Assembly: GCA_965200965.1 (NCBI GenBank)
Contig: OZ241744.1
Location: 3,296,001 to 3,360,000, forward strand
DNA: 64,000 nt
DNA from: an uncultured Candidatus Binatia bacterium
GTDB lineage: Bacteria; Desulfobacterota; Binatia; Bin18
Direction of reading: 5' to 3'
The position numbers and the translations under genes are program-made. How positions within the stretch are numbered: position 1 is the first letter of the stretch; each line of letters starts with the position of its first letter. Positions 1 to 64,000 of the stretch are shown piece by piece. Below the pieces are notes generated by a model. That model saw nothing but the letters and a program-made list of their open reading frames with translations, was not told the origin of the DNA and ran no database searches.

Positions 1-2
1 TG

Positions 3-143
3 GCCCTGGTCCCGCCCTGGTACGACGTTGACAGGCCGCAGGACCTGCCCCGACTGGTGCGCGATGCACAAGAGCGGGCCGGCGGACCGGACGACGCGCC
101 CAGAACACGGCGAGCGCTGGCGCGGCTGGGGGTGACAAAATAA
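3..143 (+). CDS. 3' end of a probable DUF2064/TIGR04282-like (CofC-related) transferase, truncated by the window edge
   Basis: Frame 3 reads ALVPPWYDVDRPQDLPRL...GVTK* (TAA at 141-143). WYDVDxxxDL is the typical C-terminal motif of this family. Confidence 0.55.
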   Translation, partial: ALVPPWYDVDRPQDLPRLVRDAQERAGGPDDAPRTRRALARLGVTK

Positions 144-155
144 GGAGGGAAGACA

Positions 156-1316
156 ATGGCGGGCTGTTTAGACGGTATCAAGGTCCTGGATATGGGGCGC
201 TACCAAGCCGGGCCGCGCTGCGCCATGATGCTGGGTGATCTGGGCGCGGAGGTGGTCAAGCTGGAGGCCCCAGGCGGGGATGAATCGCGCGGCATCGGCA
301 AGGTCTACTGGTCGGTCTATAACCGGGGCAAAAAGAGCATCACGCTCAATGTGCGCAGCGAGCGGGGGATTGCCCTGATTAAGGAACTCGTTCCTACCTT
401 TGACATGCTGCTCCAGAACTTCCGACCGGGGGTAATGGAGGCGATGGGTCTGGGCTATGAGACACTCAAACATCTGAATCCGGGCCTGATTCTGATCAAT
501 GTGTCCGGTTTTGGCCAGGACGGGCCGTACAAACACCGACCCGCCTATGACCCGGTCGGCCAAGCCATGTCCGGGCTGATGAGCTTGACCGGCTTTCCCG
601 ACGGGCCGCCGGTGATGACCAACTCGCCCATCATTGACCGCATGACCGCTCTGCACGCCACAATTGGGGCACTGGGGGCTTTGCACCGGCGTGATGTCAC
701 CGGCCAGGGCCAGTCGCTCGACGTGTGTTTGCTGGATACGGGTTATACGCTGATGGAGATTCCGATTGTCAACTACCTGCTGACCGGCAAAGCGCCCCGG
801 CGAAACGGCAACAGCCCCGGCGGCATCTCGCCCTGTAACGCCTATCAGGCCAAAGACGGCTGGGTCTATATTCTGGCCGTGCCCCAGGACATGTTCGTCC
901 GCTTCTGCAAGGGCCTTGGACGAGAAGATTTGCTGGCCGACGGGCGGTTTGCGAGCATTGCCGGGCGGGGCAAACACGCCGAGGAGATTGACGCCGTGGT
1001 TGCCGAATGGGTCAAAGGCCGAAGCGTGGCAGAAGTCAGCGCTGTTCTGGAGCGGGCCGAGGTGCCCTTTGCGCCGGTCCATTCCATTGCCCAAGCGGCC
1101 ACCGACCCGCATCTGTGGCAGCGCCGGATGTTGGTCGAAATTGAGGATCAGGGCGACAAGACCTATGTCCCCGGGCTGACTGTCAAATACTCCGAGACGC
1201 CCGGGGCGATTGGGAGGATTCCCCAACCCGGCGAGCATAACGAAGAGGTCTATTGCGGCCGGCTGGGCTATACGCCTGAAGACTTGGCCGGCTGGCGAGA
1301 GGCCGGGGTGATTTAG
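156..1316 (+). CDS. CaiB/BaiF family III CoA-transferase
   Basis: LDGIKVLD, AGP..AMMLGDLGAEVVKLE, NRGKKSITLN, NFRPG, SGFGQDGPY..RPAYD motifs; AGGAGG RBS upstream. Confidence 0.93.
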   Translation: MAGCLDGIKVLDMGRYQAGPRCAMMLGDLGAEVVKLEAPGGDESRGIGKVYWSVYNRGKKSITLNVRSERGIALIKELVPTFDMLLQNFRPGVMEAMGLGYETLKHLNPGLILINVSGFGQDGPYKHRPAYDPVGQAMSGLMSLTGFPDGPPVMTNSPIIDRMTALHATIGALGALHRRDVTGQGQSLDVCLLDTGYTLMEIPIVNYLLTGKAPRRNGNSPGGISPCNAYQAKDGWVYILAVPQDMFVRFCKGLGREDLLADGRFASIAGRGKHAEEIDAVVAEWVKGRSVAEVSAVLERAEVPFAPVHSIAQAATDPHLWQRRMLVEIEDQGDKTYVPGLTVKYSETPGAIGRIPQPGEHNEEVYCGRLGYTPEDLAGWREAGVI

Positions 1317-1345
1317 CGGCGGAATGTGGCGCAGGGAGGGCAGCT

Positions 1346-2680
1346 TCACGCCGTGCTGTCTGTGGCCGGGCTGGGCCGCGGGGATGAACGCAGTGTGAGC
1401 AGCGCGATCTCGGGGGCAATCCCCAGGCGCATCGGATAGCCGTAAAAACCGACGCAGCGGGTGACAAACATGCGCATATCTCCCCGCTGAAAGATCCCCT
1501 GGTCCGGGATGCCGAGCATCCCGACTACCGACACAAGCGTGTCCTGACCGAGCTGGATGCCGACATGTCCGCCGTGGGTATGACCGGACAGGACCAAGTC
1601 CGCGCAGTTGTTCGGCAGGAGGGCAAACCCGCGCGGGTCATGGTTCAGCAGGAGGCGGGGTGCCTGGGGAGGCCAGGCGTGCAGAACTTTGGCATACCGC
1701 TCGGCAGGGCTACCGGGGAGGCGCAGGAAGTAATCCAGGCCCACGACTTCCAGGCGGTGGCCGTCGATGGACAGGCTGACCAGTTCGTTGCGCAAGGTAG
1801 TGACCCCGGCTTGGTGGAGCAAAGAGACGAGGCGGGCCGGGTTATCAAAATCGTGGTTGCCCAGGCAGGCCCATTGTCCATACGGGGCTCGAATCTGGGC
1901 CAGGGCTTCGTATAAGGGGATATCAAAGTCGCCGACCCGGTGGGTCAAAAAATCGCCGGTGTGGAGCACGACATCGGCTTTGGCGCTATTGGTCAGGCTG
2001 GCCATATGCAGCAAACGCCGGCGATTCATATACCCCCCGACATGGATGTCGGACAGATGGGCAACGCGCAGGCCGTCCAGGGCTGGCGGCCAGTGGGGCA
2101 GAACAAGTTCCCGCTCTTCGACCTGAAAGTCATACGAGGTCTTCATGCCTGAGGCGGAAAACGCAAAGGGCGTGGCCACGCCGAGGGCACCGGCCTGCTG
2201 AAGAAACCGCCGGCGGTCGGGCGAGAGCAGGTCGGCCGGAGCGGAGGGGTGAAAGAGCCGTTGCAGACCACGCCGGCCGAGCGTCCAGCCATCGAGGCCC
2301 AGATAGCCGAAGGACAGCAACAGATGGGCGCTGTACCAGATTGCGCCGAGCCAGGAGATGCCGGGTGCATGCAGGACCGGCAGCTCGTCGCTCCAGCGGG
2401 CGGTCAGAAACTGGGCGGCCAGAATGGCGTCGCAGCCAAGGCCGAACCAGAGAGCGAACTGGGGGAATTTGCGGGCCGACCCCCAGACCCGCTCAAGGCC
2501 GGCGTGGAGCCGCAGCCGGGCATACGAAAACGGCACAAAGCCGACCGGCACAAACAGGCTGAAATACAGCGCCCGGCGGTAGAACAAGAGGCCCGTCACC
2601 AGGACGCCCAGGATGAGAAACAGGTTCAGGGCATACTGCCAGCGGCGGAGCCGACGATAGCTGGCTGAGACTTCGGTCAT
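1346..2680 (-). CDS. Membrane-anchored metallophosphoesterase (YkuE/YaeI-like)
   Basis: N-terminal TM helices, an RRRFL segment, and SDIHVG, TGDF, LGNHD, NHDP and SGHTHGG motifs. Confidence 0.9.
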   Translation of the reverse strand: MTEVSASYRRLRRWQYALNLFLILGVLVTGLLFYRRALYFSLFVPVGFVPFSYARLRLHAGLERVWGSARKFPQFALWFGLGCDAILAAQFLTARWSDELPVLHAPGISWLGAIWYSAHLLLSFGYLGLDGWTLGRRGLQRLFHPSAPADLLSPDRRRFLQQAGALGVATPFAFSASGMKTSYDFQVEERELVLPHWPPALDGLRVAHLSDIHVGGYMNRRRLLHMASLTNSAKADVVLHTGDFLTHRVGDFDIPLYEALAQIRAPYGQWACLGNHDFDNPARLVSLLHQAGVTTLRNELVSLSIDGHRLEVVGLDYFLRLPGSPAERYAKVLHAWPPQAPRLLLNHDPRGFALLPNNCADLVLSGHTHGGHVGIQLGQDTLVSVVGMLGIPDQGIFQRGDMRMFVTRCVGFYGYPMRLGIAPEIALLTLRSSPRPSPATDSTA

Positions 2681-2754
2681 GGCCGTTTCACCTGAGCGCG
2701 CCGCTTGAGAGCCTTGAAACAGGAGCGCCGTGCTCCCAGAGCAATCCTGACCCG

Positions 2755-3144
2755 CTAGGACCAGGCGTCTATATCAAACCCGTCCGGCAGGGGGACAAAG
2801 AAGACGCTGGCCGGCCCGCCAAGGGTCCGCGTGGTATGCCCTTTGCCGGTCAGGTCGTCGGCCAGAAAGGCTTGGCCGGCCTGCCACTGCCGGGTCTGCC
2901 CGTCGGTCGTGCCGACTTCGATCGTGCCCGACAGCACGATGACGATCTGCCGCTGGGGAGCGTTATGCCAGGTCTGGGACATGCCGGCCGGCAGTTCGAC
3001 AAAGCGGACCGCGGGAGAGGCGTAGGCCCTGGACAGCATCAGGGTATGGCCGTCCGCGTCCTCTTGCGGGCTGTCAATCGGAATGTTGAGGGCCATGAAC
3101 CGTGAGCCCCCTTCGTCGGTGGCGTAAAAACGGGTGATCTTCAC
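2755..3144 (-). CDS. Cupin-domain protein
   Basis: GTG start overlaps the upstream stop (GTGA); WHNAPQRQ and DLTGKGHTT cupin motifs. Confidence 0.8.
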   Translation of the reverse strand: MKITRFYATDEGGSRFMALNIPIDSPQEDADGHTLMLSRAYASPAVRFVELPAGMSQTWHNAPQRQIVIVLSGTIEVGTTDGQTRQWQAGQAFLADDLTGKGHTTRTLGGPASVFFVPLPDGFDIDAWS

Positions 3145-4364
3145 CTTGGCCCTCCTTGCAGGTCTGTTGAGTCGGGCTGAATCGGATACAGCTTCAGGGC
3201 GTTGTCCCACATGATTTTCTTTTTGCTGGCGTCTGAGACGCCCTCAAGGTCCATGAGTTCTTTCACCGCCCAGGCGTACTGGCGGCCTTCGGGATGGCCA
3301 AAGTCGGTCGCGGTCACGATATTATCATCGCCCAGCAGATCAATCGTGTGTTTGATGCCCGGGTCGTCCGGGTCGGCCGAGATGTAACACTGGCGCTGGA
3401 AGTACTCAATCGGGTGCCTGGTCAGGCCGGGAATGTCGAGGCCGCGAAAGCCGCCCTGTACGCTGGCCCCCAGTCGGTCGAGCCAGAACGGCACCCAGCC
3501 GGCCCCGGATTCCAGATGGACCACTCGCATGGCCGGATGCCGTTCCAGCACGCCGCCCATGATGAGCGAGGTGCAGGCCAGCATATTGCCAATTGTGAAG
3601 GCGACGGTGGTCTGGGCCGAGCGCAGCCGCGGAATATAGTGATACAGCATGTCGTCGGCCGCGGTACCGGTGCCGGTATGGACGGCCAGCGGCACGTCAA
3701 GGTCTTCAAGAGCGTTCCACAGCGGCTCGTAGAACTCGTCGTACAGCCGATGCGGACCGACCGGGACCGGATTGATATGGATGGCTTTGAAGCCGAGGTC
3801 TGTGACGCATCGCCGGGCCTCGCGAGCCGCCTCCTCGGCATCACGCAGGTCTACCGAGCCGGCCCCGAACACCTTGCCGCCGGCCGCCGAACAGAAGTCG
3901 GACAGCCAGTTGTTATACGCCCGGCGGTAGGCGGCCGCGGTATCGGCGGCCATGTTGGGGACGGCGACTGACAGCAGCCCGGCTGAGGGGTAGACGACCA
4001 TGTAGTCGATCCCGGTCCGTTCCATAGCCAGGGGGTACATTTCGGGGGGGAAGTTGTGTTTAGCAAACTCGGCGTAGGCTTCGTCCTGGCCTGGCAGCGT
4101 GACCCTTACTCCAGGATCAAACGAGGCCGGCCCCATTGCGCTGGGGTCAATCGGGTCGCGGCCAAAGGGCATGGTGTAGGCACCGCCATCAGGGTTGGGA
4201 ACGGACAGCTCAAAGCGGAAGGCCAGCGGCTCGCCGTCGTAGACCGACCAGGCTTTGGGCATCTGGTCGTGAAACGCGGGGTCAAGATAGCGCTCGAACA
4301 TGTCGTTTGGTTCGAGAATATGGGCGTCGCTGTCAATAAAGCGGAATCTCTGTGGCACGCGCAT
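3141..4364 (-). CDS. Amidohydrolase_2 family protein
   Basis: IDSDAHILEP, AYNNWL, LESGAGW and TDFGHPE motifs. Confidence 0.9.
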   Translation of the reverse strand: MRVPQRFRFIDSDAHILEPNDMFERYLDPAFHDQMPKAWSVYDGEPLAFRFELSVPNPDGGAYTMPFGRDPIDPSAMGPASFDPGVRVTLPGQDEAYAEFAKHNFPPEMYPLAMERTGIDYMVVYPSAGLLSVAVPNMAADTAAAYRRAYNNWLSDFCSAAGGKVFGAGSVDLRDAEEAAREARRCVTDLGFKAIHINPVPVGPHRLYDEFYEPLWNALEDLDVPLAVHTGTGTAADDMLYHYIPRLRSAQTTVAFTIGNMLACTSLIMGGVLERHPAMRVVHLESGAGWVPFWLDRLGASVQGGFRGLDIPGLTRHPIEYFQRQCYISADPDDPGIKHTIDLLGDDNIVTATDFGHPEGRQYAWAVKELMDLEGVSDASKKKIMWDNALKLYPIQPDSTDLQGGPR

Positions 4365-4480
4365 CCTCCTCGTGAAACCTGGACGGGGTCAACCGGACTG
4401 TACCATCGTGGGCGCGTGGGCTGCAAGAAAGGGCAAGCGCTGCCGGGCTGGGACGGGCCGGCTCACGATGAGGGGTCCGC

Positions 4481-6070
4481 TCAGTTCTCAGCATGGCCCT
4501 CAAACTCACAGCTCAGCCCCGTCCGTCCCAGCTTGCGCCGCACCTCATCGAGCCCCAGCCGAAAATAGACCGGGCGGTTATGGGCACAGGCATGGGGGTT
4601 GGCGGTCTGCGTCCAGGCCGTGAGCAGGTGTTCTTGCCTCTCGCGTGTCAGGGTGTGCCCGGCTTTGAGCGCAGCCAGGCAGGACAGGGCCTGTTTGATA
4701 TCTTCTTTTGCGCTGCGCAGGCGGCTCAGCAGCCGCGAAAAAATCAGCCCTGAGGATTGGGGCTCAAGAAAATCCGGTATGCCTCGCACGGCCAGGACCC
4801 GTGGCCCGAAGGCGTCGAGGGAAAAGCCGCAGGCTGTCAGGGCTTCGGCGTTGGCATTGACAAGAGCCTGTTCGTCAATTGACAGGTTCACCACCTGGGG
4901 GGCAATCAAGCGCTTGGTGTGGGCCCGCCCGTCTTGTAGCTGTTCGTAGAAAACCCGCTCCTCAGCCGCGTGCTGATCCAGCAGGTATAAATGCCCTTCA
5001 GACAGGGTGAGCAGAAAGGTGTTTTCAATCTGACCGACTAGCGAGAAGCCGTTGATTGACGCCCCGTCGTAGGCCGCGGAGGGTTCGGCAACGGCGTCTG
5101 TTTGCAGCCAGGCCGGACGCTGACGGTGGTCAAGGGCTGCCCGGACCAGGGTGTAGATGGCGTTCTCATCCCGGAACCGCACCTCGGTCTTGGCCGGATG
5201 GATGTTCACGTCAAGCTGGGAGGGGTGCAACTCAAGAAAGAGAAAGACCAGGCCACCCTCGCTCCCGCAGGCATCCCGGACGGCCCGGTAGAGCGTGCGG
5301 TTCCGAATCGGACGGCGGTTGACAAACAGATAATAGCGCCGTCGCCAGACTTCCTGGCTGGGGAGGACTGCTCCCCACACCCTGCCACTCAGCCCGGCGT
5401 TCTCCAGATCTTCCAGACCCGCGGTCGTCTCGCGGCCAAAGCATGCCGTCATCCGCTCTTGGAGCGAGCCGGGCTGGAAGGCATAGACCTCACGCCCGTC
5501 AAAGGACAGGGACAGGCTTTTGTCGGGAAAGGCCAGCGCAAAGCGGGTAAACGCGCCCAGAATATGGCCATACTCGGTACGCAGGCTGCGCATGAACCGG
5601 CGGCGGGCCGGCGTGTTGTAAAACACATCCCAGACCTCGACGCTGGTGCCGACCGGTGCTCCGGCTTCGCGGTGCGAGAGAAGCCGGCCGCCTTCGAGGC
5701 GGTGTTCGATTCCGAGCCGGGCCGTTCTTTGGCGGGTCAGCAGCCGCAGCCGAGAGACCGAGGCAATGCTGGGCAGGGCTTCCCCCCGAAAGCCGAAGGT
5801 CCGAAGCTGAGCGATGTCGGTGGCGGCGGCAATTTTACTCGTCGCAAAACGTTCACACGCCAGTCGGACATCCGTGGCGGCCATACCCGGCCCGTCGTCG
5901 GTGACTTTGATCAGCCGCCGTCCACCCTCTTGGACCTCAACCCGAATGGTGTCGGCCGCGGCATCCAGCGCGTTCTCGATGAGTTCTTTGACCACACTGG
6001 CCGGCCGCTCAATGACTTCGCCAGCGGCGATCTGTTGCTGAACGTCTGGGGGAAGGATGCGGATTATCAT
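4481..6070 (-). CDS. mutL: DNA mismatch repair endonuclease MutL (compact form)
   Basis: QIAAGEVIERPASVVKELIENALDA, FGFRGEAL, DVNIHPAKTEVRF, DQHAAEER and CAHNRP. Start reassigned to ATG 6070 (MIIRILPPD). Confidence 0.93.
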   Translation of the reverse strand: MIIRILPPDVQQQIAAGEVIERPASVVKELIENALDAAADTIRVEVQEGGRRLIKVTDDGPGMAATDVRLACERFATSKIAAATDIAQLRTFGFRGEALPSIASVSRLRLLTRQRTARLGIEHRLEGGRLLSHREAGAPVGTSVEVWDVFYNTPARRRFMRSLRTEYGHILGAFTRFALAFPDKSLSLSFDGREVYAFQPGSLQERMTACFGRETTAGLEDLENAGLSGRVWGAVLPSQEVWRRRYYLFVNRRPIRNRTLYRAVRDACGSEGGLVFLFLELHPSQLDVNIHPAKTEVRFRDENAIYTLVRAALDHRQRPAWLQTDAVAEPSAAYDGASINGFSLVGQIENTFLLTLSEGHLYLLDQHAAEERVFYEQLQDGRAHTKRLIAPQVVNLSIDEQALVNANAEALTACGFSLDAFGPRVLAVRGIPDFLEPQSSGLIFSRLLSRLRSAKEDIKQALSCLAALKAGHTLTRERQEHLLTAWTQTANPHACAHNRPVYFRLGLDEVRRKLGRTGLSCEFEGHAEN

Positions 6071-6219
6071 GAATAGCGGGGACAGCCTAGCAGAAAGCGG
6101 GCGGGCTGTCTGTGTTGTTTCAGGCAAGCCGTTGAAAAACCCTTGTCGAAAGATGCCAAGTGCGCTAGAACATATTCCTGCGTTCAAAAAATTGATTTGC
6201 CAGTTGAGGAGGAAGATCT

Positions 6220-7383
6220 ATGTCGTCCATCACCAACAATAAAGCGTTTCCCTATCCGGGTGCGATTGACGCCGACGGGCATATCCTTGAGACGCCCGAT
6301 GCCTGGGAGAAGTATATTGACCCCAAATACCAGGAGCAGGCCATGCGGATTACGATTGGCCCGGACGGGCTGGAAGTCCTGGAACTCGCCGGCCGGCCGG
6401 CCAAATACATGAAACCTGGCCAGTTGGCCGCGTTTGGCGGGATGGGTAAAACGCCCGAAGAGGTTGAGCCGCACCCCGACCGGACCTATGTCAATATGGC
6501 CCCCTTTGGTTCAATGGACCCCGCCCAACGCCTGCAACGCATGGACGCCGAGGGGCTGGACAAAGCGATCGTCTATCCCAGCCTGGGCCTGATTTGGGAG
6601 ACCGAAGACCTCGAAGACCTCGGACTCCAGGCCGCTTATGCCAGGGCCTACAACCGCTGGGTCGCCGACTTCTGCCGCGATTCATCCGGGCGTCTGGTGC
6701 CCATCGCTCACATTTCCTTCGGCGATCCCCAGGAAGCCGCCCGCGAGCTGGAACGGGCGGTCAAAGACGGCTGTCGGGGCGCTTTTGTCGTACCGTTTAC
6801 GCCCACTAACAAATCCCACGCCAACCCGGACTATGATCCCTTCTGGGCCAAAGCCCAGGAGCTTGACGTGCCGGTCGGCATTCATCCCAGCGGCGAGCCA
6901 CCGGCCAAGCGGGTCCACCAGCGTTTTCACGACATGCAGAAGTGGGCCATGTGGCATTTTAACGTCCACGGCGGTCAGGGGCCGCTCCAGGCCTTTACCG
7001 CGCTGTTTCAGTACGGTCTGTTTGAGCGCTTCCCGCAGGTGAAGATCATCGTGCTGGAGTCCGGCGCGGGCTGGGCGGGCTATTTGCTCAACCGGATGGA
7101 CGCGGTGTACGACAGCCCGCTGGGTGAATCTGTGCCGCTCAAAGAAAAGCCCAGCTATTATTTTCAGCGCCAGTGTTGGATCTCGGGTGACCCCGACGAG
7201 AAGGCGTTTGGCAATGTGGTGGAGTTTGTCGGCAATGACAAATTTTTCTGGGCCTCGGATTTCCCCCACTTTGACCATCCCGACAACTACATGGACGAGC
7301 TGTTAGAGTTGGTCGAGCCGATGGGTGCCGAGACCCGACGCAAGGTCATTGGCGAGAATGTCGCCCAGGTGTACGGCTTATAG
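6220..7383 (+). CDS. Amidohydrolase_2 family protein
   Basis: IDADGHILE, AYNRWVAD, LESGAGW and WASDFPHFD; RBS GAGGAGG. Confidence 0.9.
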   Translation: MSSITNNKAFPYPGAIDADGHILETPDAWEKYIDPKYQEQAMRITIGPDGLEVLELAGRPAKYMKPGQLAAFGGMGKTPEEVEPHPDRTYVNMAPFGSMDPAQRLQRMDAEGLDKAIVYPSLGLIWETEDLEDLGLQAAYARAYNRWVADFCRDSSGRLVPIAHISFGDPQEAARELERAVKDGCRGAFVVPFTPTNKSHANPDYDPFWAKAQELDVPVGIHPSGEPPAKRVHQRFHDMQKWAMWHFNVHGGQGPLQAFTALFQYGLFERFPQVKIIVLESGAGWAGYLLNRMDAVYDSPLGESVPLKEKPSYYFQRQCWISGDPDEKAFGNVVEFVGNDKFFWASDFPHFDHPDNYMDELLELVEPMGAETRRKVIGENVAQVYGL

Positions 7384-7399
7384 GCCGTAACTTCCTCAG

Positions 7400-7426
7400 C
7401 GTCCCTCTCCCGCGTGGAGAGGGACG
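7400..7426. terminator. Inverted repeat between convergent genes (bidirectional terminator or REP-like palindrome)
   Basis: CGTCCCTCTCC-cgcgt-GGAGAGGGACG, an 11-bp perfect stem. Confidence 0.6.
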
Positions 7427-7491
7427 AAGGAGAATCCGTTACCCCGCCGCCATCTGCCGCTTGATAGTCGGCTTATGGCAATCCCCTCTCC

Positions 7492-10119
7492 CTAAATTTC
7501 TCCCTCGGCCAGCTTCTTCAACTCGGCCAACACCCGCAAGGCATCGAGCGGGGTGGTGTGCAGCGGGTCAATCCTGGCCAGTCGGGCCAGGACCGGCTGC
7601 GCGTCCTGAGAAGGCATTCGACCATTCTTCGTGAGCCCCGCGGGACCGGCCTCTGCCACATATACGTCTGTGTTCCGGTCCGTTTGCCAGTTCCGCAGCA
7701 AATCCCTGGCCCGCTGCACAACAGGCGAGGGCAAACCGGCCATCTGAGCCACATATACCCCGTAACTCTTCTGGGCCGCGCCGGGCGCGACGGTATATAG
7801 AAACATCACCTCGTCCTGTTCTTCCCGGACGGCCAGGCGGGCATTGGCAATCCCCGGAATAGCGTCTGCCAGGCCGGCCAGCTCGTGATAGTGGGTGGTG
7901 AACAGCGTTTTGGCCCTGATCTCCTGAGCAAGGTTTTCGGCCACGGCTTGGGCAATGGCCTGTCCGTCCGAGGTGCCGGTGCCGCGCCCGACTTCGTCAA
8001 GGACGACCAAACTCCTGGCGGTTGCCTGACGCAGGATGTTGGCCGTTTCGGTCATCTCGACCATAAAGGTTGACAGCCCCTGGGCTAGAAAGTCGGTCGC
8101 TCCGACCCGGGTGAAAATCCGGTCAACCACACCGATTGTGGCCGCTTCGGCCGGCACAAAGCTGCCGATCTGAGCCAACACCACCAGCAGCGCTGTTTGG
8201 CGCACATAGGTGCTTTTGCCGGCCGCATTCGGGCCGGTCAGCAGCAACAGGTGGGTGCGTTCGTCCAAGCTCAGATCGTTGGGAACAAAGGTCTCGGTCT
8301 GGGTTTCAAGAACCGGATGCCGGCCTTGGGTGATGGATAGGGCGTAGTCTTGGCTGATCTGAGGCTGGACCCAGCCCTTTTTGCTGGCGACCTCGGCAAA
8401 CGCGCACAGCAGGTCAAGCAGACCGAGCGTGTGGGCAGTCTGGCGGAGCCGGTCGGCCTGAGCCGCGACATGGCGGCGTAGCGCGCTGAACAGCTCATAT
8501 TCGAGCTCTTTACCCCTGTCGGCGGCCGACAGCATCTTGTCCTCAAAGCGGTGGAGGGCGGGAGTGATAAACCGCTCGGCGTTGACCAGGGTTTGCCGCC
8601 GGGTGTAGGTTTTGGGGACCAGATTGAGGTGGGATTTTGTCACTTCAAGATAATAACCGAACACCCGGTTGAAGCCGACTTTCAGGTTGGGGATCGTCGT
8701 GCGCTTGCGTTCTTGCTGCTCATAGCGGGCCAGCCAGCCGCTTCCGTCGGTCTGGATGGTCCGCAGTTCGTCCAGGTCGGCGCTTACCCCGTCCCGAATC
8801 AGGCCGCCCTCTTTGGCCCCGGCTTTGGGCTCCTCAACCAAGACCCGCCGGATTTCGGCCTGGATATCCTCCAAGGGATCGAGCCCCCGGTGCAGCTCAG
8901 CCAGCAGCCCGGTGGGCAGTCTGGACAGTACGGCGCGGATATCGGCCAACGGAGCCAGCGAGCTCGCTAGGGCCGCCAGGTCGCGCGGCGTGGCAATGGC
9001 AGAGGTCGTGCGCGAGGTCAGGCGTTCGAGATCCAGAATTTTTGCCAGCCCGGTCTGTATGTCGGTGCGTGTCTGCTGCTGAGCAAGCAGCACGGCGACC
9101 GCCTCCTGACGCTGGCGTATGGCGTCCACCGAGCGGAGCGGGTGTAGCAGGCAGTGGCGAAGACGGCGGTGGCCCATACGGGTTTTGGAGGCGTCAAGGA
9201 CCGACAACAGCGACCCGTGCGGGCCGCCTTCCAGCAGGTTTTCGACCAGCTCAAGGTTGCGCTGGGTCTGGGGGTCGAGAAAGACAAAAGCCTCGCTGTG
9301 GTAGACTTGGGGGGTTTTGAGGTGGGGAAGAAAAGCCTGCTGGGTGTCGGTTACATAGGCTAGCACAGCGCCGGCCGCGGTCAGAGCATTCGGGTGCGAG
9401 GCAGCCAGCGGCGCGATGTGGGTCTGGCCAAAGCTGCGGGCCAGGGTTTTGCGGGCTGCGGACAGACGAAAATCCGTTTCCGGCCGCTGGGTGACATACG
9501 CCTGAGTCTGCCAGTTGGCGTTGTCGAGTTCGGCCGTTCGCAGAAGTATTTCCTGGGCTGGAAATTTTGCCAGCAGGCCGGGCAGCTTGGCCCAGTTTGT
9601 CTCGGCCAGCACAAACTCCCCGGTGGCCAGGGCCAGGAAGGCTAGGCCGACCCGGTCCGCGGAGTCGGAAAACAGAGCTGCCAGGCTGCGCTCCGCGCCG
9701 CTGGTCTCAAACAGTGTGCCCGGGGTGACAACCCGGACGACCTCGCGCCGGATCAGCCCCCGTCCCCTGTGCGGTCCTTCGATCTGTTCACAGATAGCAA
9801 CCTTAAAGCCTTTTTCAACCAGGCGGCTGAGATAGGTGTCAAGCCGGTAATGGGGCACGCCACACATGGGGACCCGTTCGGCATTTTTGCTCTGGGGCCG
9901 CCAGGTCAGGGTAATGTCGAGGGCGCGGGCGGCAACAGTCGCATCGTCGTAAAACATCTCATAGAAATCGCCAAACCGAAAAAAAACCAGCGCCTCTTGG
10001 TGCTGGGCTTTGACTCGGCGGTATTGGGCCATCATGTCCGTCTTGGGACTGGGGGCGGTGGCGTGGGGCTGTTGCTGTGTCACTCTGCCGGCCTGCTGGC
10101 TTGAAACATTGTTTCCCAT
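7492..10119 (-). CDS. mutS: DNA mismatch repair protein MutS
   Basis: FFRFGDFYEMF, PMCGVP, VVRVVTPGT, GRHPVLE, TGPNAAGKSTY, STFMVEM, DEVGRGT and TTHYHEL. Confidence 0.97.
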   Translation of the reverse strand: MGNNVSSQQAGRVTQQQPHATAPSPKTDMMAQYRRVKAQHQEALVFFRFGDFYEMFYDDATVAARALDITLTWRPQSKNAERVPMCGVPHYRLDTYLSRLVEKGFKVAICEQIEGPHRGRGLIRREVVRVVTPGTLFETSGAERSLAALFSDSADRVGLAFLALATGEFVLAETNWAKLPGLLAKFPAQEILLRTAELDNANWQTQAYVTQRPETDFRLSAARKTLARSFGQTHIAPLAASHPNALTAAGAVLAYVTDTQQAFLPHLKTPQVYHSEAFVFLDPQTQRNLELVENLLEGGPHGSLLSVLDASKTRMGHRRLRHCLLHPLRSVDAIRQRQEAVAVLLAQQQTRTDIQTGLAKILDLERLTSRTTSAIATPRDLAALASSLAPLADIRAVLSRLPTGLLAELHRGLDPLEDIQAEIRRVLVEEPKAGAKEGGLIRDGVSADLDELRTIQTDGSGWLARYEQQERKRTTIPNLKVGFNRVFGYYLEVTKSHLNLVPKTYTRRQTLVNAERFITPALHRFEDKMLSAADRGKELEYELFSALRRHVAAQADRLRQTAHTLGLLDLLCAFAEVASKKGWVQPQISQDYALSITQGRHPVLETQTETFVPNDLSLDERTHLLLLTGPNAAGKSTYVRQTALLVVLAQIGSFVPAEAATIGVVDRIFTRVGATDFLAQGLSTFMVEMTETANILRQATARSLVVLDEVGRGTGTSDGQAIAQAVAENLAQEIRAKTLFTTHYHELAGLADAIPGIANARLAVREEQDEVMFLYTVAPGAAQKSYGVYVAQMAGLPSPVVQRARDLLRNWQTDRNTDVYVAEAGPAGLTKNGRMPSQDAQPVLARLARIDPLHTTPLDALRVLAELKKLAEGEI

Positions 10120-10210
10120 CCAACAATGGAGACAAAGCGCATGGCGTGCAAGAGGCGTTGCCGGACGCCGACAGCTAGGCTAGAAGAACCTGGAAACAGG
10201 AGGATAGGCT

Positions 10211-10912
10211 ATGACACGGCCCGTTTGCGTTATTTCCGGCGTTGGTCCGGGGACTGGGGCGGCCCTGAGCCGCCGTTTTGCCGCGAGCGACTATCAGGTC
10301 GCCATGCTGGCCCGCAACGGACACAGACTTTCGCAGTTAGAGCAAGAGATTCCGCACGCGACCGGCTTTGTGTGTGACGTGTCGGACCCGGCCGCGGTGC
10401 AGACAACGCTGGCCGCGGTCAAAGAGCGCCTGGGCACGCCCGAGGTGTTGATCCACAACGCGGTGGGCGGTGCCTTTGGGACATTTCTGGAGATTGATCC
10501 GACGGTCCTGGAGCGCAATTTTCAGGTCAATACAATGGGGCTGCTGTATCTGGCCCGGGCCGTGGCCCCGGACATGATCGCCGCCGGCAAGGGCACTATC
10601 GTTGCTACCGGCAATACCTCGGCCTTGCGCGGCAAGCCGCGCTTTGCCGGCTTTGCGCCGACTAAAGCCGCCCAGCGCATCCTGGCCGAGTCTATGGCCC
10701 GCACGCTCGGACCGCAGGGCGTCCATGTTGCCTATGTGGTGATTGACGCGGTGATCGACCTGGAATGGACCCGCCGGATGTTCACGGACAAGCCGGATGA
10801 TTTCTTCATCAAGCCGTCGGCGATTGCCGATACTACCTGGCAGCTCGTCCACCAGGATCGCTCCGGCTGGTCGTTTCATGTTGAGCTCCGGCCGTTTGGC
10901 GAAACATGGTGA
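10211..10912 (+). CDS. Short-chain dehydrogenase/reductase
   Basis: GVGPGTG Rossmann motif; HVAYVVIDAVID. Confidence 0.9.
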   Translation: MTRPVCVISGVGPGTGAALSRRFAASDYQVAMLARNGHRLSQLEQEIPHATGFVCDVSDPAAVQTTLAAVKERLGTPEVLIHNAVGGAFGTFLEIDPTVLERNFQVNTMGLLYLARAVAPDMIAAGKGTIVATGNTSALRGKPRFAGFAPTKAAQRILAESMARTLGPQGVHVAYVVIDAVIDLEWTRRMFTDKPDDFFIKPSAIADTTWQLVHQDRSGWSFHVELRPFGETW

Positions 10913-10927
10913 TAAGGAGGCTCTGAC

Positions 10928-12373
10928 ATGATTGCACTCACCGACTACACAGCATACGACGGACTCGGCTTGGCCGACTTGGTGGTCCGCAAAGAGGTGA
11001 CACCCGAAGAATTAGTCACCACCGCTCTCGCGGCGATTGACAAGGTCAACCCGCGGCTCAACGCCGTGCTGCAAACCCTGGCCGAGCAGGCGACCGCAGA
11101 AGCCCGCGGCGACCTGCCCCAAGGACCGTTTCGCGGCGTGCCGTTCCTCATCAAAGAGTTAGTGCTGCCTGCCGGAGGCGTGCGCTGCGATATGGGCTCC
11201 AGGCTGGCCCAAGGTTATGTGCCGGAGAACGACTCCGAACTGATGGCCCGCTTTCGGCAGGCCGGCCTCGTGCTCAGCGGGACCACCCAGACCCCCGAGC
11301 TGGGCTATAACCCGACCACCGAGACGACCCTGTTTGGTCCGGTACACAATCCCTGGCGGACCGGACATAGCGCGGGCGGTTCAAGCGGCGGCTCGGGCGC
11401 GGCGGTTGCCGCCGGCATTGTTCCGCTCGCCCATGCCAACGACGGCGGCGGCTCAATTCGGATTCCTGCCTCGTGCAACGGCCTGTTCGGGCTGAAACCG
11501 TCGCGTGACCGCGTGCCGACCGGGCCCGACTTTTCAGGCCCGCTGTGCGGGCTGGCGTGCGAGTTTGTGGTCTCTCGGAGCGTACGCGACTCGGCCGCCC
11601 TGCTCGATGTGGTTGCCGGCGCTGACGTAGGCGCGCCAGGTCTGCCCGTTCCTCCGGTCCGGCCCTATGCAGAAGAGGTGGGGGTACCTGCCGGCCGGCT
11701 GCGGATCGCCTGGACCACAACGCCGGCGTCGGGCGACAGCATTGACGCCGAGTGCGAAACAGGGGTGCATGAGACGGTCCGCACGCTGGAGGAGTTGGGG
11801 TATGGTCTGGTCGAGGACCGTCCGCTGTACGACTGGGAGGAGTTTCTGTCCAAGGTCCACATTATCTGGACGGCCTATACGGCCTCGGCGGTGGATGATC
11901 TGGCGGTGCTGATGGGCCGCGCGCCCGGGCCTGACACCCTGGAAGCCGTCACCCTGGCCTGTTATGAGGACGGCAAACGCCGCACCGCGGTTGAACTGCT
12001 GGGCGCGATGGCCCACAACAACACCTTATCGCGTCAGCTTGGAGCCTTCTTCCAGAAATACGACGCTTTTGTCTCCCCGACCCTAGCCCGCCGGCCCGCT
12101 CCCCACGGCGAGATCAACCAGAACCGGGCCGGTATGACGGCGATGGAGTGGACCCAGCAGGTCTTTTCCTACGTTCCGTTCACACCGATCTTCAACACCA
12201 CCGGTCAGCCCGCGGTGTCGCTGCCCATGCACTGGACGCCGGAGGGGCTGCCGGTTGGCGTCCAGATCGCCGGCCGCCTGGGCGACGAAGCCGGGCTGTT
12301 CCGGCTGGCCGGCCAGCTTGAACAGGCCCGCCCGTGGGCCGGCAAACGCCCGGCGGTGCATGTAGCTGACTGA
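10928..12373 (+). CDS. Amidase (amidase-signature family)
   Basis: GGSSGGSGAAVA and NDGGGSIRIPASCNGLFGLKP. Confidence 0.95.
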   Translation: MIALTDYTAYDGLGLADLVVRKEVTPEELVTTALAAIDKVNPRLNAVLQTLAEQATAEARGDLPQGPFRGVPFLIKELVLPAGGVRCDMGSRLAQGYVPENDSELMARFRQAGLVLSGTTQTPELGYNPTTETTLFGPVHNPWRTGHSAGGSSGGSGAAVAAGIVPLAHANDGGGSIRIPASCNGLFGLKPSRDRVPTGPDFSGPLCGLACEFVVSRSVRDSAALLDVVAGADVGAPGLPVPPVRPYAEEVGVPAGRLRIAWTTTPASGDSIDAECETGVHETVRTLEELGYGLVEDRPLYDWEEFLSKVHIIWTAYTASAVDDLAVLMGRAPGPDTLEAVTLACYEDGKRRTAVELLGAMAHNNTLSRQLGAFFQKYDAFVSPTLARRPAPHGEINQNRAGMTAMEWTQQVFSYVPFTPIFNTTGQPAVSLPMHWTPEGLPVGVQIAGRLGDEAGLFRLAGQLEQARPWAGKRPAVHVAD

Positions 12374-12394
12374 GCCGGGCCGGCGAGACCCCGA

Positions 12395-12763
12395 CTATCT
12401 GAGCGACGGACGGTCTGCCGCCGGGGCCGTGGCAGGCTCGCCCGTGTCCCTGACCGGCTCTGGGGGAGCGTGGGGAGAACTCAGGCCGTGGGAGGGAAGC
12501 GGACCGGCCGAGTGCCGCTCAAAAGCGAGCACGTCTTGCCTATGACCGAACACCGGCGCGAGGGCCGGCCGGGAGACAAGGCGGTGGAGCGGCCGGGTAA
12601 TGAACCGCTCCAGGCCATAGCCCACGGCGTGGAGCGGGTAGGCCATGATCCGCAGGGGGTGGGCGTCATCATAATCATCGTATTCGCCGCTGTGCGCGGA
12701 TAGGGGCAGGCCACAGGCCAGGGTAACAATGCCGGCAATGATTGCCTTTTTCCACATGCTCAC
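12395..12763 (-). CDS. Small exported hypothetical protein
   Basis: Signal-peptide-like N-terminus (MWKKAIIAGIVTLACGLPLSA); AGGAGG RBS. Confidence 0.6.
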   Translation of the reverse strand: MSMWKKAIIAGIVTLACGLPLSAHSGEYDDYDDAHPLRIMAYPLHAVGYGLERFITRPLHRLVSRPALAPVFGHRQDVLAFERHSAGPLPSHGLSSPHAPPEPVRDTGEPATAPAADRPSLR

Positions 12764-12942
12764 TCCTCCTGGTCTTCTTCAACTAGCCGCTCCAACTCTT
12801 TTTGCCAGGCCCGCCGGGCAGAGGTTCGGCGGTACTTTGTGTCGTCGTCCTCAGCCCGGCCCGGTGGCGGCAATGCCTTGCGGACCCGGCGCAGCGCGTC
12901 AAGCTGGGAGAGGGCGCGGCGTTTCTTTTTTTTGCGTGGCAT
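12760..12942 (-). CDS. Small basic hypothetical protein (60 aa)
   Basis: MPRKKKKRRALSQLDALRRVRKALPPPGRAEDDDTKYRR...; its stop overlaps the next gene's start region. Confidence 0.6.
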   Translation of the reverse strand: MPRKKKKRRALSQLDALRRVRKALPPPGRAEDDDTKYRRTSARRAWQKELERLVEEDQEE

Positions 12943-13017
12943 ACCCACTCTGAAACAAAAAGGAATCGTCTTAACCGGTCGAGAGGAAGACAAGACGATT
13001 CCTCTTTTCGGACCTGC

Positions 13018-13995
13018 TCACGCCCGTGTGAGCAAGCGGGCCGCGGCTTTGGCAAAATAGCTCAGGATCAGGTCGGCCCCGGCGCGTTTAATCCCGGTCA
13101 GGGCTTCCATCATCACCCGTTCTCCATCCAGCCAGCCGTTGAGGGCCGCGGCTTTGAGCATGGCGTATTCGCCGCTGACCTGGTAGGCCGCAACCGGGAC
13201 AGTAAATCGCTCCCTGACCCGGCGGATGATGTCGAGGTAGGGCAGGGCCGGTTTGACCATGACCATGTCCGCGCCTTCCTCAATATCGAGGGCCACTTCC
13301 CGCAGGGCTTCGGTGCCGTTGGCCGGGTCCATCTGGTATGATCGGCGATCGCCAAACTGCGGGGTTGATTCGGCCGCCTCCCGAAACGGGCCGTAAAAAC
13401 CGGAGGCGAACTTGGCGGCGTAGGCCAGAATCGGAATATGGGGGAAGCCCTCGGCGTCGAGCGCCTGGCGGATGGCCCCCACCCGGCCGTCCATCATATC
13501 CGACGGGGCAATGATATCGGCCCCGGCCCGGGCGTGCGAGACGGCTTCTTTGACCAGGATTTTCAGGGTGGCGTCGTTATCAACGTCCCGACCCTTGATA
13601 ATCCCGCAGTGGCCGTGGTCGGTGTATTCGCAAAAGCACACATCGGTCAGCAGCAGCAGGCCCGGCACTGCTTCTTTGAGCGCGGCTAAGGCCCGCTGAA
13701 TAATGCCGTCAGCGGCATACGCCTCCGAGCCGACCGCGTCCTTGCAGGCGGGAATGCCGAACAGGATGACGCCGGGAATGCCCAGGTCACGGATCTCTTT
13801 ACACTCCTCGACCGCCCGGTCGATCGACCGCTGGGCGATGCCCGGCATTGAACCGATCGGATTGGTCACCCTGGAGCCGGGGACGATGAACAGCGGCATG
13901 ATGAGATCATTGACGCTGAGCTGTGTTTCTCGCACCATGCGCCTCAGCTGTGCATTGCGACGCAGGCGACGTGGACGCTGGGTCGGGAAGGACAT
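13018..13995 (-). CDS. hemB: Porphobilinogen synthase (ALA dehydratase)
   Basis: [38 protein letters not shown] and [10 protein letters not shown]. Confidence 0.98.
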
Positions 13996-14148
13996 AGCTG
14001 TTCTCCTGTATGCGGTCGATAAAAGTCTCTCTTGTTCCGCTCAGGGATGCAAGCCCTCTTTCTTGACGAAAGAGCCGTAACATGAGCAGATCCGCGTGAC
14101 GCCGGCTGACCGGGGAGCGGAAGACGGCAACGGCTGGAGGACAAAACC

Positions 14149-14892
14149 ATGCAGGAGCGGATTGAACGTGCCGCCCGGGCCATTCGGACTTCACGCAAGA
14201 CAATCGCCCTGACCGGGGCGGGCATTTCGGCTGAGAGCGGTGTTCCGACATTTCGCGATCCGGGCGGACTGTGGGATCGCTATGACCCGGAGGAGTATGC
14301 GACGATTGACGCCTTTCGGCGCGACCCGGGTAAAGTCTGGCAGATGATGCGCGACTTCACCGAGCTGAAAACAGCCCAGCCCAACCCCAGCCATTACGCT
14401 CTGGCGCAGTTGGAACAGATGGGTTTTCTGGGCTGCATCATTACCCAGAATGTCGATAATCTGCACCAGGCCAGCGGCAGCCAGGACGTGATTGAGTTTC
14501 ACGGCAATATGCGCCAAGTGGTGTGTCAGCGGTGCGACAAGCCGCTGCCGCTGACCGAGGTGTCGCTCGAGACCTTGCCCCCGTACTGCTCGTGTGGTGG
14601 CGTGTTCAAGCCGGCCGGGGTGTTTTTTGGCGAGCCGATTCCGTCCCACGCCCTGTCTCGCTCGTACCAGGAGGCGCAGAACTGCGGGCTGATGCTGGTG
14701 GTCGGCACCTCAGCCGTGGTCTATCCAGCCGCGGCCATGCCTGGAGTGGCCAAGGAAGCCGGGGCGCAGGTGATCGAGATCAATCCCGAACCGACCGACT
14801 TGACGGGCGCAATTTCCGATTTCATCATCCAGGCCAGGGCCGGGCTTGTCATGCCTCAGATTGTGGCCGCGATCAAAGCTCTGGCGTCATAG
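14149..14892 (+). CDS. cobB: NAD-dependent protein deacylase (sirtuin)
   Basis: TGAGISAESGVPTFR, ITQNVDNLH, EFHGN, CxxC...CxC and GTSAVVYPAA. Confidence 0.93.
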   Translation: MQERIERAARAIRTSRKTIALTGAGISAESGVPTFRDPGGLWDRYDPEEYATIDAFRRDPGKVWQMMRDFTELKTAQPNPSHYALAQLEQMGFLGCIITQNVDNLHQASGSQDVIEFHGNMRQVVCQRCDKPLPLTEVSLETLPPYCSCGGVFKPAGVFFGEPIPSHALSRSYQEAQNCGLMLVVGTSAVVYPAAAMPGVAKEAGAQVIEINPEPTDLTGAISDFIIQARAGLVMPQIVAAIKALAS

Positions 14893-14902
14893 GAGGAGAA
14901 GC

Positions 14903-16069
14903 ATGAGCCTGAAAGGAAAAGCGGCAATTATTGGATTTGCCGAAATGACCCCCCAAAAGGGAGGCGGAGGGAAAACTCCACTGGGCATTATTGGCGAGGT
15001 GGCGCGGGAGGCGATTGCTGACGCGGGTTTGAAAAAGCAGGACATTGACGGCCTGCTGACGGGCATGGCCATCGGCGACTACAGTGTGCTGTGGCCGTCG
15101 GTCATTTCAGAATATCTCCAGTTCCAGCCCCGCTATTTTGATCTGGTGGAGTTAGGTGGGGCGTCGGCCACCGGCATGTTCTGGCGGGCGGCCGCGGCCA
15201 TTGAGGCCGGCATGTGTGAGAACGTGTTGTGCGTCTTGGGCGATTCGTGGACGAGCAAAACGATGCGCGTTGGCAAACCCCCGCCCTTTCCGCGGCTGGA
15301 CGCCGAGTTTGACGCGCCCTACGGATTGATTGCGGCCAATCCGGGCTATGCCCTTATCGCGCAGCGCCATATGCACGAGTTTGGCACGACGCCCGAACAG
15401 TTGGCCAAGGTCGCCGTTGATCAGCGTAAAAACGCGTGCAGAAATCCCGCCGCCCTGTTCGGTAACAAGGAAATCGGCATTGAGGATGTGCTCAGCTCGC
15501 GTATGATTGTTGCTCCCCTGCACCTGCTGGAGATTGTCAGCCCGTGTACGGGTGGCGGTGCGTTCATCGTGACCAGCGCCGAGCGGGCCAAGGACAGTCC
15601 TCACACCCCGGTCTATCTGCTGGGGGCCGGTGAGGCCGGCGGCCACTGTAGCATTACGCGCGCCGAGAGCCTCACCACCTCCCTGGTCAAACCTGCCGCG
15701 CAGGCGGCCTTCCGCATGGCCGAGCTCAGGCCCCAGGACATGGACTTTGTGCAGCCCTACGACTGCTATACAATTACGGTCCTCGTGACGCTGGAAGACG
15801 CCGGCTTCTGTCCCAAGGGCGAGGGCGGTCGCTTTGTGGAGGACCACGACCTGTCCTGCCAGGGGGATTTTCCGTGCAATACCCACGGCGGCCAACTGTC
15901 GTTTGGCCAGCCCGGCTTGGCCGGCGGCATGAGCCATTTGCTCGAAGGCGCGCGTCAACTGATGGGCCGGGGCGGGGCGCGCCAAGTCAAGGATGCCACG
16001 ATTGGCTATGTCAACGGCAACGGCGGCATCATGAGTGAGCAGTGCAGTGTAGTGATCGGCGTCAACTAG
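14903..16069 (+). CDS. Thiolase-fold protein (SCP-x/lipid-transfer type)
   Basis: Start MSLKGKAAIIG; YDCYTITV..TLEDAGFC and NTHGGQLS; followed by a DUF35 partner. Confidence 0.9.
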   Translation: MSLKGKAAIIGFAEMTPQKGGGGKTPLGIIGEVAREAIADAGLKKQDIDGLLTGMAIGDYSVLWPSVISEYLQFQPRYFDLVELGGASATGMFWRAAAAIEAGMCENVLCVLGDSWTSKTMRVGKPPPFPRLDAEFDAPYGLIAANPGYALIAQRHMHEFGTTPEQLAKVAVDQRKNACRNPAALFGNKEIGIEDVLSSRMIVAPLHLLEIVSPCTGGGAFIVTSAERAKDSPHTPVYLLGAGEAGGHCSITRAESLTTSLVKPAAQAAFRMAELRPQDMDFVQPYDCYTITVLVTLEDAGFCPKGEGGRFVEDHDLSCQGDFPCNTHGGQLSFGQPGLAGGMSHLLEGARQLMGRGGARQVKDATIGYVNGNGGIMSEQCSVVIGVN

Positions 16070-16078
16070 GAGAAGCGC

Positions 16079-16531
16079 ATGGCAGACTATACAAAGCCTC
16101 TTCCCCGTCCGACCGCCTCATCGCAGCCGTTCTGGGACGCTGCCAGACGCCACGAACTCCAGCTCCAGCGCTGTGGAAGCTGTGGCGCGGTCGTGTTTTA
16201 CCCGCGCGAGCTCTGTTCAGAGTGTCTGTCGTCAGAGCTGAGCTGGATAGAGGCGTCCGGCCGGGGCACGGTATATTCGTATACCATCGCCGAGGCCCCG
16301 ACCCATCCCGCTTTTGCCGAAGATGTGCCGTATATTGTGGCCATTGTCGAGTTGGCGGAAGGCCCGCGGTTGACGACCAACATCATTGGCTGCGAGCCAG
16401 CGGCGATGCACATCGGTATGCCGGTGGTCGCCACCTATGACGACGTGACGCCGGACATGACGCTGGTCAAGTTCCGGCCCGCCAAGTCGGTTGAGTCGGG
16501 CGGCCAGCGTCCATCGGACGGTTCACCGTAG
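16079..16531 (+). CDS. Zn-ribbon/OB-fold (DUF35/ChsH2-like) protein
   Basis: PFWDAA, CGSCG..FYPRELCSEC, GRGTVYSYT and VELAEGPR. Confidence 0.92.
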   Translation: MADYTKPLPRPTASSQPFWDAARRHELQLQRCGSCGAVVFYPRELCSECLSSELSWIEASGRGTVYSYTIAEAPTHPAFAEDVPYIVAIVELAEGPRLTTNIIGCEPAAMHIGMPVVATYDDVTPDMTLVKFRPAKSVESGGQRPSDGSP

Positions 16532-16686
16532 TTGCTCATGGTGTATGATGTTTCAGCGCACCTCAGACAGTGCTGCGCTTTGACCACTGGCCTCCTCCTG
16601 GCTTGCCCCTGTCGGTTGATCCCAGGGGCAAGCCCGGCGCAAGTCCAGCCAGTTCCGGGGGGAGCAGGGTTGAGAAAGGACGATGT

Positions 16687-17199
16687 ATGCACATACGACG
16701 ATTTCATCTGCTGATTGGCACACTCGTCTGGCTAGCGCTGAGCAGCCAGGCCTGGGCCAAGGCCGAGGTCGGCAGCCCGGCTCCAGATTTCTGTTTGCCG
16801 TCAAGCAAGGATGCCCAGGTCTGCCTCAGAGACTTTCGGGGCGCGCACAATGTCGTCCTGCTGTTTTATGTCCTTGACTTCACCTCGGGTTGAACCCTGC
16901 AACTGTCCTCCGGTCAGGGGGTCCAGAAAAAGCTGAACGCAAAAGTCCTCGGCATCAGCACCAATCATGGTGCCTCACAACAGGTCTTTACCCAACAGTT
17001 GAAACTCGATTACCCGCTGTTGAGCGCCTTTGAAGCGCCCGAGGTGATTCGGGACTATACCGGCTGGCTGGACGAGGAAAAACGGCTCGGCAATCGCGCC
17101 TATGTCATTATCGACAAACAGGGTATTGTCCGCTTTAAGCAGGTCGGCACAATGGTGCCGGTAGAAGACCTTGAGCAGGTCCTGGCCGGACTTGAATAA
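16687..17199 (+). CDS. Exported peroxiredoxin/AhpC-TSA-like selenoprotein (Sec at TGA 16891-16893)
   Basis: Signal peptide, then VGSPAPDF, then FYVLDFTSG-TGA-TLQL. The TGA occupies the peroxidatic Cys position. The frame continues (VLGIST...LDYPLLS...RAYVIIDKQGIVRF) to TAA 17199. Confidence 0.85.
16903..16926 (+). promoter_or_regulatory. Candidate bacterial SECIS hairpin
   Basis: CTG-TCCTCC-GGTCA-GGGGG-TC-CAG; the G-containing apical loop begins 18 nt after the UGA. Confidence 0.55.
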
Positions 17200-17279
17200 G
17201 GCTGGCTTGCCTGTTCTCCCGACCGTGGAAGAAGAGCCCCCCTCGGTCGACCGCCCGCACCTGTCAAGGAGGGAGAGCG

Positions 17280-17966
17280 ATGAAAATCCATGCCTCTGGG
17301 CTTGTGGCCGCGCTTTTCCTCTGGCCGCTCGCTGTCTGCGCTCAAGGCGGCGATTCAGCCCAAGGCGGAGCTGAACACGCACCTGGCGGCCCGCAGGTTC
17401 TTGACACCTCCGTGCCCCAGACATCCGAGGCGTCTGTCGCCCCGTATCAGGTGCCCGGTCACGTCCCGGCTCAAGACCCCTCTCAGACCGGGTTCGCCTC
17501 TGGCGATATTCTTCCAGACTTTCCGGACTCTTCCGTTACCGACCAGCGGCCCTATCTTGGGGCTTTGTATGTGACGCCCGAGCAGGGCCTGCAAGGGGTC
17601 CATGTCCTGAGCGTCATCCCCGGCAGCCCGGCAGCCCGGGCCGGATTTATCGGCGCGAATACACCCCAGCCCAAAGGCCCCAACTGGTTCAGGGTCGCCG
17701 TCTTTGCCCTGTCCATGTCTCCCGCCGGAGCCTTTGCCATTCCGCTGACCATTGCCCACCATGTGTATACAAACCGCACCGTGGCCGCGCCGGTGGATTT
17801 ACCGGGGGATCTGATCGTTGCGGTTGATGACAAACCTGTCCGGGACGCCCAGGCTTTCAGCCAAGTCCTGAGTTCCTACGAACCTGGCACCAGGGTCTCC
17901 TTCTCCATTATCCGGGCCGGAAAACCCCTCCAGCTCTCTGCCACCCTCGAGCGCGAACCGTTCTGA
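17280..17966 (+). CDS. Exported PDZ-domain protein
   Basis: Signal peptide; PYLG, GVHVLSVIPGSPAARAG and GDLIVAVDDKPV. Confidence 0.75.
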   Translation: MKIHASGLVAALFLWPLAVCAQGGDSAQGGAEHAPGGPQVLDTSVPQTSEASVAPYQVPGHVPAQDPSQTGFASGDILPDFPDSSVTDQRPYLGALYVTPEQGLQGVHVLSVIPGSPAARAGFIGANTPQPKGPNWFRVAVFALSMSPAGAFAIPLTIAHHVYTNRTVAAPVDLPGDLIVAVDDKPVRDAQAFSQVLSSYEPGTRVSFSIIRAGKPLQLSATLEREPF

Positions 17967-18074
17967 GAGGGCGGCCCCGCCGGGACTCACGGTGAAGCAT
18001 GCCCGGTGCGAAGCGCTCCCCCGGCCTGGACGACAGCCGCCTTTTCTGCCAAGCTCAGCCCCAAGGAGGAGGCT

Positions 18075-18245
18075 ATGAAAACCTTCTTTGAACGATTTCT
18101 TGACGAGATTGAGCGCAAGCGGGAAGCGGGGGAGATTGACGAAGAAAAAGCCCAGCACTGGATTGTGGAGATTCAGACCCAACTCCAGCAGTACGCCAAA
18201 AAGCACCCTTCCGCCCCGATCGCTAAAATGCCAGTCCTGCATTGA
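18075..18245 (+). CDS. Small hypothetical protein (56 aa)
   Basis: Strong AAGGAGG RBS; [22 protein letters not shown]... Confidence 0.6.
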
Positions 18246-18273
18246 TCGTGTGGCCTCACGCCAGGGAAAAACT

Positions 18274-19401
18274 ATGGAAAAGACTCCCACCCGAGCGGTC
18301 CGGATTGGCAAGGTCGAGCTTGGTGCCGGTAGCCCTGTTATCGTCCAGAGCATGTGCGCGACCAAGACGACCGATATTGACGCCACGGTTGCCCAGGTCC
18401 ACCAGCTCCAGGAGGCCGGGGCCGGCGTGGTTCGTATTGCGGTTGATAACCCCAAAGAGGCGGCTGCGCTCAAAGAGATTCGTGCCCAGACGACCGCCAC
18501 CCTGTCGGTTGACCTGCAAGAAAACTACAAGGTGGCCGCCACGGTCGCCGCGTATGTGGATAAGGTCCGCTACAACCCCGGCCATCTGCACCATATTGAA
18601 AAGGCCAAGAGCATTCCCCAGAAGGTTGCCTGGCTTGTCGGTATCGCCCGCGATACCGATGTGGCCTTGCGGATCGGGGTAAACTGTGGTTCGGTCGCCC
18701 CGGCCTTTCTGGCCCAATACCCGGGCGATCAGATGGAAGCCCTGCTCCAGTCCACCCTGTACCATTGCCGGCTGATGGACGAGTTCGGCTTTGAGCGGTT
18801 TGTGGTATCGCTCAAGGACTCAGACCCGGCCAAGGTGGTTGAGGCCAACACGCGCTTTGCCGCCGCCCGGCCCGATGTGCCGCTGCACCTCGGCGTGACC
18901 GAAGCCGGGTTGCCCCCCGACGGGATTATCAAGAGTCGGGTCGCGTTTGAAAAACTGCTGGCCAAGGGCATCGGCGATACGCTGCGCGTCTCCCTCACCC
19001 TGCCCAACGAGCGCAAGCACGAGGAAGTCACGGCCGGTTTTCAGATTATTGAAGATGTCAAAAACGGCCGCTTCCGGTCGGTGCCCGACCTCGACTCAGG
19101 GCTGAACATCATTTCCTGCCCGAGTTGCTCGCGGGTCGAGAACGAAAAGTTTGTCGAACTTGCCCAGCAGGTCAAAGCCATGACCACCTACGCCAAGCAG
19201 CACGATATCACTATCGCCGTCATGGGCTGCCGGGTGAACGGGCCGGGCGAGACCGACGACGCTGACCTCGGCCTGTGGTGCGGGCCGACAACCGTCAACC
19301 TCAAAAAGAAAAGCGCCAAGCTCGGCCACTTCGGTTATGACGTGGTGCTTGACCGCCTGCGCCACGAACTCGACGCCCTGATCGACGAACGGAATCAATA
19401 A
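18274..19401 (+). CDS. ispG: (E)-4-hydroxy-3-methylbut-2-enyl-diphosphate synthase
   Basis: [43 protein letters not shown] and [12 protein letters not shown]. Confidence 0.96.
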
Positions 19402-19431
19402 GGCTTGCCGTTCGCCCGGAAAACTCGAAAG

Positions 19432-20442
19432 CTACCACCCATAGCGCTCTTGCTAGTAGGCCGCCCACTCCGAGACCGCCCCGCCACAGTCCCGCCTCAC
19501 GGCCTCAGCAAGCACGGACGGACAGACCCCTGAGAAGGCGTCGTCGGGTCGCCTCAAGGTGGCGCGGACCATGGCCTCAAGCGTTTTCAGCCCGGGAAAT
19601 CGCCTGGTCAGAGGCGGAGAGGTGACTTTCTCCCGATACGCCCAGTTGCCCTCAGGCACGACGCTGACGAGTTTCGCCTCTGAAACGCCGAACTCTTTTT
19701 GCTCAACCATCCGGTCGGCCAGCAGCCGCAGGCGCATGATCTGGTAGAAGGGTTCGTAGAGCAGTTCTTCCATCGGAGCCACGCCGTTGAAGGAGGAAGA
19801 GCCGGCGGAGTAGCGAGCGGCATAGCGCTGTCGCCGCGTCCTGCCCTGATTTCCCTGGCCTTTATCTTCTCTCTGGTATTTCTCCGTGTACTTCCACTCC
19901 AGGAGATAGGCGCGCCGTCTGCCGCCATTGGTCGTGGCGACCGCAAAGGCATCAATGCTGGTCACATTCGCTCCCCGGGTCAGGGCCGCGTCCTCCTCAA
20001 GCGGACGATCGAGGCCGACCCATTCAAACTCGATAGGCGACACGGTGCCCTGGTGGGAGATTGGAGCGATATCGCTGACATCGCTGTCAATGCTCCGAAT
20101 ACCCGCCGCCAGTGCGCCGGGTATGTCAGCCAAAGGAAGCAGAAAGTTCACACATGCAATCTGGGAACTCGCCATGTTGCGGGTCGGCCTCTCCCCCTTG
20201 GAACGGTCGCCGTTCCGGCCGGATTGCCACCAGGGGATGTTGCGGTCTTTGAAAAATCTGACCGCCCCGTCCTCGCCCCGGAGTGGCGGGTAGAGGTTTT
20301 CTTCCTCACACCCCACACTCAGGAGGTAGCCGTATTTCTGCCCGTGAGCATCCGAGGGCGAGCGTCCCTGCTGGCTGACTGTTGCAGAGGTCTGCCGAAA
20401 ATGCGCCTGGCGCTTTTTGGCGATATCTTCGAAGTTTGGCAT
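19432..20442 (-). CDS. PGN_0703-like putative PD-(D/E)xK restriction endonuclease, with a premature TAG at 19453-19455
   Basis: NMASSQIACVNF, TSIDAF, LLEWKYTE and EPFYQIMR motifs; the C-terminus reads WAAY*QERYGW*. Confidence 0.7.
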
Positions 20443-20561
20443 CTCGATTCCTCCAATGACCCCGCCTGTGTTTTCACGTTTCCTCCCGCGCAACCACCTT
20501 GACCCCGCGCCTTGACGCAGATAAGGCCAGACGAGATGGGTGCGCAAAGGGGACAGGTGTT

Positions 20562-21152
20562 GTGAAGGTCAATGTGGCTGCCGGCTACCACGCCCGGCTG
20601 CGCCGGCAGGCGTTCTACACGCCCATCCTGGTTGGCTTGGCCGGTCGGCGCAAGACCGGCTTGGCCATGCGGGTGCCTGAGCTGTTCTCCTTTCGCCGCG
20701 AAGGGCTGCCGATCACTGTGCGCCTCATCGGCTATCAGGGCCGGGAAGGGGTATGGCTGGTGGCTGTGGCGTTTCGGATTGCGGCTGACGCCCGGTTTCT
20801 GCTTGAAGGCATTGCCTATCTGAATCCCCATCAGGCCGACGACTATCATCTGCTCCACAATCTGGCCCAGCAGGAAGGGTTTCCGCTGATCTTCCTGAAC
20901 GACAGTCTGAAGGTCGGGGTCGGCCAGGAAGTCGTCTGGTCGGTCTATAATCGGCAACAGGTCAGGGTCTTGCTGCACCAGCTCGATCATGTCCTGCCCG
21001 AGCTGCGCGAAGACGGATCGGTCGATCCCGCCTTCAGCGCCATTCGCCGCGAGTTCCATACCTGCCACTCCGTCCAGACCCTCCTGGCCACCCAGCCCCA
21101 TGTGACCGGGGTGAGTTTTGGCCCGTCGTTTCGGGGCGTTGTCTTGGAATAG
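20562..21152 (+). CDS. Hypothetical protein
   Basis: Open frame with host-like codon use, 11 bp upstream of the next gene; no recognised motif. Confidence 0.6.
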   Translation: MKVNVAAGYHARLRRQAFYTPILVGLAGRRKTGLAMRVPELFSFRREGLPITVRLIGYQGREGVWLVAVAFRIAADARFLLEGIAYLNPHQADDYHLLHNLAQQEGFPLIFLNDSLKVGVGQEVVWSVYNRQQVRVLLHQLDHVLPELREDGSVDPAFSAIRREFHTCHSVQTLLATQPHVTGVSFGPSFRGVVLE

Positions 21153-21163
21153 GCCAGTGGTTC

Positions 21164-24100
21164 ATGCGGAAAGACACCGATCGCTATTGCTACAGCCCGT
21201 CTGACCTGCTGGAGTTTCTGCATTCGCCGTTTGCGAGCTGGATGACGCGCAGGGGGCTTGACGACCCCCAGGCCGCTCAGCCGGACGCCGAGTCGCCCCA
21301 GCAGTTGATCCTGGCAGAGCACGGCCGCCGCCACGAGCAGGCTTTCCTCAAGCAGCTCCACGACCAGGGCCGCCAAGTGTACAGGGTTCCGCCCGGCGGC
21401 GACCGTGCGCAGCACACCCTGCGCGCCATGCAGGCTGGACACGAGGTGATTTTTCGAGGCGTGCTGGCCCAGGCTGATTATGTCGGGGAAGCCGATTTCC
21501 TGGTCCGGGTTGAAACGCCGTCGCGGCTGGGCGGCTATGCCTACGAGGTGTGGGAGACTAGGCTGGCGCGGGCGGTGCGGCCCGAGTTTCTCATCCAGTT
21601 GTGCGGCTATGCCGAACTGCTTGAGGCGGTCCAGGGCCGCTGTCCTGAGCGGCTCTCCTGCGTGCTGGGCAACGGCCAGGTGTGCGCCTTTCGGACGGCC
21701 GATTATGTGTATTACTACCGGGCGCTGAAAAGCGCCTTTGTCGCCTTCCTGGACGACTTTGCGCCCGGCCGTCCGCCGCCGCCCAACCCGTGGGGCGAGA
21801 ACGGCCGCTGGCAGTCGCACGCCGAGGCGTTGCTTGAAGCCAGCGATCACCTGTGCCGGGTGGCCAACATCAACCAGGCCCAGGTCGAAAAGATCCAGGC
21901 CGCGGGGATATACACCATGCGCGGCCTGGCCGGCACCGACCGGCAGCGTGTGGCGCAAAGGCGAACGATGACTCAGAAGAGCTCATCGTTCGCCTTCCTG
22001 GACGACGCGGTTTTTGCTCGCCTGCGGGAGCAGGCCCGCCTCCAGTTGGCATCTGTCGGTGCCGATACACCGGCCTGCCAGCTTGTGACGCCTGCGGCGG
22101 ACGACCCGCGCCGCGGGTTGGCCCTGCTGCCGCCCGAATCGGCTCTTGATATCTATTGTGACCTGGAGGGCTATCCGCTGATTGAGGGCGGGCTGGAGTA
22201 CCTGTTTGGGGCGAGTGCTCTCGAGCCCGCCACGCCCAGGTTTTTTGACTGGTGGGCCCACAACGCCGAGCAGGAAAAGCGCGCCTTTGAAGCCTTTGTT
22301 GACTGGGCGTTTGCCCGCTGGCAGGCCGACCTAGGCGCGCATATCTACCACTACGGGCACTACGAAGTAACGGCCCTGCGGCGTCTGATGGGCCGCTACG
22401 CGACGCGCGAGGCCGAGGTGGACGCCCTGCTGCGCAACGGTGTTTTTATCGATCTGTACACGATTGTCCGCCAGGGGCTGCGGGTTGGCGAGCCGCGCTA
22501 CTCGCTCAAGAACCTGGAGCGGCTGTTTCGTCCGAAGCGGACCGGAGCAGTCGGCACTGCGCTTGACTCGGTAGTGGCCTATGAACGCTGGCTGGCCAGC
22601 GATGAGCCGCCGGACTGGCGGGCCTCAGCCATGCTGCAAGAGATCAGGGCCTATAATCGGGAAGACTGTGAGTCGGCCCGGCAACTCGCCGGCTGGCTGC
22701 GGGAGCGGCAGCGCGAAGCCGGCATGGTCTGGCTGCCGGCCAGCCCGGGCCGGTCTGAGGAGGGCACACCCGAAGTGCCGGCCCAGCCCAACCCGCGCCA
22801 CGAGTTGGCCGCGCAATTGTTGACCGCCATTCCTGAGCGACGGGAAGAGCGGGCGGGGGACGAGCCGCGCTGGCAGGCCCAGGAGATGCTGGGCCAGGTG
22901 CTGGAGTTTCATCGCCGCGAGGAAAAGCCGATGTGGTGGGCAACCTTTGAACGCCAGGCCATGACCGAGCAGGAACTGATTGAAGACGGTGACTGCCTCG
23001 GCGGGCTGCGCCGCGAGTCTGAGCTGCCCGTTTCCATCAAAAAATCGCTGGGTTTCTGGTACACCTTTGACCCGGACCAGGACACCAAACTGACCGAAGG
23101 CGCGGCCTGCTTTTTTGCTCACGATCTCGATATCACCACCGAAATCCACGCCCTCAACCGGGACGCGGGGCGGGTGTGTCTCAGGTTTGGCCTCCGCAAA
23201 CTCCGGCAGTTCGGCGACGCTCGCCCCCCGGCCCGGCTGTCCCTGATTCCGAATGAGCGCGTCCCAGCCCAGGTGATTGCCGAGGCCATCGAACATACCG
23301 CCCGAAGCTGGCAGGAAGGCCGCCCCCTCTCTCCTGCCCTGGCCGACTTCCTGGCCCGTCGGCCACCCCGTCTGCGCCCGGCCTCCGACCCCGCCGGCGT
23401 GCCCCAGCCCCTCGTCGCTCCCGGCGAAGACCTGTGCGCCGCGGCCGTGCGTCTGGTGTCCGGGCTTGACCATTCCTGTTTGTGCATCCAGGGCCCGCCC
23501 GGGGCCGGTAAAACAACCGTTGCCTCCGCGGCCATTGTATCGCTCCTGGAGCAGGGCAAGCGTGTTGGGATCAGTTCAAACAGTCACGCCGCGATTCTGA
23601 ATCTGCTGGAGAAATGCGGCGAGCTCCACAACGGTCGGCTCGACTGCATCAAGGTCGGCGGTCCGTCGGACGCCCCGTTTTTTGCCCGCTGCCGCGGGGC
23701 GCGCTACGCCCAATCGGTCCGCTACGCCCTGCCCGAGTTGGACAAGGTCGGGCTGATCGGCGGTACGGCCTGGGCCTTCAGCGCCGCGGACATGCGGGAG
23801 CGGCTGGACTACCTGTTTGTTGACGAGGCCGGCCAAGTCTCGGTGGCCAACCTGATCGGCATGGCCCCCTCCAGCAAAAACCTCGTTCTGCTCGGCGACC
23901 AGATGCAGCTCAGTCAGCCGATCCAGGGCTCGCATCCCGGCCACAGCGGTCAGTCGGCTCTCGAATACCTGCTCCAGGGCCGGGCGACCATCCCCGACAG
24001 GCTGGGGCTGTTCCTGGATACCAGTTGGCGGCTCCATCCCGAACTGTGCGGCTTTATTTCCGACACTATGTATGACGGCCGGCTGCGGGCCGCGGCCCAC

Positions 24101-24655
24101 ACCGGCAAGCGGCTTGTCCGCCGGCCGCCAGGCGCAGGCGGGCATATCCGGCGGGAGGCCGGCCTCGTCTTTGTGCCGGTCGTCCATAGCGGCAATACCC
24201 AGGCCAGCGACGAAGAAGTCGCCGTGATCCGGGAGATTGTGCATGAACTGCTAGGCCGGGCGCTGACCGATGAAACAGGCCAGCCCGCCGGAGCGGTCGG
24301 CTGGGACGATATCCTGATTGTTGCCCCGTATAATATGCAGGTGCGTAAGCTCCAGTCGGCCCTGGGGCCGTCGGCCAGGGTGGGTTCGGTCGATAAGTTT
24401 CAGGGCCAGGAAGCCGCGGTGGTGATGGTGTCCATGTGCGCCAGCCACGGCGAGACTTCGCCCCGGGGCATCGAGTTTCTGTTCAGCCGCAACCGTTTGA
24501 ATGTCGCCCTGTCCCGGGCCCGCAGCCTAGCCGTTGTGGTGGCCCATCCAGGCCTGTCGCGGACACCCTGCGCCACCCTGGCCCAGATGGCGGCGGTGAA
24601 TGTCTTCTGTCGGGTGGTGGAGGAGGGCGGAGCAGCGGGAACTGCCGGGGTATGA
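21164..24655 (+). CDS. TM0106-family RecB-like nuclease fused to RNase H-like and SF1 (DNA2/NAM7-like) helicase domains
   Basis: YSPSDL, GEADFLVR, QLCGY, DLEG, HIYHYGHYE, YSLKNLE, YNREDC, QGPPGAGKT, VDEAGQ, GDQMQL, SVDKFQGQE and NRLNVALSRA. Confidence 0.9.
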   Translation: MRKDTDRYCYSPSDLLEFLHSPFASWMTRRGLDDPQAAQPDAESPQQLILAEHGRRHEQAFLKQLHDQGRQVYRVPPGGDRAQHTLRAMQAGHEVIFRGVLAQADYVGEADFLVRVETPSRLGGYAYEVWETRLARAVRPEFLIQLCGYAELLEAVQGRCPERLSCVLGNGQVCAFRTADYVYYYRALKSAFVAFLDDFAPGRPPPPNPWGENGRWQSHAEALLEASDHLCRVANINQAQVEKIQAAGIYTMRGLAGTDRQRVAQRRTMTQKSSSFAFLDDAVFARLREQARLQLASVGADTPACQLVTPAADDPRRGLALLPPESALDIYCDLEGYPLIEGGLEYLFGASALEPATPRFFDWWAHNAEQEKRAFEAFVDWAFARWQADLGAHIYHYGHYEVTALRRLMGRYATREAEVDALLRNGVFIDLYTIVRQGLRVGEPRYSLKNLERLFRPKRTGAVGTALDSVVAYERWLASDEPPDWRASAMLQEIRAYNREDCESARQLAGWLRERQREAGMVWLPASPGRSEEGTPEVPAQPNPRHELAAQLLTAIPERREERAGDEPRWQAQEMLGQVLEFHRREEKPMWWATFERQAMTEQELIEDGDCLGGLRRESELPVSIKKSLGFWYTFDPDQDTKLTEGAACFFAHDLDITTEIHALNRDAGRVCLRFGLRKLRQFGDARPPARLSLIPNERVPAQVIAEAIEHTARSWQEGRPLSPALADFLARRPPRLRPASDPAGVPQPLVAPGEDLCAAAVRLVSGLDHSCLCIQGPPGAGKTTVASAAIVSLLEQGKRVGISSNSHAAILNLLEKCGELHNGRLDCIKVGGPSDAPFFARCRGARYAQSVRYALPELDKVGLIGGTAWAFSAADMRERLDYLFVDEAGQVSVANLIGMAPSSKNLVLLGDQMQLSQPIQGSHPGHSGQSALEYLLQGRATIPDRLGLFLDTSWRLHPELCGFISDTMYDGRLRAAAHTGKRLVRRPPGAGGHIRREAGLVFVPVVHSGNTQASDEEVAVIREIVHELLGRALTDETGQPAGAVGWDDILIVAPYNMQVRKLQSALGPSARVGSVDKFQGQEAAVVMVSMCASHGETSPRGIEFLFSRNRLNVALSRARSLAVVVAHPGLSRTPCATLAQMAAVNVFCRVVEEGGAAGTAGV
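21958..21996. repeat. 39-bp palindromic element located in frame within the TM0106 gene
   Basis: AAGGCGAACGATGA-ctcagaagagc-TCATCGTTCGCCTT, with 14-bp perfect arms. Confidence 0.8.
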
Positions 24656-25107
24656 GCACGTTTCGGAAATACCTGCTGCTCCAGGTCCCTGGCTGGGTCC
24701 TGTGGGGGCTGATTTTGGTCGGGGCTCACGCGTGGCTCGCTCTGCCGCGGTGGGCCGGCCTGCTGTTGCTGAGCCTGGCCATCGGCAAGGACTTTGCCCT
24801 CTACCCGTATGTACGCTCGGCCTACGAGTCTGAGGTAAAAACCGGGGCTGCGCGGCTGCTCGGCGCGCGAGCTCGGGTGTGCCAGGTGCTGAACCCCCAG
24901 GGCTATGTGCGGGTCAACGGTGAGCTGTGGCGGGCCGAACTTGAACACGCCAAAGAGAGGCGGCCGGCCCTTTTCCTGCCGGTCGGTCGGCGGGTGGTTG
25001 TGCAGGGCTTTCGGGGGCTCACCCTTGTTGTCGGTCCAGAGGAGAGCGTGCCAGAAAAAAGCCCTGCCGCGGCTGAGACCGGGCGGGGCTGTGAGAGGGC
25101 CTGCTGA
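24652..25107 (+). CDS. NfeD family membrane protein
   Basis: ATGA overlap with the upstream gene; TM helices, then LLGARARV..LNPQGYVRVNGELWRA and GLTLVV. Confidence 0.85.
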   Translation: MSTFRKYLLLQVPGWVLWGLILVGAHAWLALPRWAGLLLLSLAIGKDFALYPYVRSAYESEVKTGAARLLGARARVCQVLNPQGYVRVNGELWRAELEHAKERRPALFLPVGRRVVVQGFRGLTLVVGPEESVPEKSPAAAETGRGCERAC

Positions 25108-25117
25108 CGCGCTCCGA

Positions 25118-26242
25118 TTATTTGGCGTGCAGGGCTGAGCCGACCGCCACATCAACCGGAGCCTGAACGGTCTTGGGCGTCCAGCTGTGGAGTTCTTGGC
25201 CGACGGTCCGGGCGAACAGCCTCATGCAGCGTTCGACCTCGTCGTAGGGCAGGCTCTGGTAGCTGAAGCAGCCGTTGATCTCAAAGTCGCCGATGACCTC
25301 ACGGCGTTTGCGGACTTTCTCAACCAGCATGTCGGGCGTGCCCCACAGGTTGGCGTTCAGGAAGTCTTCCACCACCGCGTCCATGCCGGCGGCCTTCATT
25401 TGCTGGGCGGCGTGGGCGTAGTGGGCGTAGGATTTGCCGGTTTCGGCAAAATGATCGCCGGTCATTTCGTAGTGCTCCATCACACTCCAGTAGTAGCCGA
25501 CGATATTGACCCGGGCGATCTCTTCGGCCCGCTTGACATCCTCGGTGCAGGCCACAAAGTCGGCGCAGTTGATCGGCGGGGCTTCTTCGCCGTTGTTGTG
25601 TTTGCGGAAGTTTTCCCGGTACTGATGGATGTTGTCGGCCACCTTTTCCCAGCTCATCTGGGAGAACATCATTGCCCCGAGGCCCAGCCGGGCGGCCACG
25701 TCAAACGACTCGGGCGACATGCACACCATGTAGCGACGGCCCTTGAAGCTGCCGACCGGCCGCGGCCGGACCTCAATCCGCGCCTGTTTGTAGTGCTGGG
25801 TGTCGGCTTCGACAAAGCCGTTTTCCAGGCCGTTGACGATGATCTCGGCCGCTTCGTTAAAGCGGTCCCGGGCCTCGGACATATCCACGCCAAAACCGCG
25901 GTACTCGCGCCGCGACAGCCCCCGGCCAAGCCCGAGGACGGCCCGCCCGTCGGACAGGTGGTCAAGGAGGACCATTTTTTCGACGACGCGCATCGGGTTG
26001 TTCCAGGGCAGGATGATCGCGCCGGTGGCCAGTTGCAGGCGCTCGGTCCGGGCGGCGATATAGCTCAGGTACTGCATGTTGTCGGGGCAGATTGAGTAAT
26101 CAAAGAAATGGTGCTCAACCGGCCAGATTATATCAAAGCCCATGCCCTCCGATTCGATGGCGAGGCGGGTTTCATTCTTGTACATTTCCCGGTCGTCGTG
26201 GGCCTTATGGTTCTGCAGGACCATCTGTATGCCGATTCTCAT
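25118..26242 (-). CDS. LLM-class flavin-dependent oxidoreductase
   Basis: GFDIIWPVEHHF, ILPWNNPMRVVE and LDHLSDGRAVLGLGRG. Confidence 0.92.
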   Translation of the reverse strand: MRIGIQMVLQNHKAHDDREMYKNETRLAIESEGMGFDIIWPVEHHFFDYSICPDNMQYLSYIAARTERLQLATGAIILPWNNPMRVVEKMVLLDHLSDGRAVLGLGRGLSRREYRGFGVDMSEARDRFNEAAEIIVNGLENGFVEADTQHYKQARIEVRPRPVGSFKGRRYMVCMSPESFDVAARLGLGAMMFSQMSWEKVADNIHQYRENFRKHNNGEEAPPINCADFVACTEDVKRAEEIARVNIVGYYWSVMEHYEMTGDHFAETGKSYAHYAHAAQQMKAAGMDAVVEDFLNANLWGTPDMLVEKVRKRREVIGDFEINGCFSYQSLPYDEVERCMRLFARTVGQELHSWTPKTVQAPVDVAVGSALHAK

Positions 26243-26389
26243 GGTCACTCCTTCCTTTCCCCCCTGGTGTTCCAAAGGGTCTGTTCACATATCGGGCCAG
26301 CCTAGCCCAATCGGACCGATCGGACAAGGGACGCCGGCCGGGACACGCGGGCGTTGACTTCATTGCCGGTGTCGCGTTTCATAAGACCC

Positions 26390-26911
26390 ATGCCGGGGTG
26401 TCTGAAAACTGCTGTCCTGCTCCTGGCACTGCTGTGTCCCGTCGGCCTCGGAGCGGTTGAGACCGCCCCGCGCATCTCAGACCGGGAGATCGTTGAGCGG
26501 CTGACCAGGCTGGAAGCGGGGCAAGGCCACTTGGCGAGCAAAATTGAGGCGAACACCGCGGCCACTGACCAGTTGCGGACGGGTATGCAGATGCAGATTC
26601 AGCAGTTGCGGACGGATATGCAGACGCAGATTCAGCAGTTGCGGACGGATATGAATGCTCAGTTTGATCGGCTTTCGCAACTCATGCTGGGGATTGTTGG
26701 CGCGTTTGCCGCGCTTGTGGCGGCGACGCTTGGGTTTGCGCTGTGGGACCGGCGGACGCTCGTGCGGCCCCTTGAGGGCAAGGTGCAAGCGGTCGAAGAG
26801 GAGTTGGCCCACAACCGCGCACATCTGCACTCCCTGCTGGAAGCCTTCCGCTCGCTGGGGCGTCAGGATGAGAAGGTAGCCGCGGTGCTGCGGCAATTCC
26901 GGCTGTTGTAG
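26390..26911 (+). CDS. Exported coiled-coil protein with a membrane anchor
   Basis: Signal peptide, QLRTDMQTQIQ 11-aa repeats, a TM helix, then WDRRT. Confidence 0.7.
   Translation: MPGCLKTAVLLLALLCPVGLGAVETAPRISDREIVERLTRLEAGQGHLASKIEANTAATDQLRTGMQMQIQQLRTDMQTQIQQLRTDMNAQFDRLSQLMLGIVGAFAALVAATLGFALWDRRTLVRPLEGKVQAVEEELAHNRAHLHSLLEAFRSLGRQDEKVAAVLRQFRLL
26570..26653 (+). repeat. 33-bp coding tandem repeat (about 2.5 copies)
   Basis: Unit CAGTTGCGGACGG(G/A)TATGCAGA(T/C)GCAGATTCAG at 26570, 26603 and 26636 (partial). Confidence 0.9.
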
Positions 26912-26933
26912 GCCGGTTGTTCAACTCATCGGC

Positions 26934-27878
26934 TCAGCTTGTGTCACTTGTACCTTGGACTGAAAAAGGCTCACCATCGCGGTCATAGGCAAAGTCCGGT
27001 CCGGCGTAGTCATTCCAGCGGCGGTTATAGGGACCGGCTTCGAAGCGTGAAACGTCGTCGGTCGTGCCTGGGTCTCCCTCGTCAAGCCCGTGGCCGAATT
27101 CCACGCCACCAAGGTTGGTCAGGATGTAGCGATTGTGCATCTTGTCGCCATCCTCACGGTTTTTCCAACGATGTACGGTGAGTGTCGCTCCTGCGGGAAG
27201 AATAGGAGGGAGCTTAGCCCTGCATTCTTTCTGAAACTTCTCCCAAATCGGCGCACCATCGCGATCGGCCGTATGGAGTTCGATTGTGAGATCTGAGGCT
27301 CGGGTCCCGATGATCCTGACAAATGCGGCCAGAGGTTTCCTGAATCTCTCTTCGGTAGCGCGGAAGTGCGGGTCTACAAACAGTACTTTTGTTGCGCAAC
27401 GCAGCATCGGCGCAACGCATTCTGCCATTGCTTCCGCGGTCCGTTTGACGGTTCTTGTACCCGGGGTGTTCCAGAGTTCAGGCGTTCCATCTACGATGGC
27501 GTCTTCAAGTATGATGTTTGTGTTTCTGCGTGGGTTGTCGCGGGCCAGGATTGCGTGAAAGGGTTTGCGGGTGTGTTCATTCTCCGCGTTGGTGAGCCAG
27601 CCGAGGGAGTCGTCCCAGATATATCCCGGACGCTTAACCACGGGCATAGTCAACTGTTTTACCAATTCTTCTATCCGTCCCCGTGCCGTTTCTTTTTTGC
27701 TGGGGGGGCCGCTGAAGGTGTCATCAAAAGCTTCCCAAACCAGTCTTTTCCATTTCTTGGGGTAACGTGAGACAACTTTTCCCTTGTCAGAACCAAACTG
27801 GCTAATAAAAAATCTTCCCTTTAGGCGATCATGCCAGGACGCGACAAGTTCAGGCTCTAGCGCATATTCGTGAATCAT
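26934..27878 (-). CDS. Hypothetical protein with a C-terminal PLD-like/MIT_C-like domain (putative effector)
   Basis: VLFVDPHF...IELHT...MHNRYILTNLGGVEFGHGLD; starts 2 bp after the ATPase stop; AT-richer than the flanks. Confidence 0.6.
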   Translation of the reverse strand: MIHEYALEPELVASWHDRLKGRFFISQFGSDKGKVVSRYPKKWKRLVWEAFDDTFSGPPSKKETARGRIEELVKQLTMPVVKRPGYIWDDSLGWLTNAENEHTRKPFHAILARDNPRRNTNIILEDAIVDGTPELWNTPGTRTVKRTAEAMAECVAPMLRCATKVLFVDPHFRATEERFRKPLAAFVRIIGTRASDLTIELHTADRDGAPIWEKFQKECRAKLPPILPAGATLTVHRWKNREDGDKMHNRYILTNLGGVEFGHGLDEGDPGTTDDVSRFEAGPYNRRWNDYAGPDFAYDRDGEPFSVQGTSDTS

Positions 27879-27880
27879 TG

Positions 27881-29482
27881 TCAGAATAATTCCTTCGCTC
27901 GTTCCGGAAAGAAGCCTTGTGGCCAGGGACGGTCGAATTCACCGTCTTCGGTTACGGGAATCTCAATGACCCGTGCCCCCTTCTCGCCAGGCTCGACGTA
28001 CAGGACGGCGACATCCTCCGGGCGGATGCCCGGGAAGCCGTCGGGCAACTCGTCTTCCGTTGTTTCGCGTATCCGTCGCAGGATGCGGAGCAGCAGGTGC
28101 TCGCTATGCGTCTCCAGCAGGAAGGTGTTGCCCCGCTTCAGGAAGAGGTCGCCCCGCTTCTTGGCGGACCGGATGAACAGGTCGCCGAGTTCGGCCTGAT
28201 GGGCGGGGTGAAGGTGGATTTCGGGCTGTTCAATCAAGAGTGTCTTCGCTTCACAGAGCTCAGCCTGTGCCACGATGGGCAGCACTTGGCTGATACCGAA
28301 GCCGACATCCCGCAGGCTGACATCTACGTCGATATTCTTGTCGGTAAGGCGTAGAGAAAAGACGTTGCTGGGGCTTGCGTCTTCTTCGTGTTGCAGTTTG
28401 GAAACTTTCAGGGTGTATTGCACGCCGAGACCTTTCAGGTCGGCGTTGATTTTCTCCACTAGATCGGGGTTCTCAAAGAGAATGGAAGGCAGAAGCTCGC
28501 CTGACTGTCCGACATACTCAGTCGTGTCGCCGCTGTATTCGTAGACACGTTTTGGCGGATTCCGCAGAGGCCCTAGATATATCAAACTTTCCAGGTTTGC
28601 GCGGAACCTTGAAAGAATTCGGTTGCGCGGGAGACTCATCCATGTGCCCATTAGATTGGACAGATCGGAGCTTGAGAAATCTATTCTCTCAGAAGAGTGT
28701 TCGGGTAGAAAATTCTGATAGGTAGGGATGTCTAGCTGGTGTATTTCCTCTGCACCCCTTTGAAGAGCGTCTTCAAGCTCGCTGCAAAGGGCCTCTTTAA
28801 TTTTAGAACGTTCGATAGTCCGCAACCTCTCCTTTATTTGATTGCTTTCGAGGCCAGGAATGATATGCCCGCCATCAGAGTTTTTTGACAGCAGAAAAGC
28901 GAGATCTCTGTATTCGGGATCATTACCAGTATAGCAAGAATGAAGGGCGTTCCACCAGCGCCCCCAGAATTCCAATTTGGATTTGGAAGAGAACCGAACC
29001 GTCTCCATGACATGTTGCGTATCATATCCGAGCCCCCAGCCAGGAGCCGCAATTTCCAGGATCTTTTGCGCATCATCTCCGACATTCAGAGCTAGAGCGA
29101 CAGCCCAGGGATCCGCTAGCGCCAGAGCTTCTTTTGAATAGGTGAATAGGACTCCTAGAGCGGCTTCCCGTATCGTCTCGTCAGGAGACAGGAAGAGAGG
29201 TATCTCCAGATCAAACCGTGCCCAAAACTCAAAATCCCGCTCTGTCTCATGCCGATGCACGAAATCCTTATATGACCCCAAATCAACCAGCGAGCCTTTG
29301 GGAAGCAGGGCGGTGTGGGGGTTTTTCGCCTCCTCAAGCGTCTGCTTCAGGAGCAGGAGCGATTGGAAGATGGAGCTTTTGCCGGACGAGTTGGCCCCAA
29401 AGATGAGGGTAAGCGGACGGATCGGAATCGCGACTGTCTCGCCAAACGCCTTGAAATTGGTAAGCTGGTATTCGCGTAGCAT
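27881..29482 (-). CDS. ABC/AAA_15-type ATPase with a DUF3696-like C-terminus
   Basis: NFKAF, Walker A GANSSGKS, signature-like DVGFGISQVLP, Walker B-like IEQPEIHLHP, ETHSEH and DGEFDRPWPQGFF; RBS AAGGGGAGG. Confidence 0.88.
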   Translation of the reverse strand: MLREYQLTNFKAFGETVAIPIRPLTLIFGANSSGKSSIFQSLLLLKQTLEEAKNPHTALLPKGSLVDLGSYKDFVHRHETERDFEFWARFDLEIPLFLSPDETIREAALGVLFTYSKEALALADPWAVALALNVGDDAQKILEIAAPGWGLGYDTQHVMETVRFSSKSKLEFWGRWWNALHSCYTGNDPEYRDLAFLLSKNSDGGHIIPGLESNQIKERLRTIERSKIKEALCSELEDALQRGAEEIHQLDIPTYQNFLPEHSSERIDFSSSDLSNLMGTWMSLPRNRILSRFRANLESLIYLGPLRNPPKRVYEYSGDTTEYVGQSGELLPSILFENPDLVEKINADLKGLGVQYTLKVSKLQHEEDASPSNVFSLRLTDKNIDVDVSLRDVGFGISQVLPIVAQAELCEAKTLLIEQPEIHLHPAHQAELGDLFIRSAKKRGDLFLKRGNTFLLETHSEHLLLRILRRIRETTEDELPDGFPGIRPEDVAVLYVEPGEKGARVIEIPVTEDGEFDRPWPQGFFPERAKELF

Positions 29483-29514
29483 GTTCGTCCTCCCCTTGCT
29501 GCCCTTGGGAATAA

Positions 29515-29530
29515 TGCAAGGTGCGTGCCA
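29515..29530 (-). promoter_or_regulatory. Sigma54 (-24/-12) promoter of the ATPase operon
   Basis: Minus strand TGGCAC-GCACC-TTGCA matches the TGGCAC-N5-TTGCW consensus exactly and ends 32 nt before the ATG. Confidence 0.85.
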
Positions 29531-29616
29531 CTTGTGCCAAACAGGGCTACTATACACAAATCAGCGCCGTTTCGCTACCAAACCCCCTTCCCTCTCCCCT
29601 GGAGAGAGAAGAAATG

Positions 29617-29644
29617 TTGCAATTCACAAGAAATCTTGTATGAA
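29617..29644 (+). promoter_or_regulatory. Candidate sigma70 promoter of the activator gene, with a palindromic operator/UAS in the spacer
   Basis: TTGCAA-16 nt-TATGAA ends 6 nt before ATG 29651, with no SD sequence; inverted repeat ACAAGA-aa-TCTTGT at 29626-29639. Confidence 0.5.
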
Positions 29645-29650
29645 CAAGGC

Positions 29651-31174
29651 ATGAGCGGATGTGTCCTTGTCGCCTGGCTGGGCAATACCGACCTGCGCGT
29701 CTCCGGCGGTGAGTTGGGGGACGCATTGGGGCCGATTGGACAGGCGGCGCGTACCTTGGACTTGGAGGCGGTCCATCTGCTCAGCGACCATAAGCCCCGA
29801 CAGTCGCAGCGCTATCGGGCGTGGCTGAGTGAACGCCTGGGGATAGAAGCCAGCCTGCACCCGGCCCGGCTGAGCAGCCCCACCCGCTTTGATGAAATAT
29901 ACGAGGCCGCGGTTGCGGTGCTTGACACGCTCGGCGCTGGAAACGGCGCTCCGCGCCTGGTCTACCATCTCAGCCCGGGCACGCCGGCAATGGCCGCGGT
30001 GTGGATTGTGCTGGCCAAGACCAGCCACCCGGCTGAACTGATAGAATCATCCGTAGAAGACGGCGTGCGCACGGTGTCGTTTCCGTTCGAGATTGCCGCG
30101 GAATATCTGCCGGGCAGCACGGGCCCGAGCGATGACCGGATTGTACGCCTCACCCAAGGGCTGCCCCAACACGCCCCCGAGTTCGGGGCGATCATCCATC
30201 GCTGTGAGGCCATGAAAACCGAGATTGCCCGGGCCAGACGGCTGGCCGTCCATAATGTTCCGGTGCTGATTCAGGGCGAGTCAGGAACCGGCAAAGAGCT
30301 GTTTGCCCGCGCCATTCATGCGTCCAGCCCCAGGGCCGGCGGACCGTTCCTTGAGGTCAACTGCGGGGCCATTCCGGGCGAGCTGCTTGAAGCCGAGTTC
30401 TTTGGCAGCACCAGAGGGGCGTTTACCGGGGCCGAGGCCAAGGCCGGCTATCTTGAAGCGGCCCACACCGGCAGCCTGTTTCTGGATGAGATCGGCGAGC
30501 TGCCGCTGACCGCCCAGGTCAAACTCCTGCGCTGCCTCCAGGAAGGCACGGTCCAGCGCCTCGGCTCGACTCAGCCCAGAAACATTGACATTCGGGTGAT
30601 CGCCGCCACCAACCGCGACCTGCACGAAGAAGTCGCCGGCCAGAAATTCCGGGAGGACCTGTTCCACCGACTGGCGGTTGGCGTGCTGCGCCTGCCGTCG
30701 CTGCGCGAGCGGACCGGCGACCTTGGTCTGCTGATCGATCATGTCCTGGAACGCATCAATGCCGAGTGTGGGCGACAGCCCGGCTGGGTGGAGAAGACGC
30801 TTGCCGTTGAGGCGCGCAATCTGCTGCTCCAACACCCCTGGCCGGGCAATGTGCGGGAACTGTCCAACACCCTGTCGCGGGCTGCTATCTGGACGGTCGA
30901 GCCCAGCATTGACGCCCACGACATTCGGGCGGCCCTGTTCCCGGCCAGAAAAGACGCCCGGGCTGCTGACCCGGTGCTGAACCGCAGTCTGGGAGACGGC
31001 TTTGCGCTGCCTGGCCTGCTGGCCGATGTGGCCCGGCACTACCTGAGCCGGGCGCTGGCCGAGACCGGGGGCAACAAGTCGGCAGCGTGCAGGCTCGTCG
31101 GCCTCCCCAACTCCCAGACCTTCACCAACTGGCTGAAAAAATATGGGGTCGGGAGAGCGCCGCGCTTGGGATAA
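29651..31174 (+). CDS. Sigma54-dependent activator with N-terminal CARF-like (RtcR-type) sensor, AAA+ and HTH domains
   Basis: LVAWLGNTDL and LVYHLSPGTPAM (RtcR-like N-domain); GESGTGKE, intact GAFTGA, FLDEIGEL, FREDLFHRL and WPGNVREL; HTH GNKSAACRLVGL. Confidence 0.88.
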   Translation: MSGCVLVAWLGNTDLRVSGGELGDALGPIGQAARTLDLEAVHLLSDHKPRQSQRYRAWLSERLGIEASLHPARLSSPTRFDEIYEAAVAVLDTLGAGNGAPRLVYHLSPGTPAMAAVWIVLAKTSHPAELIESSVEDGVRTVSFPFEIAAEYLPGSTGPSDDRIVRLTQGLPQHAPEFGAIIHRCEAMKTEIARARRLAVHNVPVLIQGESGTGKELFARAIHASSPRAGGPFLEVNCGAIPGELLEAEFFGSTRGAFTGAEAKAGYLEAAHTGSLFLDEIGELPLTAQVKLLRCLQEGTVQRLGSTQPRNIDIRVIAATNRDLHEEVAGQKFREDLFHRLAVGVLRLPSLRERTGDLGLLIDHVLERINAECGRQPGWVEKTLAVEARNLLLQHPWPGNVRELSNTLSRAAIWTVEPSIDAHDIRAALFPARKDARAADPVLNRSLGDGFALPGLLADVARHYLSRALAETGGNKSAACRLVGLPNSQTFTNWLKKYGVGRAPRLG

Positions 31175-31249
31175 TCCTGACCCAATACCTGAAGGGCGGC
31201 ACCTCTCCCTTCATCCTGTCCCCCTTTGCAGGCCGTGGCCGGCGACGCG

Positions 31250-32689
31250 CTACAATACCGGCCGTGCTGTCACATCCCCGGACACGCGCCGCTTGAGCCA
31301 GCGGCCGTCGCTCGAGCTGCCCACCAGTTTGCCATCCTCAACAATCACCTTGCCCCGCAGCAGGGTCATAACCGGCCAGGCCCGGGCGGCAAAGCCCTCC
31401 CAGATGCTGTAGTCGGAATTGGCGTGCAGGTCGTCCAGGCCGATGGTCTTGTGCAGCGTGGGGTCAAGCACGACCAGGTCGGCATCGTTGCCCGGCTGAA
31501 TCGTCCCCTTCTGCGGATACAGCCCGAGCAGCTTGGCCGCGTTGGTTGAGGTAATGTCCGCAAAGCGCTGGAGGGACATCTTCCGCTCGGCCACAAACTT
31601 GGTGTAGGCAACCGGGATGCGGGTCTCAATCCCGTTATGGCCGCCACACACCGTCTCAATGGTGTCGCCCCACAGTTTGGGGCCCTTGTGGGTGGTATAT
31701 TCGTCGGTGGCGGTGGTGGCCAGCCGTCCGTCCATCAGGCCGGCAATCAGCGCGTCCCGGTCATCGGCGAACTTGATGGCCGGGTAGGTATGAATGGCGG
31801 TTCCGCCGGGCTTTTTGTAATCGTCGCAGGTGAACTCCAGGTAGTTGTGCAGCGCCTCGCCGTACACCGGCTGGCCGGCGTTGCGCGCCTCGGCAATCGC
31901 CGCCACGCCTTCCTTGGCCGTGGTATGCACAAAATACACCCCCACGCCGCTATGCCGGGCCAGCCGAATAATATGCCGGAAGGCCAAGTCTTCAGACAGA
32001 TTGTTATGCACCAGGTGCAGGTTGTAGCCCTGGGCGCTGTTCTCGCGCTTGAGCTTCTCGGTCATATAGCGCACGACCTCATCCTCTTCGGCATGCACGG
32101 CCATGATGCCGCCGTGCCTGGCGACCTCGGCAAAGATGGCCGACAGATGGCCGTAGGGGACCCGGATAGGATGAAAGGTGGTGAAAATTTTGAAGCTGGC
32201 CACGCCCTCCTGCACGGCCTCAGCAATCTCGCCGATGGTCTGCGGGGCCACCTCACCGGCCAGAATATAGTGGAAGCTGTAGTCGGTGTAGGCGTGGGTC
32301 CGAAACACCTCACGGCGCTCTTCCAGCACGCTCATCATCGACCTGGCCGGCGCATCGCCCTTGTCCTGGAAGCTCAGGTCTCCGGCAAAATCGACAATCG
32401 TTGTCACCCCGCCAAAGGCCGCCGCCCGGCTGGCGTCCTGCGGTGGCTGGGTCATGATGTCGGGCTGGCCAGACCACTGGCTGGGTACCGGAATGCCGAT
32501 ATGGGCGTGGGGCTCGATACCGCCCGGAATGACGATCTTGCCGTGTGCGTCAATCTCCCGTCCAGCGTCCGCGGCCAAGCTGCCGGCCCAGCCAAGCGCA
32601 GCGATTTTTTCCCCCTGAATGCCGATATCCATCTCCCCAACGGCCTGGGGAGTGACAACCTGTCCGCCTTTGATAATCAGATCGAGCAT
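31250..32689 (-). CDS. Dihydropyrimidinase/hydantoinase-like amidohydrolase
   Basis: LDLIIKGGQVVT, PGGIEPHAH, AAAFGGVTT, SFKIF, VHAE and KGTIQPGNDADLV. Confidence 0.88.
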   Translation of the reverse strand: MLDLIIKGGQVVTPQAVGEMDIGIQGEKIAALGWAGSLAADAGREIDAHGKIVIPGGIEPHAHIGIPVPSQWSGQPDIMTQPPQDASRAAAFGGVTTIVDFAGDLSFQDKGDAPARSMMSVLEERREVFRTHAYTDYSFHYILAGEVAPQTIGEIAEAVQEGVASFKIFTTFHPIRVPYGHLSAIFAEVARHGGIMAVHAEEDEVVRYMTEKLKRENSAQGYNLHLVHNNLSEDLAFRHIIRLARHSGVGVYFVHTTAKEGVAAIAEARNAGQPVYGEALHNYLEFTCDDYKKPGGTAIHTYPAIKFADDRDALIAGLMDGRLATTATDEYTTHKGPKLWGDTIETVCGGHNGIETRIPVAYTKFVAERKMSLQRFADITSTNAAKLLGLYPQKGTIQPGNDADLVVLDPTLHKTIGLDDLHANSDYSIWEGFAARAWPVMTLLRGKVIVEDGKLVGSSSDGRWLKRRVSGDVTARPVL

Positions 32690-32813
32690 GACTCCCTCCT
32701 GCCCTCCCTTATGGGCGAGAAGGGCGCGGAATACAAGGGAAAGCCGGCCACCGAAACGCCCTGGGCCGGGAAGAGCTTGTGTCATCCAGAAGAAAAGGTG
32801 CTATGACACATCC

Positions 32814-34133
32814 GTGGAACACAGCCAGGAACTCAAGCGAAGTCTGGGGCCGTTGATGCTGTGGGGTCTGGGGGTGGGCTATGTCATCTCCGGGATGTAC
32901 TTTGGCTGGAACCTGGGCCTGGCCGAGGGCGGAACCCTGGGCATGGCGGTTGCCACCCTGTTTATCATCGTCCTGTACGTCTCGTTCACCTTCAGCTATA
33001 TGGAACTGGCCTGCGCCATCCCCAAAGCCGGCGGCGCGGCTGACTACGCCTGCGCGGCCCTGGGTCGGCGGTGGGGGTTTGTGGTCGGCATGGCCCAGAA
33101 TATCGAGTTCATTTTCGCCCCGCCGGCCATTGCCTTCGCCATCGGGGCCTATCTGGCGAACTGGATTCCGGGCACGACCACCACCACAATGGCCGTAGCC
33201 GCCTACCTGCTTTTCACCGTCATCAACATCATTGGGGTCAAAACCGCGGCCCTGTTTGAGCTGCTGATGACCGCCATCGCGGCGCTCGGCCTGCTGGTGT
33301 TCAGCGGCGTCAGCCTCCCCTATTTTGAGTGGCAGCATGTCACCGCAAACGCCCTGCCCAAGGGCTGGGGCGGCGCTTTTGCCGCCATCCCCTTTGCCAT
33401 CTGGTTTTTCCTGGCGATTGAGGGGGTGGCCAATGTGGCCGAGGAGACCATCAACCCCCAGCGCAACATCCTGCTGGGCTTCGGCCTGGCCCTCCTGACC
33501 CTGGTCGTCCTGTGCCTTGTGGTATTTACCAGCTCCGTCGGGGTAGCCGGTTGGGAGGCGGTCGTCTATCCCGCCCACAGCGCCCAGCCCTCCGACTCGC
33601 CCCTGCCCCTGGTGCTGGGCCATATCGTCAGCGACAACGACGTGACCCGGCATGTGCTGATTGCCACCGGCGTTTTCGGTCTGATGGCCTCCTTCCACGG
33701 GATCATGCTGGCCGGCGGAAGAGCGGTCTTCGAGTTTTCCCGTCTGGGTTTTGCGCCCGCGGCTCTGGGGACCATCCATCGCCGATACCGGACTCCGGTC
33801 AAAGCCTTTCTGTTCAATACCGGGCTGGGGATCATCATCCTGTTTTCGGGCCGAACCGGTGAGGTCATCGTCATTGCCTGTTTTGGGGCCTTGACCCTGT
33901 ACATCGTCTCCATGCTGGCCTTTTTCAAACTGCGGCAAGACGCACCCCATATGGACCGGCCTTTCAAGACCCCCTGTTATCCGGCAACCCCGGCCCTGGC
34001 CCTGCTGACGTCGATCGTCAGCCTGATCTCGCTCAGCATCTATCATGTGTATCCGGGCCTGATTTTTTATCTGCTGCTGGGGCTGACATTTGCCGGCTTC
34101 CGGTTTTGTGTCGAGGACAAGCGCCCTGTCTGA
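32814..34133 (+). CDS. eat: Ethanolamine permease (APC family)
   Basis: LWGLGVGYVISGMYFGWN, FAPPAIA, IPFAIWFFLAIEG and ASFHGI. Confidence 0.85.
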   Translation: MEHSQELKRSLGPLMLWGLGVGYVISGMYFGWNLGLAEGGTLGMAVATLFIIVLYVSFTFSYMELACAIPKAGGAADYACAALGRRWGFVVGMAQNIEFIFAPPAIAFAIGAYLANWIPGTTTTTMAVAAYLLFTVINIIGVKTAALFELLMTAIAALGLLVFSGVSLPYFEWQHVTANALPKGWGGAFAAIPFAIWFFLAIEGVANVAEETINPQRNILLGFGLALLTLVVLCLVVFTSSVGVAGWEAVVYPAHSAQPSDSPLPLVLGHIVSDNDVTRHVLIATGVFGLMASFHGIMLAGGRAVFEFSRLGFAPAALGTIHRRYRTPVKAFLFNTGLGIIILFSGRTGEVIVIACFGALTLYIVSMLAFFKLRQDAPHMDRPFKTPCYPATPALALLTSIVSLISLSIYHVYPGLIFYLLLGLTFAGFRFCVEDKRPV

Positions 34134-34189
34134 GGACGGTTTTCCTGCTGACCCTGGACCTGGCCTGCGTCTCAGGATAGACAGGCAGC

Positions 34190-35542
34190 ATGAGCAGTTA
34201 CGATTACGACCTGTTTGTGCTGGGAGCCGGCTCGGGCGGGGTGCGGGCCAGCCGCATGGCGGCGGCCTATGGCGCACGGGTGGCCGTGGTGGAGGAACGC
34301 TATCTCGGCGGGACGTGTGTGAATGTCGGCTGTATTCCGAAAAAACTGTTTGTGTATGCGGCCGAGTTCCGGGATCATTTTGAGGACGCCGCCGGCTTTG
34401 GCTGGACGGTGGGCCAGTGCAGCCTTGATTGGCCGCGCCTGGTCGCCAATAAAAACGCCGAGATCGAACGCCTGAACGGCATCTACCGCACGCTGCTGAG
34501 CAACGCCGGAGCCGAGATTATCGAAGGCCGGGCCCGGCTGCTTGACCCGCATACGGTTGCCGTTGGCGACCGGCGCTCTACGGCCGAGTATATTCTGGTG
34601 GCGACCGGCAGTTGGCCCTACCTGCCCCCGATTCCGGGCATTGAACACGCCATCTCGTCCAACGAGGCGTTTTATCTGGACCGCCTGCCCGAGCGGGTGC
34701 TTGTTGTCGGCGGAGGCTATATTGCGGTTGAGTTTGCCACAATTTTCCACGGCCTCGGCGTTAAGGTGACAGAGCTGTACCGGGGTGAGCTCTTCTTGCG
34801 CGGCTTTGATAGCGATGTCCGTCGGGCGCTGGCCGAGGAGATGCGCAAACGGGCCATTGACCTGCGCTTCCAGGCCGATGTCGCCCGGATTGAGCGCAAC
34901 AACGGCGCTCTCACAGCCACCCTGACAGACGGCACCCGCCTGGAAACCGAGCTGATTCTGTACGCCACCGGACGCTTGCCAAACACCCGGGATATCGGAC
35001 TCGAAGCGGTCGGGGTGGCAATGAACGACATCGGTGCGGTCACGGTTGACGCCTATTCACGCTCCACCGTCCCCCATATCTTTGCCATTGGTGACTGCAC
35101 CGACCGGCTGAATCTGACACCTATGGCTATTGCCGAGGGCCAAGCCGTGGCCGAAACCCTGTTTCACGACCGGCCGACCCGACCCGACCACACCAATGTC
35201 GCCACCGCGGTCTTCAGTCATCCGCCGATTGGCGCGGTCGGCCTGACCGAAGACGAAGCGCGGCAACGCTACCCGGCTATCGATGTCTACACCTCGACCT
35301 TTCGGCCGCTCAAGCACACCCTGAGCGGCCGGGCCGAGCAAACATGTATGAAACTCGTGGTAGACCGGGCGTCTGACCGGGTACTGGGCTGTCATATGCT
35401 CGGTCCCGAGGCCGGCGAGATTATTCAGGGTTTTTCGGTGGCGATACAGTGCGGGGCGACCAAAGCCCAGTTTGACGCCACCATCGGGATTCACCCCACG
35501 GCGGCAGAAGAGTTTGTCACCATGCGAACAAAGCGAGACTGA
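34190..35542 (+). CDS. gor: Glutathione-disulfide reductase
   Basis: GAGSGG, GGTCVNVGCIPKK, GGGYIAVEFA and TIGIHPTAAEEFVTMR. Confidence 0.95.
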   Translation: MSSYDYDLFVLGAGSGGVRASRMAAAYGARVAVVEERYLGGTCVNVGCIPKKLFVYAAEFRDHFEDAAGFGWTVGQCSLDWPRLVANKNAEIERLNGIYRTLLSNAGAEIIEGRARLLDPHTVAVGDRRSTAEYILVATGSWPYLPPIPGIEHAISSNEAFYLDRLPERVLVVGGGYIAVEFATIFHGLGVKVTELYRGELFLRGFDSDVRRALAEEMRKRAIDLRFQADVARIERNNGALTATLTDGTRLETELILYATGRLPNTRDIGLEAVGVAMNDIGAVTVDAYSRSTVPHIFAIGDCTDRLNLTPMAIAEGQAVAETLFHDRPTRPDHTNVATAVFSHPPIGAVGLTEDEARQRYPAIDVYTSTFRPLKHTLSGRAEQTCMKLVVDRASDRVLGCHMLGPEAGEIIQGFSVAIQCGATKAQFDATIGIHPTAAEEFVTMRTKRD

Positions 35543-35554
35543 GGAGGAAACACC

Positions 35555-36637
35555 ATGCGCGCGGCGATAATGCGAGACCACACCCTGATCGTTGACGATG
35601 TGCCAGCCCCAGAGCCTGGACCGGGCGAGGTCCTGGTCAAAACCCTGGCCTGCGGCATCTGCGGCTCAGACCTGCACACCCTCAAGCACGCCGAGAAGCT
35701 GGTTGAGGTGTCCGGGAAGTCGGGCGGCATTTTCAATATGGATATCCGCCGTGATATTGTCATGGGCCATGAGTTCTGTGTTGAAGTCGTCGATCATGGG
35801 CCGGAGACGACCCGGACGCTCAAAGCCGGCAGCCGGGCCTGCTCCATGCCGGTCCTGGTCCGTCCTGCGGGCGTGGAGACGGTCGGCTACTCAAACGACA
35901 ACCCCGGCGGCTACGGCGAGTTGATGCGACTGACCGAGAGCTTGCTGCTGGCCGTGCCTGATGGCCTGCCGACCGACTACGCCGCCCTGACCGAGCCGCT
36001 GGCGGTCGGCTCTCACGCGGTCCAGATGGCGCGTCTGGACAAGGACGATGTGCCGCTGGTGATCGGCTGTGGCCCGGTTGGCCTGGCAGTGATTGCCGCC
36101 CTGCGCCTCAAAGACATCCGGCCCATCGTGGCCGCGGACTTCTCCCCCCGCCGGCGGCAACTGGCCGAGGCGATGGGCGCGGATATCGTCATTGACCCCC
36201 ACCAGCGGTCTCCCTACGCCAGTTGGCAAGAAGCCGCGGTGGCCGACCCCGGCACGGCTCCGCAGCAGGCCCCGTGGGCGACCGGTCCGCCGTTGCGGCC
36301 GGCCGCGATGTTTGAATGTGTCGGCGTTCCCGGGGTGATTGACCAGATTATGCGCTCAGCCCCGCGCAACGCCCGGATCATGGTGGTTGGGGTGTGTATG
36401 GAAGACGACACCATCCAGCCCATGTCTGGCATCAATAAAGAGCTGAACCTCCAGTTTGTGCTCGGCTACACGTCCGAGGAGTTCAGCCAGACCTTGTATG
36501 CTATTGCCGACGGCAAGCTGCCGGTCGAGCCGCTGATCACAGGCAAGGTCGGGGTTGAGGGCGTGGCTCAGGCGTTTGAGGAGTTGGCCTCGCCTGAGCA
36601 CCACGCCAAGATTCTGGTGGAGCCGTGGCGAAGTTGA
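35555..36637 (+). CDS. Zn-binding medium-chain dehydrogenase
   Basis: CGICGSDLH, MGHEF and GCGPVG. Confidence 0.9.
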   Translation: MRAAIMRDHTLIVDDVPAPEPGPGEVLVKTLACGICGSDLHTLKHAEKLVEVSGKSGGIFNMDIRRDIVMGHEFCVEVVDHGPETTRTLKAGSRACSMPVLVRPAGVETVGYSNDNPGGYGELMRLTESLLLAVPDGLPTDYAALTEPLAVGSHAVQMARLDKDDVPLVIGCGPVGLAVIAALRLKDIRPIVAADFSPRRRQLAEAMGADIVIDPHQRSPYASWQEAAVADPGTAPQQAPWATGPPLRPAAMFECVGVPGVIDQIMRSAPRNARIMVVGVCMEDDTIQPMSGINKELNLQFVLGYTSEEFSQTLYAIADGKLPVEPLITGKVGVEGVAQAFEELASPEHHAKILVEPWRS

Positions 36638-36649
36638 TGCGCGCCGGCC

Positions 36650-37105
36650 CTATACCGCCGTGCCCGTCTGCTGGGCCCACAGTGCCTGGGCCTGTTCCCA
36701 GCCGACCACGGCCAGGGTAGTGCCGGCCTCGTCAATAAACTGCAACGGCCCCAGAAAGGTCATGTAGAACTCGCTGTCCTCGACAAAGTTCGTCTGATCG
36801 TGGCGGGCGTTGCAGGCCTCATAACCATAGCCCACCGCGGTTGCGGTGGCCCCGCCTTCCTCGCTCCCGCCCCGGACTTCCATTCTCCCTTTGGTCAAAA
36901 AGTATTCGCCCGGTCCGACATGGACGTGTCGGGCAAAAGACGAGCCCCGGGGACAGTCAAAAATGGCCGTCCACGCGCCGGATTCGGGTGAGACGTGGAG
37001 GAGCTTCCATTGGATGCCACCGGCTGAAAACTCGCCTGGAAAGGGTTGCCAGGCGACTGAACTGATGTGGACATAGTCTCCGTCAAGTTTTTCTTTGAGC
37101 GCCAC
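36650..37105 (-). CDS. Cupin, 2,4'-dihydroxyacetophenone dioxygenase/ChrR-like
   Basis: WKLLHVSPESGAW, RHVHVGPGEY and YGYEACNARH; GTG start with AGGAGG RBS. Confidence 0.75.
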   Translation of the reverse strand: MALKEKLDGDYVHISSVAWQPFPGEFSAGGIQWKLLHVSPESGAWTAIFDCPRGSSFARHVHVGPGEYFLTKGRMEVRGGSEEGGATATAVGYGYEACNARHDQTNFVEDSEFYMTFLGPLQFIDEAGTTLAVVGWEQAQALWAQQTGTAV

Positions 37106-37367
37106 TGTCGTCCCTCCTGCTGCATGGCTGCGCCTGACATAAAATGATCCGGGCCGGGATGCAAGAGGCGTCCCGGCCCTCTTCTCCCGGCCCGCCAAAT
37201 GTGCGAGTGCTGCTGAGAGCAATAGACTTGGTGGTAGACGCCGCTCAGGCCGCCGACCGACGCGGACAGGCGGAACACGGATGGAGAGGCGGCTGGGGGC
37301 GGTCTTTGGGTCCAGGCTGTGGTGTGGCCCGACCCACCGGACCAAGCCGCCTGAGCCGAGAGACGCT

Positions 37368-39386
37368 CTACCTCGCCTGACCGTCCTCATCCTCCTCTTC
37401 CATCAGCATGACCGGGGTCAGAATGCGCCGAGGAATGCCGTCCAGAAAGCGCGACGGCCGGCTGAAAACCATGCCGGTGGCCCGGTCAAAGATGTTGATC
37501 GGATAGCTGATAAACAGGTTCTCCTTGGCGCGGGTGGCCGCCACATACATCAGGCGGCGCTCTTCTTCGAGTTCGTCGTCGTCTTTGTTGTGCAGGCTCG
37601 GAAAACGGCCCTCGACCGCCCAGATGATAAACACCGAGTGCCACTCCAGGCCCTTGGCCGAGTGAATGGTCGAGAGGGTCAGCAGCCCCTCGTCTTCGTC
37701 CTCGGTCGCCAGGATATTATCAACGCTGCTTGTCGGGGGCTCGAGCGCCATGTCGGACAGCATCCGATTCAGGCTGCGGTAGCGTTCGGTGATGATGGCG
37801 AAGTGCTCCAGGTCTTTTTGACGCTTGGGGGCGTCGTCCCGGTGGCGACGTTTCAAGAGCGGCAGGTAATAGCGCACGATGACGTCGAGTTGTTCGGCCG
37901 GTTTCAACTCGTCGGCCCTGGCCTGTTGCAGCGTCTCGGCCAAAGTCTGCAAGGCCGTGGCGACTGTGCCTCGCCCCTTATAGGTGGCCAGACCCTGGAA
38001 TTGGTCCGGGCCGTCAAGCACATGGGCCAGGATCGCCTCGCTGCTCTTGGGCCCTACGCCGTCCAGGAGCAACAGCACGCGGTACCACGAGACCGCGTCT
38101 TGGGGGTTGGCGATGATCCGCAGATGGGCCAACACGTCTTTGATGTGGGTGGTTTCAATAAATTTGAAGCCGCCCCGTTTGACAAACTGGATGTTCCGCT
38201 TGCTGAGTTCGATTTCGAGATCGAACGAATGAAAACTGGAGCGAAACAGGACGGCGATCTCGGGCAGCGGCACCCCGGACTCGCGCAGCTCCAGGATTTT
38301 CTGCCCGACAAAGCGCGACTGGTAGCGTTCGCTCTCGGCCTCAACCAGGACCGGCGCGATGCCGGCCTCGCGGCGGGTAAACAGATTTTTGGTATAGCTC
38401 TCTTTGGCCTGGAGGATGATTTCGTTGGACAGGTCAAGAATCGGCTGGGTGCTGCGGTAGTTCTCTTCCAGTTTGATGACGGTGGTGTCGGGGAAGAGGC
38501 TGGGAAACTCAAAGATGTTGCGCACTGTTGCGCCCCGAAAGCTGTAGATCGACTGGGCGTCATCCCCGACCGCCATTACATTGTCGTGGGAGTGGGCCAG
38601 CAGCCGGACAAGAGCGGCCTGGAGCCGGTTGGTGTCCTGGTACTCATCGACCATGATGTAGTGGAAGGTGCGGGACAGCCGGTCGGCCAGCTCGGGATGG
38701 TCGCGCAGCAGTTCGCGCAAACAGCTCAGCAGGTCGTCGTAGTCCAACAGGCTGCGCTCACGCTTATAGGTCCGGTAATACTCCGCAATCTGGCCCAACT
38801 CGTCCAACTCATTGAACAAGTGCGGGAACTGTTCGTCGAGCACCGCGGCCACCCCACAGGTTTTGTTGGCCGCCAGGCTGAGGATTTCCAGAATCGTCTG
38901 CTTGCGGGGAAAGCGGCGTTCTTTTTTGTCCAGACCCAGGCGGCTGCGGATCAGGTTAATCACGTCCTCGGCGTCGCTGCGGTCCAGAATAGTGAAGGCG
39001 TGAGCAACCCCCAGGAGATGGGCGTAGCGGCGTAAAATCGTATTGGCAAAGGAGTGAAACGTGCCGCCGGTGACCCGGTCGCAGCGACTTCCCAGGAGCG
39101 CCTCAACCCGGCGCAGCATCTCTTCGGCCGCCCGCCGGGTAAAGGTCAGCAGCAGGATGGAAGCCGGGTCAATGCCCTCCTCAACCATGCGGGCGACCCG
39201 GAAAACGAGCGTGCGGGTCTTGCCGCTGCCGGCTCCGGCCAGGACCAGCAGCGGACCCCGGTGGGTGACGGCGGCCTTGTACTGGGAGGGGTTGAGTTCC
39301 TCCTGATAGTTGATCAGGAAGCGCCCGGCCCGGTCGTCAGACTCTGGACGCAGCTTGTATGCTGCAGGTCGCGTCTGTTCACTCAC
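37368..39386 (-). CDS. UvrD/PcrA-family ATP-dependent helicase
   Basis: AGAGSGKT, LLTFT, TFHSF, VDEYQDTN, VGDDAQSIYSFRGA, STIHSAKGLEW and EERRLMYVAATRA. Confidence 0.95.
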   Translation of the reverse strand: MSEQTRPAAYKLRPESDDRAGRFLINYQEELNPSQYKAAVTHRGPLLVLAGAGSGKTRTLVFRVARMVEEGIDPASILLLTFTRRAAEEMLRRVEALLGSRCDRVTGGTFHSFANTILRRYAHLLGVAHAFTILDRSDAEDVINLIRSRLGLDKKERRFPRKQTILEILSLAANKTCGVAAVLDEQFPHLFNELDELGQIAEYYRTYKRERSLLDYDDLLSCLRELLRDHPELADRLSRTFHYIMVDEYQDTNRLQAALVRLLAHSHDNVMAVGDDAQSIYSFRGATVRNIFEFPSLFPDTTVIKLEENYRSTQPILDLSNEIILQAKESYTKNLFTRREAGIAPVLVEAESERYQSRFVGQKILELRESGVPLPEIAVLFRSSFHSFDLEIELSKRNIQFVKRGGFKFIETTHIKDVLAHLRIIANPQDAVSWYRVLLLLDGVGPKSSEAILAHVLDGPDQFQGLATYKGRGTVATALQTLAETLQQARADELKPAEQLDVIVRYYLPLLKRRHRDDAPKRQKDLEHFAIITERYRSLNRMLSDMALEPPTSSVDNILATEDEDEGLLTLSTIHSAKGLEWHSVFIIWAVEGRFPSLHNKDDDELEEERRLMYVAATRAKENLFISYPINIFDRATGMVFSRPSRFLDGIPRRILTPVMLMEEEDEDGQAR

Positions 39387-39518
39387 CGCTCCGCTCCATT
39401 CACTCGGTCTCTGGCCACAGCCGCCCCAGCATAGCGGAAAAGCCGCCGGCCGTCAGCGTGGCCGGCACGAGACGCTTTGCGCTGACAAGCGCGTTCGGGT
39501 CTGCTATGTACACTGCCG

Positions 39519-39758
39519 ATGCCCCCCAAGACCGAACAGATGAACTTGCACGGCGTCAAGTGCCCCCTCAACTGGGCCAAGGCCAAGGTCCGCCTTGAGT
39601 ACCTGGAGCGGGGCGATGTCTTAGCGCTGTTGATTGACGACCCCAAGGGACGCCGCGATATCCCGCGTGCCGCGGAAGCCGAGGGCTACGCCATCGTGGA
39701 TATCATCGAAGTCTCTGAGCCTGAACGCGCCCACTGGCGTATTCTGATTGAGAAATAA
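39519..39758 (+). CDS. TusA-family sulfur carrier
   Basis: LHGVKCPL motif; about 75 aa. Confidence 0.85.
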   Translation: MPPKTEQMNLHGVKCPLNWAKAKVRLEYLERGDVLALLIDDPKGRRDIPRAAEAEGYAIVDIIEVSEPERAHWRILIEK

Positions 39759-39768
39759 GGAGGGACAC

Positions 39769-41676
39769 ATGGACCGCGCAGGGATGCTGCTTGCCGCGTG
39801 TCTGATGCTGATGGGCGGCCCGGCCTGGGCCGTCAGCCTGGCCGAGCCGGACGGCGAAGCGCTCTACAATGAGCACTGCGCCAAGTGTCATGCCTCGGTG
39901 GCCCGGGCACCCAGACTTGGGGTCATGCGCAAACTGCCGCCCGAGTTCATTATGCGTTCGCTCGAGGTTGGCCGCATGGTCTTCCAGGGGGTGATGCGGA
40001 CCAAGGCCGAGCGACTGGCCATTGCGGCCTATATTTCAGAACGGGAGTTCGGCGCGGCCCGGGACGACGAGGCCGCCGCGTGGACCTACTGCTCGCTGCG
40101 ACCGGGCCAGCTCGATCTGTCCGAGCAGACCGCCAACTGGAACGGCTGGGGCGGTGATGTCAGCAACGCCCGCTTTCAGCCGCGGGACAAAGCTGGCCTG
40201 TCCGCGGCCGACATCCCCACGCTCAAGCTCAAATGGTCCTTCGGTCTGCCCGAGAACTACCAGACCTCCCAGCCGACCGTGTTTGGCGGCCGGGTGTATA
40301 TCGGCAGTATGCGGGGGGTCGTGTTTTCCCTGAACGCCCGGACCGGCTGTCTGTACTGGGCGTATGCGACCGGGGCCGGGGTGCGCTCCACCGTGACCGT
40401 CGGCCCTCTGGAGGGCAGCGACCCGCCGCGTTACGCAGCGCGTTACGCAGCCTACTTTGGCGATGTGGAACGCAATGTCTACGCCCTTGACGCCCGGACT
40501 GGCCAGCTCATCTGGAAAACCCGGATCGAGCAGCACCCGACCGGCCGCGTCACCGCCGGCCCGGCCCTGTACAACAACCGCCTGTACGTTGGCATGGCCT
40601 CGTTTGAAGAAGGGGCAGGCGGGGAGGCCGATTACGAGTGTTGCACCTTCCGGGGCAGCATCAGCGCGCTGAACGCCACGACCGGAGAGTTGCTGTGGAA
40701 GTCCTACACCGTTGATGAACCCGGAAAAGTCCGCAAGAATAAAATTGGCACCCAACTCTGGGGGCCGTCCGGGGCCGGGGTCTGGTCCAGCCCCACCCTT
40801 GACCCGAAGCTCAAGCGCGTCTACATCACCACCGGCGATAACTATTCAGACCCGCCCACCGACACCAGCGACGCCATCATGGCCTTTGACATGGAGACCG
40901 GCAAGCGTATCTGGACCCGGCAGTTCACCACGGGCGACGCCTTCAATATCGCCTGCGAGTCGGGCGACGACACCAACTGCCCCGAGGCACGCGGCCCCGA
41001 CCTCGACTTTGGCTCCTCGGCTATTCTGCGCGAACTGCCCGGCGGCAAACGCCTTCTGCTGGCCGGCCAGAAGTCGGGCGTGGTCCACGCCGTTGACCCC
41101 GACCAGGACGGTACGATCGTGTGGCAGCAGCGGGCCGGGGCCGGCGGCATCCTGGGCGGCATCCAGTGGGGGCCGGCCGCGGACGAGTCAAACATCTATG
41201 TGGCCCTGTCCGACGTGAAGGTCAACCTCAACCGCACCCAGGAAGGCTCCATCACCTCCTCCATTGATAGCACCCAGGGCGGAGGCATTGCCGCCTATGA
41301 CATGGCGACCGGCGAGAAACTGTGGTTCACCCCGCCGCCCGGCTGTGGCGACAAGGCGAATTGCAGCCCGGCCCAGTCCGCGGCCATCTCGGTCCTGCCC
41401 GGCGTGGTGTTCTCCGGCTCGGTTGACGGCCACCTGCGGGCCTACTCAACCCGGGACGGGTCTATCGTGTGGGACTACGACACCGCCCAGGAATACTACT
41501 CGGTCAACGATGTCAACACCAGAGGCGGCTCACTTGACGGCCCCGGCCCGACCATTGCCGGCGGCATGGTGTATGTCTATTCCGGCTATGGCTTCTGGGG
41601 CGGTATGCCGGGCAACGCCCTGCTTGCCTTTGAGGCCGCGGCCGACAACGGCACGGCCGCCTCAAGCGGCGAATAA
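39769..41676 (+). CDS. PQQ-dependent dehydrogenase with N-terminal cytochrome c (polyvinyl-alcohol dehydrogenase-like)
   Basis: Signal peptide, CAKCH heme motif, YECCTFRGS, GPSGAGVWS, GPDLDFG and GQKSG. Confidence 0.9.
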   Translation: MDRAGMLLAACLMLMGGPAWAVSLAEPDGEALYNEHCAKCHASVARAPRLGVMRKLPPEFIMRSLEVGRMVFQGVMRTKAERLAIAAYISEREFGAARDDEAAAWTYCSLRPGQLDLSEQTANWNGWGGDVSNARFQPRDKAGLSAADIPTLKLKWSFGLPENYQTSQPTVFGGRVYIGSMRGVVFSLNARTGCLYWAYATGAGVRSTVTVGPLEGSDPPRYAARYAAYFGDVERNVYALDARTGQLIWKTRIEQHPTGRVTAGPALYNNRLYVGMASFEEGAGGEADYECCTFRGSISALNATTGELLWKSYTVDEPGKVRKNKIGTQLWGPSGAGVWSSPTLDPKLKRVYITTGDNYSDPPTDTSDAIMAFDMETGKRIWTRQFTTGDAFNIACESGDDTNCPEARGPDLDFGSSAILRELPGGKRLLLAGQKSGVVHAVDPDQDGTIVWQQRAGAGGILGGIQWGPAADESNIYVALSDVKVNLNRTQEGSITSSIDSTQGGGIAAYDMATGEKLWFTPPPGCGDKANCSPAQSAAISVLPGVVFSGSVDGHLRAYSTRDGSIVWDYDTAQEYYSVNDVNTRGGSLDGPGPTIAGGMVYVYSGYGFWGGMPGNALLAFEAAADNGTAASSGE

Positions 41677-41701
41677 TTCCCTTGTTCTCTGCCTGCCTTG
41701 A

Positions 41702-41889
41702 GTCCAGCAAGATCAAACCAGGGAGTTCATCAAATACCAGATTGAGCGAATCCGTATTCTCTCCATTGTTGTTCTGGCTCCGGCTGGAGGAGGGCTGAGT
41801 CTGATTTTGGGCGATCTGTCTGGACTACGCCTTTTCTGGTGGTTGTTGGGATTTTGCTGATTGTGCTGCTCCTGGAGTTGCTCAGATAA
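41702..41889 (+). pseudogene. Remnant of a small two-TM membrane protein gene
   Basis: EFIKYQIERIRILSIVVLAPAGGGLSLILG continues as LVVVGILLIVLLLELLR* only after a frameshift near 41835; no start codon. Confidence 0.35.
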
Positions 41890-41922
41890 GGAGACCCCGC
41901 CCTTCCTGCCCTTTTGAGGACG

Positions 41923-42033
41923 ATGCTCATGCTTGACATCATTGCCGGATTTCCTGCGGCTTGGTTGGCTGTTGTCATCGGCTACGGCTTCTGGCGTATT
42001 TCCAGGCAGGGCCTCCCCAAACAGCCCGGCTGA
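41923..42033 (+). CDS. Small single-TM peptide (36 aa)
   Basis: GAGGA RBS; MLMLDIIAGFPAAWLAVVIGYGFWRISRQGLPKQPG*. Confidence 0.4.
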   Translation: MLMLDIIAGFPAAWLAVVIGYGFWRISRQGLPKQPG

Positions 42034-42101
42034 GCGGAGCCCTCAGCGAAACACCCGCTCGCCGGTCGCAAACAGCAGCCACACCCCTATGCCGGGGCTG
42101 C

Positions 42102-42515
42102 TCATCCGGCCTGGCCCCTGCCGCTGACCTTATGCAGTGAGCCATCGCTCAGCCTGAAGTACACGGCCACCGCTTCCCCCTCACCGGGCAGCGGCAGGCT
42201 CAACTCATCGGGGTTGGCCTCGTAGTACAGGCGTTCGGCCTCGTGGCACAGAGAGAGAAAGCCGGCGAGGGCGGCCTTATACTCACGCTCACTTACCGCG
42301 AGGCTTCGGAGCCGGAACAGTTCGTCATCCTGCCGGTGAATCTGTTGCCACAGCTCGGGCCGTCGCTCCATCAGCCACCCGTCAATACCCCCGAAGTCCG
42401 GACCGAGGCCGCGGGTGTGGTCAACATAGGCCCGCTGCAAGGCCCGCGGGTCAGACACGACTGGCCGGGGTCGGGCCGGTTGTCTCCTGCGTTTGGGCGC
42501 GGTCTGTGTTCTCAT
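42102..42515 (-). CDS. Hypothetical protein
   Basis: ORF with plausible composition; no recognised motif. Confidence 0.55.
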   Translation of the reverse strand: MRTQTAPKRRRQPARPRPVVSDPRALQRAYVDHTRGLGPDFGGIDGWLMERRPELWQQIHRQDDELFRLRSLAVSEREYKAALAGFLSLCHEAERLYYEANPDELSLPLPGEGEAVAVYFRLSDGSLHKVSGRGQAG

Positions 42516-42603
42516 ACTGCTTTTCTATAAGCGAAAGAAAAGCGAAAGCAAGTGGGGAGGGGGGTATAACACCCAAGGCATGAGCTCGTGGGGAAAGCCG
42601 GGC

Positions 42604-45600
42604 TTACTGGCCGACTGGCGGGGGCAGCGGGGTCAGGACGAAGTTCTGGGTGGCCTCCTGCCACACCAGCCGGACCTGTTCTCCGGGGCCGGGGAAGTCG
42701 GCTACAAGCGTTTCTCCGGCGGCGTCCCGGACGAACTCTTCGCCGAGGCCGGTAACGGTGAAGGTGGCGGTGTCGAGCGCTTCGCCATTGACGAGCAGCC
42801 GGGCGGTATGCGTGCCGTCGCCGAGGAGGTTCCAGTTGAATAACAGCCCGAAGCCGTTGTCGCTGTCGCCGCACACCGCACGGGTGTCGGCCCGGCCGGT
42901 GCCGTAGGCCGGTTCGAGCATGATGGTCCCGTTCACCTCAACCTCGACCCGCTCGGCCTCACACACCCAGCCCGACACCAGGCCGATGCCGCTCTGGTAG
43001 GACCCGGTCCCCGGTACCTCCAGGATGGCTCTCTCCCCGGCCGGCGGGGTGGGCTGCGTCAGCCGGCCCACGATCGGGGCCAGCATGAAGTTCTGGGTGG
43101 CCTCCTGCCACACCAGCCGGACCTGTTCTCCGGGGCCGGGGAAGTCGGCTACAAGCGTTTCTCCGGCGGCGTCCCGGACGAACTCTTCGCCGAGGCCGGT
43201 AACGGTGAAGGTGGCGGTGTCGAGCGCTTCGCCATTGACGAGCAGCCGGGCGGTATGCGTACCGTCGCCGAGGAGGTTCCAGTTGAACATCAGCCCGAAG
43301 CCGTTGTCGCTGTCGCCGCACACCGCACGGGTGTCGGCCCGGCCGGTGCCGTAGGCCGGTTCGAGCATGATGGTCCCGTTCACCTCAACCTCGACCCGCT
43401 CGGCCTCACACACCCAGCCCGACACCGGGCCGATGCCGCTCTGGTGGGACTCGGGCCTGGGGTTTTCGAGGTAGCCGATGAGCAGGGATGTTTCCAGGGT
43501 GTAGGGCCCCGACTGATGTGGGGTGCCTTCGACGGCCAGCAGATAGTCGCCCGGGGTGACGGAGATGCTGGACCGAAAGCCCGGCCGCTCGCTCCGGCCT
43601 CGGGCGGTGGCCAGGACGCCCCCGGTCTCGGCCTCGGAGAGCGTGCCTTGGGTGTGGAGGTGGCCGGTGGTTCTGAGGAGCAGCCGGGCGGCGACTGGTA
43701 CGCGCAGGCGGAAGTAGTCCACATCCCCAATGGGATGGATCCAGCCGGTGATGCGGGCGATCCCCCCGAAGGCCGGCAGGTCTACCAGGGTCGCTTCCTC
43801 CGGGCTGTCGCCGTGTCGGTCGCCCGGCGGCTGTCCGGACGGGGGGGCAGGGGGAAGGTCGGGCAGGGGGGGACTGGCCGGGCGGAACTGTTCTACCGTC
43901 AGCCGGGCCGTGTTGCCGGTCGTGCCATCTTCCACCACCACGAGGGCGGGGTCGAAGATCAGGGGGGTCAGCGAGCCGGTCAACTGGTTGCCCGTGCCGC
44001 TGTTGGCTGTAAAGAGAGCAGTCGTCGAGCTGGTCGCTGTGCCGCGCGGGTTGGTGACAATGTCGGCTGGAAAGAGATTGGCACTTGTACTGGTGGCCAT
44101 GCCTCCCTGGCCTACGATGTCGTAGCGGTTGGCCGACACGTCACCAAAGACATTGCCCTGGCCTGTAACCATCACCCGGTTATTATTGGCCAGCCCGGAG
44201 TCGCCGGCCAGCAGCCGCAGCCCCGCGCCGGCCGCATGTCCGGTGAACTCGTTGTCGGTCAGGGTGGCGGATACCGTGTTGCCGGAGACCACCGGCAGGC
44301 CCGGCGGGGGAGTAAACGGGGCTCCGCTGTCCAACCATTGTTGACGGAGGACACGGCCGCCAATGAGGGCAATCCCGTCCCGTCCGTTGTTCCTGAGCTG
44401 GTTCTGGCTCAGGGTGGCCGTGACGGTGTTGTTGTCGGCCAGAAAGTCCCCGCCGATCACGATAATCCCCGTGTCATAATTGTTCTGCACCGTGTTGCTC
44501 TCAAGCGTCACAGTCAGGCTGTTGTTCGAGCTCGACCGGTAGGAGCCTCCTGGAAAGTCACAGCGGGAGGAGTGGACATTGGTGCCGTGTTCCCCGCCGT
44601 AGAGCAGAATAGCGGGTATGGGCCGGTTGTCTATTGTGATGGGGTAGGAACCGATGTTGGTATGAGGGGGCCCGGGGGGGGGGGGGATGATGCCGCCGTT
44701 GCTCGACAGGGTATTGCGGGCGATAGTGGCGGTCATCTGGCTGTTGCGTGCCCCGCAACTCCCCGCGGTCAGTTGAATCCCGGGATTGTACCTGTAATCC
44801 TCAATCCGGTTATCAAGGATGTGGAGGTCGGTGATCCGCATGGCGGACCCGAACGGAGACCACGCCCGAATTCTGGCCCCAAGGGGCTCTTCCCCAATAG
44901 GGGCAATCCCATCGTTCCCGATGAGGAGATGATTCCCCCGGATCGTGGTGTTGGTGATGGCGAAGTCTGTGGTACTGAGCGGGTCCGGACCGCCGGCTAT
45001 ACGCGTATTGTTCCGAAGGTTGATGCCGACTATCCCGCCCCTGATGATGTTGCGTTTGGTGGCCAGGACGGAGGGGGGGTCGGTCAGGGATGCGCCGATG
45101 GTGGTACCGTCAATGAAGGAACGGGAGCGGTAGGTGTAGAAGCCGATCCCATAAGAATTCCGGTTGGAGAGGCCGCCGCTATTGAAGAGAAAGGTGTTGC
45201 CGGTGATGGTGGTGTTGCGTATGCCCCCGGGGCCCCGCGCAGTTTGGCTTGAGCCGGCCTGAAACCGAATGCCTGCGCCACCTGGATCATAGGTCCTGTT
45301 GTCAATGATATTATTGGTGATGGTGTTGCCGGTGATGCTGCTGATAGCACCCGGTGTGCTCGTGGCCCCGATGAAGTGAGAGAGGTATACGCCGGCGATA
45401 GCAAAATGTTTGATCGTGAGGTTGGTGATGGTGTTGTTATCCGAGAGGATGCCAAAGATCCAATAGGCTGGCCAATCGTAAGGGGGGGGGTGGTTCGGGT
45501 CCCCCGTGCCTTGTTGTTGTCGGGTGAGTGCGCTCTGTACGATGACGTCGGGCGTTCCGTCGCTGTTCACGTCACCATCGATCGTGAGGTTGCCCTCGCA

Positions 45601-46005
45601 CATCCACGGCAGAAAAAATTCCCTGTTGCCGAGTGTAATGGTCCGGGCGGTTGAGCTCGCGGTCGGCGCAAAGGCCGTAGAATCAAAGCGGATCGTATCG
45701 GCCTCGTCATTATTGTCGGCCCGGATCAGGGCTTCGCGCAGGGTCAGGGGGGTGGTAGACGCGGACATGACCGCCTGCTTAGTCACCCCGGTCGCGGTGT
45801 GACAGAGCGTAGAGGAGCTCCGCATGACGGTCGCATATGCTCTACTGACCGTATCGGCATTGCTGGTGACGGTGAGGGTCTCAGCGAGGCCGGCCGCCGG
45901 ACACAGGCTCAGCAGCAGGATGAGTGCAACGACGAGGATATTCCCCCCCCCCCCCCCCCCGCATTTTTGGGGGCGAAGTCGTAAACGCGGCGGCTGGCAT
46001 GACAC
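42604..46005 (-). CDS. Large exported/surface protein: beta-helix-like region, PPC-like domain and two C-terminal repeat domains
   Basis: Signal peptide, LTVTSNAD..LTLREAL, N/T-rich repeats, Pro linker, GDVDYFRL, and two copies of SGIGxVSGWVCEAE...CGDSDNGFGL.FNWNLLGDG. Confidence 0.8.
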   Translation of the reverse strand: MSCQPPRLRLRPQKCGGGGGGNILVVALILLLSLCPAAGLAETLTVTSNADTVSRAYATVMRSSSTLCHTATGVTKQAVMSASTTPLTLREALIRADNNDEADTIRFDSTAFAPTASSTARTITLGNREFFLPWMCEGNLTIDGDVNSDGTPDVIVQSALTRQQQGTGDPNHPPPYDWPAYWIFGILSDNNTITNLTIKHFAIAGVYLSHFIGATSTPGAISSITGNTITNNIIDNRTYDPGGAGIRFQAGSSQTARGPGGIRNTTITGNTFLFNSGGLSNRNSYGIGFYTYRSRSFIDGTTIGASLTDPPSVLATKRNIIRGGIVGINLRNNTRIAGGPDPLSTTDFAITNTTIRGNHLLIGNDGIAPIGEEPLGARIRAWSPFGSAMRITDLHILDNRIEDYRYNPGIQLTAGSCGARNSQMTATIARNTLSSNGGIIPPPPGPPHTNIGSYPITIDNRPIPAILLYGGEHGTNVHSSRCDFPGGSYRSSSNNSLTVTLESNTVQNNYDTGIIVIGGDFLADNNTVTATLSQNQLRNNGRDGIALIGGRVLRQQWLDSGAPFTPPPGLPVVSGNTVSATLTDNEFTGHAAGAGLRLLAGDSGLANNNRVMVTGQGNVFGDVSANRYDIVGQGGMATSTSANLFPADIVTNPRGTATSSTTALFTANSGTGNQLTGSLTPLIFDPALVVVEDGTTGNTARLTVEQFRPASPPLPDLPPAPPSGQPPGDRHGDSPEEATLVDLPAFGGIARITGWIHPIGDVDYFRLRVPVAARLLLRTTGHLHTQGTLSEAETGGVLATARGRSERPGFRSSISVTPGDYLLAVEGTPHQSGPYTLETSLLIGYLENPRPESHQSGIGPVSGWVCEAERVEVEVNGTIMLEPAYGTGRADTRAVCGDSDNGFGLMFNWNLLGDGTHTARLLVNGEALDTATFTVTGLGEEFVRDAAGETLVADFPGPGEQVRLVWQEATQNFMLAPIVGRLTQPTPPAGERAILEVPGTGSYQSGIGLVSGWVCEAERVEVEVNGTIMLEPAYGTGRADTRAVCGDSDNGFGLLFNWNLLGDGTHTARLLVNGEALDTATFTVTGLGEEFVRDAAGETLVADFPGPGEQVRLVWQEATQNFVLTPLPPPVGQ
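42640..43445. repeat. Near-identical 359-bp direct repeat (42640-42998 and 43087-43445)
   Basis: Offset 447 bp (149 codons); about 4 mismatches seen by eye. Confidence 0.92.
45943..45960 (-). repeat. G18 homopolymer in the 5' coding region (candidate contingency locus)
   Basis: 18 consecutive C on the + strand. Confidence 0.85.
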
Positions 46006-46096
46006 TGCTTCGGCTCCCTGGCATGGTACAGGTGGCAGTCAGTCTGATCTCTCTGAGGGGCCCTAGAATACAAAAAGCCGGCGGTTTGTCAATACC

Positions 46097-46969
46097 TCAG
46101 CTTTTCTCCGAAGCGGTTCTGGCCAGGACCTGGCCGGCGGCCTCTTCAAGCGAGGGGGGGTGTGGCGCGTCTTTATACCCGGACAGGCGGCGGTAGACCT
46201 CGGCCGCGGCGCGGTGGAAGCCGTCCGGCAGGCCGGCGGCCGCAAAGGTGTCGGCAATCTCTTGCATCTCGCCGCTGAAACGCCAGGCTTTCCTGGCGTT
46301 GGCCCGCATCGCGGCGGCCGATCGCTGGGGCAGCCCGGCCTGTGAGCGTTCCCATTCGCTGGTCAGGGCGGCGTCAACACCCTCGTGGATGGCCAGGGTC
46401 CGAATCGCAATCAGCAGCGCGGCCGCGCCCTTGGTATAGGCCGCATACGTCATCTTGAGTGCTGAGGCGGCCCCCGGCGAACCGGCAAGGACCAGCGCTT
46501 CAAGCGGCCCGCGACGAAAGCCGGCGGCCACCCGCGCCGCCTCCGCGCCGGACAGGTACAGGCGGGTTGTGCCCGGTTTGCGGGCCGGCGGACCGATGAG
46601 CGCACCGTCAACAAAGCGCGCCCCGCCGGCCTCGACAATCTGCCGGATGGCGCGGCTGGTGGCGGGCGAGACGGCATTGGCGTCTACATAGATGCCCGAG
46701 AAGTGCCGACCGGCGACGCTGCCGGCCAGCGCGGCCGCGGCGTGGGGCGGACAGACGCTGAGGATGATGTGGCTGCGTTCAAGCAGCGCGGAGACAGAAC
46801 CGAGGTCGGTCAGCCGCGCCTCCTCGGCCCGGCTGCGGGTCTGGGGACTCCGCCCGGCTGAGGCCCAGACCACCTGCGCCTCGTTCAGCCGGGCGGCCGC
46901 TCCAAGCGTTGCTCCCATTTCTCCGGGATGGAGAAGACCAATTGTATGGCTCGGGCCGGGTCTGCTCAT
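46097..46969 (-). CDS. NAD(P)-dependent oxidoreductase (6PGD-like, DUF1932)
   Basis: GLLHPGEMG, YVDANAVSP, ASALKMTYAAYTKG and KAWRFSGEM. Confidence 0.88.
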   Translation of the reverse strand: MSRPGPSHTIGLLHPGEMGATLGAAARLNEAQVVWASAGRSPQTRSRAEEARLTDLGSVSALLERSHIILSVCPPHAAAALAGSVAGRHFSGIYVDANAVSPATSRAIRQIVEAGGARFVDGALIGPPARKPGTTRLYLSGAEAARVAAGFRRGPLEALVLAGSPGAASALKMTYAAYTKGAAALLIAIRTLAIHEGVDAALTSEWERSQAGLPQRSAAAMRANARKAWRFSGEMQEIADTFAAAGLPDGFHRAAAEVYRRLSGYKDAPHPPSLEEAAGQVLARTASEKS

Positions 46970-47049
46970 ACCCTGTTCATCCTCCCTCCGGCGTGCTAGT
47001 CAAAAGGCCGCTGTCAGCCCCGCACACTCGTTCAACCGAAAGTCGCCCC

Positions 47050-48395
47050 TTGGACGCCGCTTCTTCTCCGCACGATGCCCGGTCTGTCTCTCCTCGGCGG
47101 CGCATCCTCAGCCTGGCCCTGCCCATCATGGGCGGCATGGTATCCCAGAATATCATGAACCTGGTCGATACGGCTATGGTTGGCTCGCTCGGCGACGATG
47201 CGCTGGCCGCGGTCGGCCTGGCCGGATTTACGACCTTCACCTGTGGCGCGTTTATTCTCGGTCTCTCAACCGGCGTCCAGGCCACCTCGGCACGCTGGCT
47301 GGGGGCGGGGCGAAACGGCGAGATTGCCCTGCCCTTGAACGGCGGGCTGCTGCTGGTCCTGGTCCTGGGGATACCGCTGTCGGTGTGGCTCATCCGGGTC
47401 GCCCCCGGTTTCTTTCCGCTCCTCAGCCACGATGCCGCGGTGACCAGTCAGGGCACGCTCTACCTCCAGGCCCGGCTGGTCGGCCTGACGGCGATGGGAA
47501 CAAACTTTGTATTTCGTGGCTACTGGAACGCGGTCAATCTGTCGGCGATCTATATGCGCACGATCATCCTCATGAATGTCACCAATATCTTTCTGAACTG
47601 GGTGCTGATATTCGGCAACCTGGGCGCGCCGGCGCTCGGCGTGTTGGGGGCCGGGATTGGGACAACGACAGCGCTGTCAATTGGCTCACTGGCCTATGTG
47701 TTGACCGCCTGCCGGCGGGCCCGGGCGGGGGGCTTTCTGGTCCGGTGGCCGGACCGGGCAATCCTGTGGACGCTGCTCCGGCTGTCAACCCCGGCCGGCG
47801 TCCAGCATGTGTTCTTTGCCCTGGGCATGACGCTGTTCTTCTGGATTCTGGGCACGATCGGCACGGCTGAGCTGGCGGCCGGCCATGTGCTGTCAAATTT
47901 CCTGCTGCTGTGGATGTTGCTGACCAACGGCTTTGGGCTGGCCGCGGCCTCGCTGGTCGGCCAGGCCTTGGGGGCCGACGCGGTTGACGAGGCGCGGGCC
48001 TGGGCTTGGCGGGTCGTCCGGCTGGCAATGGTGTGTGTGGGGCTGCTGGCACTCCCGGCCGCGCTGCTCCCCGACATGTTCCTGGGCCTCTTTTTGCGCG
48101 ACCCGGCCACGCTCGGCCTGGCCCGTCTGCCGCTCCAGCTCACCGCCGCGGCAATGGCTCCCGAAGTCATCGGCATGGTGCTGATGAGTGCCCACTACGG
48201 GGCCGGCCACAGCCGGCGGGTGATGGTGATTTCCCTGGCCCTCCAGTGGTGTTGCTTTCTGCCCCTGGCGTTTGTGCTGAGCGCGGCCTGGGGCTGTTGG
48301 CGATCTGGAATCTGAACATCGGCTACCGTCTGCTCCAGTCCGCGGTCTTTGTCTGGAGCTGGCAGACCGGCGGCTGGGCGCGGGTTCGCATCTGA
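47050..48395 (+). pseudogene. MATE efflux transporter with a frameshift near 48283
   Basis: LALPIMGGMVSQNIMNLVDTAMVG and NIFLNWVLIFGNLGAPALGV.GAG; the last TM segment (GLGLLAIW...GGWARVRI*) is in another frame. Confidence 0.75.
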
Positions 48396-48399
48396 AGCG

Positions 48400-49419
48400 C
48401 TAGTCTGAGAAGGCTTCGATCAGCGTGTTGCGGTAGTGGTCGCGCTGCTCGGCCGTGGTGCCGGTATTGGGTACGGCCACAATAACGGTGTCGAGCAGGC
48501 CGTCGCGCTCTTTGACCCTGGCCCGTACCCGGTCAACCGGGCCGACCGCGCAAAAGGCGTCCACCATGTCCTTGGGGATCAGTTCAATCGCGTCGAGGCG
48601 CTGCCGGCTGCGCTGGGTGGCGCGGACCTGAGCCACGGTGTCGGCAAAGCCGTGGGCAGCAAAAACATCATCATAGATCATCGCCCAGATGCTGAACAGC
48701 ATGGCCCCCGCCCCGACCCGGTAGGCGGTCGCCAGGTCGTCATCCACCACCGCAAAGCACTGGCCGAGCACCTCAATGTCCGAGCGCTGGCGGCCAGCTT
48801 TGCGCAGGCCGGCCGCCAGGTTGGGCACGATAGTGTCAGCGATGTGCTTGGGAGAGAACATCGGGTTGCCGACCAGGCCGTCGGCAAGCTCGCCGGTCAG
48901 GGCGGCCATGCGGGGTTTGACCGCGGCCAGATAGATCGGCACCTGTGGGCGCGGCTGGGGGTTTGCGCGGCCAAAAAAATTGCGCGCCCGAATCTGGTAG
49001 AACCGGCCGTCGTAGTCGATACTGCCGCCGCCCTGCTGGGCCGTGTCCATGACCAGCCGCAGGACCTCGATATACTCCCGCATCTGCGCGACCGGCTTGC
49101 CGGCGTCATGGCCGGCATACCAGTTGGTGTTGCGGTTTGGGTGGGCCACGCCCAGCCCCAGGATAAACCGGCCGTGGCTGAAATAGTCCAGGTCGAGCGC
49201 CTCAAAGGCCAGCATGACCGGGCTGTGGGTAAAGGCCAGGACCACCCCGGCACCGAGTTTGATCCGCTCAACGGCTGGGGCCACCGCGGCCAGCGGGAGC
49301 AGCGCCGAGTTGGTCAGCTCTCCCTGCCAGACAGAGGCAAAGCCGGCCCGCTCAAGTTTGCGCGCCCACTCGATCATGGTGTCGGGGGTGTCGTAGGGCA
49401 GAAACATGGCGTATTGCAT
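48400..49419 (-). CDS. LLM-class (possibly F420-dependent) oxidoreductase
   Basis: GFASVWQGE, GRFILGLG, PIYLAAV and GELADG. Confidence 0.88.
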   Translation of the reverse strand: MQYAMFLPYDTPDTMIEWARKLERAGFASVWQGELTNSALLPLAAVAPAVERIKLGAGVVLAFTHSPVMLAFEALDLDYFSHGRFILGLGVAHPNRNTNWYAGHDAGKPVAQMREYIEVLRLVMDTAQQGGGSIDYDGRFYQIRARNFFGRANPQPRPQVPIYLAAVKPRMAALTGELADGLVGNPMFSPKHIADTIVPNLAAGLRKAGRQRSDIEVLGQCFAVVDDDLATAYRVGAGAMLFSIWAMIYDDVFAAHGFADTVAQVRATQRSRQRLDAIELIPKDMVDAFCAVGPVDRVRARVKERDGLLDTVIVAVPNTGTTAEQRDHYRNTLIEAFSD

Positions 49420-49435
49420 GGCGGCGCACTCCTGT

Positions 49436-50089
49436 TTATGACGGCTGGCGTTGACCCCAGGTGTCAAAATGGGTCACCTCGGGCGCGGGCCGACGCTTGA
49501 CCGGCCCGAACTTGCCGCTGGGAAAACCGATTGGAATGGTTGCCACCACGCCGTAGTCGTCGGGAATGCCGACCTGCTCGTGCAGCTCGTCTTCAAACAT
49601 CTGGTGCATGGTCGTCAGGCTGGCACCCAGACCCAGGGCCCGGCAGGCCAGCAGCACGTTCTGGACACACGGATAGATTGAGCCATACGACGGCGGCGCG
49701 TGCCCGACCCGCTTGTCTTTGGGCACGGCAAACGGCCAGTCGCGCTTGCCGCACACCAGCAGCAGGACGGGTGCCTCGTGCATATGCTCGGCCAGGTGCA
49801 GCGCCGAGCGGACCGTGCGCGCCCATGAAGACGTGTTCGCGGGGTCGGGTTGCATGGCGTCGCCAAAGCGGTCGAGGATGGCCCGGTGATAGCGTTCCTG
49901 AAAGAACTTTTTTCTGTCCGGGTCTTGCAGCACGACAAACGCCCAGGCCTGAAGGTTCTGGCCGCTCGGGGCCTGGGTGCCGGCTTCCAGGATTTTGCGG
50001 ATCGTTGCCAGGGGAATCGGGTCGGGTTTGAGGCGACGCATCGCCCGCATGGTGTACATGGTCTCAAAAATGCCCATTTCTTCAGCCAT
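49436..50089 (-). CDS. Nitroreductase family protein
   Basis: RAMRRLKPDPI, APSGQNLQAW and QNVLLACRALGLG. Confidence 0.9.
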   Translation of the reverse strand: MAEEMGIFETMYTMRAMRRLKPDPIPLATIRKILEAGTQAPSGQNLQAWAFVVLQDPDRKKFFQERYHRAILDRFGDAMQPDPANTSSWARTVRSALHLAEHMHEAPVLLLVCGKRDWPFAVPKDKRVGHAPPSYGSIYPCVQNVLLACRALGLGASLTTMHQMFEDELHEQVGIPDDYGVVATIPIGFPSGKFGPVKRRPAPEVTHFDTWGQRQPS

Positions 50090-50191
50090 AGTGCTCTTCT
50101 CCACGGGGTTGCGGCTGACCGGCTCCCAGGCGGAGGCTCCGGCCCGCCTTGTCATAGGGGGATATCCATCCGACGCAAGGGCGCGGGACGG

Positions 50192-51334
50192 CTATTCTCT
50201 CAGCAAATGCCGGGCAATAACGACGCGCTGAATCTGTGAGGTACCCTCGTATATCTGGAGCAGCTTGGCGTCGCGCATCAGCTTTTCAACCGGATACTCG
50301 CCCAGGTAGCCATAGCCGCCAAAGATTTGGACCGCGTTGGTGGTGATTTGCATCGTCCGGTCTGCGCCAAAGGCTTTGGCATAGCTTGACACAATTGAAG
50401 CCTGTGCCCCCTGGTCAAGCATCCAGGCCGCTTTGTAGGTCAGCAGCCGCATGGCTTCGAGCTCAATCGCCATATCGGCCAGCATGAACTGAATGGCTTG
50501 AAAATTTGCGATTGCCTGGCCAAAGGCTTCGCGTTGCCGGGCGTATTGCAGCGACTCATCGAGGGCCCGCTGGGAGATGCCGATCGAAAACGCGCCGACC
50601 TCGGGCCGGCTGTGGTCAAAGGTGCGCATGGCCAGCTTGAAGCCCGCCCCCTCTGCGCCAACTAACCCGGCGCGCGGTACACGCACCTCCTCAAACACGA
50701 GCTCGGCTGTGTCTGAGGCACGCTGGCCCATCTTGTTATGCATCCGGTTGGCGGTAATGCCGGGGGTGTCGGACGGCAACACAAAACACGAAATCCCGCC
50801 GTGTTTGTGGTCCGTGTCGTGGGTTGCAAACACCACATACCAGTCGGCAATTGTGCCGTTGGTGATGAAGTGCTTGGTGCCGTTGAGGACAAACTCGTCG
50901 CCGACCTTGCGATAGCTCGTCGTGAGGCTGGCGGCGTCAGAACCGGCCCCGGGCTCGGTCAGGGCAAAGGCGGCAAAACTCGGCTCTTCGAGCAGGCGGC
51001 CCAGATAGCGCTTTTTTTGGTCGGCCTCGCCGGCAAGCAGCAGCGGCAGGGCGGCCAGGTTGTTGGCCACCATATTGAGGGCGATGCCGGCACAGCCATA
51101 GATCATTGCTTCATCAATCAGGCAGGTGTCCATCACCCCCAGACCCAGACCGCCGTATTCGGTGGGGACTTGGGGGTTGAGAAAGCCGAGTTGCCAGGCT
51201 TTGCGGCAGATGTCGAGCGGCAGCTCCTCTTTCGTATCGTAGTGGGCGGCGACGGGGATGATTTCTTCGACCGCAAAACGATGTACGGTGTCTTTGAGCT
51301 GCCGTTGTTCCGGGCTGAGGTCAAAACTGTACAC
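50192..51334 (-). CDS. Acyl-CoA dehydrogenase
   Basis: FALTEPGAGSD, LNGTKHFITNG, KMGQRASDT, QIFGGYGY and IYEGTSQIQR. Confidence 0.95.
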   Translation of the reverse strand: MYSFDLSPEQRQLKDTVHRFAVEEIIPVAAHYDTKEELPLDICRKAWQLGFLNPQVPTEYGGLGLGVMDTCLIDEAMIYGCAGIALNMVANNLAALPLLLAGEADQKKRYLGRLLEEPSFAAFALTEPGAGSDAASLTTSYRKVGDEFVLNGTKHFITNGTIADWYVVFATHDTDHKHGGISCFVLPSDTPGITANRMHNKMGQRASDTAELVFEEVRVPRAGLVGAEGAGFKLAMRTFDHSRPEVGAFSIGISQRALDESLQYARQREAFGQAIANFQAIQFMLADMAIELEAMRLLTYKAAWMLDQGAQASIVSSYAKAFGADRTMQITTNAVQIFGGYGYLGEYPVEKLMRDAKLLQIYEGTSQIQRVVIARHLLRE

Positions 51335-51345
51335 AGGCAGGCTCC

Positions 51346-52140
51346 TTATTTGCCGTGAAAAGTGGGCGCGCGTTTTTCTAAAAAGGCCCGGATGCCTTCG
51401 TTGCCGTCGGCCGTGTGGGCCCGGGCGGCAATGGCCTGGGCTTCCAGTTCCATCTGGGTTTCCAGCGTCTCGGTCCAGCCGGTGTGCAGCAGCCGTTTGG
51501 CCGCACCAAACGCGCCGGTCGCCCCCGCGGCGAGCGAGGCAGCCAGCTCGGTGGCGCGGCTCATCAGCTCGGCGTCCGGGACGACCTGATTGACAATGCC
51601 CCACTCGCAGGCTTCCTGGGCCGACAGCATGCGGTTGGTCAGGACGAGTTCGGTGGCCCGTTTCATGCCGACCGCCCGGGACAGGAAATAGGTCGAAGAG
51701 CCGTCGGGCGTCAGACCGGCCCGGGTATAGGCCATAGTAAACTTGGATGAGGCCGCGGCCAGGACGAGATCACACGCGCAGGCCAGGCTCATCCCCGCGC
51801 CGGCCGCCACCCCGTTGACGACGCCGACCAAGGGCGGGTCCATACGCAGAAAGCGCGACACCGCGGCGTGCAGGTACAGCGCGACCTCTTTGAGGTGGCT
51901 GGCCAGTGGTGCTCCGCTGCCGTGGGTGGCAAAGCTCTTCAGGTCTCCGCCGGCGCAGAACATCCGGCCTGTGCCGGTCAGCAGTACGGCCCGAATCGCC
52001 CGGTCTTCGCTGCACCGGATGGCCGTCTGCATGAGTTCTCTGGCCATGTCGATATTGAGCGCGTTGGCATTATCGGGCCGCTTCAGCCTGATCGTGGCGA
52101 TACTGTCCTGCGCCTCAAAGCTGATGGTCGAATAGTCCAT
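51346..52140 (-). CDS. Enoyl-CoA hydratase/isomerase
   Basis: FCAGGDL, VNGVAAGAG and GLTPDG. Confidence 0.93.
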   Translation of the reverse strand: MDYSTISFEAQDSIATIRLKRPDNANALNIDMARELMQTAIRCSEDRAIRAVLLTGTGRMFCAGGDLKSFATHGSGAPLASHLKEVALYLHAAVSRFLRMDPPLVGVVNGVAAGAGMSLACACDLVLAAASSKFTMAYTRAGLTPDGSSTYFLSRAVGMKRATELVLTNRMLSAQEACEWGIVNQVVPDAELMSRATELAASLAAGATGAFGAAKRLLHTGWTETLETQMELEAQAIAARAHTADGNEGIRAFLEKRAPTFHGK

Positions 52141-52152
52141 CGGTGTCCTCCG

Positions 52153-53025
52153 CTAGGCTAAGAACTCGACAATCGCCTGCGCGATCTCGGCCGGCGAGTC
52201 TTCCTGCACAAAATGGTTGCCCCTGACCGTCACCTCTGTTTGATTCGGCCAGCTTCGGCAGAACTCGCGCTGCTGGCCGGTCAGGATGGCACCCGGGTCG
52301 GCGTTCACAAACAGCTTGGGGATATCACTGCGGGCCAGCCAGGCGGCGTAGGCATCCACAATCCGGGTCACATCGGCCGGTTCGCCGTCAATGGGAATCT
52401 GGCGCGGCCAGGTCAGGGTCGGCCGCCGGGACTCGCCGGCTTCCAGATACGGGCGTCGATACACCGCCATTTCCTCGTCGCTCAGCTTCCGCAGTACGCT
52501 GGCCGGCAGAATACGTTCCACAAAGGTGTTCTTTTGCAGCACCATTTCTTCCCCGGCCGGCGAGCGCAGGGCCTGAAAAATCTGGCGTGCTGCTTCGGGC
52601 CAGGTCGCCCAACGCAAGGGCTGGACAACGGCCTCCATGTAGGCCAGCGCCTTGACCCGCTCCGGGTGGCGGTGGGCCCAGTAAAACCCCAGGGCCGAAC
52701 CCCAGTCATGCACAACCAGGGTGACATTGCGGGTCAGCCCCAGGGCTTCAAACCAGGCGTCCAGATAGCGGGCGTGGTCCACAAACCGGTAGGAACCGGC
52801 CGGGTTCTTGCCCGAATCGCCCATGCCGATCAGGTCCGGGGCCAGACAGCGGCGGGCTTGGGCCACCCGCGGAATCACATTCCGCCACAAATAGGACGAA
52901 GTCGGGTTGCCGTGCAGGAAGACGACCGGATCACCCGAGCCGGTATCGACATAGGCCATGTCGCTGTCCAGCACCTTGGTCCGTTTGCGTTGGTAGGGGT
53001 CTTTGGCCGAGATGGCTTCGCTCAT
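52153..53025 (-). CDS. Haloalkane dehalogenase
   Basis: [39 protein letters not shown] and HFVQEDSP. Confidence 0.93.
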
Positions 53026-53041
53026 GGGGCTCCTCCTTGTG

Positions 53042-54076
53042 TCAGTGGGTTGTCTTGGCAATATCGGCCATCAGATGATAGGCAGCACGCTGCTGCGAGG
53101 ACACCAGCATCGTCGTCACCCCGGCGTCTTCCCAGGCGGTGAAGCGTTGCCGGATGCGCGCCTGTGGGCCGCACAGCGACAGCTCGTCGCACAGCTCGTC
53201 CGGCACCGCTTCGGTGGCCTCGGCCTTGCGACCGGCCAGATACAGTTCCTGAATCCGGGCCGCGGCCTCACCATAGCCGTACCTGGTGACCATCTCGTTA
53301 TGAAAGTTCCTGCTGCGGGCACCCATGCCGCCGACATACAACGCCAGGGTCGGCTTGATCTCAGCCAGGCAGGCTTGGACATCATCGCCGATAATCACCG
53401 TGCAGCCGGCCGCAATATCCCAGTCCCGCCACGACTTGCCGCTGCCGGCGCGCCGAAAACCGTCTTCGATGTCTGCGGTGTAGATTCCGGTGCGCTGGGG
53501 CGAGAACCAGATCGGCAGCCAGCCGTCGGCCACCTCCGCGGTCAGCCGCACGCTGCGCGGCTGCATGGTGGCCAGATAGACCGGGAGTTGGCGGGTATGC
53601 AGGATGGATTTCAGCGGTTTACCCAGCCCGGTCGCCCCCGGCCCCTGGTAGGGCAACTGATACGCTTTGCCGTCCACGGCGACCGGCTCTTCGCGGGCCC
53701 AGATTTTGCGCAGAATCTCAACATACTCGCGCAGTCGCACCACCGGTTTGTCGTACGGCACGCCGTGCCAGCCCTCAATGACCTGCGGACCCGACAGCCC
53801 CAGGCCGACCAGGGCCCGCCCCTCGGACAGGGCGTCGAGCGTTGACATGGTCATGGCACACATGGCCGGCGTCCGCCCGGCCAGCTGCATGATGCCGGTG
53901 CCGAGTTTCAGCCGCGTCGTCTTGGCCGCCAGATAGGCCAGCGGCGTGACCGCGTCTGAGCCGTAGGCCTCGGCACTCCACACCGAGTCATAGCCGAGTC
54001 GCTCGGCCTCAAGAATATGTTCCATCGGCAGTCGGACCCGCCCGCCAGAATAGCCAATGCCAATGCCCAGTTTCAT
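53042..54076 (-). CDS. LLM-class F420-dependent oxidoreductase
   Basis: [25 protein letters not shown] and LYVGGMGA. Confidence 0.92.
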
Positions 54077-54223
54077 GCCAATCCCCTTTGCCTGCGTCGG
54101 TTTCTGGTCCTACCGCTACCGGTGAGGGCGGGGGGAGTCAAGCCGGGGGGCATATCCCAGCCGGAGCGGTGGGTCACAACGGTCAATTGACAGCTCGCCC
54201 CGAAATGGCCGAAGATAGGGCTT

Positions 54224-54499
54224 ATGCACGAATCAGTGAGTACCAGACAGCTTCGGTCGCGCTTGGCCGGCTACCTCAGGCAGGTCGAAAACGGACAGAC
54301 CCTGATTGTGGTCCGGCAGGGACAGCCGGTTGCCGAGCTGCGGCCCTACAGCGCAAGCGGTCAAGCCGAGCCGGAGGCCCCGGCTGGGCTGTCGCCCGCG
54401 GCGGCCGGCATGATCGGGCTGGGGCTGACCGGCTATCAGTGTCATCTGGATAGTCCGGGCGAGGAGGCAGCAGTGGAGGTTGAAGAAGAGCCGGCCTGA
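54224..54499 (+). CDS. Phd/YefM-family antitoxin (no adjacent toxin)
   Basis: VSTRQLRSRLAGYLRQVENGQTLIVVRQGQPVAELRP. Confidence 0.7.
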   Translation: MHESVSTRQLRSRLAGYLRQVENGQTLIVVRQGQPVAELRPYSASGQAEPEAPAGLSPAAAGMIGLGLTGYQCHLDSPGEEAAVEVEEEPA

Positions 54500-55137
54500 G
54501 GCTCGGCCTCCAGCCGGTGCTCCAAGGCCCACAGAATCAGCTCAGCCGTCCCCTTCTCGCCCCACTCCCCGGAGTCGAGTTGCAGATGATAGCCCTGGGG
54601 GTCGCGCCATTCGGCCTGATAGCAGTTCTGCACATAGTCGGTCCGCAGCTTGTCCATGCCGGCAATCCGCCGCTCGGCCTCTGAGCGGGTCAGCTTTTCG
54701 ACCTGCCTGGCCCGCTTGATACGCGCCTCCATGGGGGCGAACACAAACACATGCAGGGTATTTGGCCGGTCGGCCAGAATACAGTTGCCGGCCCGCCCGA
54801 CAATGATCGCCTTGCCCTCCTTGGCCACATCTTCAATCAGGCCGCGGGTCAGCCGGGCCAACTGGGTATCGCTCAGGCGCAGCGGCGGGGGAATGTTATA
54901 GGCGGTCTCAAAACCGCCCACCCCAAAAAAGCCGACCAGCCGCTCGATGAACGATCCGACCCGCTCGTCTTTGTTCTCCACATAGCCCTCAGCGACATGC
55001 TGCTGCGAGGCTATCGTTCGCACAATCTCCTTGTCCCAGACTGACCAGCCGAGCCGCTGACCAAGTTCGCGGGCAATGAGACTGCCGCCGCTTCCGTACT
55101 GGTGCGACAGGGTGAGCATCGGCGCTGTCGTCGTCAT
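54442..55137 (-). CDS. Cytidylate kinase-like family protein
   Basis: TLSHQYGSGG, IVGRAG, LHVFVFAP and YHLQLDS. Confidence 0.85.
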   Translation of the reverse strand: MTTTAPMLTLSHQYGSGGSLIARELGQRLGWSVWDKEIVRTIASQQHVAEGYVENKDERVGSFIERLVGFFGVGGFETAYNIPPPLRLSDTQLARLTRGLIEDVAKEGKAIIVGRAGNCILADRPNTLHVFVFAPMEARIKRARQVEKLTRSEAERRIAGMDKLRTDYVQNCYQAEWRDPQGYHLQLDSGEWGEKGTAELILWALEHRLEAEPQAGSSSTSTAASSPGLSR

Positions 55138-55627
55138 AGGTCTGATCCTCGTCCTGTGTTCTCCGCTGCTGCGGCTCTTCATAGCACACTGATTCCCGTC
55201 AGCAAGCAAGTATGCGCGGTGCAGGTAGAGACGTTCTGACAAGCTGTGTCAACGAAAGATGAAGGACCTGGGGCGACAGACCACAGGGGGGAGTGTGTGG
55301 ATTATTCGGGCCCGCCCCACAGGTCACGGCGGTATGCATCGCGTCGTTGCCGAGTCTGGTCCAGCCGTCAAAATCTTACGGCACACCACGGATAAAGACC
55401 GTCCCGTTCAGCGCGCTCGAGCCGCCGACCAACTTTGCCGCGCGGTACCGAGTTAGGGGAGTTCGGGGGTCAGCTTGGTCTTGAATGACCAGTTGTTGGG
55501 ATGGCCGGGGAAACTCGACGCCCTGGAGCCGCCTTGCTGGAGGACGGGTGGAAATTCGTCAATGCGCTCATCGTGGGGTCCGGCGTCAAGCAGCAGATCT
55601 CTCCCTGTCCAGCGCAAAGCCGAGCCA

Positions 55628-56515
55628 TTACCAGGCGAGCGGCCGCCGGCTGTCAACCGCGGGTCTGGCCTGCTCCTTCGTGTTGGCCGCGTTTGGAAAA
55701 AAGAGCTGCTTGCCGTCAATTGTGTAGGCGGTGATGAGTTGCTGGGCCTCCGGGCCGGTCAGCCAGTCGATAAACGCCTGGGCCTGGTCGGCTTTGACAT
55801 GGGGATGCTTGGCCGGGTTGACCCGAATCACCCCGTACTGGTTGAACAGCCGTGGGTCGCCCTCGACCAGGACCCGAAAATCGGCCTTGTTGCGAAAGCT
55901 GATCCAGGTGCCGCGATCGGTCAGGGTATAGCCCGACATGCCGACCGTGGTATTCAAGCTGGCACCCATGCCCGAGCCGGTTTCCCGATACCAGCTCCCG
56001 CTGGCCGCGGTCGGGTCCAGGCCGGCCAGTTGCCACAGGTTCTGCTCTTTTTTATGCGTGCCGCTGTCGTCGCCGCGTGACACAAACACCGCGCGGCTGG
56101 CGGCGATACGTTTCAGTGCCGCCGGCGCGTCGGTCAGCCCGCCGACTGTGGCCGGGTCGGCCGCCGGCCCGACAATCACAAAATCGTTGTACATCACCGC
56201 GTGGCGTTGTACGCCCCAACCCTCGGCAACAAACTGCTCTTCCGCGGCTTTGGCGTGGACGAAGACCACATCGGCATCACCGTTGCGGGCGTTTCTCAGG
56301 GCCTGGCCGGTACCGACCGCCACCACCCGGACCTGGATACCGCTCTGCTCCTGAAAGTGGGGCAGCAGGTGATCGAACAGACCCGAGTTCTGGGTTGAGG
56401 TGGTGGACTGGACAACGATGAACCGGTCTGCGGCCTCGGCCAGCCCACCACCGATAAGCGCCACGGCCAGACCGACCGCGCGGAGAAGATGCCTGGGACA
56501 ATACAGGTGGGCCAT
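55628..56515 (-). CDS. tupA: Tungstate ABC transporter substrate-binding protein
   Basis: STTSTQNSGL, GTGQAL, VMYNDF, SRGDDSGTH and TLTDRGTW. Confidence 0.92.
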   Translation of the reverse strand: MAHLYCPRHLLRAVGLAVALIGGGLAEAADRFIVVQSTTSTQNSGLFDHLLPHFQEQSGIQVRVVAVGTGQALRNARNGDADVVFVHAKAAEEQFVAEGWGVQRHAVMYNDFVIVGPAADPATVGGLTDAPAALKRIAASRAVFVSRGDDSGTHKKEQNLWQLAGLDPTAASGSWYRETGSGMGASLNTTVGMSGYTLTDRGTWISFRNKADFRVLVEGDPRLFNQYGVIRVNPAKHPHVKADQAQAFIDWLTGPEAQQLITAYTIDGKQLFFPNAANTKEQARPAVDSRRPLAW

Positions 56516-56546
56516 AGACGCTCCCTGCTGCGCAGCCGCCTGCCGG

Positions 56547-57272
56547 CTACAGCACCAGCCGGCCTTCAAGATAGGCCCGGGCTGGATCCGAGCGGGGCCG
56601 TCCAAAAAACTCCTCAGCCGGTGTATGCTCGGCAATCCGGCCCTGATGGACAAACACGACCTCGTCGGCGATGCGTCGGGCTTGACCGATATCATGGGTG
56701 ACAAGAACGATTTTGGCCCCCTGGCTATCCGCGGTTCGGATCAAGCTTTCTATTGCCGCAACCGTGGCCGGGTCGAGGCTCGCGGTCGGTTCATCCAGCA
56801 ACAAGACTTCCGGCTCCAGGCTGAGCGCCCGCACCAGCGCCAGCCGTTGCTGCTCACCGGCTGACAGGACCCGGGCCGGGCGGTTGGCCACGCCGGACAG
56901 ACCGGCCAGCTCAAGCAGCCGGGTCAGCCGCCCGGGGCGGTCCGGGTGTCTGCCAGGTCGCAGCCCAAGGGCAAAACGGAGATTGGCCCTGACCGAGCGG
57001 CGCAGCAGCACCGGACGTTGAAAGACCAGAGCCTGGCGGCGTCGCACGGCTGCCCCCCAGCCGGTCTGCCCCCACTCAATCAGCCCCGAGGTCGGCCGCA
57101 GCAGACCGTGCAAGAGCCGCAGCAGCAGGCTTTTGCCCGCGCCGTTGGCCCCCATAATCACCGTCCGGGGACCGGCGACCAGCGTCAACTCCACCCCCCT
57201 GATCAGCGCCGTGCCGTTCACCCCGTACACGAGCCGGCTGACCCGGAGCGGCAGCAGGTCAGGCTCAGCCAT
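56547..57272 (-). CDS. tupC: Tungstate ABC transporter ATPase
   Basis: GANGAGKS, LSAGEQQR and LLDEPTASLDP; operon context. Confidence 0.88.
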   Translation of the reverse strand: MAEPDLLPLRVSRLVYGVNGTALIRGVELTLVAGPRTVIMGANGAGKSLLLRLLHGLLRPTSGLIEWGQTGWGAAVRRRQALVFQRPVLLRRSVRANLRFALGLRPGRHPDRPGRLTRLLELAGLSGVANRPARVLSAGEQQRLALVRALSLEPEVLLLDEPTASLDPATVAAIESLIRTADSQGAKIVLVTHDIGQARRIADEVVFVHQGRIAEHTPAEEFFGRPRSDPARAYLEGRLVL

Positions 57273-57972
57273 ACGCCCACCTGTTGGCCGTGCCGCGCAG
57301 AACCGAAACGGCCAGGTTGACCGCCAGGGCCAGCGTCATCAGGATGAGTCCCAGGGCCAGGGCCAGGGCCAGGTCGCCCTTGGACGTTTCCAGGGCGATG
57401 GCGGTCGTCATCACCCGCGTCACATGCCGGATATTGCCGCCGACAATAATCACCGCCCCGACCTCGGCAATAGCCCGCCCGAAACCGGCCAGGGCAACCG
57501 TCAGCAGGCTGTAGCGGGCGTCCCACAGCAGGACCCGGATGGCCGTCAGGGCCGGAACACCCAGCGACTGGAATTGCTCGGCATACTCGTTGTGGAGGTC
57601 TTCAAGCACCTGTCGGGCCAGAGCCGCCACCAGCGGGGTGACCAGCACAGTCTGGGCGATAATCATCGCCGTGGGCGAGTACAGCAGGCGCAGCCAACCG
57701 AACGGCCCGGCGTTTGACAGCAGCAGATACACGCATAACCCCACCACCACCGGCGGCAGCCCCATCAACACGTTCAGCAGGACGACCGCCAGGCCACGAC
57801 CCGGAAAGCGTCCGACGGCCAGGCCGGCCCCGACCGGCAGCCCCAGCCCGCAGGCGATCAGGACGGCGGTCATGCTGACCCGCAGCGACAGACCGGCAAT
57901 TTCAAGCAGCATCGGGTCGGCCCTGACAATCAATCCCCAGGCCAGACCGAGCGCGTGTCCAAAATCGTGCAT
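57265..57972 (-). CDS. tupB: Tungstate ABC transporter permease
   Basis: MGLPPVVVGL and FGRAIAEVGAVIIVGGNI..TRVMTTAIALETSKG. Confidence 0.92.
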   Translation of the reverse strand: MHDFGHALGLAWGLIVRADPMLLEIAGLSLRVSMTAVLIACGLGLPVGAGLAVGRFPGRGLAVVLLNVLMGLPPVVVGLCVYLLLSNAGPFGWLRLLYSPTAMIIAQTVLVTPLVAALARQVLEDLHNEYAEQFQSLGVPALTAIRVLLWDARYSLLTVALAGFGRAIAEVGAVIIVGGNIRHVTRVMTTAIALETSKGDLALALALGLILMTLALAVNLAVSVLRGTANRWAYG

Positions 57973-58184
57973 GGGATGAAATGAGGCTGAATTATTACAA
58001 ACAACGGCCAGGCATGTCAAAAAAAGAACCGCGCCCGGGCGATCGGAGCAGGTCGGCGACCGGGCCCGGCTTGCGGGTGAAGCTGGTTGTCTGGCAGTTG
58101 TGGCGAGCCAGTGGTACAAAGGAAGCTCCGATGGTTCCTGTGCGGAGTCACATACGGAGAATACGATAGCGAGAGGAGAGGAGT

Positions 58185-58793
58185 ATGCCGACCCCATTAG
58201 AAGAGAAGATAGCTGAACTTGATACCATCATCGGCCTGGCGTCGGCCTTGATAGCAGATGCCAAGGCCCTGCTCCGAGCCGAGACAGCCGAGCCGGTACC
58301 GGCGCTCCGCCACAACGGCAACATCACGCCCCCGCCCTCCAGACCGGCCCCCCCGCCCGCGCCTGGCGTCCTGCACGACATCCGGTCGGTCCTGTTTGCC
58401 GCCCCGATGGGCGACCGCCTGCCCACGCCGGCCCACTGGCTGAAATGGGGCGGACAGCTCATCGAGACGGATGAGGTTGTCGATCAGGTGGCGACCTATC
58501 TGCGGGAGATGGGCAAGCCCCTGCCGGAATGGGACACGGTCGGTGCCCATGCATGGTCGTTGTGCGTTGGCAGTGACCCGCACGGCCTGGCCCCGTCGCT
58601 GCACGTTTCGCTGCTGATCCGTGAAGACGGCTACTGGCAGACGACCTGGAGCAGCAAAGACAAGGCCACCCGCCGGCACACCTCCCTCGGCAAGCTGAGC
58701 AACTCCCATCTGCCGAGCCTCATCACCGCCACCGGACACCGGTTGATCCACCTCGGTTGGTATGCCGGGCCGGCAGAGCAGCCGGAAGCCTGA
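58185..58793 (+). CDS. Hypothetical protein upstream of the cmr operon
   Basis: GAGGAG RBS; N-terminal helix, Pro-rich linker and a Trp/His-rich domain. Confidence 0.65.
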   Translation: MPTPLEEKIAELDTIIGLASALIADAKALLRAETAEPVPALRHNGNITPPPSRPAPPPAPGVLHDIRSVLFAAPMGDRLPTPAHWLKWGGQLIETDEVVDQVATYLREMGKPLPEWDTVGAHAWSLCVGSDPHGLAPSLHVSLLIREDGYWQTTWSSKDKATRRHTSLGKLSNSHLPSLITATGHRLIHLGWYAGPAEQPEA

Positions 58794-59014
58794 TGGTACT
58801 ATGCGGGAAGCCCGCCCCGCGGTCGTGCAACAGCCTGTACCGGCTATATGCCATACGGAGCAATCTCCGGGGTTGCACAGTAATGCAGCCCGGGCCGGGC
58901 CAACTGTGGCCGCTTCAGACACGGTATTCGCCGCAATTGCACTCAAGAATGGAAAAGTGATTCGGGAATGGGTAGAAGGAGGCACTTTGATGACGACCTG
59001 CACCGAGGAGGAGT

Positions 59015-61633
59015 ATGGCTCAAGGAATGAACGCCCACAGGCCCGGGCTTGACTGGGATCAATTGCTGCTGACGTATCTCCATGACCCGATTGACAAGGC
59101 CCTGGACATCCGCGGCCACGAGGCACGGGCGGCCCGGTACGCCTCTCGCGCTCTCGGCCGGGAGGTCAGCCGGGAGGAGATAAAAAGCGAGTCATCGCTG
59201 GCCGACCAGCTTGCCGCCAGAGCCGAACGTCTCCCGATGCCGACCGCCGGCGACAGGGGTGAGCGCGCTGTTGGTCCCGATCAGGGCCGGCTCACTGTCC
59301 GCCACCCGGTCAGCGCCCAAACGGACCGGCTGGAAGGGCTGGCTGTTGATGAGACAGGCACGCTTAAAACCATCGGTGGCATTGTTGACGGGCTGCCCGA
59401 CGCGCGCTCCCGCTTTCTGGCCCTGTGGCGACTCCTGCCCGAACGCCTGGGGCTAAACGCCCGGCTGCCAGCCGATACCCGTGTGCCTGACCACAGCCTG
59501 ATTCAGCACGCCGATATCACCGCAGGTCTGTGGGCCAGCCAGGAGGGCGCGCGTGGCGCGGCCCTGCTATCGCTCTCGCTCGGGCCGGTGAAAGACTTTA
59601 TTGCCGCCGCCCGCAGCGTGCGCGACCTGTGGACCGGCAGCGCCATCCTGTCGTGGCTGACCTTCCAGGGTATCTGCCCGGTGCTCGACACACTCGGCCC
59701 TACCGTCCTGGTCTACCCGGCTTTGCGCGGCAATCCGCTGATGGATCTGTGGCTGCGGAATCAGCACGGCCTGGAGAACATCGTACCGCTTCCAGCATCA
59801 GCCTCACGCCGGTCTCCGTCCATCCCCAACCGTTTCGTCGCCCTTGTGCCGTGGGGGCTGGACGGCACCGAGGCTCACGCGCTGGCCGACAACTGCGAAC
59901 AGGCGGTCCGGGCGGCCTGGCGTCGCCTGGCGGACGCTGTGCGCAGTCGTCTTAGCCCGACTCTCCTGGACATTGAGCCCGACTGGGCATGTCGCTGGCC
60001 GGCACAGGTAGACAGCTTCTTTGAGGTCAGGACGGCCACCCTTCCGGTGCGGGACGTGAGGATGGATAAGACGCTGGCCCGTCTGATTGGGGGTAAGGAC
60101 TCGTTCACTGAAGTCTGGCCGGAGGCTGAACGGGTGCGGGGGCTGGCTGACGCGATCCCGCTCGACCAACGTCCGCGCTACCCCCAGCGCTCGGCCGGCC
60201 TTTGGCAGGCCCAGCTTGAAATGTCGGCGCGGCTGATGGCGGCACATCGGTCCGTCCGGCATGTCCCGGCCACCCAGACCGCGCCGGATGAACCTTCGCC
60301 GCCCAAGTGCAGTCTGCTTGGCTCCTATGAGCAGATGGGGCCGGCGGGCCTCAAGGCTTCGCGCAATTTCTGGGCCACAGCCGCCGCTCAAGTTCGCGTC
60401 GAAGGCGTCCCTCTTCGTGACCAGGAGCGCTTTTCCGCTATCGCGCTGTGCAAGCGGTTTGCCGCCCCGGCGTTCCTTGCCAGCGAGTTCGGGATCAAGC
60501 CGTCCGACCTGCGCTTCCCCGACACGGCGACGGTCGCTGCCGCGGAATGGCTGGCCGAGGCAGGCATTGACCCCGATCAAGTCCGGCGCGAACACGACGG
60601 CAAATGGAACGGACGCTGGCTTCACCACAAGCCCCCTGCTGAGAGCGATGACGAGTGCCCTCCAGCGGTCTGGGACCGGATCAAGAGCGCCCGTGCCCGG
60701 AAAGCGCAGGGCACGCCGCCGGCCTACTACGCGATCCTGGCAATGGACGCGGACAACATGGGGAAGTGGCTCAAGGGCGACTACGCTCCGCAGGTCCGCC
60801 ACATCCTGCACCCGAAGATGGTTGACTACTACGAGCGGCTTGGCGACAAGGCCAAGGCCGGCCTCGACGCCAAACGCCCGGTTGGACCGGCTCTGCACGC
60901 CGCCATCAGCGAAGCCCTCAACAATTTTGCCAGCCGTATCGCCCCCAGCATTGTAGAGAAGCATAAGGGCACAATGATCTATTCGGGCGGTGATGACATT
61001 CTGGCCCTGCTGCCGGCGCGCCGGGCGGTTGACGCTGCTGCCGATCTGTACCACGCTTTCCGCGGCGAGGACGGAGGGCCGCCCGGCTGGACGGAGAGAG
61101 ACGGACGCCAACTGCTGACGATGGGCGACACGGCTACCCTGTCCGCCGGTATCGCCTTTGTGCATCACATGGAGGATCTGCGCTTGGCGCTTGCCGCCGC
61201 CCGCCAAGCCGAACAGGCGGCCAAGAACGGCGGCCGGAACTGGCTGAGGCTGCACTTCATGCGCCGCTCTGGCGAGCATTCCAAGGCCGGTCTGTCGTGG
61301 ACGTGCGCACCGTGGTTTCAGAAGATGGTGGCGATCTTCGCCAAAGGGGCGACCGACCGCTGGGCCTATCGTCTGCGTCAGGAACTTCCGACCCTCCAGG
61401 AAGTTCCCGATGCGGCTGTCAGTGCTGAGATAGGCCGGCTTGTCGATCGGACCACACACGACAAGGCGTCAGACCCAGCCGCTCCTTCGGGCACACACGC
61501 AGAAGACTGGTGGCAGAAGTACTACGAGGCTGGCCGGCAGCGGAGCCAACCGGCGGAATTGCCGGAACTGCTCGAATCGTTCACCCTGCTGTGCCAGGGC
61601 GCGGCATTTGTAGCGCGAGGTCACGATGGCTGA
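59015..61633 (+). CDS. cas10: Type III-B CRISPR-associated Cas10/Cmr2
   Basis: YLHDP.DK, LPADTRVPDHS, FIAAARSVRDLWTGSAILSWL, YYAILAMDADNMGKW, YSGGDD and LSAGIAFVH. Confidence 0.95.
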   Translation: MAQGMNAHRPGLDWDQLLLTYLHDPIDKALDIRGHEARAARYASRALGREVSREEIKSESSLADQLAARAERLPMPTAGDRGERAVGPDQGRLTVRHPVSAQTDRLEGLAVDETGTLKTIGGIVDGLPDARSRFLALWRLLPERLGLNARLPADTRVPDHSLIQHADITAGLWASQEGARGAALLSLSLGPVKDFIAAARSVRDLWTGSAILSWLTFQGICPVLDTLGPTVLVYPALRGNPLMDLWLRNQHGLENIVPLPASASRRSPSIPNRFVALVPWGLDGTEAHALADNCEQAVRAAWRRLADAVRSRLSPTLLDIEPDWACRWPAQVDSFFEVRTATLPVRDVRMDKTLARLIGGKDSFTEVWPEAERVRGLADAIPLDQRPRYPQRSAGLWQAQLEMSARLMAAHRSVRHVPATQTAPDEPSPPKCSLLGSYEQMGPAGLKASRNFWATAAAQVRVEGVPLRDQERFSAIALCKRFAAPAFLASEFGIKPSDLRFPDTATVAAAEWLAEAGIDPDQVRREHDGKWNGRWLHHKPPAESDDECPPAVWDRIKSARARKAQGTPPAYYAILAMDADNMGKWLKGDYAPQVRHILHPKMVDYYERLGDKAKAGLDAKRPVGPALHAAISEALNNFASRIAPSIVEKHKGTMIYSGGDDILALLPARRAVDAAADLYHAFRGEDGGPPGWTERDGRQLLTMGDTATLSAGIAFVHHMEDLRLALAAARQAEQAAKNGGRNWLRLHFMRRSGEHSKAGLSWTCAPWFQKMVAIFAKGATDRWAYRLRQELPTLQEVPDAAVSAEIGRLVDRTTHDKASDPAAPSGTHAEDWWQKYYEAGRQRSQPAELPELLESFTLLCQGAAFVARGHDG

Positions 61634-62720
61634 CGGTAATACCCTGCTCCGGCTGAACATCAAGCCGGTCGATAGTCTGTTCTTCCGCGACGCGCGGCCA
61701 TTTGAGCTAAGCAGCCATGCGGCCTCTGGTCTGCCCATGCCCCAGACCTTGGCCGGCGCGGTGCGCAGCGTATTGCTGGAGCGGCACGGGGCAGATTTCG
61801 GCCGGCTGGGAGAACGCACCCGGAGCGGAGCTTCCTTTGCCGAGGCTCTCGACAAGTTCGGCCCCACGGTTGCCTCCGTGGCCGCGGTCCAGATACGCGG
61901 CCCGTGGTTCACCCTGAATGGTGAGGTCTTGCTTCCAGCCCCGGCCAGCCTCCAGCAGGAAAAAGAAAGTAGAAAACTCGTGCGGCTTGACCCGCTCCAC
62001 CCCCCGCCTCCTGGCTGGCGGCCTCCAGCCCCGGGGATGTTGCCCCTGTGGCGGTATGGCCAGGAGACTGTCGAGGCCGCCGACGGATTTCTCCGGCTGT
62101 GCGACTTGGCCCGCTTCCTTGAGGGAGGCTGGCCAAAGTCGGACGCTCCGGCCCTGGCAAAGAACGTGCTGGTCCCGGCAAAGAACGTGTACGAGTTTGA
62201 GGACCGCACCGGCATTGGCGTTGATCCGCTGCGTAACGCCGCGCAGGAAGGTCATATCTACGCCGTCCGCATGTTGGTCCTCAAACCCGAAGCTGGCCTG
62301 TCAGCCGAACTGAGCGGCCCTGCCGGTACCCTGGCCCCGCTTGAGGATGAACCGGTCGTGATGAAGTTTGGTGGCGAGGGCCGACACGTCGTCGTCCGAG
62401 CCGAACAGCGGGGCTTTGACTGGCCGCACATTCCGCCTGTGTCGGACAAGGGCCGGCTGGTGCTGCTGACCACACCGGCCTGGTTCAACGGCTGGAAACC
62501 GCCGGCGCTTGATCCGATAGCCGCGGCTGTCGGTCGTCATCAAGCGGTTTCTGGCTGGGACCTGGCCAAAGGCGGCCCCAAGCCCAACCGCTTCATGGTC
62601 CCCGCCGGCTCTGTCTATTTTCTGCCCCCAGACGCCCAGGTCCCGGCCCAACTGGTCACGGACGAAGATGCAAAGCTGGGCTGGGGATGCTTTCTGAAAG
62701 GAAACTGGAGCTATGTCTGA
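61626..62720 (+). CDS. cmr3: Type III-B Cmr3
   Basis: PVDSLFFRDARPF, PQTLAGAVR, RTGIG, FGGEGR, VSGWD, VPAGSVYF and LGWG. Confidence 0.93.
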   Translation: MADGNTLLRLNIKPVDSLFFRDARPFELSSHAASGLPMPQTLAGAVRSVLLERHGADFGRLGERTRSGASFAEALDKFGPTVASVAAVQIRGPWFTLNGEVLLPAPASLQQEKESRKLVRLDPLHPPPPGWRPPAPGMLPLWRYGQETVEAADGFLRLCDLARFLEGGWPKSDAPALAKNVLVPAKNVYEFEDRTGIGVDPLRNAAQEGHIYAVRMLVLKPEAGLSAELSGPAGTLAPLEDEPVVMKFGGEGRHVVVRAEQRGFDWPHIPPVSDKGRLVLLTTPAWFNGWKPPALDPIAAAVGRHQAVSGWDLAKGGPKPNRFMVPAGSVYFLPPDAQVPAQLVTDEDAKLGWGCFLKGNWSYV

Positions 62721-63603
62721 CAAAACCCTGCTGTTCATCCATGCCCTGACCGGTCTCCACCCCGGCAGCGGCACAGCCCTGGGCGTCGTCGATTTGCCGG
62801 TACAGCGTGAGCGTCACACCGGCTGGCCGCTCATACCGGGCTCATCGCTCAAGGGTGTGATGCGGGCCGGATGCGCCAAGGACGACCGGGAAAATAACGA
62901 TGTCCTGGCGGCATTCGGTCCAGAGACCCCCGCGGCGTCCGACCACGCCGGCGCGGTCGCCTTTTCGGATGCGCGCATTCTGGCCTTCCCGGTGCGCTCG
63001 CTGACCGGCGTGTTTGCCTGGGTGACCTGCCGCGATGTGCTGACCCGGCTTGAGCGTGACCTCAAGCTTGTCGGCGCTGACTTCCCCGCTATCCCTCGTG
63101 TTGAAGAAGGCAAAGCCGCCTGTGCCAGGGACAGCCCGCTGATCGCCCACGGCGAAAAACTCATGCTGGAAGAGCTCGAGTTCTCTCACGGCGGCGACGC
63201 CGGAAAGATTGCAGACTGGATCGCATCGCAGGCCGTGGAAGACGAGGGGACAAAAGACAGGCTGCGCTCACATCTGGCCGTCCTGCCTGATAACGATTTC
63301 ACCTACTTTGTCCGCAACGCCACCGAGGTCGTAGCCCGGATCGGGCTTGACGAAAAGAAGACCGTCCGCACGGGCGCACTCTTCTACGAGGAGTATCTGC
63401 CGGCCGAAACCCTCTTCTACTCGCTGGTGATATGCAGCGACAGCCGCCGCCCAGGCTCGCGGCTTTCCAGCGCTGCCGACATCCTCAACTGGCTTTGTGA
63501 CAGTGCGCCCAAGACGCTTCAGATCGGCGGCGGTGAGACAGTTGGCAAGGGCTTCTGCGCGGTCCGCTTCGCCGACCCGGCCAAGGAGAAAGACCATGAG
63601 TGA
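62713..63603 (+). CDS. cmr4: Type III-B Cmr4 (Cas7-like RAMP endoribonuclease)
   Basis: LHPGSG..VVDLPVQRERHTGWP.IPGSSLKG, FPVRS, LFYEEYLP and QIGGGETVGKG. Confidence 0.96.
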   Translation: MSDKTLLFIHALTGLHPGSGTALGVVDLPVQRERHTGWPLIPGSSLKGVMRAGCAKDDRENNDVLAAFGPETPAASDHAGAVAFSDARILAFPVRSLTGVFAWVTCRDVLTRLERDLKLVGADFPAIPRVEEGKAACARDSPLIAHGEKLMLEELEFSHGGDAGKIADWIASQAVEDEGTKDRLRSHLAVLPDNDFTYFVRNATEVVARIGLDEKKTVRTGALFYEEYLPAETLFYSLVICSDSRRPGSRLSSAADILNWLCDSAPKTLQIGGGETVGKGFCAVRFADPAKEKDHE

Positions 63604-64000
63604 CAGCCAGCCGACCCTTGACCAGCGTCGCGCCCAACACGCCTGGAAAGCTGTGGAACGCGCCGGCAAATTACAGGACGCCAAGGATTTTGCCCGAGAA
63701 GCCAAGCGGCTGCCCGTCCGCATCAAGACCGCCGGCCTCGGCCAAGCCCTGGCCTTCCTCAACGCCAAGTCCAAGTCAGACAGTGAAGATTATCGGGGCC
63801 AATTGCTGAAGGAGTTGGGCAACTGGTTGTTGAAGGAGCGCCGTTTAGCGCCGTGGCCAAAAGGGGCCACCGACCGCGACGCAGTGCTCCAGGCTATCAT
63901 TGGCGGAGACGCCAAGCTGCTACGCCGCGCCACCGAAGAGGCCCTGTTCTACCTGCAATGGCTGACCCGCTTCAGCGAAGCCAAGTTCAAGCCTGACGAG
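63596..64000 (+). CDS. cmr5: Type III-B Cmr5 (Cas11), runs off the window end
   Basis: MSDSQPTLDQRRAQHAW...KRLPVRIKTAGLGQALAFL...ATEEALFYLQWLTRFSEA; absent from the ORF track because it is open-ended. Confidence 0.9.
   Translation, partial: MSDSQPTLDQRRAQHAWKAVERAGKLQDAKDFAREAKRLPVRIKTAGLGQALAFLNAKSKSDSEDYRGQLLKELGNWLLKERRLAPWPKGATDRDAVLQAIIGGDAKLLRRATEEALFYLQWLTRFSEAKFKPDE

Follow-up and report, generated by a model that had tools for sequence, protein, structure and literature searches.

A 4.2-kb cassette with a predicted sigma-54 switch

The 64-kb window, i.e. the whole stretch of DNA analyzed here, contains an intact cassette of three genes, whose CARF-AAA+-HTH activator and sigma-54 promoter accompany an NsnB-like/NsnC-like gene pair; it is likely (probability roughly 0.6) an inducible two-key anti-phage module. 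The component families have already been described, the switch is a prediction, and the cassette is an unusually small version, whose ligand, nuclease activity and anti-phage function we infer. Because its 4.2 kb comprise one activator, one operator, one promoter and two target genes, ligand, operator and phenotype are all testable in a laboratory host strain. The activator gene is separated by a 168-bp gap (29483-29650) from a divergent operon whose ATPase and effector genes lie 2 bp apart on the (-) strand. A sequence-only reading had described this operon as encoding a DUF3696-type ATPase and a 314-aa protein, and all of its coordinates for the locus were reproduced. Contigs of one sequencing run, which may itself be the source of the assembly, match 25500-28192 and 28181-32500 with zero differing letters. 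Within the window, the cassette holds no restriction genes and is neighbored by metabolic genes, with no surrounding defense island. The 3.62-Mb genome searched has an intact rpoN; rtcB was not found in it (99.3% complete), which agrees with the earlier proposal that the activator controls a module other than rtcAB.

The activator and its putative ligand

The activator (29651-31174, + strand, 507 aa) belongs to the RtcR_PspF2 family, with a CARF domain at residues ~1-150, an AAA+ domain at 181-437 and an HTH domain at ~457-499. At full length it scores 602 bits against the PADLOC RtcR_PspF2 profile (E 2e-181), versus 206 and 175 bits against PspF1 and RtcR, and its 314 bits against the NCBIfam RtcR equivalog fall below the cut-off of 650. 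These profile matches and the motif positions (Walker A at 209, GAFTGA at 256, Walker B at 276, a lid and a Fis-type HTH) bear out the earlier description of an enhancer-binding protein with an RtcR-like N-domain, GAFTGA loop and HTH. The N-domain is CARF-fold as judged from profiles and from Foldseek comparison of a predicted model (pLDDT 87.7), where the 36 matches listed are CARF proteins throughout, among them Csm6, Card1 and Can2 (best match E 9e-6, TMq ~0.6); the CARF likeness first suggested from the letters thus withstood this check. Pfam RtcR is matched by 46 of 66 family N-domains (E<=0.05), and an N-domain profile run against the sequences of solved structures gave nothing below E 0.6. 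The structural matches are cyclic oligoadenylate (cOA)-binding CARFs, but these are the solved CARFs existing for comparison.

By analogy with RtcR, the favored candidate for the CARF ligand is an RNA end bearing a 2',3'-cyclic phosphate, to which we give about even odds; another nucleic-acid or protein ligand has a smaller yet appreciable chance, and cOA is disfavored. The cOA case would have the CARF domain read the product of a type III-B CRISPR locus at a distance of 28 kb, or else a signal from CBASS, and so couple CRISPR detection to expression of the pair. That locus includes a cas10 with GGDD (59015-61633), cmr genes, cas1 and an array, the genome has one SMODS match, and the fold matches point the same way with the proviso given above. 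However, the locus has an APE2256 CARF gene of its own, and a strong Cas10 match (E<1e-20) occurs in 14 of 50 activator-carrying genomes and in 2 of the 9 sisters with the divergent layout (several of the genomes are incomplete, but L005 and L009 are chromosome-level records). Moreover, Pro112 of the strand-4 motif is invariant in 66/66 N-domains, where canonical CARFs carry Lys/Arg according to the available portion of PMC4012209. We regard such CRISPR coupling as very unlikely.

Promoter and operator

A sigma-54 -24/-12 promoter, TGGCAC-GCACC-TTGCA, is predicted at 29515-29530 on the (-) strand, with a start near 29504, ahead of a purine-rich ribosome-binding site of the ATPase gene read from the sequence (29488-29495, - strand). 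It is the sole match in the window (0.10 expected from shuffles, of which 10/100 had one), and a slightly wider pattern has 6 matches in the whole genome, the cassette promoter among them. The perfect sigma-54 promoter that the sequence-only reading had placed ahead of this ribosome-binding site is upheld, and its conservation goes well past chance expectation; the motif precedes the ATPase gene in 9/9 Binatia relatives. Among activator homologues at a score of at least 16, whose loci are related by descent so that promoter and operator counts overstate independence, the motif lies just 3' of the activator in 58/76 full-length loci (opposite strand, 0/76) and divergently upstream in 22/81 (same strand, 0/81); a retained -24/-12 motif beside the homologues had been put forward as a check. 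A second target was considered at a sigma-54 motif lying 2.4 kb before a type I hsdR (G000:465789) and was rejected, as the motif actually precedes a gene read by eye as an ammonium transporter.

The predicted activator binding site is a tandem operator/enhancer at 29606-29640, formed by two imperfect palindromes of 16 bp each, at 29606-29621 and 29625-29640, set 19 bp apart. The palindrome ACAAGA-AA-TCTTGT (29626-29639) is centered ~128 bp from the predicted sigma-54 start, and the earlier reading had taken a palindrome ~120-135 bp upstream of the start as an enhancer. Its position and conservation agree with that view, but it is only half of the tandem operator and its 6-bp arm alone lacks significance, 351 bp holding 12 inverted pairs, so that significance derives from conservation and not from arm length. 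Operator scores above 8 were obtained for 73/80 upstream regions versus 1/79 further-upstream controls and 6/400 shuffles, with a matrix trained on the same sequences that were later scored. The cassette operator is the top pair in the genome (30.4 versus 18.4 for the next); no other strong pair was found there, the runner-up sitting in AT-rich DNA. Sigma-70-like -35/-10 elements with 16-bp spacing, read by eye at 29617-29644 (+ strand), end 6 nt before the activator ATG and are overlapped by the operator, which would make them an autoregulated, leaderless-type activator promoter. No IHF-like site (at least 7 of 9 consensus positions) was found in the intergenic region; the genome has three HU/IHF-family genes. 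As read from these motifs, the predicted activator-promoter-operator wiring is well supported.

An operator copy within the activator gene

In relatives, a second operator copy lies inside the activator ORF, at a site corresponding to 30791-30826 of the cassette (+ strand, activator codons 381-392), where it has been erased. Of 1459 positions compared across 75 ORFs, this site shows the strongest synonymous bias towards the motif (mean z 3.51 against a background sd of 0.29), in a test at fixed positions with a matrix built from upstream sites only. Codon choice thus indicates that the family keeps an intragenic operator copy under synonymous-codon selection and that the cassette has lost it; in this family, regulatory DNA clearly limits the choice of codons within a bacterial gene. 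Computational prediction of such intragenic enhancers is hard (PMC4641369). In 9 sisters the internal operator is weakened (unit scores 4.2/7.0 versus 9.4/10.8 in 65 others) and is retained despite the lack of a downstream promoter, so the site is not purely explained as a downstream enhancer.

The ATPase and effector

The NsnB-like ABC ATPase (27881-29482, - strand, 533 aa) has an AAA_15/AAA_21 domain and a C-terminal DUF3696, with Walker A at 29-36, a hypervariable insert at ~93-285, the signature at 394-399, Walker B/D-loop at 415-421 and the H-loop at 457-462. The NsnC-like effector (26934-27878, - strand, 314 aa) has a PIN-fold N-domain at 1-139 (versus 1o4w, Z 7.0, rmsd 3.6, 111 aligned) and a single-motif PLD/MIT_C-fold C-domain at 139-305 (versus MITD1, Z 10.1, rmsd 3.2, 129 aligned; versus NucT, Z 10.1) with invariant D169, H248 and R250. 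Structure comparison thus locates the PLD-like character claimed earlier for this protein; lipid enzymes and non-catalytic domains are among the solved PLD-fold structures nearest to it, so fold alone does not imply nuclease activity. In the PIN domain, which in Menshen is catalytically inactive, E8, E99 and E101 are conserved and Asn stands at 97 and 115, residues that presumably, by motif only, map onto PIN catalytic sites. A weak Pfam match of the effector to DddA-like proteins (E 0.036) was dismissed as noise. Complex prediction with two copies of ATPase 285-533 and effector 1-140 gave a score of 0.30 (mark 0.32). In 68 of 80 metagenome loci the gene directly upstream of the effector encodes the ATPase; the remaining 12 have <400 bp of upstream sequence.

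Most differences in a second strain fall in the ATPase, where 7 indels among the differences listed keep the overall frame, and effectors are swapped among sisters in the effector tree, a combination as expected of an arms race. Could the cassette instead be non-functional in this lineage, with an activator unable to bind DNA and a silent promoter? HTH residue 488 is Ser where 72/75 family members have Tyr, a change which may weaken operator binding; the internal operator is erased, the activator has an end branch of 0.2 versus 0.02-0.13 in sisters (quick-mode tree), and modules decay in sisters, with a split effector gene in L005 and L008 and a split ATPase gene in L010 (3/9; assembly error possible). 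Yet, judging by the differences listed, none of the three frames is broken in either of two strains, dN/dS versus sisters is 0.13-0.26 for activator, ATPase and effector genes, and the 6 intergenic differences among those listed all fall outside fixed promoter and operator positions, which is consistent with constraint but not significant. Loss of function is a highly improbable account.

Relatives and family cargo

The activator/pair combination is patchy (9/61 related genomes), and the divergent layout is common to 9/9 Binatia relatives, i.e. the three-gene arrangement recurs, as the earlier proposal had supposed; one genome (G014) has kept the promoter and the ATPase/effector pair with the activator absent. 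Restriction, BREX and Gabija genes make up most of the family cargo, and the gene after the downstream sigma-54 promoter is hsdR in 41/63 loci, so that the neighbors are defense-enriched, as had likewise been suggested for checking. These data bear on whether the same switch might drive a PrrC-like guard of type I restriction, active only with HsdRMS (in trans or lost), the cassette being a restriction-operon remnant. There is a PrrC precedent in the available text of 10.1101/2024.01.29.577857, hsdS occurs within 3 genes upstream in 27/36 metagenome loci with enough sequence, and several type I hsdR/hsdM genes lie elsewhere in the genome. Against this, the ATPase falls in a 16-row clade (SH-aLRT 96, quick tree) without a restriction-linked member (9 divergent, 4 directly behind the activator, 3 other), purifying selection continues at the dN/dS values above, and direct activator-to-pair wiring requires 4 changes on the activator tree, a quick-mode tree whose class 'RM+B' includes truncated ATPases, perhaps of other kinds. 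We consider a restriction guard unlikely. The view of ATPase and effector as one congruent restriction-free lineage was also discarded, as the effector tree mixes contexts.

A full Menshen system is present elsewhere in the genome. No gene for NsnA, which combines ParB-DUF262 and ParBDB, lies directly upstream of the nsnB-like gene in the window, and none was found in the 36 metagenome loci with at least 2.6 kb upstream (home-made profile; 16 unlabelled neighbors checked by Pfam). None of the genome's 6 DUF262 matches is inside the window; L011 and 3/80 metagenome loci have a DUF262 gene downstream of the pair, and given these neighbors and the full Menshen system, an NsnA-like partner may act in trans.

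Proposed mechanism

In the inducible anti-phage reading, the activator would bind the tandem operator, overlapping its own promoter and ~110-130 bp from the sigma-54 start, an anatomy that is observed. As in RtcR, a damage signal would bind the CARF domain and free the AAA+ domain to open the promoter. An ATPase oligomer would then keep the effector bound, with DUF3696 and the PIN-fold domain making the contact, as in published Menshen models, until a phage-derived trigger, sensed by the hypervariable insert, releases or activates it by analogy with PARIS/Septu; with one HxR motif per effector, a PLD-type nuclease site would arise only in a dimer, and the infected cell would be arrested. PLD-type nucleases are not, to our knowledge, expected to make cyclic-phosphate ends, so the signal source would lie outside the cassette. 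The transcriptional switch would stand in for the Menshen NsnA sensor and for the type I restriction genes commonly found beside the pair.

The circuit might also answer general DNA/RNA damage, as SOS-linked dormancy or a toxin-antitoxin-like response, and not phage. Genotoxic stress activates Salmonella RtcR via tRNA fragments, according to the available portions of PMC7790460 and PMC9879122, and the cassette lies among metabolic genes outside any defense island; but the restriction, BREX and Gabija cargo of the family, the patchy presence, the hypervariable ATPase insert and the swapped effectors all speak for phage, and we rate this alternative as quite unlikely. A more far-reaching form of the anti-phage reading, plausible but less likely than not, is a dedicated, restriction-independent three-gene defense system where the CARF activator, by reading a signal of nucleic-acid damage, replaces the Menshen DNA sensor, induction and ATPase triggering are two keys, a functional enhancer is hidden in the family's activator ORF, and the lineage is mid-rewiring, its internal enhancer erased once the target had moved to the divergent side.

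Comparison with known systems

None of the profile libraries searched names the three-gene arrangement as one system, and to this extent the earlier statement that it matched no named system stands; novelty was overstated, the activator being RtcR_PspF2 and the cargo of Menshen NsnB + NsnC type. Regulators of the RtcR_PspF2 type linked to restriction-modification are reportedly covered by a 2020 CARF classification. The cassette activator resembles this family (PADLOC PDLC01995) in its profile match, CARF fold, intact bEBP AAA+ domain (Walker A/B, GAFTGA) and HTH, and in adjoining defense genes without rtcAB that are predicted to be under sigma-54 control. It differs in that its target is divergent and not downstream, its cargo is two genes without restriction genes, and its intragenic operator is erased. 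Such activators were proposed as a sigma-54 switch for defense genes in 2014 and 2024 (PMC4012209, PMC11090510), so the idea of an RtcR-like CARF defense switch dates from 2014; the available portions of these papers contain neither an operator sequence nor a test, and our literature search found no experimental test of such activators switching on defense genes.

RtcR of E. coli/Salmonella (rtcBA, rsr-yrlBA-rtcBA) is likewise a CARF-AAA+-HTH protein divergent from its sigma-54 target (PMC9879122, available portion) and binds cyclic-phosphate tRNA halves (PMC7790460, available portion), whereas the cassette has a predicted defense pair as cargo, an activator below the RtcR cut-off and a genome without detected rtcB. 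HEC-03, an ABC ATPase + PIN pair that protects against phage and requires both genes (10.1101/2024.01.29.577857, available text), and the PADLOC candidate PDC-M55 share with the cassette a two-gene ABC ATPase + PIN design without a DNA sensor, and the cassette ATPase matches both ATPase models at E 2e-50. Their partner models do not match the cassette effector, nor does that of HEC-03 match any of 80 relatives (E<=0.01); the genome's own HEC-03 partner is a 163-aa, PIN-only protein (E 4e-39), whereas the cassette effector has 314 aa with an added PLD domain.

The closest likeness in cargo is to Menshen NsnA-NsnB-NsnC of the inPIN + PB-PLD1 type (PMC12065111), in which an ABC ATPase with DUF3696 is followed by a PIN-fold/PLD-fold effector. 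NsnC has a PIN-fold N-domain and a C-terminal effector, PB-PLD1 being one of 15 types, and PB-PLD1 is described with equal structural matches (PMC12065111). The cassette ATPase is an ABC ATPase with C-terminal DUF3696, as is NsnB, and matches the NsnB model at E 6e-55 versus 1e-104 for the genome's true Menshen copy. The modeled effector fits NsnC of this type at the fold level only, being set beside PB-PLD1 by its published description: both carry an HxR motif and, following strand 2, an acidic residue, with no sequence match to PADLOC NsnC for the cassette effector (0/80 relatives). The cassette further differs in the lack of an upstream NsnA, in HNR rather than HDR, and in a predicted inducible sigma-54 promoter. 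It would thereby serve to learn if the ATPase-effector core of Menshen can function in the absence of NsnA, and if PLD domains of the single-motif, MIT_C-like kind have nuclease activity.

Anatomy and setting of the cassette

The sequence-only reading had described an activator, a divergent operon, a sigma-54 motif and a palindrome at this locus, and every one of these was found in the sequence as stated. The activator gene (29651-31174, + strand; 507 aa) is separated by 168 bp from an operon on the - strand, in which a gene for an NsnB-like ATPase (29482-27881) is followed by one for an NsnC-like effector (27878-26934); the gap holds both the sigma-54 motif (29530-29515) and the palindrome (29626-29639). 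The regulatory circuit of this cassette is real and conserved and is probably working. G+C content of the cargo genes (0.535 in 27001-29000) is lower than in the window, mostly 0.60-0.68, and because metabolic genes flank the cassette we regard it as a small insertion, not an island.

The effector gene converges with a neighbor (26354-26911) whose 185-aa product is a coiled-coil protein containing an internal repeat. This neighbor adjoins the cassette in 5 sisters (Candidatus Binatia relatives sharing the divergent layout), tblastn gave about 10 matches to it across the genome, and a search for its family gave no match. At a distance of 2 kb, a REase-ARP/PD-(D/E)XK nuclease (19453-20547, - strand), an unannotated 217-aa ORF and a 1163-aa RecB-like nuclease/SF1 helicase fusion (together 19453-24655) may form a small defence cluster. 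Elsewhere, the region encoding the C-terminal part of a beta-helix protein of 1133 aa contains a 300-bp direct repeat (42628-43374; 98% identical, 447 bp apart).

The activator is a CARF protein of the RtcR_PspF2 family

The PADLOC model RtcR_PspF2 matched the activator over its entire length (602 bits, E 2e-181), with PspF1 at 206 and RtcR at 175 bits; the activator scores under the NCBIfam RtcR cut-off. Its proposed RtcR-like, CARF-type N-domain is borne out by structural modelling, since CARF proteins occupied 36 of the 36 Foldseek rows listed for residues 1-175 (pLDDT 87.7). The strand-4 motif of this domain is unchanged in 66/66 aligned sequences and carries Pro112, whereas canonical CARFs have a basic residue there. 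According to passages of PMC4012209, the RtcR family mostly lacks the basic strand-4 residue and may bind other ligands; RtcR-like proteins that have no rtc linkage often neighbor restriction-modification systems and probably use sigma-54 to switch on their downstream genes. Passages of PMC11090510 widen this prediction to long defence operons and propose cyclic-phosphate RNA fragments as ligand. The passages of these two papers report no experimental test of such activation, and our literature search, in which subscription journals were thinly covered, found no experimental study of these activators. Among 61 related genomes, a search found the activator in 9.

Sigma-54 promoters accompany the activator across relatives

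Relatives were collected from genome contigs, and the best 80 of 344 were analyzed, with the window included in promoter counts. Within this set, 58 of the 76 full-length loci have a sigma-54 motif (score >=16) just 3' of the activator (opposite-strand control, 0/76). At score >=15.5, 63 loci have such a downstream motif, and the next gene encodes HsdR in 41 of them and an NsnB-like ATPase in 6. A divergent -24/-12 motif upstream of activator homologues, a point raised by the sequence-only reading, was found at score >=16 in 22/81 loci (same-strand control, 0/81), and either motif in 72/81. The divergent layout of the window, with a motif ahead of the ATPase gene, is common to 9/9 Candidatus Binatia relatives in the set, and these form one clade with the window (10/10, SH-aLRT 100 in a quick tree of 75 rows). 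An intact rpoN is present in the genome, as are four enhancer-binding proteins (tblastn) and six strong sigma-54 motifs. Activators at relative loci L020, L021, L022, L043, L061, L068, L073 and L074 are flanked by sigma-54 motifs on both sides; divergent neighbors there include Gabija GajA (L061), DUF2130 (L021), ARPP-1 (L022, L043 region) and a TnsA/TnsB-like transposase (L068).

Tandem operators and an intragenic copy

The palindrome is real, and is the stronger of two tandem imperfect-palindrome units (29606-29621 and 29625-29640) that form a predicted activator site. A 35-bp operator matrix, trained on the same upstream regions that it scores, exceeded 8 in 73/80 of these (best 80 of 344 relatives plus the window, one region with Ns excluded), compared with 1/79 control regions and 6/400 shuffles. 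The window's pair tops the 3.62 Mb genome, scoring 30.4 against 18.4 for the next site. Because the operator overlaps sigma-70-like elements, read by eye 6 nt 5' of the activator ATG, the arrangement suggests autorepression of a leaderless transcript. A hairpin with 11-bp arms (29587-29611) abuts the first unit; several sisters have an extended form of this palindrome, and it explains part of the greater spacing between operator and promoter in them.

Unexpectedly, a second operator copy occurs within the activator ORF (codons 381-392), about 340 bp 5' of the downstream promoter. When each position was compared with synonymous recodings across 75 ORFs (4 truncated and 2 interrupted excluded), this site ranked first of 1459 positions (mean z 3.51; background mean -0.02, sd 0.29). 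Codon choice there is strongly skewed, with GCA in 64/75 rows (18% of Ala usage), AGA in 41/45 Arg codons (11% usage) and CTT in 55/59 Leu codons (20% usage). At this position the window encodes a similar peptide with common codons, and the site is lost (z 0.8, score -23). A weakened form is retained by the 9 sisters (a single clade, not an independent replicate), and for this reason the internal copy may also serve in looping or repression. Among the papers listed by a search on intragenic sigma-54 enhancers, none dealt with this internal operator. At L170:2004-2390, the ATPase gene is preceded by a sigma-54 motif and by a strong operator pair that resembles the intragenic type, both separate from an intact upstream activator; this may be the remnant of an activator 3' end that now serves as a portable enhancer-promoter.

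The ATPase-effector pair

The ATPase has a complete set of ABC motifs plus DUF3696 and matches the NsnB, PDC-M55A and HEC-03 ATPase models at 1e-50 to 1e-55. The 314-aa effector has at least 365 relatives and no significant family match; its model (pLDDT 92.5) combines a PIN fold (1-139) with a PLD fold (139-305); MITD1, NucT and SauUSI are among the best matches to the latter. D169, H248 and R250 are unchanged in 80/80 members, and 17/80 weakly match BrxL, the C-terminus of which is tied to the effector's PLD-type domain in a passage of PMC12065111.

Among metagenome loci found via the effector (best 80 of 113, several near-duplicates), the ATPase is directly upstream in 68/80, and the remaining 12 end too soon. 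In the 36 of these with enough sequence, hsdS lies within three genes upstream in 27, a CARF activator within four genes in 3 and something else in 6; DUF262 was sought upstream and found in 0/36. Downstream DUF262 genes occur in L011, L107, L109 and L163. The window ATPase clade (16 rows, SH-aLRT 96) has no restriction-linked member, whereas the effector tree is shuffled. At L102:743-3961, the NsnB-type ATPase ahead of the effector has an extra domain and, at 1073 aa, roughly double the normal length.

Selection and decay

Comparison with sisters gave dN/dS of 0.13-0.15 for the activator, 0.19-0.26 for the ATPase and 0.16-0.26 for the effector; in the insert of the ATPase (93-285), dN is 0.84-0.97 and dS is saturated. 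The cassette is also carried by a second strain, which comes from a separate study and shows 102 differences across 28181-32500 (32 within 29250-31400) and 5 in 26624-28192; the indels among those listed are all inside the ATPase. Counting against function are Y488S in the activator HTH, split genes in 3/9 sisters, and the orphan sigma-54 promoter before an ATPase-effector pair (L176:6460-9226) in another complete genome, G014, where the activator was sought and not found.

Candidate signals

A type III-B CRISPR locus lies 28 kb from the cassette (59015-63603 and past the window end; G000:C1:3355015-3372500 in this genome). Its genes are cas10/cmr2 (bearing GGDD), cmr3, cmr4, one of 773 aa with two RAMP stretches, a CARF gene of the APE2256 type, cas1 and a short ORF resembling cas2, and it also has a long array. 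Cyclic oligoadenylate is very unlikely to be the general ligand because strong Cas10 matches are patchy, occurring in 14/50 activator-bearing genomes (50 of the 80 loci, best 80 of 344) and 2/9 sisters. A search for rtcB in the genome did not find it. Damaged RNA is our best guess for the signal, at about even odds, on the precedent that Salmonella RtcR binds 5' tRNA halves with a cyclic-phosphate end (passages of PMC7790460, PMC9879122).

Comparison with known systems

The activator family and its role were already known or predicted (2014, 2024), and the ATPase-effector core is already known from Menshen and HEC-03. The genome has complete Menshen and adjacent HEC-01 and HEC-03 systems at G000:C1:248-252 kb and 2335-2339 kb (L087, L088), and on the corresponding models the window ATPase scores well below the true Menshen and HEC-03 copies. 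As described in passages of PMC12065111, the Menshen effector NsnC with inPIN and PB-PLD1 has the same anatomy as the 314-aa effector here; the survey there started from the DUF262 sensor NsnA as seed, so that pairs lacking NsnA were beyond its reach. Added by this locus to these systems are the minimal divergent form without restriction genes and the pattern of gain and loss of the intragenic operator.
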